Shown here in pieces: positions 1 through 64,000 of a stretch of DNA of 64,000 bases. The stretch lies in the NCBI RefSeq assembly GCF_963676685.1, contig NC_092346.1, positions 96,224,001-96,288,000 on the forward strand, given 5' to 3'. Origin of the DNA: Mytilus edulis. Taxonomy: Eukaryota. The notes under the pieces are model-generated. The model ran no database searches. It was not told where the DNA came from and saw only the letters and a program-made list of their open reading frames with translations. Position 1 is the stretch's first letter, and every line of letters starts with the position of its first letter. The translations under genes and the position numbers were made by a program.

Positions 1-3000
1 CTGCCATATCCATTGGGAAAGGCCTATTAGGCTTCCAGTAAGTAAACCATCCAGTCACCTACAACAATAAGGAAGTACATCAGTCATGTGACTACACTTG
101 GATACCACATATCTACTTGGATAGAAAATGAAGATAAAATATCAAAATTATTTAGAGGTGAATTCATACCTATTGTGAACCTGCTTAATTGCAGTCTAGA
201 TAAATATTCAATAAATTATAACATTTTTCATTGTTTTGACACATCTGAGTATCAGTTTACTGTTACATATACATTTACCTCATATATATATATATTCTCT
301 TCCAGATATGAGAATGAGAAAGGGATTCAAAGTTACAAAATATAATAATATATTTAATTTATGTATGCTTGTGGTAGTTCTGTATACAAAACTAATTATG
401 GCTTTGTGACCCACTATACCTTAACAATGACTAATCAAATATATAAGTTTAATTGTAACAGCTGCTGAAGAAACGTTGTACTCAGTGGCGGATCCAGGGG
501 GGGGGTGCGCACCCCCCCTTTATTTTTGCCGATCAATGCATTTGTATCAGGACATATGTTTTGCACCCCCCCTTTGCCCTGGGTGCCCTGGGTTAGCACC
601 CCCCCTTTCGAAAATTCCTGCATCCGCCCCTGGTACTAACACATATTCTTCACGTGTTGTTGTACTAACACATATTCTTCACGTGTTGTTGTACTAACAC
701 ATATTCTTCACGTGTTGTTGTACTAACACATATTCTTCACATGTTGTTGTACTAACACATATTCTTCACGTGTTGTTGTACTAACACATATTCTTCACGT
801 GTTGTTGTACTAACACATATTCTTCACGTGTAATATATGTCTTTTATTTCCTATTGCCATGATGTCTTTTTTCTGCATCTAACCATAGGGGTATTTTCTC
901 CCTTTCTTTTACATCGGTTGACCTTGACCTTCAAAAAAGATCTTGGGAGAAGAAGATAATAGATACTTAGCCAGCGGTAAACAATCGTGCAAAATACTAG
1001 TCAAATTCAAGTAATGGTAGACAGATGTTGTCCTTACACTACCTCATAACAAATGAAAACTGCAAACTTGAACGTTCAAGATAAGACCTTTTGTTAATGT
1101 CATATTACAATCTAAGTTCATGTGGTGCAATTGGGTGAACTAGACATAAGCTGGTTACAAAGATAGACAAACAGATAGACAATGTCATTTTCTTAATTTG
1201 AAATATCTTAATGTGAAGAGAAAACATAAAACATCTGGCACCTTTCCATCCTTGACAACTGGCTTTTCATATCTAAGTCCTCCTACCAAACCTACAGGCC
1301 ATACTGTGACTTTCTTGGTATTTCTCATCTGAAACCAGAAAATATATTGATAAGTATCTTACAGTTGGTATATAACTGAAACTACATTTACAATCTCAAA
1401 TTTAATGGTTGTCAGTTTTGAGTTGGTATGTCTCAATTATAACCAGAAGTAAAATATATAGGTTGGTAGTTTTGTGTTGGTATATCTCATTTGAAACCTA
1501 ACATAAAATATGTTGGTTTGTTATTTTGAGTTCAAATATCTCATTAGGAATCAGCCATAAACAAATGCTGCTTTGTAGTTTTATATTGATATATCTTATC
1601 TGAAACCAGAAGTAAAATATGTTTGTTGTGTGTTTTGTATTGATATATCTCATCTGAAACCAGAAGTAAAATATGTTTGTTGTGTGTTTTGTGTTGGTAT
1701 TTCTCATCTGAAACCAGAAGTAAAATATGTTTGTTGTGTGTTTTGTGTTGGTATTTCTCATCTGAAACCAGAAGTAAAATATGTTTGTTGTGTGTTTTGT
1801 ATTGATATATCTCATCTGAAACCAGAAGTAAAATATGTTTGTTGTGTGTTTTGTATTGATATATCTCATCTGAAACCAGAAGTAAAATATGTTTGTTGTG
1901 TGTTTTGTATTGATATTTCTCATCTGAAACCAGAAGTAAAATATGTTTGTTGTGTGTTTTGTATTGATATATCTCATCTGAAACCAGAAGTAAAATATGT
2001 TTGCTGTGTGTTTTGTATTGATATATCTCATCTAAAACCAGAAGTAAAATATGTTTGTTGTATGTTTTGTATTGGTATTTCTCATCTGAAACCAGAAGTA
2101 AATTATGTTTGTTGTGTGTTTTGTATTGGTATTTCTCATCTGAAACCAGAAGTAAATTATGTTTGTTGTGTGTTTTGTATTGATATTTCTCATCTGAAAC
2201 CAGAAGTAAAATATGTTTGTTGTGTGTTTTGTATTGATATTTCTCATCTAAAACCAGAAGTAAAATATGTTTGTTGTGTGTTTTTTGTTGGTATTTCTCA
2301 TCTGAAACCTGAAGTAAAATATGTTTGTTGTGTGTTTTGTATTGGTATTTCTCATCTAAAACCAGAAGTAAAATATGTTTGTTGTGTGTTTTTTGTTGGT
2401 ATTTCTCATCTGAAACCAGAAGTAAATTATGTTTGTTGTGTGTTTTGTATTGATATTTCTCATCTGAAACCAGAAGTAAAATATGTTTGTTGTGTGTTTT
2501 GTATTGATATTTCTCATCTAAAACCAGAAGTTAAATATGTTTTTTGTGTGTTTTTTGTTGGTATTCCTCATCTGAAACCAGAAGTAAAATATGTTTGTTG
2601 TGTGTTTTGTATTGGTATTTCTCATCTAAAACCAGAAGTAAAATATGTTTGTTGTATGTTTTGTATTGGTATTTCTCATCTGAAACCAGACGTAAAATAT
2701 GTTTGTTGTGTGTTTTGTATTGGTATTTCTCATCTGAAACCAGAAGTAAAATATGTTTGTTGTGTGTTTTGTGTAGGTATTTCTCATCTGGAACCAGAAG
2801 TTAAATATGTTTGTTGTGTGTTTTGTATTGGTATTTCTCATCTGAAACCAGAAGTAAAATATGTTTGTTGTGTGTTTTGTGTAGGTATTTCTCATCTGAA
2901 ACCAGAAGTAAAATATGTTTGTTGTGTGTTTTGTGTAGGTATTTCTCATCTGAAACCAGAAGTAAAATATGTTTGTTGTGTGTTTTGTATTGGTATTTCT

Positions 3001-5596
3001 CATCTGAAACCAGAAGTAAATTATGTTTGTTGTGTGTTTTGTGTAGGTATTTCTCATCTGAAACCAGAAGTAAAATATGTTTGTTGTGTGTTTTGTGTAG
3101 GTATTTCTCATCTGAATATCCTGTTTTTATCAAAATAAAACTTCATGAAGACATTTATCTGAATTGGCATGATACAAACAGATGGAAAATTGATCATTAT
3201 ATTTAAGGTAATTACAAAAGGTAGATTTAAAAATGATCAAAATAATGTGTTTGCTTTATTATGACCTTACTTACAGTGCATTTATTTCAAACACAAATGA
3301 TTCAAAAGGCTAAGCACGCACAGGTTTTGAAAATTTGTTTCTAACATACGTTTGCATAAACTTTGACAAACTATGCACTTCCTAAAAATGCGTCTGCAGT
3401 TTGTTGTTTGTTAGTACAAACGCTACATTTGTTTTTGAACTTCAACCTTAGATATATTAAAATCAATCGAGTCCAGGACCAATCCAGTATATTTTATTAT
3501 AATCTTTTGTAATTAATTAATTTTCTATGTGCATATATTTAGAGTAATTTAGAGCTGGTATACTTACTCAGTGATTGATAAATATTTTTTCTTGTGAAAT
3601 ACATTTTTTAAAATTCATACTTGCATGCTTGTAGTATGATAATTGTGCGTGTATTTTAAGAATAGAATACTAGAATACTAATACTAATACTAAAAAGAGG
3701 TATTTCTGTTATGGTCATGTAGACCTAGCCTATCCTCATCAGGTAGCCCTATATTTTACCTTTCTTGTAATATTTTAAAATGGTTCGAATTTGATTTCAC
3801 TTATGTGCATACAATACATCTGTTTACCAACAACATGTGCATGATTGAAAGTTCAAACACGGTCAGTAAACACTTTTTAAACGATGCATTTGTTTATACT
3901 TTTGTAGCCCTTAGCAAACGATAACAAACACCACACAAGGTTTACAAAATGTTGGTTAGAAAGAAATGCACCCTTAGATGAAAGAAAAAAACAATAATCT
4001 ATCCATCCTGTATTGATGGTACTATACCTCTTGAAATATTTCTAAACTATATGTATTATCATCATCTGCGAAATAAACCACACCACCATCTCTGTTTGAC
4101 TTTACATTCTCACGAATCCACTGAAGGGCAGCATTTCTCTGCAGGACACCTTTAGGTTTAAGCCACGTTGGATCATTGTACTTCATTTTAATTTCATGAG
4201 GCGTCAAAGCTGCAAGATGTGTGTTTTTTACACCAGAATTTTGTAGAAACTTGCTAACTAAGACTGTCTTGCTGACAGAGTCTTCTACCACAATCCAGTG
4301 AATATTTTTGACATGAAGCAATGTGTGTGACAATCTTACTAAATTTGCCTTTTGTTCTGAATGGGTGTGGGTTGGTGTCACCATATAAATTATTGGTGAA
4401 TGAGAAAATTCTGTTCTCCCTGATGACATTACATTCTTTTGGCATCCTTGTAGCTGTTGAGAAAGATCACTTATCTTTTTATCAAGCTCTTTGTTTCGTG
4501 CTTTGTATTTCTTTATTAGATGTTCTATTTCTTTCTTTTTACACTCTGGGAAACCTTGAATACAAAGCACAATTAAATATCGAACTTTTAAGATATTTGT
4601 ATGTATTGAAATTGTTACCTGTTTGTTTAACACTCTTATTAACTGACAATGACAAAGTTACAAAAATACCTAGTGTTTGGCAATGTATTTCTAAATATGT
4701 TTAAGCTATTGTCTTTATACAATTGAGCTTTGCAATATTAAAGGTCATTTACACTGTCCAACAGTGCCCTAATAATCTGCTTAGTAATTGCATTACATGT
4801 CTTTTCAGACAAAGCACCCTTTTGTCCTGAGAGTGGAGCTGGATTGGAACACTGTCAATTATTGAACATGCTAAAAGCCTTGATAGGCCTCCAATTAGAC
4901 AACCTCATTGAGCTGACAATAACTAGCTTACAAGCCTTGATAGGCCTCCAATTAGACAACCTCATTTAGCTGACAATGACTAGCTTACAAGCCTTGATAG
5001 GGCCTCAATTATTTGGTTGACCATGACTGGCATGCCTTTTACTTAGACAACCTCAATCAGTTGACAATATCTACATTGTAGCTGTTAGGCCTTGATAAGG
5101 CATCCACTTATAATTATATTATCTCAGGCAGTTGACAGTGAAAACACAACAAGCATTGATAAGACATCAACTTAGACAACCTAAGTCATTTGACAATGAC
5201 TAGCTGACAAGCCATGATAGGTTTCAACTTCGATATTTCCTGAAAAACAAGTCAAAATCAGCTAACAATAACTAGCTGAAAAAAATACAATGGGGCCTCA
5301 ACTAAGGTAACCTCAGTCAGTTGACAACGACTAGCTGACAAGTTCTGATGGGACCCCAGCTTAGAAAATCTACATAAAAATTTTGATCACCTACAACATT
5401 TCAACAAAACATAAGATATAAAAGTGTGTATACTATGTATGTAATCAAAATTAAGTTAGCAAAATTTTTCTGGGCCTATAACTTTTTTTGGGTGTGTAAA
5501 ACTTTACTTACCGCAGCTTGAATAAAACCATATAAATGCAACTGTTGAAATGGCTATATATAAAAAGAAAAGTTTTCTCATACGGATCTGCACCAT
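1..5596 (-). CDS. B3GAT3: Galactosylgalactosylxylosylprotein 3-beta-glucuronosyltransferase (GT43, B3GAT3/GlcAT-I-like); 3' end outside window
   Basis: Coding exons 5596-5512 (MVQIRMRKLFFLYIAISTVAFIWFYSSC, signal anchor), 4554-4028 (IYMVTPT...HWIVVED...QRNAALQW...GVVYFADDDNTYS), 1328-1242 (MRNTKKVTVWPVGLVGGLRYEKPVVKDGK) and 58-1 (VTGWFTYWKPNRPFPMDMA). All GT-AG with matching phases; GT43 motifs recognised. Paralogue assignment is from memory of family sequences. Confidence 0.9.
483..632. mobile_element. 150-bp MITE
   Basis: TIR CAGTGGCGGATCCAGG / CCTGCATCCGCCCCTG (14/16 match); GTACT duplicated at 478-482 and 633-637. Confidence 0.8.
633..831. repeat. 29-bp minisatellite, about 7 copies
   Basis: Unit GTACTAACACATATTCTTCACGTGTTGTT. 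Confidence 0.95.
1590..3115. repeat. 57-bp minisatellite (about 27 copies) derived from the B3GAT3 splice acceptor; degenerate copies extend to about 1340
   Basis: Minus-strand unit contains TTTTACTTCTGGTTTCAG|ATGAGAAATACCAA, matching the real junction TATTTTCTGGTTTCAG|ATGAGAAATACCAAG at 1328. Confidence 0.95.
4870..5360. repeat. Degenerate ~58-bp tandem repeat in a B3GAT3 intron
   Basis: Recurrent TTAGACAACCTCA...TGACAATRACTAGCT...AGCCTTGATAGG. Confidence 0.75.
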
Positions 5597-5844
5597 TCCA
5601 ACATATCACAGGTTGAACACAGGTTATCTCATCCAATTCAAATGATGTGGTATCTTCTGAAAGTTAATCATAATTTAAATTTTAAATTAAGGAAAATAAA
5701 GTTCTTTCAAGTAGTTGTGTTACATACATGTACAGGTATACAACAATATTCTGAAAACAGTGAAAGTACATTAATTATTGATTTTTATAATCAAAGAAAG
5801 AAAGGCAAGCTGTGTTGTAGGTGGCAACCCTGGACATCTTTACA

Positions 5845-6220
5845 GTGACCATTTCTTTAAAGGATTATTGCTCTTTTATTCACTGACCACTACCAGAGTG
5901 GGTGAATATTTATATTATTTCACTGACCATTAGTAGAGTGAATGCTTGCCCTTTTATTCACTGACCATACATAGAAAGGAAGAATGCCCTTTCACTGACC
6001 ATACATAGAGAGGAAGAATGCCCTTTCACTGACCATACATGTACATAGAGAGGAAGAATGCCTTTCACTGACCATTACTAGAGTATATAATTGCCCTTTT
6101 CACAGACTGCCTCTAGTGTTGATGAATGCCCTTTTCACAGACTGCAACTTGTGTGGATGAATGCCCTTTTCACAGACTGCATCTAGTGTGGATGAATGCC
6201 CTTTTCACAGACTGCATCTA
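5845..6220. repeat. Degenerate ~31-bp tandem repeat
   Basis: Recurrent GAATGCCCTTTTCAC(TGACC/AGACT). Confidence 0.8.
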
Positions 6221-6688
6221 GGTGTAATACCACCATTGATTTTCCCCTATTAGTCTTTGTTAAATTTGCACTTTTCAAAAATTGTGCAGAATTTATTTTT
6301 GTTTCAAATAAAGAAATACTTGGCATGAGTAAAGTTTTATCCTGTCCAGTTCTATAGAAAAAATTTCACATAACATTTCATTGCATATAAGAAAATAACC
6401 ATCATTGGAAGTTAACCAATCAAATTTCTCCCCTTATTGTATCTGTGTACAAGGTTTAGTCACCATGTAACCTCAAGATTACAAAATTTTCTATAGAAAT
6501 CCCAAATAAAAAATAATGGTGTTTTGAAATATCCAAGACATATGTTTATGACAAATAAATGGTTTTACTGCAATAAAATGTAGGATTAATTACCTAGCCT
6601 ACAATGGTCAAATTCAAGGGAATATTTTTTTCTACCTACTTTCGTATACAACCGGATGTGACGTACCATGATTTGGTGGTATTACACC
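6221..6688 (+). mobile_element. Non-autonomous TIR element (~470 bp), copy 1
   Basis: TIR GGTGTAATACCACCA / TGGTGGTATTACACC; closely similar inverted copy at 26254-26709. Confidence 0.85.
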
Positions 6689-6904
6689 TAAAATGATTTT
6701 TGTGCACAGTTGATACAATATCTTAAAATCTTGATGCATCTTTGGACCCACAAGTTTTGAAAATGATGAGTCCAGACTGATTTTCCTGAGTACAGGACTC
6801 ATGGACTCCCCTTAGTGAGAACCCTGACTGTGAATGATTTCCCTTTTAACAAACCATTACAATGTACTAGGGTAGATGATTACCCTATTCACTGACATTA
6901 CATT

Positions 6905-7637
6905 AACCCTTGTAAACTTCTGGAAAAACTTTTTGATTCCTTAGTAGCCCCTATTCTCCTTTATTGTAGCGAAATCTGGGGAATTATTTCGACATTTAAA
7001 GACAGTGATGCCTATTAAAAGTTGCATATAAAATTTATTAAAGAAATTTTGGGAGTACACTGTAAGGCCTTGAATGATGCATGTCATTCCGAACTTGCAA
7101 GACAGCCATTGAAAAATAGGATAATGTTATCTAGCATTAAATTCTGGGACCATTTAATCACTTCAGAAGGAAGTTTAGTTCACCAAATATATAATGCTAC
7201 AAAAAAAAGCAACCCATATTAAAAGGTTAAATATTATTATTCAAAACTTAGGTTTATCTTATTTGTCAAATGATAACCTTACTATTAAACCCCTGTTTGG
7301 TTTTATAAAACAAAGACTAATTGACCAGGGTTTTCAGGAACAACATGCAAATATTTCAGCATCTCCAAAATTAAAATAAAAATAAAATAAATCTTATACT
7401 TAATAATACATCTTATACGGCACTAAAGTTATCTTATTCTTTCGTAACAAATTGTTTAAATGCAAGAAGTAATCTATTGCAATAGATTTTCATTATACCT
7501 TTAATCGTTTATTCACATATATATATATATAATTGTTTGTATTTTACTACCATGTATTGCAAATTGTTTATCCATTCGGTCATTACCATTTATTGTAAAT
7601 GAGTTTGTGCCAATAAAATATTGTCTATTGTCTATTG
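6905..7637 (+). mobile_element. Degraded non-LTR retrotransposon 3' end
   Basis: Translates to KLFDSLVAPILLYCSEIWG-type ORF2 C-terminal sequence with stops; ends AATAAAA followed by (TATTGTC)n. The same tail occurs at about 49483-49506. Confidence 0.6.
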
Positions 7638-7732
7638 TGTGTATTGCTGCGTGTTTGTTTTTTCTACATATGATACGGCCAAATAAGAAAGTATGTATGG
7701 TTCCAGTTACATCTGAAAAAAAGTAAGGGTAG

Positions 7733-10700
7733 TATCTTAGAGTGTTATTATAAGACTTGTTAGGCACAATAAGAAATACTAGCTGTTTCTACTTGTAATG
7801 ATTCTAAACTCATCTTGCACATAAATCTCAACGTCATAAGTAGCGTGACGTTACAATACATAGCGGTACCGCGAACGTCTAATGAACACAGTCCTGAACA
7901 TCCTGGGGGCCCGCGAATGATAATTTGAGCAATAAATAAAGAAAAATTCTTAAAATGAAATAACTATTGTCTCTCAAATGAAATAAAACTTTAACTATTT
8001 ACACTTAAACAGTCTTTATGTTTTACGGAACGGTTGAATCCAACTTTTGATTTTCTCCTTGGCATCAGTTTTTGCTTTTCTAGTTGAAGTAATAGTATTG
8101 TCACTAGAATCACACGGACTATCTGTTGATAAGAGTTCAAGTGGATATAGCTTACTTATCGGTCTAGATGTCGTACCATTTTTAGTGCGTAAAATGGCAG
8201 ACCTACAAAGTCCATCTCTCCCATAAACTAACTTAACGATAATCGCTATATTCCACATTGTCCTTGGGGTATCATCATGAATCTGTACAATGTCGCCCAC
8301 TTTAATGATTTTGGTGTTATTTCCGGTGTTTCTATGTTGTTCCCTGAGTGAAGTGAGATATTCTCGTCGCCATCTGTTCCAGAAGTCGTGAATAATGCGT
8401 TTTTGAACACTAGATTGTCTATTTGCTGTGTAATGTGTTAAGTTTTGTACGTTCTCCTCACTGTTAAAATTATGTGTTCCTGAATACGGTAAAGTTTTAA
8501 TCCGTCTTCCATAGAGAAAATGAGACGGTGTAAGCGGTTCATCATCGGTAAGGTCCGTTGATACGTGGGTTAACGGACGATCATTTAATATAGCCTCTAT
8601 CTCGGTCACAATTGTCTCTAGCACTCTAAAAGTAACTAGTGCTCGTCCTAACACTTTCTTTATGCAATTCTTGGTCAAGCCGATCAATCGCTCCCACCAA
8701 CCACCATACCATGGTGCACGCTTCGGAATAAATTTCCACTGAGTTCCATATATGTTGAGTTGTTCCTGAATAGTAGTAGATTTTGTAAGCATTTCAATTT
8801 CCTTCGCTGCTGCGGTATATGTTGTACAATTGTCAGACATCATGATTTTTGGTAACGATTTGTGGCTGGTGAATCTCCTAAACGCTAGAATGAATGTTTG
8901 CTCTGTAAGGTCTTCCACGATTTTCCAAATGCACAGCTCTAGTGTTAGCGCAGGTGAATAGACAAATATATGCTTTACTAATACTGTTGCTTTTTGTTCT
9001 CACATTCAATGCTCCTGTGAAGTCGACACCGGTTACGGTAAACGGTGGTGAATCATTAAGTCTGTCGGACGGCAGTGGTGGGGGGTCGGGTGTAAGATAG
9101 GGTCTTCCTGTAATTTTACGGCAAGTAACGTAATTACGGAGTATTGATTTCACACATTGTCGAATCGACGGAATCCAGTAAGACTGGCGAATAAATGTCA
9201 CTGTACTTTCTAATCCAGAGTGAAAATTCCTTGCGTGTGCATCCATCACAATTAATTTACAAAGTCTGTCTTTGTTCGGTATTAGTACTGGGAATTTAGC
9301 TGATTCATCAATAGGTGCATTGTTAATTCTCCCGCCACAACGGATAATGTTCATTTTGTCCATGTACAATCTAAGTTGCTTCACTAGCACATTTTTCTCT
9401 GATTTGTTATTTAAACACTCAATAACATCCGGGTATTTACGCAGTTGCGAATCTTGGATCCATGAAGTCGAAGCAGTCTGAATTTCATTGACACTAAGAT
9501 TTCCTGTTAGTTTGTCATTATTTCTACAGTTGTTTATGAATCTGTACATGTATGCTGTTATACGCAAAAGTTTTTGGTATGAGCTGTAGCGTTCTATATC
9601 CATAATTTTACTTATTCCTTCATAAGATCTGATTTTCTGTTGCGGTTCACTAGTTGATTGTCCTTGATCAATTGTAGTGCTAAGAATGTGTGATTCTTTA
9701 TTCTTCCACTGTGGCCAGTTTGATTTGTCAGTGAGCCATTCAGGTCCTTTCATCCAAAGATCCAATTCTAAGAATTTCGTTGCAGTTACTCCTCTCGATA
9801 GCATATCTGCCGGATTTGAATCTGTCGGACAGTACTTCCATTGGTATTTTTGAGTAATTTCGTTAATTTCCTTCACTCGATTACTAACGAAAACGGGTAA
9901 TTGTTTCTCAGTAGTAACAAAGTTATCTGACTGTCACTCCATAATGTGACGCTTGTAACATCCAAGTACGATTTCAAATGCTTGACGAGTCTTGCGCCTA
10001 TCAAAGCTGCACTGAGTTCTAACTTCGGGATTGTTAACTGTTTAAGAGGTGCCACTCGATTCTTTGACATGATAAGTACGGTTTCTTTTCCACTGACTAA
10101 ATATGCGCATGCTCCATAGGCTTTCAAGCTTGCATCCGTAAAAACATGTAATTCTACATTGTCTGATTTTTCTTTGAAATACGGTCTATTAATCTCCAAA
10201 TGTGAACATTCATTAATATCTTGTAGTACACACTTCCATTCTGTTGTAATTTCAGATGTAAGAGGTTCATCCCAATTTAATCCTTTCTCCCACAAAGTCT
10301 GCATAAGAATCTTACTACGCACAGTAACTGGACCAATAAGTCCGAGTGGATCATAGATTTTCGACGATTGTCTTAAAATCTCTCGTTTTGTCAGACGTGT
10401 ATCTTCAATATCTGGTATTCCGGTTTGGCGAAAGTAAGTGTGTCGTTACAAGTGTTCCATCTCAATCCAAGCACTTTTATGGGTTCATCTTTGTCTAATA
10501 CGTTGTGTGAATTTGCGCGGTTTCGCAAAAGTTGAGAATTTGAAGCCCATGAGCGCAAGTTAAATCCTGCTCTAGTGAATAAGTCTCTTGCTGTATCAAA
10601 ATATTTCAGTAATGCACTCTCTGTAGTAACGGCAAATTGGTGTAAACGAAATCTTAAAAGAATGCCGACTAAGTCATTTAAATTGGGTGGAGTAGTCATC

Positions 10701-13376
10701 AAACAATCATTAAGACTAGGCGATTCTGGTGTTGCTTTACAACTGCAGTCGTATACGACCCTAATTGGTGTTGTAGTTGAATCTTTTCTCACAGCATGAT
10801 GCGGAATATAGTGTATTTTGCTAGTTTCATCGGTCTCATTAGTAGTATCCACTTTTTCTATGAAGCCCCTTTTCTCCTGCTCTGCCATTATTTCTCCATA
10901 TTTTTCAAGTAGTTTGGGTTCTTTGCTAAGTCTTCTTATTACATTTTCCGTCCTTCGTTGTGCAATGGCTTTATTTGTCGGTAACGTAGGGTGATCCTCT
11001 TTCCATGGTAACGTTACAAAATATCTGTTGTCATGGTAACAAATTTGTTTCTCTTCATAAGTCTTTTGAATATCTATCTGTTCTTCTAACTTTGTGGTGT
11101 CAATTTTCTCGGTGGCCAGTGACTCTATTTTCCAAAATTTCTCCAAGTCGTACTCATCGGTTTTTGTTGCGATCATCACGTTCATCATTGAAGCTCTCTT
11201 GTATCCTTCTGTGTCAGAGTTGTGTGAATGTAGCGTTCCAGACAACAAGTATCCGATTTTTGATTGAACAGCTGTCGGTCCTTCGCCTCGGATAATATCA
11301 TTCTGAACAATTGACCAAAAGTAATCAGCTCCAATTAGAATAGAAATTTCAAAGTTTTCATCTGCTGTTACTGGGTGAGCTAATTTGATTCCTGACAAAT
11401 ATGTAAGTTTTGCTGCTTGGCGTACATAGGTTCTCATCGGTGCTGCGATCTCTGGAACGATCAAGACTCGAATCGGCAGTTTACCATCTGTAGTTATGAG
11501 ATATACCAATCCTGTTCTCAAATGGCGAATTTTAGTACTATTTGCATTGTCTCCAAATCCGGATAGGTTAACGATTTCAGTTCCAGTAGGCTTGAGTTTC
11601 AATTTCTCGGCTAATTCCTCTGTGATAAATGACCGCTGTGCGCCTTCATCAAACAATATTTTTGCATCAAGTATTTCATGTTCTGCACTTACTGGGTTAA
11701 TTGCTGTCTTCAAAAGTACACGATCTGGCGATTGTGAGTGTAAAACAATGTCTGGTTCCTCCGCGTTGTGTTGAATTGTGCCTACGCTTACATCCCCTGT
11801 TGGTGTGTTGTCTTCATTTGTTTTAACATTGTCTTTGCAAATGCTGGTGTGATGACGTTTGTGACACTTGTTGCAAGTTTTTGTAGATTTACATGCGGAT
11901 AAGCTATGGTGTCCTAGACAGTTAAAGCATAAGCGGTCTTTTTTCACGATTGACATTCGGCTATTGTAATCAGATACTTTAGTGCAATTAACAGGCGAGT
12001 GTGGCTCCTTACAGTACGCACAGTGTGGCTTGGGTTTAGTGTTACTTGCGTTTGTATTCTTGTTACCTCTATTTCGATTACTAGAATTTGTATTTGTCAG
12101 AAAGGCGGCGGTAGCTGTAGGGGATTCTAACTGTTCTGAAGTTTTGCCTGCATCCATAATATAAAGTTCATCGAAAATTCCACGGCGTAATTCATTCAGT
12201 TGTAAATCTGTAGATCTATATTGTCTGGCAAGATTTCTGCGGATTTCACCGGGTAGTTTGTTCATAATAATGGGCACTAAAAACGCTCCGTATGTGTCTT
12301 CACTTTGACCTAATGACTCCAAACCTCTAATGTGTATCTCAATTTCATCGTAGTAGTTTTTCATGCTAGATATCGTGTATTTAGGGGCTGGTATATCAAC
12401 TAGTGCTTGCATATACTTCTGTCTTATTACATGCGATTGTCCATATCTTTCTTGCAGTAAAGAAATAGCTTTCTCATAATTTGCATGTGTAAGCGCAAAC
12501 CCTGTGACGGTTTTCAATGCCTCATCATGGAGTAGTGACTTCAAATAATTAAATTTCTGAACGTTTCCAAGAGTAGTGTTTTCGTGAACGGATGTCTCGT
12601 ATGAATCCCAAAATGACTGCCACTGCATAATATTACCATCAAAGGTAGGAAGATTCAATTTGGGCAACTTGTTGTACTCATTTACTCTAGTGTTACTACG
12701 TGAAAACTGAGTTTCCGGTTCACGGAAGTTTGAATTACATGTATTCTGTTTAGTGTATCTCTCGGGTTGAGCATAACTTTGTTGATCATGAGCGGGTTGA
12801 GCATAACTTGACTGATCATGAGCGGGCTGAGCAGGGGCGGAATGAGAAGGGCCGCTATAACTGACGAAATCTTTTGCATTTGTATTGAGTGCGGATGTAT
12901 TGACAAGAATGAGCTTTTGTATTTGCGTTATTTTTCCATCTAATGTGTAAGCATACTCATCTGAATCGACGATCTCGGCTTCTACTTCTCCTTCATCAAG
13001 ATTTTCTAGAATGTCCTCATTTAATTTTTGTAGTGTCTCTTGTTTCTTCAACAGATTGTTCACAATTTTAGTTAACTCTTCAGTGTTCACGGGCTCATCT
13101 CCGTCGTCTCGGATGTCCTCAAATTTCTTCAAAAGTCGGGAAATAACACTTCTGTGTCCTGCACGTATCGAACGTAGTTTGGAACTCATCTTGGTCCTTC
13201 GGCACCAATATCTTAAAATGTTTTTATAAGACTTGTTAGGCACAATAAGAAATACTAGCTGTTTCTACTTGTAATGATTCTAAACTCATCTTGCACATAA
13301 ATCTCAACGTCATAAGTAGCGTGACGTTACAATACATAGCGGTACCGCAAACGTCTAATGAACACAGTCCTGAACA
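7733..13376 (-). mobile_element. BEL/Pao LTR retrotransposon, non-autonomous (RT core deleted, frameshifted)
   Basis: 168-bp LTRs at 7733-7900 and 13209-13376 (4 mismatches by eye); 5-bp TSD GGTAG (7728-7732, 13377-13381); PBS TGGTGCCGAAGG next to the 5' LTR; gag-pol remnants between. Confidence 0.95.
8016..13189 (-). pseudogene. Disrupted BEL/Pao gag-pol polyprotein
   Basis: From ATG 13189: KLPKLNLPTFDG..W..FW gag motif, three CCHC-like knuckles, protease FDEGAQRSFI, partial RT, RNase H LHVFTDAS..AYGA, integrase GVDFTG/SDN/WWERL and C-terminal FWNRWRREYL. Split over 4 ORFs by frameshifts near 10390, 9890 and 8920. Confidence 0.9.
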
Positions 13377-13837
13377 GGTAGGTAGGTAGGGATTTTTTTT
13401 AATTTTATGGTGTTTTTTTTACATTGAGTCTATGGGAGCAACATTCTGACTTTAACAGTACTAGTGCTTAATGAAAAATGACAATAAAATCTTTTGGGTA
13501 GTCTATTTTCAAGCCGAAAAAGTAGGGACGGTAGGGTTACTGGAATCACATACATATTTTTATTTGGCCTATTAGTATCATGGACCTGATAAACTTACAG
13601 AAGAGACGTATTTCGACAACAATTCTTAAATGAGCTTACATTTCACCATCCGCAACTTTATTGTATTTTTTCGTTCCAAATATTCCAAATATTGAAGAAG
13701 TTTGAAGAAAGAGATTTTTTTCTGTCCGGGGAATATAAGTAAGGGAAGAGAAACCAATCTGTTCTGTTCTATTCTGTACAGGTATATTCCACGTTATATA
13801 TATCGGAACACTCCTACTTGGGATTAAATATTTTATT

Positions 13838-14819
13838 GGCACTGGCTACGGTTACATGGAAATGTAACAATAATAAAAATATTATTGTTACATTGGAGAC
13901 TAATTGCCGGAATGCAAAGTTGGGTGAGGAACCGATTAATTACAAATGTAACAATAATTACTGAGGCTACGGTTACATTACGTTATTGTTACATGAAATA
14001 CAGCAATGTACGCTAGATTGATAAAACTTAAATCTTCTATAGTTGAACTGCTTCATTCTTTCATATGTACTAAACAATACTTGTAATTTAATACTGATAA
14101 ATAATAAAATATTATTATTCAACAAATGGTGTACAACTTGAATAGTTTAACTACGTATTAATGGTTTTGATGTTCTTAAAGATACTACTCAAGATTAGGA
14201 ATGTGACTGTCAAAGGCGAAAAATATAGTCAATGGTTTCACTTTCTTAAAGTATTTAACTGCACACCTACTCTTATTACTGTCATTATACTTTGGACCAA
14301 TTTTGTTTATGGTGAAAAAAATAAAACTTGGGATGCGTTTTAAACGAAACTGAAACAATATCAAGACATACATTTCATACAGCTTTATAACTTGACGCAA
14401 ATTGATAATCAAAAGCAAAGTTTGCTAATTGTAACTTTTAAAATACTAAGAAATTCTGTATGTACACTTATCCGTGGAGGACGTAATTTCGTTCATCAAA
14501 AATGTGTCGGACTTTAAAACAACTTACTGGATTTGTAGAAATTGTCATTGTAAATAAAAAATTACAGTAAATAAATTGTATGTTATAAATGTATGTAATA
14601 AATGTCCTCAACTTTTATTATTTAGTACATATTACTAGTCCCATCGTACATTGCTTTTTTTCATGTAACAATAACGCAATGTAACCGTAGCCTCAATAAT
14701 TATTGTTACATTCGTAATTAAACAGGTCCTTACCCAACCATGCATTCCGGCATTTAGTCTCCAATGTAACAATACTATTTTTATTATTGTTACATTTCCA
14801 TGTAACCGTAGCCAGTGCC
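13838..14819. mobile_element. Foldback, Mutator-like non-autonomous element
   Basis: About 175-bp TIRs starting GGCACTGGCTACGGTTACATGGAAATGTAACAATAAT; 9-bp TSD TATTTTATT at 13829-13837 and 14820-14828. Confidence 0.88.
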
Positions 14820-16109
14820 TATTTTATTTACACAGATATTTACACAGTGTGGTGGGGTGCTTAAGTTTAAAAACTTTATATACAGGTAAGACTGTGAATT
14901 TCAAAAATAAGTGTATATTTAGTGCTATTTACATCATTTATAATTCTACCTAAGTTAAAAATTTTGATTTAAAAAACGTTTTGATTCCTTTTAATGAGAC
15001 AATGGGGTGATTCTACCATATGTTTAATAAGTTAAAGGATTAAAATATGAAAGAAAAAGAAAAAAAACCAAGGATAAAAGGTAAAAATAAGTTGATTAAA
15101 AAAAAAAAAAAAATTGAGATTAAATTGTTTCAGTAAGGTATCAGCTTAAGACGAGATTATCAAAAATCGGAAATATATCATTAACTTTTTTTTTAATCAT
15201 ATATCGTAAAATTTGAATACATATAGAATAACCATACATTGTCTCGAAATATCAATGTTATTTGTACAAGGCTTAGAAACAGGTAGTAAACGAGGCGGTG
15301 CTGTGATCTCAGGCCTGTCAAGGTCTTTAAGCATATAATTAGACGTAAGCAGCTAATCTAGTCGTAGATAGAGGCAGTTGGCTTGGCATTCCATGCAGAC
15401 TGCTTGGTCCATCTTTCCTGAGATTAGTATGGCTATATATATCTTTATTCTCATAAACCAAAGTACAATGATACAGAAACATATACAAATACATTAACAT
15501 AGTATAAATTTTAAATATAAATGTAAAGTAGAGACATAAAGTGGTTACCCAGGAGATTCTAGGCATTTGATAATAATTCTTATAAACGTGCAGATTGTTT
15601 AGTTCAGACGGGTTGCTACTATTCATTAGACCTTGAAATTTTAAAATATTTGGTCTGTTTATAAAATGATGCTTTAGTAGCAGTTGTCTACTATCGTCTA
15701 TTGCCGATCATGCTAAAATATAATGGAACTCGTCGCCAATGTCACTGGAATTGCACAACTTGAAGTACAAATACGATTTTCACTCTGAATGTTTTGCCAT
15801 CTAGTGTCTTTCTATGTTGTGATATTAAAATATTGTTTCAGGCTAAGAACAGTAATTCTAACATTTCCCTGTTTCAGGTAAGGATGAAGGTTGATATAGT
15901 TATGTTCTTATGATACAGAAAAACAACGTTGTAAAAAAGGGAGAGGGCTGGGACTATTATACTAGTATACTATTATAATAGTCTCAGGAGAGGGCAAAAA
16001 GAAAAATAAAGATTGTCCTGTCCACAAGTACCTATGGTCAAAACACCTAGTATTGTTTCTCACTTGATTTTTTCGATTATTCTATTTCATGTTTATGAGA
16101 TTAGTTTTC

Positions 16110-16440
16110 TGCAGCGTGTGTGTCTCCCTTTTTGAAAACACACGAACTGTTTGCGTTGAGCCAGTCTTCGGTAGTATTCCAGTCTATTGATGTTTGGAAG
16201 ATGGCAGTTAGTGCTTGTGCTGTTTCTGTTGCACATTCTTTAAGAATTCTGTTAGGGATAACATCTGGTCCAGATTCTTTCGATGAGTTTACATCTTTGA
16301 GAAGTTTTTCGAGACTTTAGTGGTTATAAGTAGCTGTGCTATTTTGTTGTTTTAGGCATCGATGTTGAAATTTGTCATTTGTGATCTAAATGGTCGAATT
16401 AAAATTTCTCAGTCTTCCTCTGCTGTCACAGACCTTCTTC
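16110..16440 (-). mobile_element. CR1/L2-like LINE ORF2 fragment
   Basis: Minus strand reads ...SGPDVIPNRILKNVATETAQALTAIFQTS...DWLNAN...FKKG, degraded pre-RT motifs. Confidence 0.65.
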
Positions 16441-16445
16441 TGTTT

Positions 16446-16766
16446 GTTTTTATGCCCCACCTACGATAGTAGAAGGGCATTATGTTTTCTGGTCTGTGCG
16501 TCCGTTCGTCTGTCCGTCCGTCCGTTCGTTCGTTCGTTCGTTCGTTCGTTCGTTCGTCTGTCCCGCTTCAGGTTAAAGGTTTTGGTCAAGGTAGTTTTTG
16601 ATGAAGCTGAAGTCAATCAACTTGAGACTTAGTACACATGTTGCTTATGACATCATCTTTTTAATTTTAATGCCACATTAGATAATTTGCCAAATTTCAC
16701 GGTCCATTGAACATGGAAAATGATAGTGCGAGTGGGGCATCCGTGTACTTTGGACACATTCTTGTT
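16446..16766 (-). mobile_element. Helentron/DINE-1-like non-autonomous element
   Basis: AACAAGAATGTGTCC start, (GACG/GAAC)n microsatellite, terminal hairpin GCCC...GGGGCATAAAAA; same family at 21858-23020 and about 63678-63938. Confidence 0.75.
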
Positions 16767-16941
16767 TAAAGGTGATACTCCAATTTTATCTTTTTTTCGT
16801 GGATTTGATGTACTTACAGAATGGCTTTGTATTGTTTCTTTTGTAGGCATTTGATGATAGTATCATTGATGGATGAGTATTCTGCTTTCCTGACTTCCCG
16901 TTGCACTTCTTTTTGGAACTGTCTGTAGTTTGTCAACTGTT

Positions 16942-17260
16942 TATAAAACTGAGAATGGAAAGGGGGAATGTGTCAAAGAGACAACAAGCTGACAAAAGGG
17001 CAGAAAACAGCCGAAGGCCCCAAATGGGTCTTCAATCCAGTGAGAAAACCCCGCAACCGGAGGCATGCTTCAGCTGCCATATTAAAATAAAAATGTATAC
17101 CAGTTCAGTGATAACAGACGTTATACTAAACTATGAGATTTATCAAAGAAATGAAATAAAAAATCATACAATCAAACAAAGACCAGAGGCTCCTGACGTT
17201 GGACAGTCAGGTGCAAAGATGCAGCATGGTTAAACATGTTCGCAAACATGCGGCGGGTAA
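16942..17260 (+). repeat. Dispersed ~320-bp interspersed repeat (SINE-like)
   Basis: ATAAAAYTGAGAATGGAAA.GGGGAATGTGTCAAAGAGACAAC; reverse copies at about 32607-32938, 20600-20716 and 53905-53935. Confidence 0.7.
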
Positions 17261-17804
17261 GTTCATTTAGGTTGTTGGTATAGCCTTTTTTTTTAACAGT
17301 TTCCTTAATTTTTGGTTTATCTAGGGTAAGATGTTCTTAGAGCGGATTTCTTAAGATATCATGGGATGTGTTTGTCCATTCTTTAAAAAGAGTTCTCACT
17401 TGAGGGTGTCACTCATTCCTTATGCGTTTATTCGAAGATCCTGCATCTGTCGGATTTTTGTTGATATTAGTGAAATCTCCTCTTTAATGTTGTTGCAGTT
17501 TGTCTTAAGAGTAAATATAGCATTTTCTGGGTTTGCTACGCTGGTAGTAAGGTCTGGTGTCACAGTCTGTAACTATCATTTCATGGTTTGATATGCCAGT
17601 TGTGTTTTTGATTTGCTACGCTGTTAGGAAGGTCTGGTGTCACAGTCTGTAACTGTGTGTGTTTTTAACAAGTGATGGGTCTTCCCGTTAAATTAACTCA
17701 AGCAGAAAACTTACAACTGAAAATTGGTAAATAATTGAAAGACACTAGACCATTCAAAGGCATGACTTCAAAATAGTTGTCAAACTGATAGGCACATGTT
17801 GAAA

Positions 17805-19890
17805 AAAAAACCTTCAAACAGGAGATGCGCAAGCTAGAATTAGACCACCAACCCAGCCAAAAAAACCTTCAACACAAGAGATGATCAAGCTACAATTTGA
17901 CCACTGACCGAGCAAAACAATTTTCAACACAAGAGATGATCGATGAGCATAACTATCGTTAGACAACCAAACCAACCAAACAAACAACATTTAACAAAAG
18001 AAGATCAAGCTTCCATTAGACCACCAACCAAGCCAAACAAACAACCTTCAAAACAAGAGATGATCAAGCTTTTATTAATAGACCACCAACCAGAAACAAG
18101 AGTGCACACACTGAAATGTCTCGCCTTCTTTACTAATCATTGATATTATGTTGATAGTCCTAAGTATAAAACTTGATTACAACTGTCACATAAACTTAAC
18201 ATTAACCAAGATAGCTAAACAAAGACCAATGAACCATGAAAATGAGGTCAAGGTCAGATGAACCATGCCAGGCAGACATGTACAGCTAACAAAGCTTCCA
18301 TACAACAAATATAGTTGACCTATTACTTATACTTTAAGAAAAATAGACCAAAACACAAAAACGTTACACTGTGCAATGAACCTTGCAATTGAGGTCATGG
18401 TCAAATAAAACCTGTGGGACTGACATATAGATCATAATATATTTCCATACACTAAATATAGTTGACCTTTGGCATATAATATTAGATAAAAAGACCAAAA
18501 CTTAAAAACTTAACTTTGACCACTGAACCATGAAAATGAGGTCAAGGTCAGATGACATCTGCCCGCTAGACATGTACACCTTACAACCATTCCATACAAC
18601 AAATATAGTAGACCTATTGCATAAAGTATGAGAAAAACAGACCAAAACACAAAAACTTAACTATAACCATTGAACCATGAAAATGAGGTCAAGGTCAGAT
18701 GACACTTGCCAGTTGGACATGTACACCTTCCAGTCCTTCCATACACCAAATATACTAGCCCTATTACTTATAGTATCTGAGATATAGACTTGACCACCAA
18801 AACTTAACCTTGTTCACTGATCCATGAAATGAGGTCGAGGTCAAGTGAAAACTGTCTGACAGGCATGAGGACCTTGAAAGCTATGTACATACCAAATATA
18901 GTTATCCTATTACTTATAATAAGAGAGAATTCAACATTACAAAAATTTTGAACTTTTTTTTCAAGTGGTCACTGAACCATGAAAATGAGGTCAAGGACAT
19001 TGGACATGTGACTGACGGAAACTTCGTAACATGAGGCATCTATATACAAGTATGAAGCATCCAGGTCTTTCACCTTCTAAAATATAAACCTTTTAAGAAG
19101 AGCTAACGCTGCCGCCGCCGGATCACTATCCCTATGTCAAGCTTTCTGCAACAACAGTTGCAGGCTCGACAAAAAACCTGCAATACAGGAGATGAGAAGG
19201 CTTCCATTAGACCACCAACAGCCAAACAAACAACCTCCAACACATGAGATCAGCAGGTTTTCATTAGACCACCAACAGCCAAACAAACAACCTTCAACAC
19301 ATGAGATGAGCTAGCTTCCATTAGTCCACTGACCGAGCAAAAAAACCAACATTCAACACATGAGATTGGCTAGCTACAATTAAGACTACCAATATAGCCA
19401 AACAAACACCCATCAACACAAGAGATGATTGAGCTACCACTAGACCACCAACCAGCCCAAACAAACAACCTCCAACACATGAGATCAGCAGGTTTTCATT
19501 AGACCACCAATTAGCCAAACAAATAACCTTCAACACATGAGATGAGCTAGCTACAATTAAGACAACCAACGTAGCCAATCAAACACCCATCAACACAAGA
19601 GATGAGCAAACTATCATTAGAAGACCAAACCAGCAAAAGAAACTAACTTTAACAAGAGCATATCAAGTTTCCATTAGACCACAAACCAAGCCAAACAAAC
19701 AACCTTAAACAAGAGAAGATCAAGCTTCCATTAGACAACCAACATAGCCAAACAAACACCCATCAACACAAGAGATGATTAAGCTACCACTAGACAACCA
19801 ACCCAGCCAAACAAACACCCTTCAACAAAAAGAAATGATAAAGCTACCACCAGACCACCAACCCAGACAAACAAACAATCTTCATCACAT
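17805..19890. repeat. Degenerate ~60-bp tandem array interrupted by a Helentron-like element
   Basis: Recurrent AAACAAACAACCTTCAACACA.GAGATGA...TTAGACCACCAA on both sides of 18095-19175. Confidence 0.8.
18095..19175 (+). mobile_element. Helentron/DINE-like element with internal ~145-bp tandem repeats
   Basis: AACAAGAG start; repeated ACCATGAAAATGAGGTCAAGGTCA units; GCCGCCGCC tract; terminal hairpin; ends CGACAAAAA. Confidence 0.75.
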
Positions 19891-20432
19891 TCATATAATA
19901 AAGATCAAGTTTTCCATGAAATAAATCAAAATTAGATTGAATTTAATTTATTAGTTTTCAATTTCTTATAAGAAATTTATACTTATGGCAAGTTTTTTTG
20001 AAAAGTGTAAGATTTTTGTTTTGATTTCATAATTCAAATTAAATAGTCTAGAAACATAGAACATCACAAACTAGACATTAATTATTATGTATTATAATAT
20101 GACATTCTTCTTTAGCTTTGGATACAAAGCCATGTTCTAATTCTAATAAAACATAGGCTGCACGTGATTGACATGATATTGCTACATCGGATGAATTTTC
20201 AACAATGTTGACGATAAAAATGGACATTTTTGTTGGTGGAATAAAATAAAAACATTCTAAAAGTAAGTTTAAATGTGTTCGTCCTTTTTTTTTTTTTATT
20301 GTTAAACTGTTGATTTCTATATTGTTTTTGGTTCTTCAAATCAAAATGGTGAAATTTCAAGCGTGTATTATATGTCCTCCTCGAAATACAAAAGTTCAAA
20401 ATATTCCTAGTAGAATCAAAATAATTATATTA

Positions 20433-20566
20433 TGCCATGATCTATGCTCATTTTAAAATGGGTAGGCATTATATTTGTCAACATTTAATACCCCCCCTAA
20501 TGCTCGGTATTAAGATATTGACAAATATAATGCCTACCCATGTTAAAATTAGCAAAGAGCATGGCA
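20433..20566. repeat. Long imperfect palindrome (hairpin 1)
   Basis: TGCCATG...ATGGGTAGGCATTATATTTGTCAA / TTGACAAATATAATGCCTACCCAT...CATGGCA. Confidence 0.85.
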
Positions 20567-20735
20567 AATTATTTCTTAATTTAATTTAGTAAAGTGCCTC
20601 CAACACAGCAGGATTTTCTTGCTATGTTGACCCATTGAGCTCCTTGAGCTGTTTTCTGCTCTTTAATTGGATTGTTGTCTGTTTGACACATTTCCCCCAT
20701 TTCCATTTTCAGTTTTACATGACATTTATATTTAA

Positions 20736-20897
20736 GAAATAATTCATGGCAGCCGTAGATTTGTTTTCATTTAACCATGGGTTGGGCATTTATATTAGAT
20801 TATTTTACCCTGATCTTTAGCAAGGGGTAAAATAAGAATATAAATGCCCAACCCATGGTTAAATGAAAACAAATCTATGGCTGCCATGAATTATTTC
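20736..20897. repeat. Near-perfect palindrome (hairpin 2)
   Basis: GAAATAATTCATGGCAGCCGTAGATTTGTTTTCATTTAACCATGGGTTGGGCATTTATATT and its reverse complement; arms about 75 bp. Confidence 0.9.
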
Positions 20898-21857
20898 GAT
20901 TCTAATAGGTAAAATTTGGTAATTTTGTTAACCGTGAAAGCCCTATACATACAATACTGTTTTGGCTGTTCCATTTTGCCCAATTTTGATAATATTAGTA
21001 GTATCATATAATTCAATGATTTTTTTTTTAATCGCATTTTTCACTTCTATATTTTCTTCCAATGTAATTTTATTCGTTCTGAGGCGTACAAGAAGCTTTA
21101 AAACTCGAGATATTTACATTTGATTTTTTCTTTACGGAAACATACTTGTGACGTCACCTTGTTTCGTTGCCATGCCAAGACAATAACATCATTTCGTGGT
21201 ATTTTCGTTTTATGAAATTTTACCATGAAAAATAAATTGAAATGGAATGATTTGTTTATTTTGGCTGTAGAATAGAGATAAATATATGGTATCTGAATCT
21301 TTGTCTATGTAAACCGAGGGTTTTGATGTCGAAAATTGAGAATATTTGGCAGTACAAATAAGTTGGTCGTAGGGTGGAACAGCCGTTTTTGTGTATTACT
21401 GCTTTTGCGCTAAATGTAGATATATTGCGATTATACTGGTTGACAATCATAGGCCGTCATATTAGAATGTATTGTAATATTTTTTTACAATTGTTTGAAT
21501 TAAAACCATGTTTCTCTGTGTCAACAATGATAGAACATAGATTACCTGTATTCTTATGCTTTACATCAAAACACCTAAATAAACACTGTGTACTGAAAGT
21601 AAAATTAATTTTGAGAAGAAAAAAAAACTTTAAGAATTTACTTCTTTTAATAGAAATATAATATGCACTTATTAAACACATATTTGATACATAGTCCTAA
21701 AATCTGGTTTATTCATGGATTGCAAATATAATGGTATAAAGTGACTAGAAACATTCTTAACTTCACCAATAATGAAAAACTGTCATAGTTTACAGTAAAC
21801 CTTCAGCCATCAATGCATCTAATAAATAATAATTTCCATTCATCATGAAATATTGTA

Positions 21858-22863
21858 AACAAGAATGTGTCCAAAGTACGCGGATGCCCCACTTGCACTA
21901 TCATTTTCCATGTTCAATGGACCGTGAAATTGGGTAAAAAATCTAATTTGGCATTAAAATTATAAAGATCATACCCTAGGGAACATGTGTACTAAGTTTC
22001 AAGTTGATTGGACTTCAACTTCATCAAAAACTACCTTGACCAAAACCTTTAACCTGAAACTCACACTTTCATTTTCTATGTTCAGTGGACCGTGAAATTG
22101 GGTTGAAAAGTCTATTTTGGCTTTAAAATTATATCATAAGCAACAAGTGTACTAAGTTTCAAGTTGATTGGACTTCAGCTTCATCAAAAACTACCTTGAC
22201 CAAAAACTTCTCTGGCATTAGAAAAGAATTTATTTTTTAAAAGAAAACCTTTTCATATGGCCAATAAGTGCTGGGACCCCTGGCTTCCAATTTTAGAAGA
22301 CTAGGTTGATTATCAAAAAATTGGTACATCATGTACCGGAATTATATTTATGTACATTTCTTTCCTTATCCACATCACAACCTATGTTTAATGATTTGAT
22401 ACTGTTATATGTTGGTTTATATATATATGCTTGATGTTTTAGTCGATGTTTATAACTACATGTATGTTCCTCTAAGTTATTGCCTGTACGCAAATATTTG
22501 AATAAATAAATCCTGCAAGATACATTATGAATGCTGTAAGTAAAATATATTTTTTTTTTTTTTTTTTTCCTTTTTCCAAAATTCCAAATTTCTGTGATTT
22601 TTATTTATTTATTCTTTATATATATATTTTTTTTTTTATCTATTCAGATTTATTGATCATTCTGTATTGATAATGTTTTAGTTGGATATATTATAATTTA
22701 AAATGATTTATAAATGTATATATTACAGTTTAAAAAAAACTAACAAATACTAACCAAATTGACTATATTTTATATATGCTACTAACGGTTAACGAGGCCG
22801 GGATAAGGTACCGGTATTTGATGTATCCACTAACAAATGTCAAACTATCAATAAAGTATGATC

Positions 22864-22895
<32 letters not shown>

Positions 22896-23020
22896 CTACC
22901 TTGACCAAAAGCTTTTACCAGACGGACGGACCAACAGACGAAAGAACAGACGAACAAACAGACAGACGCACAGACCAGAAAACATAATGCCCCTCTACTA
23001 TCGTAGGTGGGGCATAAAAA
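21858..23020 (+). mobile_element. Helentron/DINE-like element interrupted by a retro-insertion
   Basis: Same family as 16446-16766; 5' part 21858-22209, 3' part 22896-23020. Confidence 0.75.
22210..22895 (+). mobile_element. 5'-truncated L1/Tx1-like LINE with poly(A) tail
   Basis: Starts with LALEKNLFFK...KCWDPWLPILED* (ORF2 C-terminus-like); poly(A) 22870-22895; flanking duplication CTACCTTGACCAAAA(A/G)CTT. Confidence 0.6.
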
Positions 23021-25823
23021 TTGAAATAAATTGAAAAAATAATTAGTGTGTACAAAAAAAGCCAACAGAGATATGTCTCACCTGTCGGCATACAATTCAG
23101 AAAAAGACAATCTGATGGACAATAGTTTTTTGTACATAGTTCCTATTAATCAAATGTATTAACAGATCATTCAAGCTTGATACAGCTCTCAACTTGATAG
23201 GATTATGATTAAATATTTGACACAAAATGAATGTTGTCTAAGAATTTAAATATTATAATTTGGATGTAAAACTATTATGGTTCTATATCTAGAATCTATT
23301 GTTAGATTCAAAATATTAAAAAAAACCAAGGAGTTCAATTTTTGATGAAATCAAACAAAGTTTTATTATGAAACCTTATATGTGGACCAATTTGATAATG
23401 GGGCCCACAATTCTATAATCTGTATACACTGTTATTTTCCACATTTCAAAGAAACCAGTATATTCATTTTTTTTTTAAATCAAACAAAATTTTATTTTTC
23501 ACCCTGATTTAGACCAACTTAAAACAAGCCCAAAATCAAAGTTCTAAATATATGGTTAGATTAAGCATATCAAAGAACCCAAAGAATCCATTTTTTGTTG
23601 AAATCAAGCAATTTTGGACCCTTTGGACTTAAGTGTGGACCAATTTAAAAACTAGTTAATTTCCAAATATATATATATAAAAAATACAAATTACATATTG
23701 TCATCTATAACAGACACAAATCTAAACCATCTAGCTCTAAACTGACATAATTATAGAAAACTATGACTATACATTACATATATTATCAAAAGCTTAAACA
23801 ACCAAAACATTAAGATATACTGGTAGTATAAATCTATATTTAACTGTTATATATAGATCTACAAAATCACATTACAAGTGTGGATTAATTTAACGTTTAC
23901 AAAAAACAATAACTCCACCTTCACAACCATCATACAATGAAATAAAATTATATATAAACAAAACAACTACATGTAGTAAATAAAAATACATACTAGACAT
24001 AACAAATAAAACTATTGAAAAAAATAATATGAATAAATGATATATAAAAAAGTCTTTATATGTACATGTACAACTTTGGTGTATCGGTTAGCATCAAGGT
24101 AAAATAAAAGCGCTTGTGGCCAGAATGGGGTAGATATTTCTTAATAAGTGTTCTAATAACATTTTTTGGCAATATTGTGAGTTGTTTCCCTTTGTTCTCA
24201 ACACAATCATGCTCAGACTTGCGTCTTTGATATCTAAAGTGTAAAATTGTATTTACAATGAGAGAGCATTACATGTAATCATATTAACATCATAAATAAT
24301 TAGAAAAAAAGTATTCCAGGACAATATCTACAAATATATTCCATATTTTATAATGTGAGAATTTAACCCTCTCGTTTTTTTATTATTTTACATAACTCAT
24401 ATGTATATGCTTCATGTATATAAAAATAAAACTATTTTCTAAATGATAAATCTTTCAATAAACAGGAAGTTAGATTACAAACATCTGGGAATAAAAGTCT
24501 TTAGAATTGTTTTAACTTTGACAAAGATTACAGCGTGGGAATGGAATGGAACTGTAGGGTTTTCTAAAATTTGTTCATTCGGGAGACTTTCGAGCGTGGC
24601 ATGTTGTTTGATGAACTCTAATATTACTATATAACGTTTCTGCTGAAAGTTTTGGTAATCAAAACATTCTATATGTCAATATGAACCAAAAATAATATAA
24701 ACAATATTAGCATCCAAATGTTTTCCTTAGAATGGTGGAGCTCTGAGTAAATCGATCAAAACTGTCACACAACAAATATAAAAAATGTCAAATAAACATT
24801 GAAAAACCAATCGTTGCTACCAGAATTTTTACATGTACCTTTTATGATAATAGTCTTACCTGTTAGAAGGTTTTAAAGCTCTTGTCCCAGTAGAAACCCA
24901 AATATGTTCATTTTCTCAATGTCAGATATTTTATAAGTTCTACAGGGAAGAATTATTTTGAGTGAATTCACATAGTATGGTGCTTACTGGGCCAGCCTTT
25001 ATGATGAGTTGGATAACATTCAATCTGTAATCTTTAATTTTTTATTTTCTGCCAAATTCTGGTACCCACATGCAAATATTCATCATTTCTCATGGAAAGC
25101 CAAGTTATAAGTCTGTAAGCAGTACATTTCTATGGCAGTTCACTTCATACATGAGGACAATGCAAAACTTCACCACTGAGGGGGAAGAATTCTTATACTA
25201 CATGCATAACGTTTTATAATAGTTGAATTTTAACCCAAAATAATTGAAATCAAATATTTGCCAACAGCTGCATACTTATTCTATAGTGGTATTTTTCATC
25301 ACTGTTCGACAACTATAAGACTGAGATTTACATTGTGAACCTACATTGACTTGTCAATTACAATCTATCAGGATGTATGTTTGTTCACATAAACAATATA
25401 TACATAAATATGTGAACTATAAATATTATATACAACACATTGGCAGATTTTCTATACATAACGAATTAATTATAAAATTATGTTGCATTATGGGATTGCA
25501 CTATTTTTGATTGGTCAAGTCATCACTTTGACAAGTTGTGACATTAGTTTAGCATAACATAGTTTTAATTTCTGAAAAATACCAAGAAACCTAAAATCAC
25601 ATATTGTTTAGTAGTCATTATAGAATTTATGTTATTTTCAGATAAAACTGACATGATTGTAAATATTGCCTGGGTAAAAAAATAAATAACCAAAACACCA
25701 CAATTAACTAAAAAATATTAAACATGAACATGAATAAAGAAATCCCACGATTCTTGACAATGGTGTCCACATTAAACAAGGCCATGAATTAAGAAGTCCC
25801 ACAATTATCTCCTTATTATGTAA

Positions 25824-28800
25824 TTAAACACGGACATGAATTAAGAAGTCCCATGATTCCCTCCACATTAAGTCTGTAATCTGCTGAGGTGTTAAATCAG
25901 TACCTCCATAAGTGAAAACTGATAATTTATAAAAACTATAAATAGTGCATAAAATAATGCCTACTGTCACATATTTAACTGTTGATGGCAGTACAGGAAA
26001 TCTGCAAAGAAAAAAAAAGAAAGTAAATAAATATATAGTTTTATGAATACATCCACCATGACTAGAATTGAATATCTTTATAAATTAAACTAATTCTTAT
26101 ATTGTTGTTTTTAAGTTATATCATTGTTTATTTCTTTTCTATTTGAGAAAATATTTCAATCTCATTATAAGATTGATTAATTGATTGGTGTTTCAAGCTT
26201 CTAAAAATTAAAGATTAAAGTTCTACCAATGTTTTAGCTTTTTATGTCATAAAGGTGTAATACCACCAAATCATGGTACGTCACATCCTATTGTATACGA
26301 AAATAGGTCAACAAAAATATTCCCTTGAATTAGACAGTTGTAGGTAATTAATCCTACATTTTATTGCAGTAAAAGATTTCTGTGTCATAAACATATGTCT
26401 TGGGTACTTCAAAGCACCATTATTTTTTTATTTGGGATTTCTATAGAATATTTTGTAATCTAGAGGTTACATGATGACTAAACCTTGTACACAGATACAA
26501 TAAGAGGAGAAATTTGATTGGTTAACTTCCAGTGATGGTTATTTTCTTATATGCAATGAAATGTTATGTGAATTTTTTTCTATAGTACTGGACAGGATAA
26601 AACTTTACTCATGCCAAGTATTTCTTTATTTGAACACTTCTACAGATTTTTTGGAAAAGTGCAAATTTAACAAAGACTAATAGGGGGAAATCAATGGTGG
26701 TATTACTCCTAAAGATCACTAAGGGGAGATAACTATATAAATATGTAGACTAATCTATGTGAAACAATATATAAATGATCTTATAATGCTGTTGCTGCTA
26801 AGATCATAAAGATCACTAAGGGGAGATAACTATACACCTATGTAAACTAACCTATGTGAAACAACATATAAATGATCGATTAATGCTGTTGCTGCTAAGA
26901 TCATAAAGATCACTAAGGGGAGATAACTATACACCTATGTAAACTAACCTATGTGAAACAACATATACATGATCTTATAATGCTGTTGCTGCTAAGATCA
27001 TAAAGATCACTAAGGGGAGATAACTATGTAAACTAACCTATGTGAAACAACATATAAATGATCTTATAATGCTGTTGCTGCTAAGATCATAAAGATTACT
27101 AAGGGGAGATAACTATACAACTATGTAAACTAACCTATGTGAAACAACATATAAATGATCGATTAATGATCATAAAGATCACTAAGGGGAGATAACTATA
27201 CAACTATGTAAACTAACCTATGTGAAACAACATATAAATGATCGATTAATGATCATAAAGATCACTAAGGGGAGATAACTATACAACTATGTAAACTAAC
27301 CTATGTGAAAAAACATATAAATGATCGATTAATGCTGTTGCTGCTAAGATCATTATTATTACTAAGGGGAGGTAACTATATAACTATGTAAACTAACCTA
27401 TGTGAAACAACATATAAATGATCGAGTAATGCTGTTACTGCTAAGATCATAAAGATCACTAAGGGGAGATAACTATGTAAACTAATCTATGTGAAACAAC
27501 ATATAAATGATCGATTAATGCTGTTGCTGCTAAGATCTTAAAGATCACTAAGGGGAGACAACTATATAACTATGTAAACTAACCTATGTGAAACAACATA
27601 TAAATGATCTTATAATGCTGTTGCTGCTAAGATCATAAAGATTACTAAGGGGAGATAACTATGTAAACTAACCTATGTGAAACAACATATAAATGATCGA
27701 GTAATGCTGTTGCTGCTAAAATCTTAAAGATCACTAAGGGGAGATACCTATATAAATATGTAAACTAACCTATGTGAAACAACATATAAATGATCTTATA
27801 ATGCTGTTGCTGCTAAGATCATAAAGATTACTAAGGGGAGATAACTATGTAAACTAAACTATGTGAAACAACATCTAAATGATCTATTAATGCTGTTGCT
27901 GCTAAGATCTTAAAGATCACTAAGGGGAGATAACTATATAACTATGTAAACTAACCTATGTGAAACAACATATAAATGATCGATTAATGCTGTTGCTGCT
28001 TAGATCATAAAGATTACTAAGGGGAGGTAACTATATAACTATGTAAACTCACCTATGTGAAACAACATATAAGTGATCTATTAATGCTGTTGCTGCTAAG
28101 ATCTTAAAGATCACACAGGGGAGATAGCTATGTAAAAACAATGTACTGTCAGTCAGAAAGAAAGGAAGATAATGCAGGAAATATCCACCAATCAGAAGTT
28201 CTGCTATGAATACAAAATGATTCCATTCACCTGAAACAAAGTACATCAATCACCAGATTTTTTTTTATATCAGATTCTTAATGTGTAAAATGTAAAGTTT
28301 TCTTGTCAAAATTATTCATTTATTGAATATACATTATTGTACTTGTTTTATTTGTATGGCTTTGTTGTCTGCATACTACATAATATAATATAGTTTAACC
28401 AACATTAACAGAACAATACTTTACAATTAAAGCCTATTTACGAGGTTGATACAAGGATGTATTGACCTGAAAGATGCATATCGACTATTGTCAGTACACA
28501 TGAAATATAGATCCAATTCTTCAAAATGGTTGTTATGATTGTGTCACAAACTACTGAGGTTGTTCGATTTCTCTTATTTTTTTTTTTTATTTTTTTTTTA
28601 GATATTTCATTAAAAATAAGTATGTAATATCACTTTTCTATCTGCTGTTTTCAGTCTACCTATATAAGCACAGCTGATAATGTGACTCTTGCTGAACAAA
28701 TCAAATTAGTTATTTGGATGGTGGCACTCACACCACATCTTCCTATATCTAGTTAGATAATAAAAATTAATTATATTTCAGTATATCTTCTTGTGTTTTC

Positions 28801-31800
28801 TCAGTGCTGAGGACATAGTGTGAAATTGATATAATGTGATATTAAGGATTACAAATGTGTTGACTTTTTTGATAACAACATAGAGATGTCAGCATATATT
28901 CAGGAAACTGCAGTGGTACATACTATGTTTTTATACCACAAATGGAACATCAACAATGTTATCATACCAATTGTTACTTAGTTGCAGTTTTAGCTAAAGA
29001 GGTTCACAGAGGGAAAATAATGATGTGTATCCGTCAATAATACCTTTTTAATCTAAAATCACACGATTTTCACATCAAATACTAAATTAGTGTCTTAAAG
29101 TGTTAGTACAAATTTTTGCATACACATTAGAATTATTTACACAGCAAATTAAAAAATCCTTCACATATGCATAACATATATATATAAACCACATTTTGAT
29201 TGTTTAACAAATATCTGGTACTGGAAAAAACATTAATTTAGAGGTAATTCATATTAAATGTGTAATTCAGGTTTCAGACAAGGTATATAATGTGACATTC
29301 CCTGCTTATTGTTTATATCATCTTCCCCTTCGGCTCAGAGAATATAAGCAATAAATTTCACATTATACAGTATGCCCAGAGAGTTTGTAATCGCGAACTT
29401 TTATCACCGATTTCCGAGTGTAGCGGTGTGACACCGCGAATCACGGATTCTACTCCCAATTTCCTCCAAAGATTCTCTCCCAACACCGCGTGGCTGTTAA
29501 TTGGTTTATTGCCCATCGGATGAACTGAAAATTAATGACGCGTGACAACATAATCGGATTAGCCAGATTTATTACCTTTGTACATTTAATCGATCTTGAT
29601 TGCACCTGTGTGCTTTAAAATACGTTATTTAAATGTCCATTCATTGTCAGATAAAAGTGTGACATTTTTATTTAAAATAAGATAATTATTCTTGTATGTA
29701 TATGCCCATGTCATTGTCATATTAAATAAAACGTAAAAACGTATAAAAATACGAATAAAACACTTATTTAGTATTTTCATTATAGTCCGATCAGGTCATA
29801 ATTTTGTTTTTTCAACAAAGTTTCAACAAAGATGATTTTACCACAATTAGAACCTTTTATGACCTACTCAGTGAATATCCGGTTTATTAATAGTTCAATA
29901 TTATATAATTAATATCAACTGGCTTAAAACAAAATGATGTTTTTACGGTAATTTGTCCAATCTAAATCAAACCCTAGAGTTAATTTATCGGACCAACAAG
30001 TGAACTCTGTTACTTTCAATTTATTTTGAAATGTAAAATATTATGTTTCACTACCTCGGTAGATTACCGACTTGAAATATTTGAATTTAAAAAAGAAACT
30101 GTAAAGTGACAAATAGTTTCGTATGCAATGTGGCAGCCCTATATTACTAAATACTGAGATAATTCCCCGCCCAGACACAACACAATCATCACAACCTTAT
30201 TTAATTATATGAAGAAATAAAATCATGTGTTTTTTATCTGTTATGATCTGTTATTGATCTTTTATTATTTAAAATAAAATTGGATTGGCGCAATCCGTAT
30301 TTTACTGCTCGTTAAAAGTCCTCGGCGAAATATAAAAAGAAGTATTTCAACAATTTATACTATAGAATATTAAAATGAAATTATATCGTACAAGAAAGAA
30401 ATATGTAAAAAAAATGTGGATCGGATTTTTACGATCGACACATTTTCACAGAGGATCTCTACCAACGCCCATCAGGAACTGAACGACATGCATCCTGTTT
30501 TCATCTACCATTAATGTATAGTGTTGACTAATAAATAATGTCCAGGTTTATGTCCTCTGTTGACTGAGAAACGTATAAATAAAAGGCTGATGTTCGTTTA
30601 TTCAGAAAAGGAATAAAATTTAGAATCCGGTTAATCAATTGTAAAAGGACCTTCTAGAGCCTCAATCTTAACGCACACAAATGTCAATCATTACATGAAT
30701 TTTCCCACGGTTATCCAGAAAGGTCACCTGAGTTTACTGTTACATGATACTATTTCCCGCCAAATAAAAATCTCGTGGACAAAATTGATGTCACTATTTT
30801 TAGCATTCAATATTGTGAGCGAAGTCAAGTTCAAGTTCAATCACGCACTGTTGATCACTGAGATGCGTGTCGTCTTCCCACGGCAATTAATTGTTTTAAA
30901 AATATTTAAAGATAACTGTTCTAAATACAACACAAAGGTTTACATTCATTGTGCGTAAATGAATATTATGCAACGACGAGTTGATGCAGCTATAGAAGTA
31001 TTCCTGTTGTAGCCGAAATGTATTATATCCTAAAGTAATGCTAATCGTGAAGAGAAAATGCCGTAGACTTATTAAGCATAACGAATGGTGAATAGTATTT
31101 TCTTTTTTACTTGCATATACACATTTTATACCTTCAGCGTTAGTTTCCGTTTATTTTCACGCAAGTATGTCTCTTTTCGTAAGTTATATCAATTACCGAT
31201 AAATAAAAAACGAGGTCATAATCAAGTATAGATTTTTTTTATAAAACTTTAATGCAATTGAAAGCATTAACAACAACGTTTTGGATTTTAAAACTTTTAT
31301 TTTGTAATCGTAAAATGGAAATGGCGTAGAATTATTAGCATAACAGATAAGGAATAATATTTTCTTTTTTACTTGTAGTATAAAAAACTTTGAGACGTGT
31401 AATTTTTCTTTAAACTGCCCTCATTTATTCAGCGTTAGTCTCCGTTTATTGGTGCACAATTATATCTCTTTTAGTGAATTAAATATTTATTTACTGATAA
31501 AAAAACGGAAGTCAAAATCAAATATAGTTGTTTAAAAACTTGATTAAAATGTACAGAGTAATTGAAAGAATTAACAACAACGTTTTGCTTTTTATTTTAA
31601 TCTTTCATTTGTTTCAAGCAATCAGATATAACCTGATAATCAATAGACAGGAAATACAATTGTTTAATTACATTAGAAATCTCACATACCTTGACTGTCG
31701 CGTGCCGGCATAGATCAGACAGATTAGGGCAATTAATTACCTGGTGTCACACCGCGTCACACCAGACTGGGAGAGATGTCGCTAATACAATAAACAAAAG

Positions 31801-34800
31801 GTAGCGGATTTACGCGGAAGTCGGAGGGAATACTCCCAAATTTCTCCGAGAATTTTGGGAGGGATGTCGGAGTTTCCTGGTGTTACACCAGGAAAAATAT
31901 CGGAGTATGGAGTTTGGGATTACAAACTCCTTGGGCGTACTGTATAACCTGTCTGAGACCAGAATAAAATATTTCATTTAAATTTTTTTAAAGAGAATAT
32001 TTAACTAATGATCATACAGGAATTAAATGAATAGTGCAATTCAAATCTTTGAAATAGAAAAAACAAGTGAGACATTTCATTTCAGAGTTTATTTGGGTTA
32101 TATGAAGAAAAATATTCTTAAATAACTGATTGAAAAAGCAAAACTGTACTGTTAGTGTATTTTGGTAATATTTTAGGATACAGATTTGAGGGATATATAC
32201 TTCTTTCAACAGATCAAGATTTTCAATATCTACAATATGTATATGTACCTGTTGTGAGATCAAACCAGCCTCTTCGTCGTCTCAGTAAATAAAATACTAA
32301 CAATGCTGAGTAACCGAAAACAGAAAGTGTCCCTAGGTACCAGATAACTGGGTTACCCAGCAAATGTATCTGTGCCTGAGAATGTAAATATATGACAAAC
32401 ACCAATGATAAAAGAATCTAAAGAGAAATTGTGTTTATTTTCTAACAAATTTAAAAAGAGGTTATGTGTTATCAATTCAGGGATCGGATCGTCCAATAAG
32501 CTACATAAACATCCATTCTAGCAATTTATCAATACTAAAGACTTGCATAAATATTATTAAGGCTCATCCGAAAAGTCACATTTTTATCCATAAACAGCCA
32601 TTCTACATTGGCTAGAGGTATAGGGGGAGGGTTGAGATATCAAAAACATGTTTAACCCCACTGCATTTTTACGCTTGTCCCAAGTCAGGAGCCTCTGCCC
32701 TTTGTTAGTCTTGTATGATTTTTAATTTTAGTTTCTTGTGTATAATTCAGAGTTTATTATGATGTCCATTATCACTTAACTAGTATACATATTTGTTAAG
32801 GGGCAGGCTGAAGGACTCCTCTGGGTGAAGGAGTTTCTCGCTGCATTGAAGACCCATTGGTGGCCTTCAGCTATTGTCTGCTCTATGGTTGGGTTGTTGT
32901 CTCTTTGACACATTCCCCATTTCCATTCTCAATTTTATTCTATTGGTTAGTACTATAGACTTACATTACTATTAGGGCTCATCCAATAAGCCACATTTTT
33001 ATCCATAAATGGCCATTCTATTGGTTCAGTGCTGTATTTATGTTCCATTTCTTCAGCTTTTCCCATCAACATCTTCAGCTGAAGTTCTGTAAACTTGGTC
33101 CAGAATGATAGATGTGTGGGTTCAAGAGGAATCATTTCACTTTGTGCTATCTCTCGAGCCTGTTGGTCCTTTTCAACACCTAATAAATAAAGGAACAATG
33201 TTTTAGTGTAGAGAAAGCAGTAAGAGACACATATTATAAAATCAAGAGAGAACATAAAATCACAGAGGAAATTATTGCAGACCAAGCTTTCTGAATAACT
33301 GTGGATTCATTTTTTTTTTCGTTAGTTCCAATTTTTGTGAAATATATAGAAAACTTGCATGTTAGTGGATATTTGATTTTGTGGTTTTGCGTAAGTCTGC
33401 ATACAAGCCTATAGAAAATTTGTTATTTGTTGAACATTTACTTTTGTGGTTCACTTGTTCCCAAAAAGAAGATAAGATAAGTTAAGATATGTTTTATTAC
33501 AAATTAAGGGCCCATAAGGGAGTAATAATGAATCCACAGTAACAGATTTCCTAAAAATCATTCTTACTTTTTGTAAATCTATGCTCTTCCACATTCCACA
33601 CTGTAGCTTCCTGATTGATGATTCTATCTGTTGATATTTCCAGCTGATGAAATCCCCATTCAGGTAGTTGCTTACCAGTACTCTAAAAAGAAAAGAAATT
33701 ATAGTAACGCTACCAACTATTTTTTATTTAGATAACAAGTAAACCCTAATTTTAAACAGACATAAGGATATAGGGATCCAAAGGACTATCTGAATAAAGC
33801 AAATCATAAGAAACATGGTAGTCAGATGAACAAGAGATTGACTTGTACAAACTAATAATAATCAAATTACAGACTCAAAATACAACACAGAAACTACACA
33901 GTTCTAGTAAGGATTTTAAGGTTTCATCATACCATATAGGTAAGAGAAACTTTTGTATGAACATAAATTACCTTTATTTAATGCAAGTGTAATTTTACCA
34001 TTAATTTTTATGAAATGCTAGTATGTACCAATCTGCCTACGTTTTATGTATAACTAACTTTACCTTAAGTGCCTGTGAAGTGTTAACATGGACCAGTCTA
34101 ATATGACTTTTAATTGTCTGCCATTTATGGCCATCAGTATCACGGTTTATTACTTCCTGAAAATAATAATGATATGCATTATCTGACTGTAATGTTTCTG
34201 ACAATTGAAGTAAATTGTACAAATCTGCTTTATTCTTGTGGCCAGTATGATTAATTGTAAAATTTTCTTTATAACAAATTTTAATTCAACAGCCAAAAAG
34301 ACACAAAGCTTTTTGTAAGGTTTTTATTACCAGTTAGATGTGACCATATTTCTTTGCCCCAGTCACTCTTTGAAACATTATTCAATATCCACATGAAATA
34401 TAATGTCACAAAGATTACCATAAAATGTTTGTTTTCAGTATAAAAGTTCTGAATACTAATATTTTCTAATATAAACATATTTACATTTAAATAACTTATC
34501 CATTTCCCTACATGAATCAACAAAGTTATTTACAAAAAACGATTTGAGAGATTCTGACAAAATTTTTATATAATTCAAAATATGAACTTACCACTCTCCA
34601 TAAATTCTGTGCAGGCATTGTAACATTGTAATCTATGTAACAAGTTACTTCCTGGTTCTGTGGTGTAATAGGGGCTGCCACGTCATGGCTAAAAATAGAA
34701 ACATTGTAATCTATGTAACAATTTACTTCAGGGAACTGTAGTTATAGAGCTGCCACAGCAAGGCTAACAAAAAAACATTGATATCTATGCAACAAATTGA

Positions 34801-37800
34801 TTTTTAGTTTTGATGGAATGCCACATCTAGGCCTAAAAAGTAACACTGTTATCTATGTAATAAGCTTATGAATTGTTGCTAGTGTGTGATAGGAACTCTC
34901 CACATCTAGATAACTAGAGGTTTAAGGTGCCTGTGTTGCTCACCTGCATAGTCAACAATGGCCTTAATTTTATTACAAGTTAACTGAAGATTTTGGCTAT
35001 TATGGATTACTTGTGGATCTTGTCTTGCTGATCACTTGTGCTATATTTAAAGTTTCTATCTAGCAATTACGATTTTCAAGATAAAAGGCAAAAATTAAAA
35101 AAGAATATCTGTTAAAGGCAATAACTCCTGTAGTTTTGATGTAAATGAACAATAGGTAGAGCTCATCATTCTAAATATTTTTGCCCCGTCAGATTTTCTC
35201 TATTGATAGAAGCTTTCAAAAAAATAGGCAACACTTGCATTTTACCCCTAAGTTCTATTTTTAGCCATGTCAGCCATCTTTGTTTGCCGGTAGGTTCATT
35301 AGACACTAAATACCCCAATGATTATTGTGGCCAAGATTGGTTAAAGTAAGCCCAGTATTTTCAGAGAAGAAGATTTTTATGAATGTTTACAGATGACAAC
35401 AGACAACCATGTTTTTTTCTTCAGAAAACTTATACACAAATTTAACTGCCAACAACATGTTACTTTTGCTCAAACCACTATACCCACAATTAACAGTATT
35501 TTTTACAGTATCATCAAGATTTTACAAAAAAAATACATTTAAAGTCATTTTTAAGGGTCATAACTCAAGAACTGTAAATGAAGAAGAACAAAAGACAGCT
35601 AGCAATGTTTATAGCTGACATGAAGAGTTATCTTGTTCATTTATTAAAAGACGTTTCTCAGTCCATATTGCTTAATTTCTTTTAACAAATTGCCAGATTA
35701 AATGACATAAAGTTGTGTAACTGACCTATTGAGAGCTCTGCTAGTTATACCATGAACCAATTGTATCAGGTCTCCATGTTCTATAGGCTTTGGGGGGTCA
35801 TCCACCACCATGGAATCACTGAAATACAATATTTTCTCTGTGAACTGACTATACTATTTTACTATTTTAGAGATGGACAAAATGTATTAAAAAAAAAATT
35901 TCATGATTGTCTACTAGATAACATCTGAAGATCGGTAAAGTTATCATAAACATTCTATAATCATCAGATAATATCTGTACACTTGTTATATAATAGGTTT
36001 TCTGAGTTCATTTTAAACAGACATGACATGATAAAGAAATGATTTATATAATGTTATATAAAATAGCTCTGAAGAACTGCTTAGAAGAGTCTGATTGGCT
36101 ACATATTTCTGAACAACAGCTTAGAAGTGTCTGTTTGGCATGCTGTAAAACATTTTTTTCAACTCTGCAATTTCAGTTTAAAGTGCCTCTACCATATCAG
36201 GTTAGGACAAGGATTGTTTGAAGATATTTACCTGAGAAGTATCCAGTACTATATGACATGGAATTTTTATTATCTAGTTTGAATGAAGCAGTTAGTAAAT
36301 AATCTCCACACTATACAATAAGTTTACCTGTCTGGATGTTTAACTATCCACCAGTTATTGATGTCTTTAAATACATAACATGTGACCTGTTGTTGGTGAC
36401 TACTTCCACGTCCATCTGAGTAACGTAAAGGATAAACGTGGGCGTGGGAATGTAACCAGCATGGCTTTCCTCCTGTATGGTAGGTGGGACGTAAGGTGAT
36501 CTGAGATCCAAAGGATACATGTAATGGCTGTCCTTTTGTTAAAGCTGCTAATCCACCCTGACAATAAAACAAATATATATATATTGTCAAACCTGTACAT
36601 AATAGAAAAGAAACATTTATTGTCCATATTATAAAGGTCTTTATAACAAGTTTCAGACATATTTACAATGTCTTTAATCAGTAGTGAACTGATGGTAATA
36701 TATATTGGGGACATTGGTGATATTCTGTATAAAAGACATATGCTAAATTTATGCCTTCTTCAGAGAAAGAAACTGGGACCTAGTTGCAATATTTACATTG
36801 AGAAATTCTGTGTACCATGTGTACGGTCATACAAGCTGGATGGCAATAATACAAAATAATGACATTCTCTGTTACCTGTTTTAACATGTGTTCTATGACA
36901 TTCATTATAATGATAAAAGTTGCTTACTATATCAATCACAAAGTTTGTTCAAAAGGACCAGTATGACTGGTCCAATGCTTTAAATTATTTCAGTATTGGT
37001 TATTTACCTCAATTTGAAGGATTTTGATTATATAAATATAAATATGTAGAGATAAATGGAAATCTAGGCCTGGTACATACATCTTATATTTTTTTCTCTC
37101 TCTTTTTTTTTTAATTTAATATAATTTTGTTGATTTGTAATTCAGAAGCCATATAATTTGGATAAGGTTTTCTTTCTCATTAGTAACTTTAATCATATAA
37201 CTAATTTCAATAGTCTTAATCAAATGCATATTACATACTGTATAATCAGAAACTTTGGTGTTCAAAAATCATTGCAAGACTGAAAATGTGATATTTTACT
37301 TTTGGAAAACCATACAATTGCCATTATTCTTTCAGAGTAACAATAAACATCAGATAATGTAATTGTTTATGTTTCTGAGCTTTATAAAGCAAAATTTTAT
37401 GTATTAGCAACATAAAAATTTATTTTAATATTTTAGAAAATGACATCTGTTAACCATACAACATACCTCTAAACTAGCTTGAAATGCACTGGTCATTATA
37501 TAATCTTAAGTCCATACAACATAACTCTAAACTAGCTTGAAAGGCACTGGTCATTATATAATCTTACGTCCATACAACATACCTCGAAACTAGCTTGAAA
37601 GGCACTGGTCATTTTATAATCTTAAGTCCATACAACATCCCTCTAAACTAGCTTGAAAGGCACTGGTCATTATATAATCTTACGTCCATACAACATACCT
37701 CTAAACTAGCTTGAAATGCACTGGTCATTATATAATCTTAAGTCCATACAACATACCTCTAAACTAGCTTGAAAGGCACTGGTCATTATATAATCTTAAG

Positions 37801-40800
37801 TCCATACAACATACCTCTAAACTAGCTTGAAATGCACTGGTCATTATATAATCTTAAGTCCATACAACATACCTCGAAACTAGCTTGAAAGGCACTGGTC
37901 ATTATATAATCTTAAGTCCATACAACATACCTCTAAACTAGCTTGAAATGCACTGGTCATTATATTGTCATGAGGTCCAGCTTTGATCAAGATACTCAAA
38001 TGAATATAAAACATGAGAATATAGAAAGTAACAGGAACTCCAATCAGGAAGGTCAGTCTAGCAATAAGGTGCTTTATCAAATTAAACTGAAATATAAAAA
38101 TATTCTTAGTTTGAACAAAAATGCATACATAGTATTCATGTTATAAAGTAAGATTTGTTTAAGTTCATCCTTAAAAAACATCACAGAAACTCTGACGATC
38201 AATAGGTTGAATAGCACTCATTTTTTCAAACTCTGTAAATATGTCTACATTAAAGCTGATGTTGGTTTTTTTACAGTGTAAGATTTATTATTTTTGATTT
38301 TGTATTCCTTCACTTAGTATGTATTCATGATGGTGAAATATTCAAAACTTAAAATCATATTCAATTTTATATTATAAAGAAACTTGTGAAACTCTGAAGT
38401 AAATTTTACATTACACTATTTTAAACATCCAAACTATCCTAAGATTTGTAATTGTACTGCAACCATGCATATATATTTGTGTATATTAAATAAAATCTTC
38501 TGAAATCAGGGAACAAGTATTCCATGATCTCAGATGACACTTACATCAGATCTATAATTATCTGCCAACATAAACCAGAAATCTTTGGCAGACAATAATA
38601 ATACTACAATCGCTGTGAAAACTCCTACATACTTCACACTGAAAATAGAGAACAATTATATCAAAATAAATAATTGAAAACAAAACAAAATGAAAGTGTT
38701 GCCGACTGACAGAAGTGATCATCACATTTCATGTTGGCACAATTTTCCAAAACTTGTGTTTCCTTAAATTTTTTAAAATACACACTATTGACCTAACACA
38801 ATTTAAAGCTTGGCAAAGTGTATACACACTTGGCTACAATCTTTGTGGAAATATATTAATTTCATTTGAGCTCTGCGGGAGCGGAAGGGAGAGGCACTTC
38901 AATACTTAATTGATAGGAAGTGGCACTGGGGTTCTGTTACCCCACACTTTACATATAATTTAGGTTTTAAAAATGTATACCTTTCCATATATTCCATAGG
39001 TAAAAATTTAACCTTTTCCCATTTTGTTTGGGTTTCATGTGGTGTGTAACTCAAAAGTAGAATACATGTACTTAAGTTCCAAAAGTGAGAAAATTGGTTA
39101 ATAAAAACACAACCAGGAACACCAAGAAAGATGAACAACGAAGAAGTTATGGGAACCTAATTGACATTATCATATATTTGTGATAGTTTTCCTGACCAAT
39201 TCACACATTTTCAAGCTTGTGACCTATTCCAGAAGCACCTCCTATCACCTTGTATATAGGAAGCGTCCTCGGAGCATTTGAGTTCTAGAGATGATTTTTT
39301 TTTCTCTCACTAAGTGGCGCCTACCTTTTAATGTTATTTCACTGTATAATCCTGGCCTTCACATTATTGTTTTCTTCTTTTTCAGGAAAGAGGTAAAACA
39401 ATTCCACATACCATTTAGTGTTTACCAGACGTCTTTCACATAAACCGTGGATATATATTTCATTTGTCATATCCATATAAACCCTGCCCTCATTTTAGTG
39501 TGTATAAGTTATGGACAGAACCAACTTGTGTAGCAGGAATTCTGGTATTCACCGGTGTATGAATCTCATAGAAATGTACTGGTTTGTTGCACTTAACTTT
39601 CATAAGCGTTTGAAATATATTTTGAGTGTAAAGGTGTGCAGAACTTACCTTAGTGTGCAGGTAAATGAAATCCCTGTCAAAAACAACCAGAAAAACCAAG
39701 GCACTGAAAATTCTCTGAAAAAAATGAGGTATAAAAAGTTCATAATTCCTTTATTAACTATATAATATAAAGCATGATACCTACAAGCAGATAATTTTTG
39801 AAAATATACAGTGCGATTAAAAAAGCACAAATGTACAGTCTAAGTAAGAAAGTCATCCTATTGTCTGTGGTCTACTTCAACAAGATTTCATTTTAAACAA
39901 GTAAAAATGACAAAGAAGTGGGAAATTTAAAATAAAACTGTATCTCTATAAATTTTACTTTACACTACTTATCTAAGAAAATAGCACACAGTATATTAAA
40001 ACAATTGTTAGATTTGACCTCTACATTGACATTGATCTTACCACTTTACCATAGCACACAGTATATTAAAACAATTGATTGATTTGACCTCTACAATGAC
40101 ATTGATCTTATCACCTTACCTGTGTGTTAAACTCCTGAACTTGAGAAAACTGTAAATTGTTAGACACATGAAAAATAACAACATTCCTTCCATCAACATG
40201 AATCTGGACTGAACTAATAATGCATTGTCTGGAATTAGAATAGAATATTAATATATATTACACACACAAACTAGCAAATTATTTATCATATAAGCTGACT
40301 TCCAATCAATTGATAATAATTACATAACATGTATGTTCCCTTTAAATACGTTATTTGTTATTTGGATTAGCTAACAGCAATCCTCGTCATTCTGAAACAA
40401 ACCTTTGTTTCAAAATGAAATGTATCATTCATGATGATATGAGCTTGCACAATAAAGTACACAGATAAATAAAAGAAAATCTTGATAGAAATTGTGTTTC
40501 ATGATCCTAGCAAAAAAAAAATATTTTTAAGTATTAAATGTTTCTTTTAGAAATTTTAAAGGGTTGTAAAAGCCTTGATCATGCATACATTTTTAGAATG
40601 ATGTGCTTCCATGCTTCATACAAAATGTACTTCGGTCAACACTTTTACACCCAAATAAATTTACAATACAAAGTATAACATATGACAAATTGACATTCTC
40701 TACTACCTAGTAAAAAAAAGAAATAACTCTTACCTAATAAAACAAACATTCCTGCTAGCAATGCAGACCATCGGGACATTTTTAGTTCCACACAGATCTG

Positions 40801-43800
40801 GTATATTAAAGGTACCACTAAACTACCCATCACAGCTGGTGGTAATCTCAGCTGGTAAACAGGAAACTGAGGGGAAAACTCTGAAATAAATCAATGGTTC
40901 AAATAAACTTGAACAAACAAAAATTTAAAATGTTCATTAATTACTTCACCTATTAAAGTATTTGTCTAATTGTCTGTTTGTAGAATTTTTACTCTCAGGT
41001 TGGGCGTTTTATGTTTCCACATATTTGGGGATTTACATTTTATAACTTTGGGCACTGCTTTTGATTACATTGCACACATTTATTTTACAGGTAAACTCAG
41101 GCTCATATTGAACTCTATAAAACAAAATATAAAGGGATCATGAAAAAAATCCTGTTTAACTTCATTGCGAATATTTCAGAGTGAATTGTGTTTCAATAAA
41201 TAGTGAATGCTTTAAAATTAGTGAATAACTTGTTAGTTTGTAAAGTTGTTACAGCACAAACATGGAGATTCCTTGGTCTGAAACAAATTGGGGAAATAAT
41301 TCATAAGTATATGATGGATTTACTTTCCGTATTGATAGAAAACTGAAGTCAGAGGATATTTCTCGGCGATGCACTGTTAAGGATTGCAAAGCCATAATAA
41401 AAACTGGCAAACATTCTCAGTGGAAACTGTGAACATAAACATGGTTGTAGATTATTAAATCATGATGTGACAATCCAGTTTATAGTACAATGTATACACA
41501 ATAACACTTACCTGCACCAATTCTGTCAAAGTTTATGTCACCTTCAAAACCACTATAACCACCTAGAAGATATATAACACTTTTCATTTCTTTACTTTTA
41601 AGACTATTTTATTGAAATGAATGTGGGAGGGTAGGAAAGGATTCCCCCACCCCCTTCCAACAATACCATGGTTGCCTATAATTCCTTACATTCACTGTAT
41701 TTGAACTTCAAAGGATAGTTGTCTCATAGGCAATCATACAACATCTCCTTATTTATATATACTTACTTTAAGTAATTTTGCATTCAACTAAATAAGGAAC
41801 AGTACAAATGGTCCAAAACTCATAAAAATAAATCTGTCCATTTTAAAGGAATAGCTCTAAATTAAAATTAAGTAAATTTGCAATTTTTAAAACTATTATG
41901 TATCAAATAAAAATCCTTTCTAAACACGGATAAATCCCAGGTCTTCAAGTACTGGGGATATCTATAAATTTATTGCATTAAATTACATGTAACACATTTA
42001 GATATTTAAAATAGCTACAAAAAAATATGTTTTACCTCTTTTGGTTAAGACTAGTTTGCATTATTACAAATGATAAATGTTTCTGTTCGTAAATTCTTTG
42101 TTTTTGTACTTGATATAAAATTTAAAACTACTGTCTACTAAATTTTTTATTTGGTTTTAATGGAATATATGACAAACAAACAAATGAAGGTATTTTTTTT
42201 TAAGATTGCATGCAAAAATCTGAAACATTGTACATAGCAGTGGAATGGTGTACACAGAAGTTAGATGCTATTTATACAAACCTGCTAATGCGAGGAGCAT
42301 TTTTCCTAAAGGAGGATGTGAATCAAAGAAGAAAATTCTCTGTAGGTATAATGAAGCATATTTTGCAAAGTGTAACTCATCAAATCTGAAATAAAATAAA
42401 ATTAAACAGATTATATATTTTATTGTATAACCATGAAGCTGTATTTTAAGAAAGTTTTCAAACGAAAATCTCTATCAATTCATGAAAAGTGACTGTTTAA
42501 CAATTATCTTATACTATTGAAATGTGTCATTGGAAAACCATTTTAATAAAGGATAGTAAATGTGGAACCATGAATGATTACTCATTTAGAACAATTAGAA
42601 GAACCCCTGGTTTTGGTGTAGTTTATGTTGCTCAGTCTTAGGTATTGTATGTAGTGGTTGTGGACTGTTGTTTGCCTTTAAGTTGGGTATCATTTTTAGC
42701 CTTTGGTATTGACAAATGTTTGTAAGACTTAAGATTTTTAATTATCTCATTTTGTGCTTTCTTTTATTCCTATTTATAACAGTTAATAATGAAATCACAA
42801 GCTCTAACATAAATAGCACTTAACCGAGCCAGATTCTCTATATGTCTGTCCCAAAGTCAGGCGCCTGTAATTCAGTGGTTGATTGTTTGCTGCATAGATG
42901 TTTTTTTGTTAATTGTTTTGTACATTAATCAGGCATTTAGTTTTCTTGATTGAATTGTTTTACATTTGTCATTTTCCTATTGTTTCTATGCTTCAAGAAC
43001 AAAGGTAATTTTTCAGCTGTAGAACTCTCCATCAAAACTATTATAAATATCAGGGCAGTATATGAAATGCTAATTATAATACACTTTAACAAAGACATCT
43101 AACAAAATCACTTTGTAAGTCTATAAGATGCCTCACACAATACAAAAAAAAGAGTCCTTTTACAGGAGAAGTTAGTACAGATCTATATAGATATACAGTG
43201 TAAGGTTAGAGGCTTTAGGACTGTACAGATTATCTTTAATTCCACACAAACCTATAATGACATGATACCTACACTACAGCTCTGGGAAATCCTAGTCTCC
43301 AAAGCTTAGTGGCTACTGATAAAATAACCAACAGATACTACAGCTCTAGGAAATCCTAGTCTCTAAAGCCTAGTGGCTACTGATAAAATAACCATTATAA
43401 AGGCATTATTGATACCTACACTACAGCTCTAGGAAATCCTAGTCTCCAAAGCCTGGTGGCTACTGATAAAATAACCAACAGATACCGACACTACAGCTCT
43501 AGGAAATCCTAGTCTCCAAAGCCTAGTGGCTACTGATAAAATAACCAACATTGATACCTACACTACAGCTCTAGGAAATCCTAGTCTCCAAAGCCTGGTG
43601 GCTACTGATAAAATAACCAACAGATACTACAGCTCTAGGAAATCCTAGTCTCCAAAGCCTGGTGGCTACTGATAAAATAACCATTATAAAGGCATTATTG
43701 ATACCTACACTACAGCTCTAGGAAATCCTAGTCTCCAAAGCCTGGTGGCTACTGATAAAATAACCAACAGATACTACAGCTCTAGGAAATCCTAGTCTCT

Positions 43801-46389
43801 AAAGCCTGGTGGCTACTGATAAAATAACCAACATTGATACCTACACTACAGCTCTAGGAAATCCTAGTCTCCAAAGCCTGGTGGCTACTAATAAAATAAC
43901 CAACAGATACCTACACTACAGCTCTAGGAAATCCTAGTCTCCAAAGCCTGGTGGCTACTGATTAAATAACCATTATAAAGGCATTATTGATACCTACACT
44001 ACAGCTCTAGGAAATCCTAGTCTCCAAAGCCTAGTGGCTACTGATAAAATAACCATTATAAAGGCATTATTGATACCTACACTACAGCTCTAGGAAATCC
44101 TAGTCTCCAAAGCCTAGTGGCTACTGATAAAATAACCAACATTGATACCGACACTACAGCTCTAGGAAATCCTAGTCTCCAAAGCCTAGTGGCTACTGAT
44201 AAAATAACCAACAATGATACCTACACTTCAGCTCTAGGAAACCCTGGTCTCCAAAGCCTATTGGCTACTGATAAAATAACCAACATTGATACCGACACTA
44301 CAGCTCTAGGAAATCCTAGTCTTCAAAGCCTGGTGGCTACTGATAAAATAACCAACAGATACCTACACTACAGCTCTAGGAAATCCTAGTCTCCAAAGCC
44401 TAGGGGCTACTAATAAAATAACCAACAGATACCTACACTACAGCTCTAGGAAATCCTAGTCTCCAAAGCCTAGTGGCTACTGATAAAATAACCAACAGAT
44501 ACCTACACTACAGCTCTAGGAAATCCTAGTCTCCAAAGCCTAGTGGCTACTGATAAAATAACCAACAGATACCTACACTACAGCTCTAGGAAATCCTAGT
44601 CTCCAAAGCCTAGTGGCTACTGATAAAATAACCAACAGATACCTACACTACAGCTCTAGGAAATCCTAGTCTCCAAAGCCTAGTGGCTACTGATAAAATA
44701 ACCAACAATGATACCTACACTTCAGCTCTAGGAAACCCTAGTCTCCAAAGCCTATTGGCTACTGATAAAATAACCAACAATGATACCTACACTTCAGCTC
44801 TAGGAAAACCTGGTCTCCAAAGCCTATTGGCTACTGATAAAATAACCAACATTGATACCTACACTACAGCTCTAGGAAACCCTGGTCTCCAAAGCCTATT
44901 GGCTACTGATAAAATAACCAACATTGATACCGACACTACAGCTCTAGGAAATCCTAGTCTTCAAAGCCTGGTGGCTACTGATAAAATAACCAACAGATAC
45001 CTACACTACAGCTCTAGGAAATCCTAGTCTCCAAAGCCTAGGGGCTACTGATAAAATAACCAACAGATACCTACACTACAGCTCTAGGAAATCCTAGTCT
45101 CCAAAGCCTAGTGGCTACTGATAAAATAACCAACAGATACCTACACTACAGCTCTAGGAAATCCTAGTCTCCAAAGCCTAGTGGCTACTGATAAAATAAC
45201 CAACAGATACCTACACTACAGCTCTAGGAAATCCTAGTCTCCAAAGCCTAGTGGCTACTGATAAAATAACCAACAATAACTGAACAACATCCACTTCAAA
45301 CTGTATGGAGAAAGGTCGTGACCTTTGAGATGATTCTTCTCTTCTACCTTCATCTAAACTACTTGGTCTTGGTGAACCATCACCCTTTAAAATATAATTA
45401 TAAAATGTTTAATGTATAAACTAACCTTTATGTTGTCATGATTTTTCTGACTCCAAAATTATTGAAATTTCATGTATAAGTTCCAACTTCCATGTAAATT
45501 TGGTTTAAATGTTTTAAAATATAATATAAAAATTTATTTTATACATGTACATACCCCTATGAAATGAAATGATTGGCAGCCATCATGAAATTTGCTTTAA
45601 ATCATGTAAACTTTTGTTCCTGTTCATTCTTAACTTTTTTTATATATAAAAACAAATATTTCACTTTTAATGAAATAAAATCTCACTTATTATTATATAC
45701 ACATGCTTACCTTTCAGTATTGATTGTTTATTAGGGTCATTATCGTTTTACTTAATTGATGTAAACATTTTAATCACAAGAAATGTGTTTATATGACTAC
45801 ATGTATAAGCCAAAAAGGAAAAGTTTTTTTTAACTACTCCTACATGTAACTACATTGTACAACCTTAGAGTTTTATTTCTATTCAAATCACCCAAATGTT
45901 TATTATTTTATCTGATTAAATCTGATCTGTGTATACATGTACATGTATCTATGTTTAGTATATCTGTGATGTTGGATTATTGTATCACAAATCAATTGAC
46001 CATATTTTCCCAGTATTTACCACCGGCCTGGTTAATACTGATATTAAAGCTTTTTTGTCAACTTTGCACTAATGTTTAATATAAATAAGAAAATGTAGTA
46101 TGGGTGCCAATTAGACAGATCACAATTTATGAAAAGTTAAAAATTATAGGTCAAAGTGCAGCCTTCAACACAGAGCTTTGGTTCACACCAAACTGCAAAT
46201 TATAAAGGTCCCCAAAAATGAGCCTTCTTTTACCCAAAATGAAATATTAAGTACCTCTAATCTTTGTGGTGTAGGTAAAGATCTGTCTAATGTAGATTCT
46301 GTTAATGAAGTTCTGTCTAATGCAGCATCTGATTCTGGTTTGTGCTGGTTTGCTATTGAACCTTCTACTGTTGTTTGTTCTTCCATCAT
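25824..46389 (-). CDS. POMT1: Protein O-mannosyltransferase 1 (GT39, MIR domains), about 785 aa, 18 coding exons
   Basis: Exons: 46389-46255, 45384-45215, 42385-42282, 41562-41512, 40880-40734, 40228-40120, 39714-39649, 38638-38545, 38086-37931, 36557-36328, 35818-35726, 34688-34592, 34156-34064, 33682-33568, 33179-32965, 32375-32249, 28230-28053, 26001-25824. Sum 2358 nt, all phases consistent. Motifs [73 protein letters not shown] and WRESWD. The first coding exon is the least certain. Confidence 0.95.
26254..26709 (-). mobile_element. Non-autonomous TIR element, copy 2 (possibly Kolobok-like)
   Basis: Inverted copy of 6221-6688; TAAA on both flanks. Confidence 0.85.
26710..28135. repeat. 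Minisatellite (~80-98 bp, about 14-15 copies) derived from the POMT1 exon-17 3' end and donor
   Basis: Unit CCTATGTGAAACAACATATAAATGATC...AATGCTGTTGCTGCTAAGATC..AAAGATCAC matches coding exon 28053-28135. Confidence 0.95.
29368..31942. mobile_element. 2.6-kb non-autonomous Tc1/mariner-type element
   Basis: TIR CAGTATGCCCAGAGAGTTTGTAATC / GATTACAAACTCCTTGGGCGTACTG; TA on both sides; no transposase ORF; internal ~260-bp direct repeat (about 31055-31300 and 31318-31600). Confidence 0.85.
37454..37966. repeat. 58-bp minisatellite (9 units including the genuine junction) derived from the POMT1 exon-9 3' end and donor
   Basis: Units start at 37454 with 58-bp spacing up to 37918; minus strand ATAATGACCAGTGCATTTCAAGCTAGTTTAGAG|GTATGT. 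Confidence 0.95.
43265..45275. repeat. ~70-bp minisatellite (about 28 units) derived from the POMT1 exon-2 3' end and donor
   Basis: Minus-strand unit TGTTGGTTATTTTATCAGTAGCCACTAGGCTTTGGAGACTAGGATTTCCTAGAGCTGTAGT|GTAGGTATC equals coding [20 protein letters not shown] plus donor. Confidence 0.95.
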
Positions 46390-46484
46390 TTATCTGATAC
46401 TTTGCCCTTAAACATTATAAGATGAATTAGGAAATTACATATTTATATGCATGTATCTTTATATTATATGAAGTATTATAGTAA

Positions 46485-47742
46485 AAAAATTTGTAAGGGT
46501 TCCGCAGAACCCAATGTCTTGCCTACTTTTGATGTTAATCGCAGGCTCAACAAGAATGAGAAAAAAAAATAATTAAAATATTCCTCTCTATACTATCTTT
46601 TGATTGTAAGAAGCTTCTGCTCAAGTTTGATAAAAATCCAGGATAGTTTATGAATCTAATAAATGTTTTAATAAAATGTTTCACTGTGATTATTTTTTTT
46701 CATAGGTTTCTGACACAAAATACATGTAAATGTGGTCATAAATCATACAATTCTTTTGCGCAATTGAAGATTTTCAAAAATTTCAAAATTTGAAAAATTT
46801 GAGAAAAATATGAATCCCTTAAAAAATTGGGAAAAAAATCCCCCCCCCCCCCCCCCCACGTTTTTGAAACCCACCTTGGAGCAATAACCCCAACTCCCAA
46901 TCCCAGCCTTTCCTTTGTAGTATGGAACCTTGTTGTACAATTTCAGAGAGATCCATACACTTAAACACAAGTTAATGACTGGAAACTAGAACAATGCTTG
47001 TTTTTGGCCCTTAATTCCCAAACTGTTGGCCCCATAACCCATAAAATGAATCCTTACGTTCAACTTGTTGTATTAAACATTGTGGTTTAATCTCAGAGCA
47101 ATCAAAGTACTTATACCAGTGTATACACAAGTAATTATCCTGAAACTAGAAAAATGCTTGTTTTCGGCCCCATATTCCTAAACGGTTTGGACCATCATCC
47201 CCAAAATCAATCGCAACCATTCTTTTGTGGTATTGAACCTTCTTCAAAAATATCATAGAGATCCATTCACTTAAACTTAAGTTATTGTCCGGACACCAAT
47301 GTGTCTTCTGACGACGCACACAATGACATACCATTATACGATCAAAATTTACTTCTGGATACTATCTTATGATAATATACAAGCTTCTGCCCAAGTTTGG
47401 TAGAAATCCAGGATAGTTGAAGAAAGTTATTAAAATTTTAAAAACTTTCCCCACAGAGTGAATGTCATGTTTCCTGGCAGAAAAACTAAGTTTATCTGTA
47501 AGTAAAATATGGAAAAACAAGATTTTTTTTTACAAAATTAACTTCTTGATACTATCTTACATTGTCTTATGATCATAAACAAGCTTCTGTCCATGTTTGG
47601 TAGAAATCCAGAATAGTTTAAGAAAGCTATCAAAATTTCAAAAACATAAACCACAGAGTGAATATTTGTGGACGCTGCCGATGACAGAATGTAGGATCAC
47701 TATGTCTCGCTTTTTCAACAAAAGTAAAAGGCTCAACAAAAA
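46485..47742 (+). mobile_element. Nested Helentron/DINE-like elements
   Basis: Internal repeats AAGCTTCTG.CCAAGTTTGGTAGAAATCCAG; terminus GGATCACTATGTCTCGCTTTT...AGGCTCAACAAAAA resembles the end of 18095-19175. Confidence 0.6.
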
Positions 47743-48129
47743 AATACTTTGTGATATATACAACATTCTTCAGGCATTACATGTATTACAAACAGAAATA
47801 AATTTGACATGTTTATATAATTATCTTTTGATGAAATCAAGTGCACAAAAAAATCATCGTCCCCTTAATATAAAGATGCAATTAGATTATGACTGAGCCT
47901 TGATTCAATATGTGATGAGCTCTCTCCATCCACTATTACTGTTTGTGTCCAATGTGATAGGAAGCTAGCAATCCACCTATTGACCTTTCCTCTGACGCCG
48001 TAGTGTTCAGGTTTATGAACGAGTAGACTGCGACTAACATTGTCGAAAGCTTAAGAAGAAACCCATAAAAAGTATGTCTGTGCTCATATTTTAAGTGATG
48101 TCGGCCATAAATTCAATTAGTTGGGTTTC

Positions 48130-48640
48130 ACAAGATCAGAGCAAAAGCCATGTTGTAATTTGGTGGTAATCCATGGTTTAGGCAGCAAGCATTTGATTTT
48201 CTGGGGGGGGGGGGGGGGGGGGGGGGGGCTATGGTTTTTTTTGGAAAAAAAAGTTTGTTTCCAGTTTTTGGAGAAAAAAATAATTTGTTTTTGATTCTGA
48301 GGAAAAAAAATTGTGTGTTTCACCCTCAGCTGCCACTATATGTAACGCTAAAATTGAAAGAAAAAAATTGTTTTCGACTTGTCGCGAAAAAAAAAAATTG
48401 TTTTTCGCCTGTACAGAAAAAAAAACCATAGCCCCCCCCCCCCCCGAAAATCAAATGGTTGCTGCCTTATGATATAGCTTGTGATTATGTGCTCTATGAG
48501 TTTGCAGCATATACAAGTCAAAGATATTGGTTGGTAGTTCTCTGTTCTATATCTCTCTCCTTTTTTGAAGACTGGGCTAACATTGGCATTCCTCATCCCC
48601 TGTTTCGATTGATGTTTGAAAGATCAGTGTGAGTATGGGG
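48130..48640 (-). mobile_element. CR1/L2-like LINE RT fragment split by a MITE
   Basis: ANVSPVFKKGERYRTENYQPISLTCICCKLIEHII, resuming LQHGF after the MITE. Confidence 0.8.
48181..48466. mobile_element. PIF/Harbinger-type MITE
   Basis: TIR GGCAGCAAGCATTTGATTTTC / GAAAATCAAATGGTTGCTGCC; TTA TSD. Confidence 0.85.
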
Positions 48641-48689
48641 GCCTTTGGTTGTTTGGGTGGAGTTTCTAGTCCTGGAATGAAGGACTGAT

Positions 48690-48900
48690 ATATTGTTCAA
48701 AGACAGGTAACAGAGCCATAACTTAAAGAATCCGAAAATACTGGTGAAATCCAATTACCTGTTTACCTGTTTACTTACCTTTTATTTCTATATTTTAAAA
48801 GAAAAACAAAACAAAAAAACACAACCGGAAACTTGAAACACTTCTTAAAATGAAACGGTATCTGGATACGGATATCAAATTATCCGGAAAATACCTTAAT
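48690..48900. promoter_or_regulatory. Candidate bidirectional promoter / non-coding first exons of POMT1 (-) and GTF2H5-ZNF511 (+)
   Basis: Consensus minus-strand donor AAG|GTAAGT at 48779; CCGGAA (ETS-like) motifs near 48825 and 48884; lies between divergent genes whose first coding exons are preceded by acceptors. Confidence 0.35.
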
Positions 48901-49298
48901 TTATTTACTAATCGCAGATATTTGGCTGTTTATTTATTATGTCTGTACCTTGTATTTTTTTGTTCAAATAACATAGAAAATACGTTCATTGTATTCAATA
49001 CGAAGGGATCGAATTTGAATGATTTTGTTTTCGTATACGAATATTTCCATACCTTTTCCGTCATTGATTTAATATTTATACATTCAATTTGGCTCACACA
49101 AGAAGATCACAAATAAATAGTCAATTTAATTAGCAAATATGTAAGTTTCAACGAAACGGTAAAGCTCTTTAAACAATGATATATGAATTTTATTGTATTG
49201 TATGGTAGAATAGAATAGAGTATTTTATTTTTCCAAACTTATTCGGCACACAAGAGCATATGACATGTAGTCCAAATTTTGGACTACTATGGCATATG

Positions 49299-50965
49299 GA
49301 ATCCATGATATCTCGGCCTATAACAAAATTGGACTATGACAAAATCGGCCTATAACATAATCGGCCTCCCAAAATCGGACTATAACAAACTCGGACTATA
49401 CCTAACTCGGACTACTAGAAGAATATAAGTTTATTGTCTTAATTTTGTATGCCATAACCATTTAATGTAAATGTGTTTGTGCGAATAAAATATTGTCTAT
49501 TGTCTATAAGTATAATCAGAGACATATAATACATATATTATATGTCTCTGGTATAATGTTGGTTGTTGTTGTTTATTGGAAATTAATTTTCAATTCTTAA
49601 TTTGAAATTATTTTTTTATCTACAATCAAGGATTTTGTCTTACTATACAAATCCTTGCTACAATTAATTAAATAATTTATTGAAGGGAATAACAAAAAAA
49701 CCTTAACAAGATATATATTAAAACTGAGACTACTGTAGTCTCAGATTAAAATAAAAGTACAAAAAAACTTCTTTTTAATAATGATATATTGAAAATTAAC
49801 CTCTGATGTGTCTTTTCAGTATTATTATTTGTAATAATGTCCCTCTCAGAATTAATTTTTATTATATGCATATCTTAATTGATTATGACATCATGCCATG
49901 CCTTATAGGCATCTGTAACCGGAGAGCACGAATTTCATTACAAAATTGCTTGTCTCCACCGGGACCTCTGTGTTACAAGGCAGCGCGTATACCAACTGAG
50001 CTACATGTAAAGAAGTACTTCCTTAGCTCAACCGCTTACGGCTGACTAAGTATCTACTAAGTTTTCTAAGGGAAGCAATCCCGTCACACATCTATTATTT
50101 TTATAATACTTCAAGTATAGTCACTCATTGAAATATATAATACACACATATGTACAAATACGATAAGTATTGTATTATCAAACAAAATAAAAGCCTGTTT
50201 ATAGGAAACTAATACAAAGAAGAAGTATAAGACTGAATTCAACTTTAATTTCCTTAAATGAACAATGAAGCAAGACTTTCTTATCCATAGCAAATAAAAC
50301 GTTTATGAGTAACAATTATGAACAAGAATAAAATATAGAAGCACTTACCAGTATCACGAACTCTGTGTTGCTATAAACTACACGAATCACACTGTAAGGC
50401 ATGTTGCTTTGTTGTAACTTTTTTAGAACACTCGACGCAGTGGTCGGTACACAAGCACTTGTCTCAGAATTGTTTTCCCCTATATACCTTAATATAACAC
50501 AAGGTACTTAACTAAATTTTTTGAAAAATGACACCAGTTCCGAATTCCTGTTATTTTTTTATTTCTCGGTTGTCAAACCTTATTATGCCATTCCATGTTA
50601 TTTTATAGAAGTGTTTGGTAAGATCAAAGAAATCTCTGTTGTTTTTTTCAATTTTATATGTTATGTGTCTCTGTTTAAACATATCAAATTCAACTCGTAT
50701 AACAAACATTTAATACACTTCTATATATTGTCTTTTTTTTCAAAAATGTTAATTATAATCTGATAAACTCGTATATAAATTTAATATATAAAGTTTTTTT
50801 TTATTAAAGTAAAAAAAAATAAACAATCTACTAATCGTAGTCCGAGTTTGTTCAATATATTTCTGCATATAATTAATGGTAGGCCGAGTTGGTTAAAGTC
50901 CGAGTTTGTTATAGTCCGATTCTGTTATAGGCCGATTTTGTTTTAGTCCGAGTTATCCAGCAGCG
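49299..50965. mobile_element. Non-autonomous DNA transposon with inverted subterminal 16-bp repeat arrays
   Basis: (TCGGMCTATAACAAAA)n at left, reverse-complement array at right; 8-bp TSD GGCATATG at 49291-49298 and 50966-50973. Confidence 0.75.
49914..50088 (-). mobile_element. 175-bp TGT...ACA element containing a tRNA-like segment
   Basis: Ends TGTAACCGGA / TCCCGTCACA; 4-bp TSD CATC; minus strand GTAGCTCAGTTGGTATACGCGCTGCCTTGTAACACAGAGGTCCCGG. Confidence 0.65.
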
Positions 50966-52919
50966 GGCATATGCTCTTGTGTGCCTTATATTATATTGAG
51001 ATAATTATGACATCTTGCAAGGCTATTTATTTATTTTTGTGATGCCTTCCTTCGTCAGGAAAACCCCTGTTTTGACAGTTCTTCAAAGGCTAGTTATTTG
51101 GCTTATGCCTTCTAAATAAAGCTTATTTTGAATCAGAAAAGATCTTATATCCTCGTGTATTTTATTTTCGACCTACTAACATATTTTTCTGAATTTCCCT
51201 ATTATATGTTTGAACATAGACATACCTAATATTTTGAGAGTCGCGAGTATACTTGTGCATAAAATAATTGTATCGGAAATATATTTCGATCTTTAATTTA
51301 TTTTTGCATTTGAGTTCATTAGATCGATGGCACCTTTGTTGACAAAAACAAGCGTCTTGTGTTTTCGACCTATCTATAATTTTATTTTTTCGTTAAAAAG
51401 CTGTAAGGAGTATGCGTATTTTCGTATTCAGATTAACTTTAAGTATTACAACGACTAACCACCTGACAGTCATGTGACTTAATGACCTTGAAGTAAACTT
51501 TGCATGCAAAAAGACCTCTGCCATAAGTTTAGAAAATTCGTTTATTTTAGACCGATTCTTTTGGAAGGTAAAACTATAGTGTGTGATAACATTGTGTGAG
51601 GGAATTCGACGTTTGCTGTACCACTGTTCACTCCAACGCAATTTATGACAATACCACTGCATCAATCTGTATGATTATTTTTGCAGTGTTTTAAAAAATG
51701 ATTTTACTTTGTTGTCGCGTATTATTTTTGAAACATTCAATGTTTTAAAAAGGCGAATTTTCTGTATAAAGTCAATAATTATGTTGACTTTTGAAGCCCA
51801 AACTTTCTACAGCCTTAAATACGCAAATAAAAGATCCAAAAACTATACCAATACAGAACGACATGTTTATGGAATTATAGCAAATCTTTTGGTTTACAAA
51901 TTTTTATTCGTTATTGCAAAATAATGAACTTAAAATATCTGACATTTTCTCCCTACCCAGTTTACCCCTAATATTTTTTATGATGTGGACTGGTCATTGT
52001 TATTAATTCGTACGCAATTTGATTGGATTAACTTGTAATTAGTTTACCTTCAAACTTGTTTATGCTTTTCATACATGACTATTGATAATAAGAACGTGCA
52101 TGTATGTGTACGGTAACTAAAATGACCTTCAAACTGGACACTGGACGAGTCAATATTATGTTTTATCAATGAAAGTTAAGGTATGAAAGGTAAGAATTGC
52201 CACTTCTTCTATTTTCACAAAATTTTCCGACTACACAGTTGATAGATTATTTTTTAAAAGCCTATGGTGGAGATAAAAGAGAAAGTTTACAAATAAGACG
52301 TTTTGTTCCATTAAACAAGTCATTTTCTTAAGAGAAATGCCGAAATACATTTTACGCACAGCTACGGCAGGTAAAGTTATTAGTTATCATAACAAAAAAA
52401 AGCATTATTCAGTCTCATTGGAATATGTTAATTACAATAACTCCCAAACTTAAGTAGTAGGTATATGAAGTCAAAATATGTCCGATCTGCCTATTTTTGG
52501 ACATCAAAAGTCAATACGATCGTTTTAAAGTCAATTTCGTCTACCTCACAAAATCTTGTTAGGCACTATAGTATTAGTGAAAAGGGTACAAAAACGTGAT
52601 ATCAAATAAAAAAACGTAAATACTTAATATAATAACTTTATTTGAAAAATCTTCACCCCATGTGGATATCATTTGCTATTGTTACTAAGTATAGCAGCCG
52701 AATATGACATCATGCAGACATGCACAGCATACGGGAAGTGAAAGTAGAATTAGGTCGAAAACGTCACACGGCCTCACCATGACAAAATTATGGAAAAACA
52801 ATTCAAACAAGAAAACTATATATTTTAAACAGTCAAAACGTATTGAAATTTGTATCTGAAAGAGTACACCATGTATGACCAAGGAAACTAAACACTAAAA
52901 TAGATGTACATTTTTGAAC

Positions 52920-53015
52920 ATGTACATTGTAATTGTTCTGGACTTTTCAAAGGCATTTGGCACTTTGCCACATGACAAACTATTTCACAAGCTACAAATA
53001 TCTGGCATAAAAGAG
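52920..53015 (+). mobile_element. Short CR1/L2-like RT fragment
   Basis: Translates IVLDFSKAFGTLPHDKLFHKLQISGIK. Confidence 0.65.
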
Positions 53016-53250
53016 AACCCTAAAAGATACTATATGTATCATACATGTCTATGATGTCATACAGGTCATACTGTATAAACAATGCTAACTGGAACCACAT
53101 GGAGGTGTCCAGTGCCATAACCAAGCCAAAGCTGTTATATCAACCCTCTAATTCTTCAGATCATTAATTTCAGAATCAAAGCAGTTTTCCTTTTAATGCA
53201 TGAATATTAAAACGATATTTAACATTATGTTTCAGTGATATGGTGATAGA

Positions 53251-53466
53251 ATGGTGAATGTAACTAAAGGAATCCTTGTAGAATGTGATCCAGCTATGAA
53301 ACAGTTTCTCCTTCATCTCGACGACACAGAAGCATTTGGTCGCAAATTCGTCATCCAAGATCTGGGTGAAAACTGCCTATTCATCTCATCAGACATTCTA
53401 GAAACATTACAAGATAAAATTGACGATATAATGGATAGACTTTCTTTTCCATTAGCTGAAAAATAA
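53251..53466 (+). CDS. GTF2H5: General transcription factor IIH subunit 5 (TFB5/TTDA/p8), 71 aa, single coding exon
   Basis: MVNVTKGILVECDPAMKQFLLHLD...KFVIQDL...LF is the Tfb5 signature; acceptor TGTTTCAG ends at 53235. Confidence 0.96.
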   Translation: MVNVTKGILVECDPAMKQFLLHLDDTEAFGRKFVIQDLGENCLFISSDILETLQDKIDDIMDRLSFPLAEK

Positions 53467-53581
53467 CTCTGCTGAAAAGAACATATTCTCAAATTTGTCA
53501 TTTCTTTTTTCTTTATCTTTATTTACATATCATATACAATCATTTGACAATAGGTATTTTTTATACTTAAAATTAATAAAA

Positions 53582-56500
53582 ATGAAAACAAAACTATCCT
53601 GGAGCTGGATTACATCCAAAAGATTAATGAAAATCAACAGTCCACTTTTTGAAGAGGGAAATATTATTTGTTGCTTAGCAACAAAACATGTTACCTACAA
53701 AGAGGATGTGGACGATTTACTTGAAAGGTAACTGAAAAAAAGTCCAATACATGTACTTAGAATGTGTATGGAATTTTGTTTGCTATTTCTTTGCTGAGGA
53801 TGAAATGGATTTTCCTCATGACATTTTTTTTTTAAATCAATAGTTAAACAGAAAATAAGATAGTGAAAAACAGACAACAAAAATCTATTTGCAATATAAG
53901 CAGACATACATTCCCCATTTCCATTCTCAATTTTATATATGACTTATCTTAGTTGAAAATTGTACATATAAATATATTGTTTTCTTTTAATGATTAGATA
54001 CATGCATTGTGCACATATATAGGAGAAATTACATGTCATGTACTTTAAAGATATACAGATGTCATAAAACAAACTTGTTTATAAAAGATAACAGATTTAT
54101 TAAACCAGAAAAGAACATTTTTCCCCTAGTAAATAACTAAAGAACTTTATATAACTTGTAGTAAATCCAAAATACTGAGTAAATGTAGATCAAAACATGT
54201 TACATAAAAAAATGTATTATTTCTAGGAAACAAACATTTAACTGTGGTATAGGAACATGTGACAAATCCTTCCAGTCCTTAGCTGAGTAAGTATTTATAA
54301 CCCCAAATCAATGGCAGGCTGTAAACAATCATGTGAGTAATTCTCATCAACACAGATGTCAATGGACCAATGAATCACAGCATTCATATACATATACAAG
54401 GTCACAATCAGTTATCTGATTGTACATGTACTGTAGTTATGAACATATGTCACAATAGCTTAAATGAAACAGAAAATTTCTTGACTATTTCCATTGGTTA
54501 ATTTGTATTTAAATAAGCTTTGCAGATTTTTAAAATTTTTATTTTTTTTTCAAAGTTTTAACTAGAAAAAACTATATATTGCATTAAAAAACTAAAAATG
54601 AAGAAACAGATTTTTAAAATGAATGAGACTTGATTTCAGATATGAATCCCATTATAACAGTATCCATAGAAACGTTTGCAGTATATGTAGGAGATTTTAT
54701 CCATCCAGTCACCTATTAGATATTCATCTGTTAGAGTGGCATGATTCAATGTTTGAATTAATGGCAGAAAAACAACACATGGTAAGCTGTACTCAGTAGT
54801 TATTCTTTTTAAAAAATGGGGTTGTTTTAACAACATTTAGACATTCATCCAACAAAGCAACCAAAGTAGAATTACATTATTGTGAACAGATAACAAAATT
54901 TCTGAGACCTCTAAATCTCCAGAGATGTGCTGTAAATATCAATTAGACATCAATCTGATAACACTTTTATATAAAAAATATCGAATTTTTTTAAAGAAGA
55001 GCATTTAAATTCACTGTTAGAATAGCCTTTCACGAAAGATGAGAACACCTATACAATACATGGGATCATAGATGAGAGCCCCTTTGCAATACAAGAGATA
55101 GCCAGTCCATAGTGTTATTTGTAATTTATTCTATATTTGCATCAACATGATATTCCTGAAATGCTTTGAGTCAGAAGTGTGAAAATATTCAAATTCTTAA
55201 CTTCTCCATGGGCAAACTCTGTACCAAATATTAAGAAGAAGATGTGGTATGATTGACAATGAGACAACACTCAACAAGAGACCAAATTTAAATGACACAG
55301 AAATTAACAGCTATAGTTAATCTGCTTGCCCCAACATTTTGTTTACTTGTCCCTATATAGCTACTGGTTGTTCTATATAGAAATTACACATTTCAAGGAT
55401 GATTTGAGATGGTCAAGGGAGTTTGTAGATTAAAGATTTTTGAATATTGAACTCCAATAAGGATATATTCATATCATGATACACAATTCTGTATGTTTGA
55501 ACCCTAATGAAAAAATAGTTTTATTCTTTAATTATAGTTTCAGTGTCTTATTCCTACATGCAGTATGAAGTTAGCTAATCGAAAACAAAGAAAAAATCAC
55601 ATGATAAAGGTTCATAGGTATCCTAGCAACTTCAGGTTTGACAGAGAGAAGACATCAAATAAAAGGTAACAGTACCTCTATACTGAGGTTCAATTCTCAA
55701 ATAGCTTTGAACCATTCCTTTTGATAAAAAATCTGAACTCTGACTCCTATTCTTTATTCAAGTGAACAAACCTTGCAAAACTTACTTTTTGTATGGAATA
55801 TAAACATAAGAAGATGTGGTATGATTGCCAATGTGGCCCGAGAACACAGTTATTTTGTAGTGCATTTCTTTTAGACAATAAATTCAAATTAAAAAAATCG
55901 CACCTGCTCTTTCTCAAAATGATTTTTACAGTGTAGTGTACTACTAGTGAGACAAATAATATCAAAATTATAGAAACTTCTACCAGCTCTAACTCAAAAT
56001 ATTGACAATTCTGTGTTAAGGGGGTGTAAAATTCAGTTTGACAGCTTCAGACGTGATAAAATTTGACCTTTTTGAACTGGACCAAATCACTATTTAACAT
56101 AAAGATTCAGCACCCAAATTTTTTAAACATGTAATTACATCCCCCTACTTAATATTTCATGCATTAAATATCAAGAAATAAATTGGAAAAGTGTATTAAA
56201 TAAAACATGCAAGTTATACACTGTTCACACTAGGGACTATATTCGTAGACAACGAAAACCAAAGGACGATAACTGTGTCCTTGGACCTAATAGGATAGAA
56301 GGACTTGACTAATCTTAATAAAACTTTGCATAACCTAAGCTTAGGGAATTATGAGATAGTTTGCCAAGTTTCATGGCCATAGGGCATATATTAGAGAATA
56401 TAGGGTCATTTTAGTATTGACATTTGGATGTTTATTTTTGACGTATAAATCAAATATCTTCAACTGTCAAGATTTTGGCCTAAAAATTTTAAATTTTGCA

Positions 56501-59500
56501 AAAAATTGCTTTTTAAATGCTCTTGAATATTATATATTAAAAAAAGTATTAAAAGCATCTGAACAATCATTTTATTTATCAGATGTATTGTTATTATTCC
56601 AAGGTCAAATTTATATGAGCCTATGCCTGAAAATAGAGATTTTCAAATTCGGGGAAGCCTTATATAAATATGCACTTTTCTCAGCCAATTCGAAGTTTTT
56701 AAAGTTTTTTAAGCCTCAATTATTCTTTCATATATTTTAAATGTATAGAAAAGTTACAAAAAGTATACCACATGAGTATAAAATGGTCTTGGGCCATGTA
56801 GTACTGAGAATTATTTAGAGTAGATTTAAGCAGTGTCCCATATTGACATATAAAAATGCACACACAAGCTATAAGAAATGAAAATGGGTCACTTTTTGCT
56901 CATTTATATGCTAAGGTGTTATGATACAAGAAGTCTAATTGCAAAAGGACTCTTGCATTTAAATTTTTTGAAAGACAATATGGTCTGATGGCCAGTTTTT
57001 TCACTTTTCAATGGAAAACTTGCATTTAGTTTTAGTCTCAATAGGCATAAATTTGGACCACTTACTATCATACAGAAAAAAAATATGGTAGCATATGAAA
57101 GTAGTAAGGTGTACTGAACTTAGTTAAGTACTTTTTTTACAGATTTAGTGAAATATTTGTGATGGACTACAGATTTGATGTACAAAGCTCTTCACATTTT
57201 ACATTCATCAATTAGGCCGTTTAACCAGGGCCGTGAATACAAAATATGCTGCCCATTTTTTCTGTGATAATCTACTTTTCTCTATATTCAGAGTTCATAA
57301 ATGGTTAATTAAATTTGATTTAAGCATAGAAACACAAATATCAAGAACCAAAAAGCTGTCAGAAAGAAAGTCAGCATGCCTCTTAGGCATGAAATGTAAA
57401 CTGCTTTAAAATGCTTATTTTAGCCGTAAAATGCCAAAATGGCACGTTTTAACAGAATTTCTGTAAACCAAAGATGTAAATCCTTTACTTTGTTTGAGTT
57501 TGACAAATTGAAACCAACAAATCATTCAGGAAATTTGTCAAAGTACAGAATGTAGATTTCAGGAATCCATCTCTTAGGCCAGAGAACACAGTTATTTCGT
57601 AGTGCATTTCTTTTAGACAATAAATTCAAATTAAAAAAATCACACCTGCTCTTTCTCAAAATGATTTTTACAGTGTAGTGTACTTCTAGTCTGACAAATA
57701 ACTTCAAAATTATAGAAACTTCTACCAGCTCTAACTCAAAATATTGACAATTCTGTGTTAAGGGGTGTAAAATTCAGTTTGACAGCTTCAGACGTGATAA
57801 AATTTGACCTTTTTGAACTGGACCAAATCACTACTTAACATAAAGATTCAGCACCCAAATTTTTTTAACATGTAATAACATCCCCCTACTTAATATTTCA
57901 TACATTTAATATCAAGAAATAAATTGGAAAAGTGTATCAAATAAAACATGCAAGTTATACACTGTTCACACTAGGGACTATATTCGTAGACAGCGAAAAC
58001 CAAAGGACGATAACTGTGTCCTTGGACCATGTGACAACTCTCTACTAGAGACCAAATGACATAGAAATTAATAACTATAGGTCAAAGTGAAGGCAAGACA
58101 AGATATCAATCCTGTTGTGTATTCCATTTTTATATTGTTGTTCCATATTATGATTTTACTTTACCGCATCAAAATCTTTCTCCAGTTCTTGGTTAAATGA
58201 TCTTAAATTGACTAAAAGGACTCTAAAAGTTCCAACATATTACCTACACTCAAACCAACACAAATAACTGATGTGCAAATTTAAAACAAGTGACACATAA
58301 ATATTGTTAAAAATAGGTTTCATAGTTTTTAAGTTGACCATGTTGACAACACAAGTGCTTTACTGTTTCCTATCTCCGTTAGGCCAGAACATTTTCAATC
58401 TCCTGAATAAAAGAACGATTGTCAACAAAAATACAGTTACAACTAATATTATGGAGAATAATATTGTATCAATGTTATGCTCACAGTTACTGAAAGCAAG
58501 CTCAAAATGCTTAACCTTCTGATAGTAACTAAACTTTTTATGCTTCTTTAATCTGGGTAGTGGTAGACGTTTTTGCCTTGCGTGTGATGTTCACCACTCA
58601 TAGTACTAGTCTTATTGCAAAGTTAATTCTTCCAGCAGGGGTTAATCTCCACAAACTTTTTTCTTATGAGTAATGGACCCTTACTCTCTACTTATTAAGA
58701 TGATCTTGTGAGTTTCTGGAGTAAACACACTTTCTTATAATATTCACACATGACAACAAAACATAAACAATCTATTTTCTTTTTCAATAGTTCAAACACA
58801 AATAAAAAAGGTAGAGCACCCATAACCATGGAAACAACAGTAAATACCAACAAAGAGAACAAACAGGAATTACTAGATAAAATTCCATGTGGAACCTCAT
58901 CAGAATCAACCTCTATGGAAACAGAAAGGGATAACAGTAATGACCTTGGACTGAAACTTCAAGATAAGAGTCTTCCAGTAACCTTGTCAGAATCTATGTC
59001 AATGGAAACAGAAGTTGACAAAGAGAATAGACCTAAACTCAAGTTCAGCTATAGGTAGTGTACTGTTAATTCAAAAATTATTGGGGGCATTTATTATTTG
59101 GACTGTTTTGCAATCAACACAAATGCTAGTTGAATTATTGCTGTTTTAGGGAATACTGTATTTACCATTGCTTTTAATTTACAGATGATGAATATTAATG
59201 ACATCTTTATTATTATACTGAGAAAAAAAAGTTTTAAAAACTAACCTTTTCAATATAAGATTTAGGACAAGTGCAAACACATACAGTGGGTTTAAACATT
59301 TTAACAGGCGCCAACCTTCACCCTAACCTGAAACAAAAGTGTAACATCACAACATAATTGAAATTGCTTAACTCAATATGTGTTTGTTTTTCACCACAAG
59401 TGAGGCCCCTCATGGGGGGGGGGGGGGGTCCTAGTAATCACATAATCACCATTTTTTTGCCAATATAATCACATAATCATTAAATATTTGCTTATCTTTA

Positions 59501-61061
59501 GTAATCAAATAATCATAAACTAAAAATACAGTCCTAGGTAATCAAATAATCATGAAATATTTGGCTTAATAATCAAATAATCATTAAAAACACGGCCAAG
59601 TAATCACATAATCAAAAACCCCATGAGGGCCCTCACAAGTAGTAAATAAATCAAATATGAGGAGGGTTAATTATTGTCTTTGTGTCCTAATAATGAATTG
59701 GATGAAGGCAATGAGTATCATCATATTCTACACATGCATGTGTGTTTGAGAAAGAGGATCACAAGGGAATGCACTAATTTGATATTGACTATAATTGAAA
59801 AGATTAATGGCTTATCATACAATATATTTCATAATATATAATAAAATACATTAGCACCAATGGGAAGAAAGGGATGGGCACAAAAAAGATGAAGAAAATA
59901 GATGTGGGGTTTGTATCAATGAGATAGAAAGCTAATGATACAAATAACAAAAAAAACATCTAAGAGGTCAACATACAATCTTCAACATTTAACAGGTTTT
60001 ATATAATATGTCAAATATTAAATACTAATTTTCATCAGGCATGTACAGTTAAGGCTCACCTAATTATTTCACAAAATAAAAGGCAAACATGTCTTTTATT
60101 TATACTACAGTAAAATTGTTATACCTACCTATATACAAACAAGAGGGAGGAGTGTATAGGAATCTCTGTCTGTCCAACTGATCAGGTCATATCAAGCTTA
60201 TAACTTTTGAATGCTATTAATTTTTACCTGGTATCAGGGTATGGGATCCTACTTTATGGGATGTGTGTCAAGGTTGAATTGTATGCCTGCAAGGTGAATT
60301 TAGGTCAAGATCAGGAGTATAGTTCAGTCTTATATCCAACAATACAAAGTGCTCTCTTGACTCATAAAATGAATGTTTTAAAAGATATCATATGATTGTA
60401 ACATGATATTATGGTATATAAAAGAAGATGTGGTAGGATTGCCAATGAGACAACTGTCCACAAGAGACCAAAATGACACAGACATTAACAACTATAGGTC
60501 ACCGCAAGGCCTTCAACAATGAGCAAAGCCCATACCGCATAGTCAGCTATAAAAGGCCCTGATATGACAATGTAAAAAAATTTTAAACGAGAAAACTAAC
60601 GGTCTTATTTATTTATATAAAAGAATGAATGAAAAACAAATATGTCACACATAAACAAACAACAATAACTGAATTACAGGCTCCTGACTTGGGACAGGCA
60701 CATTCATAAATAATATGGCAGGTCCAATCAGTTTGTAAAGTCAGAAAGGACATTTTGGCCATAACTGTTCAATTTTACTAAAACTTAAAAAATGTCAGCA
60801 TAAAAAGGGAATAGATGGGGATTTACATATTATATCAATGCATTGTGTCATGTTACTCTAGCTATCAATTATTTTTTCAGAGTACCTCAGAATTTTTCTT
60901 TTGGACATGGTGTATCTAAAGGATTTCAGCGGTCAAGAGGACGAGGTCGTGGAAGTAAAGCTAAACATTGGCACAACCAATTACCAGAAAACAAAAACAC
61001 AGAAATGGACATTGAAAACATAGATATGAATGATCTGAATGATGCTTTAAACACAACATAG
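53582..61061 (+). CDS. ZNF511: Zinc finger protein 511-like (3 C2H2 fingers), about 306 aa, 6 coding exons
   Basis: Exons 53582-53727 (..LFEEGNI..), 54227-54286 (FNCGIGTCDKSF), 54640-54781 (YESHYNSIHRNVCSICRRFYPSSHLLDIHLLEWHDSMF), 55538-55665 (FQCLIPTC...RKNHMIKVHRYPSNFRFD), 58791-59054 and 60881-61061 (VPQNFSFGHGVSKGF). Sum 921 nt, phases consistent; motifs match ZNF511 as recalled. Confidence 0.92.
55835..58028. mobile_element. Composite element: two direct ~453-bp MITE copies (55835-56287, 57577-58028) flanking 1.29 kb
   Basis: Each copy has TIR GGCC.GAGAACACAGTTAT / ATAACTGTGTCCTTGGACC; a single TSD ATGT occurs only at the outer ends. Confidence 0.85.
59402..59634. mobile_element. 233-bp MITE with 6-bp TSD
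   Basis: TIR GAGGCCCCTCATGGGG / CCCCATGAGGGCCCTC; ACAAGT on both sides; internal TAATCAMATAATCA repeats. Confidence 0.8.
60420..60705 (+). repeat. Dispersed interspersed repeat (AAGAAGATGTGGTA.GATTGCCAATGAGACAAC family)
   Basis: Related starts at about 55236 and 55808 (split copy); degenerate copy at about 46085. Confidence 0.7.
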
Positions 61062-63017
61062 CTATATAGAATAACTGTTACTTTTAAGGGGATAAAAAAA
61101 TAAAAGTTGAGCTGAACCATGATATATACGTCTTTATCTTAAATGGCAATAATATACCCTTGTCCATACATCTATTTTTCTATTCATCCACACTTTGTTT
61201 TTTTCAACACAAAGAACAAAGAAGATTGATTAAATAGACCCAGAGTATTATATAAATTTTATTTTTGTCCAGACTTTACATTACTTTAATATAATGTCTG
61301 CAGATCCAAAGTTTTGTGCACAACTGTAAAATTATTATTTTAATTTTGAACATCACTTTGCACTGATTGACTGACTTTTCCCAATAATGAATAGGCATTC
61401 ATGGCGTCCCTACATGGTTATGTTACATCTATGTCATTTGGTGTTTGGGGGATATTAGTCTCATTGGTTAATCATACATCATGTTCTTATTTTTGGTCTT
61501 CTGAAGACCTATGGGACCGACTTTAAACTCATTGAGCCTCCGTATGCCGCATTCGTTTCTGTGTATTACAATTTCATAACAACTTAAGATTCCTGACACC
61601 GATTTTTACACATGATTAAGCATCTGAATCATTTAATTTGTAAATTAGGATTGAAAAACAATCACTATCGTAAATATGACCTTTTTATTTATGTAAATTA
61701 ATAGATTTCATCTCATCCACATGAAATCCATGAACGTTATTTGTTTACTTGTAACCGGATGATTTTACTGTAGATATTTGTAGTACGCATGCATCAATTT
61801 GGTATCGGGACAACTCGCCCTGTTTACAAGTTCGCCCTTGAAGTTACAAATTTTCAATCTTGCAGACAAGAAGATTTTGTTTTTAATAAATAAAAAGGAT
61901 CTATTTCTTATTAAATTGGTGTCTTTATTCATTGTTTTCCTTGTCATGTGAATTAGATGCCTTTCTACTTAAATGGTTTGAATCTATTTATAAAATTATT
62001 CAAGACTCAGTTGACAAGAGCAGTACGTTACTGTTGGGAGAATTTGATTAAACTCTAAATGCTCATAGAATAAGAAATATAATTGAAACTGAATGTACTT
62101 CCTTCTGAATAATTTATTGCAATATAAATATAAATCCCTTTTGACAAGAGAAATCTGACTTTTGTCAGAAATATTTTTTTCGCATGTGCAAAGGTAATCA
62201 CGTGTGGCGGCCATATTGGTTTGTTTACAAATATGTGAAGAGGCCTGTAGAACCATGACCTAAACATAAATAGTCTCTGAAAGCGTAAACTTTATGCAAT
62301 ACTATTTTATCAATCATGATTATTTTCATAAATTTAAATTTGATTATTTAAAGAAATAAAATTATAACAATTACGATTTTAGATAAGAGATTCTACTCAG
62401 ACATGCTGTGATCTATTTATAGCCAAATTAGTTTACCTATGTGAAAATGTAAATAATTTGTTTACTAAACAAGTAAAGACAAACTATGGATGGAAGATAA
62501 TAATTTACATAAATATTTCAGGACATTTGATTGATTTTAATAAATATAGGATTTAAAAACTGCAAGTGGAAACAAATTTAATCATTAGCTACATAATCAG
62601 CTGATAATTTTTCTCGCAAACATCGTGGTGAATCACTCCATCAATCCTCCAGCCCTTTCACATATTAAAGCAATAGATCTACTTATTATTGTAGAATATT
62701 CATTGAATATACATTCATCGTCTAATTGAATATATCGGGTAATCGGATATTTTTAGCTGAAATTTTGGGTATCCGATTGTCCGGAGTCTACTGTACTACC
62801 ATAAACATGATAAAGATAGTAAATAGTATTTTTTTTTCACTAATTAATTGACATAATACTGGTTGTAACATATTTTATTTTTGTATTCAGGTTGGGACCC
62901 CTCCACAATATATATATATATATGGTGGTGTTTAACGACCTTGACTGGCTGTACAGCCCTCGCACGGTCGGCTCGGTGCCCGAAGGCGTTTGATGAGCTT
63001 TATCATATTTTGATGCC

Positions 63018-63073
63018 ATGGGTCAGGAACAAGTAGTGGAGGTCGCAATATGTAGGCCGCCATCTTGGTTTTG
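63018..63073 (+). CDS. Candidate first coding exon of an unidentified downstream gene
   Basis: GCCATGG Kozak context, MGQEQVVEVAICRPPSWF, strong donor TG|GTGAGT; no further exon confirmed in the window. Confidence 0.3.
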
Positions 63074-63677
63074 GTGAGTTGTTTTTGGTTTTTGACTATT
63101 TTGGATTTTACTTCTTCACAACGGCTGCTTTCAGGGCCAGTTTAAAGTGGGAAAATTCTTATATTTGGAACAACTTTTCTAAATGAGGGAACAACAGAAA
63201 ATTCTTTTGACATATTTTGACCATTTAGTACTTAATAGATGCATAGTTCTTAGGGGAAAGTTTCATCAAATAATATGAATAAAAATGTGCTCATTTTTTT
63301 TTACAGTGGGTTGTAATGTTCTTCCAATAAGGTTACCCCTCATTTGGAGTGTTGTTCCCAACCTGTTAAAGGTCCATCTTTGTGTGCATAATTCAAAATT
63401 GGAAATTTCAACAAGCATCTAAAAATTAATATTCTTACGCAAGAAAATAAACACTGATCTGCTAGCTTCATCTCTTCCACCGATTTAATAACTAGAATCA
63501 TGCAAACAGACTTCAGAAAAAGGCATGTAAGTTCATCATACAAATATGACACTTTCTCTAGACAATACAGATCGTGCAAAATACTTCGCTTAAAATTGTA
63601 ACCTTAAAATTGTTGTTGTGCACTAAAAACCCCTATGGGAACTTTCAAAAGTTGGCGGGTATGTAACAAGCCTTACT

Positions 63678-63938
63678 ATTTTTATGCTCCATTTATGGGC
63701 ATTATGTTTTCTGGTCTGTCCGTTCGTCCTGCTTCTGGTTATAAAGTTTATGGTCGAGGTAGTTTTAGATGAAGTTGAAATCCAATCAACTTGAAACTTA
63801 GTGCACATGTCTTCCTTATGATATGATCTTCTTAATTTTACTGCCAATTTAAAGATTTTACCTAATTTTCACAGTCCACTGAACATAGAAAATGATTGTA
63901 CGGATGGGAAATCCATGTACTTATGACCTTTTCTTGTT
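63678..63938 (-). mobile_element. Degenerate Helentron/DINE-like element
   Basis: Aligns by eye to 16446-16766. Confidence 0.7.
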
Positions 63939-64000
63939 TGAAAAAAAAAAACAACATCATAACGATAATGGATCAAAGCACCCTTGGTAAGTGGGGCTGC

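What the first reader, a model, noticed from the sequence alone, without database searches (positions are those of the whole stretch)
53235..53727. GTF2H5 and ZNF511 appear to share one transcription unit (115-nt spacer)
Seen: GTF2H5 stops at 53466 and the ZNF511 ATG is at 53582 on the same strand. The spacer has no promoter-like sequence. It has a pyrimidine tract (about 53495-53525), a ~70-nt AG-free stretch ending in AATAG (53553, acceptor-like), and AATAAA (53575-53580) one base before the ATG. Inference: a shared upstream non-coding exon splices either to 53236 (GTF2H5 mRNA, whose cleavage site would fall inside ZNF511 coding exon 1) or to 53554 (ZNF511 mRNA). Alternatively a true dicistronic mRNA is made. 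Splicing versus polyadenylation would then switch between two unrelated nuclear proteins.
Basis: partly seen in the sequence, partly recalled or inferred. Interest (0 to 1): 0.8.

Follow-up and report, generated by a model that had tools for sequence, protein, structure and literature searches.

The report
One bivalve mRNA encoding two proteins
In this bivalve the 71-residue transcription and DNA-repair protein TFB5 (GTF2H5) and the zinc-finger protein ZNF511 appear to be carried on one shared messenger RNA, an uncommon arrangement in animals that resembles the two-gene TFB5 messages already described in flies and green algae.

Summary
A Tfb5/GTF2H5 ORF (53251-53466, Pfam E 2.7e-25) lies 115 nt upstream of ZNF511 coding exon 1 (ATG 53582) on the same strand.

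RNA reads show:
- a GT..AG splice from a non-coding exon ending at 49140 into the predicted acceptor at 53236;
- flat, single-strand depth across Tfb5, spacer and ZNF511 exon 1;
- splicing onward to ZNF511 exons 2-4;
- RNA contigs from two runs that carry both ORFs.

No listed splice enters 53554, and no cluster of RNA ends follows the AATAAA at 53575.

Both genes are single-copy in this genome. The same Tfb5-ZNF511 order recurs in an unidentified animal (L010/L011). A copepod-like polyadenylated contig carries Tfb5-CDC26-ZNF511 (L026).

Tfb5 as the upstream cistron is published for arthropods (partner ZNHIT1) and green algae (REX1). This is a new variant of a known kind. How ZNF511 is translated is not shown.

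The parts
49068..49140 (+). 3' part of a distal non-coding 5' exon; its true start is unknown (at or before 49068). The donor GTAAGT follows at 49141.
   Evidence: joint 49140->53236, GT..AG, X21 4 reads (longest shorter side 73 nt), X24 10 reads; sequence ...AGCAAATAT|GTAAGT. Depth is low, so it is used by roughly a quarter to a third of X24 transcripts.
49141..53235 (+). 5' UTR intron (4095 nt). It holds TE debris, including a reverse-transcriptase fragment at 52914-53054, and minus-strand RNA at about 51500-52700.
   Evidence: joint; X21 first_mate_on+ depth 10-30 at 51500-52500; ORF 52914-53054 with an RT-like motif, named from recall.
53236..53727 (+). Single 492-nt exon holding the 5' leader, the whole Tfb5 CDS, the spacer and ZNF511 coding exon 1.
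   Evidence: acceptor at 53236. X1 contig record 7 covers 53236-53725 without a break (2 other letters, 0 gaps). X2 record 12 covers 52874-53727. Depth is flat and on one strand.
53240..53257 (+). 5-codon upstream ORF (MVIEW, then stop) that overlaps the Tfb5 ATG out of frame. It is not kept in L010.
   Evidence: L010 leader read.
53251..53466 (+). Tfb5/GTF2H5 (p8/TTDA) CDS, 71 aa, single coding exon, single copy in the genome.
   Evidence: PF06331 E 2.7e-25; 1 match in G000; 82% to the Mizuhopecten yessoensis protein named GTF2H5.
53467..53581 (+). Intercistronic spacer: 115 nt, 80% A+T, no ATG, no stable structure.
   Evidence: MFE -7.7 kcal/mol, z 0.11; transcribed at the depth of both ORFs.
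53575..53580 (+). AATAAA hexamer. No sign of use in the runs laid.
   Evidence: the only AATAAA in 53236-53800; no depth drop, no listed end cluster; absent from the L010/L011 spacers.
53582..53727 (+). ZNF511 coding exon 1, with the conserved PLFxEG motif.
   Evidence: 38% over 37 aa to L010 exon 1, E 5e-9; donor at 53727/53728.
54227..54286 (+). ZNF511 coding exon 2.
   Evidence: joints 53725->54225 (cut +2; X21 5, X24 42, X1 contig) and 54286->54640 (X21 20, X24 56, X1 contig); match to L010/L011.
54640..54781 (+). ZNF511 coding exon 3 (C2H2 finger region), single copy in the genome.
   Evidence: 55% to L010/L011 E 2e-17 and 4e-17; 52% to L026 E 5e-15; 1 match in G000; weak zf-C2H2, E 0.037, below cut-off.
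55538..55665 (+). ZNF511 coding exon 4. Its start is fixed by reads; its end is read from the sequence only.
   Evidence: loose ends behind 54781 (X24 53 reads, X1 and X2 contigs) equal the window sequence from 55538; 46% to L026, E 1e-10.
60879..61061 (+). Probable C-terminal ZNF511 coding exon (the '...NFSFG...' region). Not covered by reads. The start is taken from residue 13 of the matching piece; the splice acceptor was not mapped.
   Evidence: ORF 60843-61061; 40% over 62 aa, residues 13-71 of the piece, to the C-terminus of L026 ORF3, E 2e-6.

Best explanation
Tfb5/GTF2H5 and ZNF511 form one transcription unit whose main mature product is a dicistronic mRNA. A single 492-nt exon (53236-53727) carries a short leader, the whole 71-codon Tfb5 ORF, a 115-nt A+U-rich unstructured spacer and the first coding exon of ZNF511. 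That exon is then spliced to the remaining ZNF511 exons.

The 5' end varies: a distal non-coding exon ending at 49140, a transposon-borne exon, or an unspliced proximal leader. All of these join or run into the same exon.

Shown: co-transcription, the splice pattern, the strand, and the lack of a visible break between the ORFs. Both genes being single-copy is also shown.

Inferred: both proteins are made from this mRNA. Tfb5 would be made by ordinary cap-dependent scanning. ZNF511 would be made by ribosomes that reinitiate after the short Tfb5 ORF or that scan past its start; I favour reinitiation, weakly. The arrangement works like the Tfb5-first bicistronic genes of arthropods and green algae, with a different downstream partner.
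For::
- Joint 49140->53236, GT..AG (X21 4 reads, X24 10).
- In the stranded run X21 all exon reads are first_mate_on-. By the tool's note on stranded libraries this most likely means + strand RNA; the library type is not on record.
- Depth across 53300-53499 and 53500-53699 is 15.7/15.0 (X21) and 49.7/45.6 (X24).
- Joints e1->e2: X21 5, X24 42. Joints e2->e3: X21 20, X24 56. The e3->e4 junction appears as 53 loose ends in X24.
- X1 contig record 7 (796 nt) runs from a 5' exon through Tfb5, spacer and e1-e3 into e4.
- X2 contig record 12 (organism B) runs 52874-53727 plus e2 and e3.
- No listed joint enters 53554, and no listed end cluster lies in the spacer or e1.

Other calls:
- 14 of 14 RNA-like runs (9 studies) hold 0.34-0.43 of the words of 53100-54900. 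The exons with the spacer make up 0.385 of that stretch.
- Tfb5 and ZNF511 exon 3 each match one place in G000.
- L010/L011 have the same layout (acceptor, Tfb5, 206-208 nt spacer, ZNF511 e1 in the same exon, then e2 and e3).
- L026 is a 3378-nt polyadenylated contig carrying Tfb5, CDC26 and ZNF511.
- the spacer has no stable fold.
- Passages seen: PMC7013941 and PMC9514664 (arthropod Tfb5/p8 bicistronic with Dmp18), PMC7896298 (Chlamydomonas REX1), PMC2276209 (Drosophila CG31917, with TFB5 as the upstream ORF).
Against: - Short reads and de Bruijn contigs cannot prove that single molecules carry both ORFs. The tool itself warns that a contig across two genes shows no single transcript.
- Only 24 of 184 loose ends and 15 of 17 joints were shown. 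A minor poly(A) site or a minor acceptor in the spacer could be hidden.
- The raw reads come from runs labelled organism A, while the window fits organism B best. For B only a contig is available.
- Scaled to exon length (my arithmetic), depth on e3 is about 1.4-1.6 times that on e1. The e1->e2 joint in X21 (5 reads) is low beside e2->e3 (20). This may be 5' coverage bias, but an extra isoform cannot be excluded.
- The 49140 exon explains only about a quarter to a third of X24 transcripts.
- Translation of ZNF511 from this RNA was not tested.
- The Tfb5 ATG has a strong context (A at -3, G at +4), which argues against leaky scanning.
- L010's spacer has 5 ATGs, which would hinder scanning or reinitiation there.
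Confidence: 0.8

Rival explanations
1. A shared upstream exon splices either to 53236, giving a Tfb5 mRNA that is cleaved after the AATAAA at 53575 inside ZNF511 exon 1, or to 53554, giving a ZNF511 mRNA. The two proteins would then come from alternative, mutually exclusive RNAs.
For: The motifs exist: pyrimidine tract, AATAG at 53553, AATAAA at 53575. The upstream exon and the 53236 acceptor are real. Two joints and 160 loose ends were not displayed.
Against::
- No listed joint enters 53554.
- Depth does not fall after 53575 (X21 15.7 to 15.0; X24 49.7 to 45.6).
- No listed cluster of ends lies in 53580-53700.
- Contigs of two runs pass the site unbroken.

Other calls:
- The 20 nt before 53553 are only 50% pyrimidine, and AG-free gaps of this size are common (33 of 992).
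- The AATAAA is absent from the L010/L011 spacers.
Confidence: 0.05
2. Two separate, overlapping monocistronic transcripts. Tfb5 RNA would end inside or after ZNF511 exon 1, and ZNF511 RNA would start at its own promoter within or just after the Tfb5 CDS. The bridging contigs would be assembly products of the overlap.
For: - Contigs can merge overlapping RNAs (warning).
- X24 lists 6 molecules beginning at 53583 beside a depth of 27.
- Depth over e2-e3 is somewhat higher than over e1 (my scaling).
Against: - Equal 'begin' clusters occur inside exons at 53291, 53510, 53701 and 54698, so 53583 is not special.
- Flat depth would need the ends and the starts to balance exactly in two independent runs.
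- No end cluster is listed, and no depth step is seen at the spacer.
- The same ORF order with a short spacer inside one exon is kept in L010/L011, and on one polyadenylated contig in L026.
Confidence: 0.08
3. A nematode- or tunicate-type operon. The unit would be transcribed as a polycistronic precursor and resolved by spliced-leader trans-splicing. The 30 letters found in front of 53236 in the X1 contig, which have 888 genomic copies each followed by a donor, would be the spliced leader.
For: -: the 30-mer is absent from the window but present 888 times in G000, partly in 1.67-kb tandem arrays.
- 8 of 8 copies examined are followed by GTAAGG or GTTAGG.
- The X1 contig carries exactly k-1 = 30 such letters, as expected at a hub shared by many RNAs.
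Against: - The 30-mer lies inside a roughly 440-bp dispersed element. Its terminal inverted repeats are 26-30 nt long and 381-383 nt apart in 3 of 3 dispersed copies, and the flanks are unrelated. That describes a MITE, not a gene for a roughly 100-nt SL RNA.
- No Rfam family matches.
- The leader sits on the upstream acceptor, not on ZNF511, so it resolves nothing.
- Other runs use a cis exon at the same acceptor.
- The 12 listed of 33 papers holding 'spliced leader', 'trans-splicing' and 'mollusc' show no report for molluscs in their titles or abstract starts.
Confidence: 0.03

Closest known systems
Arthropod Tfb5/p8 (Dmp8) and Dmp18 (ZNHIT1/Swc6 homologue) bicistronic transcript; Drosophila CG31917
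   Same: Tfb5 is the short upstream ORF of a two-ORF mRNA, and the downstream ORF encodes a small nuclear zinc-finger protein. This rests on passages in PMC7013941, PMC9514664 and PMC2276209. I saw the same layout in 8 environmental loci with a zf-HIT or ZNHIT1-like partner.
   Different: The partner here is ZNF511 (C2H2), not ZNHIT1 (zf-HIT). The phylum is Mollusca. The spacer is 115 nt against 20-64 nt in the 4 ZNHIT1-type contigs I measured. The downstream cistron is split by introns. The primary paper (reference 39 of PMC7013941, reference 53 of PMC9514664) was not seen.
Chlamydomonas REX1 bicistronic locus (REX1-S = TFB5 homologue, REX1-B)
   Same: The TFB5 homologue is the smaller ORF of a single transcript that encodes two proteins, and the locus is kept in several green algae (passage in PMC7896298).
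   Different: Different kingdom and a different partner protein. For green algae, leaky scanning is proposed in the title and abstract start of PMC11291117 (listing only). Here the Tfb5 start context is strong.
Copepod-like Tfb5-CDC26-ZNF511 contig
   Same: Tfb5 comes first and ZNF511 follows on the same RNA contig. The ZNF511 exons match at 52% and 46%.
   Different: CDC26 lies between the two genes. The contigs carry a shared 5' head that looks like a spliced leader. In the bivalve genome CDC26 is on another chromosome-scale contig (C12).
Spliced-leader-resolved operons (nematodes, tunicates, copepods)
   Same: Same-strand genes about 100 nt apart are transcribed together.
   Different: No leader or splice is seen on the downstream gene, and the mature RNA stays dicistronic. 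The rules of such operons are recalled, not tested here.

Membership tests
Tfb5 / GTF2H5 / p8-TTDA (Pfam PF06331) | Match to the family profile above the curated cut-off, over the whole of a roughly 70-aa protein | tested here: met
   88.5 bits against a cut-off of 23.5; residues 1-67 on profile positions 1-65 of 67; 82% identical to the protein named GTF2H5 in Mizuhopecten yessoensis.
ZNF511 | Sequence homology to proteins named zinc finger protein 511 | tested here: met
   The link is indirect and was made exon by exon. Window exons 3 and 4 match L026 ORF3 (E 5e-15 and 1e-10). L026 ORF3 matches vertebrate proteins named zinc finger protein 511 (E 4.6e-34 to 1e-22). The window's exons were never joined.
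ZNF511 | C2H2 zinc fingers recognised by a profile | tested here: inconclusive
   zf-C2H2 E 0.037, 14.9 bits, below the cut-off of 25.2, for the ORF piece 54623-54799 that holds exon 3. L026 ORF3 gives zf-C2H2_3rep at 25.7 bits, below the cut-off of 30.8.
Tfb5-first dicistronic mRNA (arthropod Tfb5-Dmp18, Chlamydomonas REX1) | Two non-overlapping ORFs on the same strand of one mature RNA, with Tfb5 upstream | tested here: met
   contigs X1 record 7 and X2 record 12, flat depth on one strand, and splice joints on both sides. The caveat is that no full-length single-molecule reads were available.
Tfb5-first dicistronic mRNA (arthropod Tfb5-Dmp18, Chlamydomonas REX1) | No internal promoter or poly(A) site between the ORFs | tested here: inconclusive
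   no depth step and no listed end cluster. However, only 24 of 184 loose ends were shown, and there are no CAGE or 3'-seq data.
Tfb5-first dicistronic mRNA (arthropod Tfb5-Dmp18, Chlamydomonas REX1) | Both ORFs are translated from the one RNA | not testable with these tools
   This needs Ribo-seq, reporters or proteomics. The only indirect support is that both genes are single-copy.
Tfb5-first dicistronic mRNA (arthropod Tfb5-Dmp18, Chlamydomonas REX1) | The downstream partner is ZNHIT1/Dmp18 (arthropods) or REX1-B (algae) | tested here: not met
   The partner is ZNF511. None of the window's ZNF511 exon peptides matched any of the 8 ZNHIT1-type loci. The locus is therefore a variant, not a member, of the published cases.
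Spliced-leader operon | A dedicated SL RNA gene, and a leader trans-spliced onto the downstream cistron | tested here: not met
   The repeated 30-mer is part of a MITE-like element with no Rfam match. It joins the upstream acceptor only, and no joint enters the spacer.

The most novel reading that the evidence does not exclude
Tfb5 acts as a promiscuous 'leader cistron'. Across eukaryotes this roughly 70-codon ORF has repeatedly come to sit upstream of another nuclear or housekeeping gene on one mRNA. The partners seen or reported are ZNHIT1, CDC26, ZNF511, BolA with GWT1, and REX1-B.

Within that pattern, the Tfb5-ZNF511 linkage shared by a bivalve, a second unidentified animal and a copepod-like arthropod would be an ancient protostome polycistron, not a convergence. 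That would imply translational or functional coupling between the TFIIH p8 subunit and ZNF511.
Probability: 0.25. Interest if true: 0.75.

Novelty: new variant of a known kind. Interest (0 to 1): 0.55.

Why it matters
Dicistronic mRNAs are rare in animals outside the lineages that use spliced-leader operons. My searches found no described case in a mollusc (15 of 35 papers listed, none on a mollusc gene). They also found no paper that holds both GTF2H5 and ZNF511.

Here both single-copy genes appear to depend on one mRNA. ZNF511 synthesis would then have to pass through or around translation of Tfb5, which makes this a natural test bed for reinitiation against leaky scanning.

With the arthropod and green-alga cases and the environmental contigs seen here, Tfb5 emerges as a recurrent upstream cistron with at least five different partners. 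That is an evolutionary regularity that can now be tested.

The result also matters for annotation. Gene predictors that keep one ORF per transcript will drop either the 71-aa Tfb5 or ZNF511.

Tried and rejected
1. Spliced-leader reading. The 30 letters in front of 53236 in X1's contig are not in the window but occur 888 times in G000. I rejected the spliced-leader reading because they lie in a roughly 440-bp element with terminal inverted repeats and unrelated flanks, and nothing in Rfam matches. I read it as a transposon-borne donor, either exonised or a polymorphic insertion.

2. Alternative acceptor at 53554 and poly(A) signal at 53575. Neither is seen, and the motifs are not beyond chance. 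The AATAAA is not kept in the L010/L011 spacers.

3. ATG-free spacer as a signal. By my own arithmetic from the base counts, the chance expectation is P about 0.34. The L010/L011 spacers have 5 ATGs each.

4. Structured IRES in the spacer. The fold is no better than shuffles.

5. A CDC26 remnant between the two genes. The spacer holds no ATG and so no ORF. CDC26 lies on C12.

6. Second copies of either gene. None were found.

7. tblastn of ZNF511 exon 1 against the 28 loci gave nothing at E 1e-2. Pairwise BLASTP to L010 exon 1 did match.

The organism behind L010/L011 stays unidentified; its Tfb5 is closest to unnamed proteins.

9. I opened no supplementary files. Dataset S5 of PMC7896298 and the supplements of the Drosophila papers may hold details on Tfb5 loci that I did not see. 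The primary paper on Dmp8-Dmp18 was not seen.
Full report
**What is in the sequence**

The window holds a 71-codon ORF at 53251-53466. It matches Pfam Tfb5 (PF06331) at 88.5 bits against a cut-off of 23.5. It is 82% identical to the protein named general transcription factor IIH subunit 5 in the scallop Mizuhopecten yessoensis and 79% identical to a Lottia gigantea protein. The organism is therefore a mollusc, most likely a bivalve.

An in-frame ATG at 53582 lies 115 nt downstream on the same strand. It opens an exon that ends at a GT donor after 53727. That exon and three further exons (54227-54286, 54640-54781, and one starting at 55538) encode a ZNF511 relative.
- Exons 3 and 4 match ORF3 of the environmental contig L026 at E 5e-15 and 1e-10.
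- That ORF matches vertebrate proteins named zinc finger protein 511 at E 4.6e-34 to 1e-22.
- I searched the exons one at a time and did not join them.

None of them exceeds chance. For example, 33 of 992 AG-to-AG gaps in 44000-64000 are 70 nt or longer.

**RNA evidence**

One search found 14 RNA-like runs from 9 studies and three organism labels. Each holds 0.34-0.43 of the sampled words of 53100-54900. The exons together with the spacer make up 0.385 of that stretch.

The single read-laying run (window 48900-54899; contigs of X1 and X2, raw reads of X21 and X24) gave the following.

- Upstream splice. A GT..AG joint runs from 49140 to 53236, with 4 reads in X21 and 10 in X24, plus variant alignments of 2 and 4 reads. 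The predicted acceptor and an upstream non-coding exon are therefore real.
- Strand. In the stranded run X21, every read on the exons has its first mate on the minus strand. By the tool's note on stranded libraries this most likely means + strand RNA with no antisense; the library type is not on record.
- Depth. Depth is flat across the Tfb5 ORF and the spacer plus ZNF511 exon 1: 15.7 then 15.0 in X21, and 49.7 then 45.6 in X24, for 53300-53499 and 53500-53699.
- Downstream splices.

| Junction | X21 reads | X24 reads | Contigs |
|---|---|---|---|
| exon 1 to 2 | 5 | 42 | X1 |
| exon 2 to 3 | 20 | 56 | X1 |
| exon 3 to 4 (seen as loose ends) | not listed | 53 | X1, X2 |

- Bridging contigs. 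X1 record 7 (796 nt) runs from a 5' exon through 53236-53725 and exons 2-3 into exon 4. X2 record 12 (950 nt, organism B, the label that fits the window best) runs 52874-53727 plus exon 2 and part of exon 3.
- What is absent. No listed joint enters 53554, and no listed cluster of molecule ends lies in the spacer or in exon 1. The one 'begin' cluster at 53583 (6 molecules beside a depth of 27 in X24) is matched by similar clusters inside exons at 53291, 53510, 53701 and 54698.

**Reading**

The simplest account is one transcription unit whose main mature RNA is dicistronic.

Tfb5 and ZNF511 exon 3 each match a single place in the 1.37-Gb genome. Unless a minor isoform escaped notice, both proteins therefore depend on this RNA.

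**Caveats**

- Short reads and contigs do not prove single molecules.
- Only 24 of 184 loose ends and 15 of 17 joints were shown.
- The raw reads carry the label organism A.
- Scaled to exon length (my arithmetic), depth on exon 3 is about 1.4-1.6 times that on exon 1. The X21 exon 1 to 2 joint count is low. This may be 5' coverage bias, or it may reflect an extra isoform.

**The 5' end is heterogeneous**

- The 49140 exon accounts for roughly a quarter to a third of X24 transcripts, judged by 14 joint reads against 42-56 at the downstream joints.
- In X21 the bin 53100-53299 has about twice the depth expected from the 64 exonic bases, while 52900-53099 has none. This hints at a proximal start near 53.1 kb, downstream of a TATAAA at 53076 (sequence read; an inference).
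- The X2 contig is unspliced at 53236.
- The X1 contig carries 30 letters that are not in the window.

**The 30 letters**

They are absent from the window but occur 888 times in the genome, partly in arrays with a 1.67-kb period. In 8 of 8 copies examined they are followed by GTAAGG or GTTAGG. I therefore tested a spliced-leader reading.

It fails. The letters lie about 70 nt inside a roughly 440-bp dispersed element with unrelated flanks. Its terminal inverted repeats are 26-30 nt long and 381-383 nt apart in 3 of 3 dispersed copies. Nothing in Rfam matches. This is a MITE-like element with a strong donor, so the X1 form is best read as transposon exonisation or a polymorphic insertion. It joins the upstream acceptor and does not separate the two cistrons.

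**Comparison with other organisms**

A metagenome scan with the Tfb5 protein returned 28 loci. Of these, 25 have at least 500 nt downstream of Tfb5, and 20 of the 25 carry a recognised ORF on the same strand soon after Tfb5.

| Partner after Tfb5 | Loci | Count |
|---|---|---|
| ZNF511 | L010, L011 | 2 |
| CDC26 then ZNF511 | L026, L027 | 2 |
| CDC26 then PSME4 | L020 | 1 |
| CDC26 only | L021, L031-L034 | 5 |
| ZNHIT1-like | L012-L014, L017, L018, L022, L028, L036 | 8 |
| BolA then GWT1 | L015, L016 | 2 |
| none recognised | L023-L025, L030, L037 | 5 |
| too little room downstream | L019, L029, L035 | 3 |

Several of these loci are near-duplicates. By my grouping they represent about 13 distinct sequences.

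- L010/L011 are genomic, and their Tfb5 is 77% identical to the window's. They repeat the bivalve layout exactly: an acceptor, a roughly 50-nt leader, Tfb5, a 206-208-nt spacer and ZNF511 exon 1 in the same exon, then introns and exons 2 and 3. Their organism is not identified.
- L026 is a 3378-nt contig ending in a poly(A) run. It carries Tfb5, CDC26 and a 473-aa ZNF511. Its closest named relative is a protein of the copepod Eurytemora carolleeae (76%).
- In the bivalve genome CDC26 lies on another contig (C12).

**Literature**

The following rests on passages seen through 'find'.
[quoted passage not shown] - PMC2276209 lists TFB5 as the upstream ORF of CG31917.
- PMC7896298 describes the Chlamydomonas REX1 transcript, whose smaller ORF is a TFB5 homologue.

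Searches found no paper holding both GTF2H5 and ZNF511. Three papers hold both CDC26 and GTF2H5; their titles are unrelated. Nothing on dicistronic genes of molluscs appeared among the 15 listed of 35 papers.

The copepod-like Tfb5-CDC26 contigs sit uneasily with the review's phrase 'all arthropods'.

**Mechanism**

Shown: co-transcription and the splice pattern.

Inferred: Tfb5 is translated by ordinary scanning. Its ATG has A at -3 and G at +4, and a 5-codon uORF starting at 53240 overlaps it.

ZNF511 would then be reached by one of three routes.
- Reinitiation after the 71-codon ORF. The 115-nt spacer is ATG-free and unstructured, which fits this route.
- Leaky scanning. The strong Tfb5 start context and four intervening ATGs argue against it.
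- A structured IRES. This is unlikely given the fold result.

The ATG-free spacer and the uORF are not kept in L010, so none of these details is a conserved signal.

From general knowledge only: the Tfb5 stop lies 261 nt upstream of an exon junction. Under an exon-junction rule, that would expose the RNA to nonsense-mediated decay unless downstream translation clears the junction.

**Verdict**

This is a new variant of a known kind: a Tfb5-first dicistronic mRNA with ZNF511 as partner, in a mollusc. Interest is 0.55.

The boldest reading the data allow is that Tfb5 is a recurrent leader cistron and that its linkage to ZNF511 is ancestral to protostomes. I put that at about 0.25.

The scan's own notes hold nothing earlier on a dicistronic unit: a look-up near this place returned only a transposon note, and a word look-up returned nothing.

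Noticed in passing
L001-L008 (match at 1501-1530 of each); G000 C1 and C2 arrays, e.g. C2:13760703-13866626: A MITE-like element of about 440 bp with 26-30-nt terminal inverted repeats. A 30-mer from it occurs 888 times in the genome, both dispersed and in tandem arrays with a 1.67-kb period. It carries a consensus splice donor, which in run X1 is joined to the acceptor at window 53236.
   Followed up: partly
window 53908-53940: A short repeat of about 30 nt inside ZNF511 intron 1. It has very high RNA word depth (11427 in X1, 7339 in X2) and hundreds of loose ends on both sides. It is probably a fragment of a highly expressed or very abundant repeat.
   Followed up: no
window 51500-52700 and 49900-50099: If the stranded-library convention applies, there is minus-strand RNA inside the 5' UTR intron: X21 first_mate_on+ depth is 10-30 at 51500-52500 and 69 at 49900-50099. 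The reads show many differences from the window. This may be an antisense or transposon transcript, possibly from paralogous copies.
   Followed up: no
window 52874-53235: In run X2 (organism B) the RNA contig is unspliced at 53236 and reaches back to 52874. It passes through a reverse-transcriptase fragment (ORF 52914-53054). This could be an alternative proximal promoter or intron retention; X2 also has an unspliced contig over ZNF511 intron 2.
   Followed up: partly
window 48825-48830 and 48884-48889: Two CCGGAA motifs (ETS-like, by recall) lie 250-315 nt upstream of the 49140 donor. This is a possible site for the distal promoter.
   Followed up: no
L020:1-34, L027:1-32, L026:1-25: L020 (Tfb5-CDC26-PSME4) and L027 (Tfb5-CDC26-ZNF511) share the same 32 letters at their 5' ends and then diverge. 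L026 has a variant of these letters. This looks like a spliced leader of the copepod-like source organisms.
   Followed up: partly
L015:194-2481 and L016:265-1987: Marine metatranscriptome contigs carry Tfb5, a BolA-like ORF and GWT1 (PIG-W) in a row on one strand, with spacers of 92-98 nt. L016 has a further ORF upstream. The source organism is unknown.
   Followed up: partly
window 55831-58032: Two near-identical repeats of about 450 nt (about 55840-56290 and 57590-58030) flank about 1.3 kb inside ZNF511 intron 4.
   Followed up: no
L038:1456-1695 (G000:C12): The bivalve's CDC26 gene (79 aa) is a single ORF on another chromosome-scale contig. No obvious neighbouring ORF lies on the same strand within about 800 nt.
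   Followed up: partly
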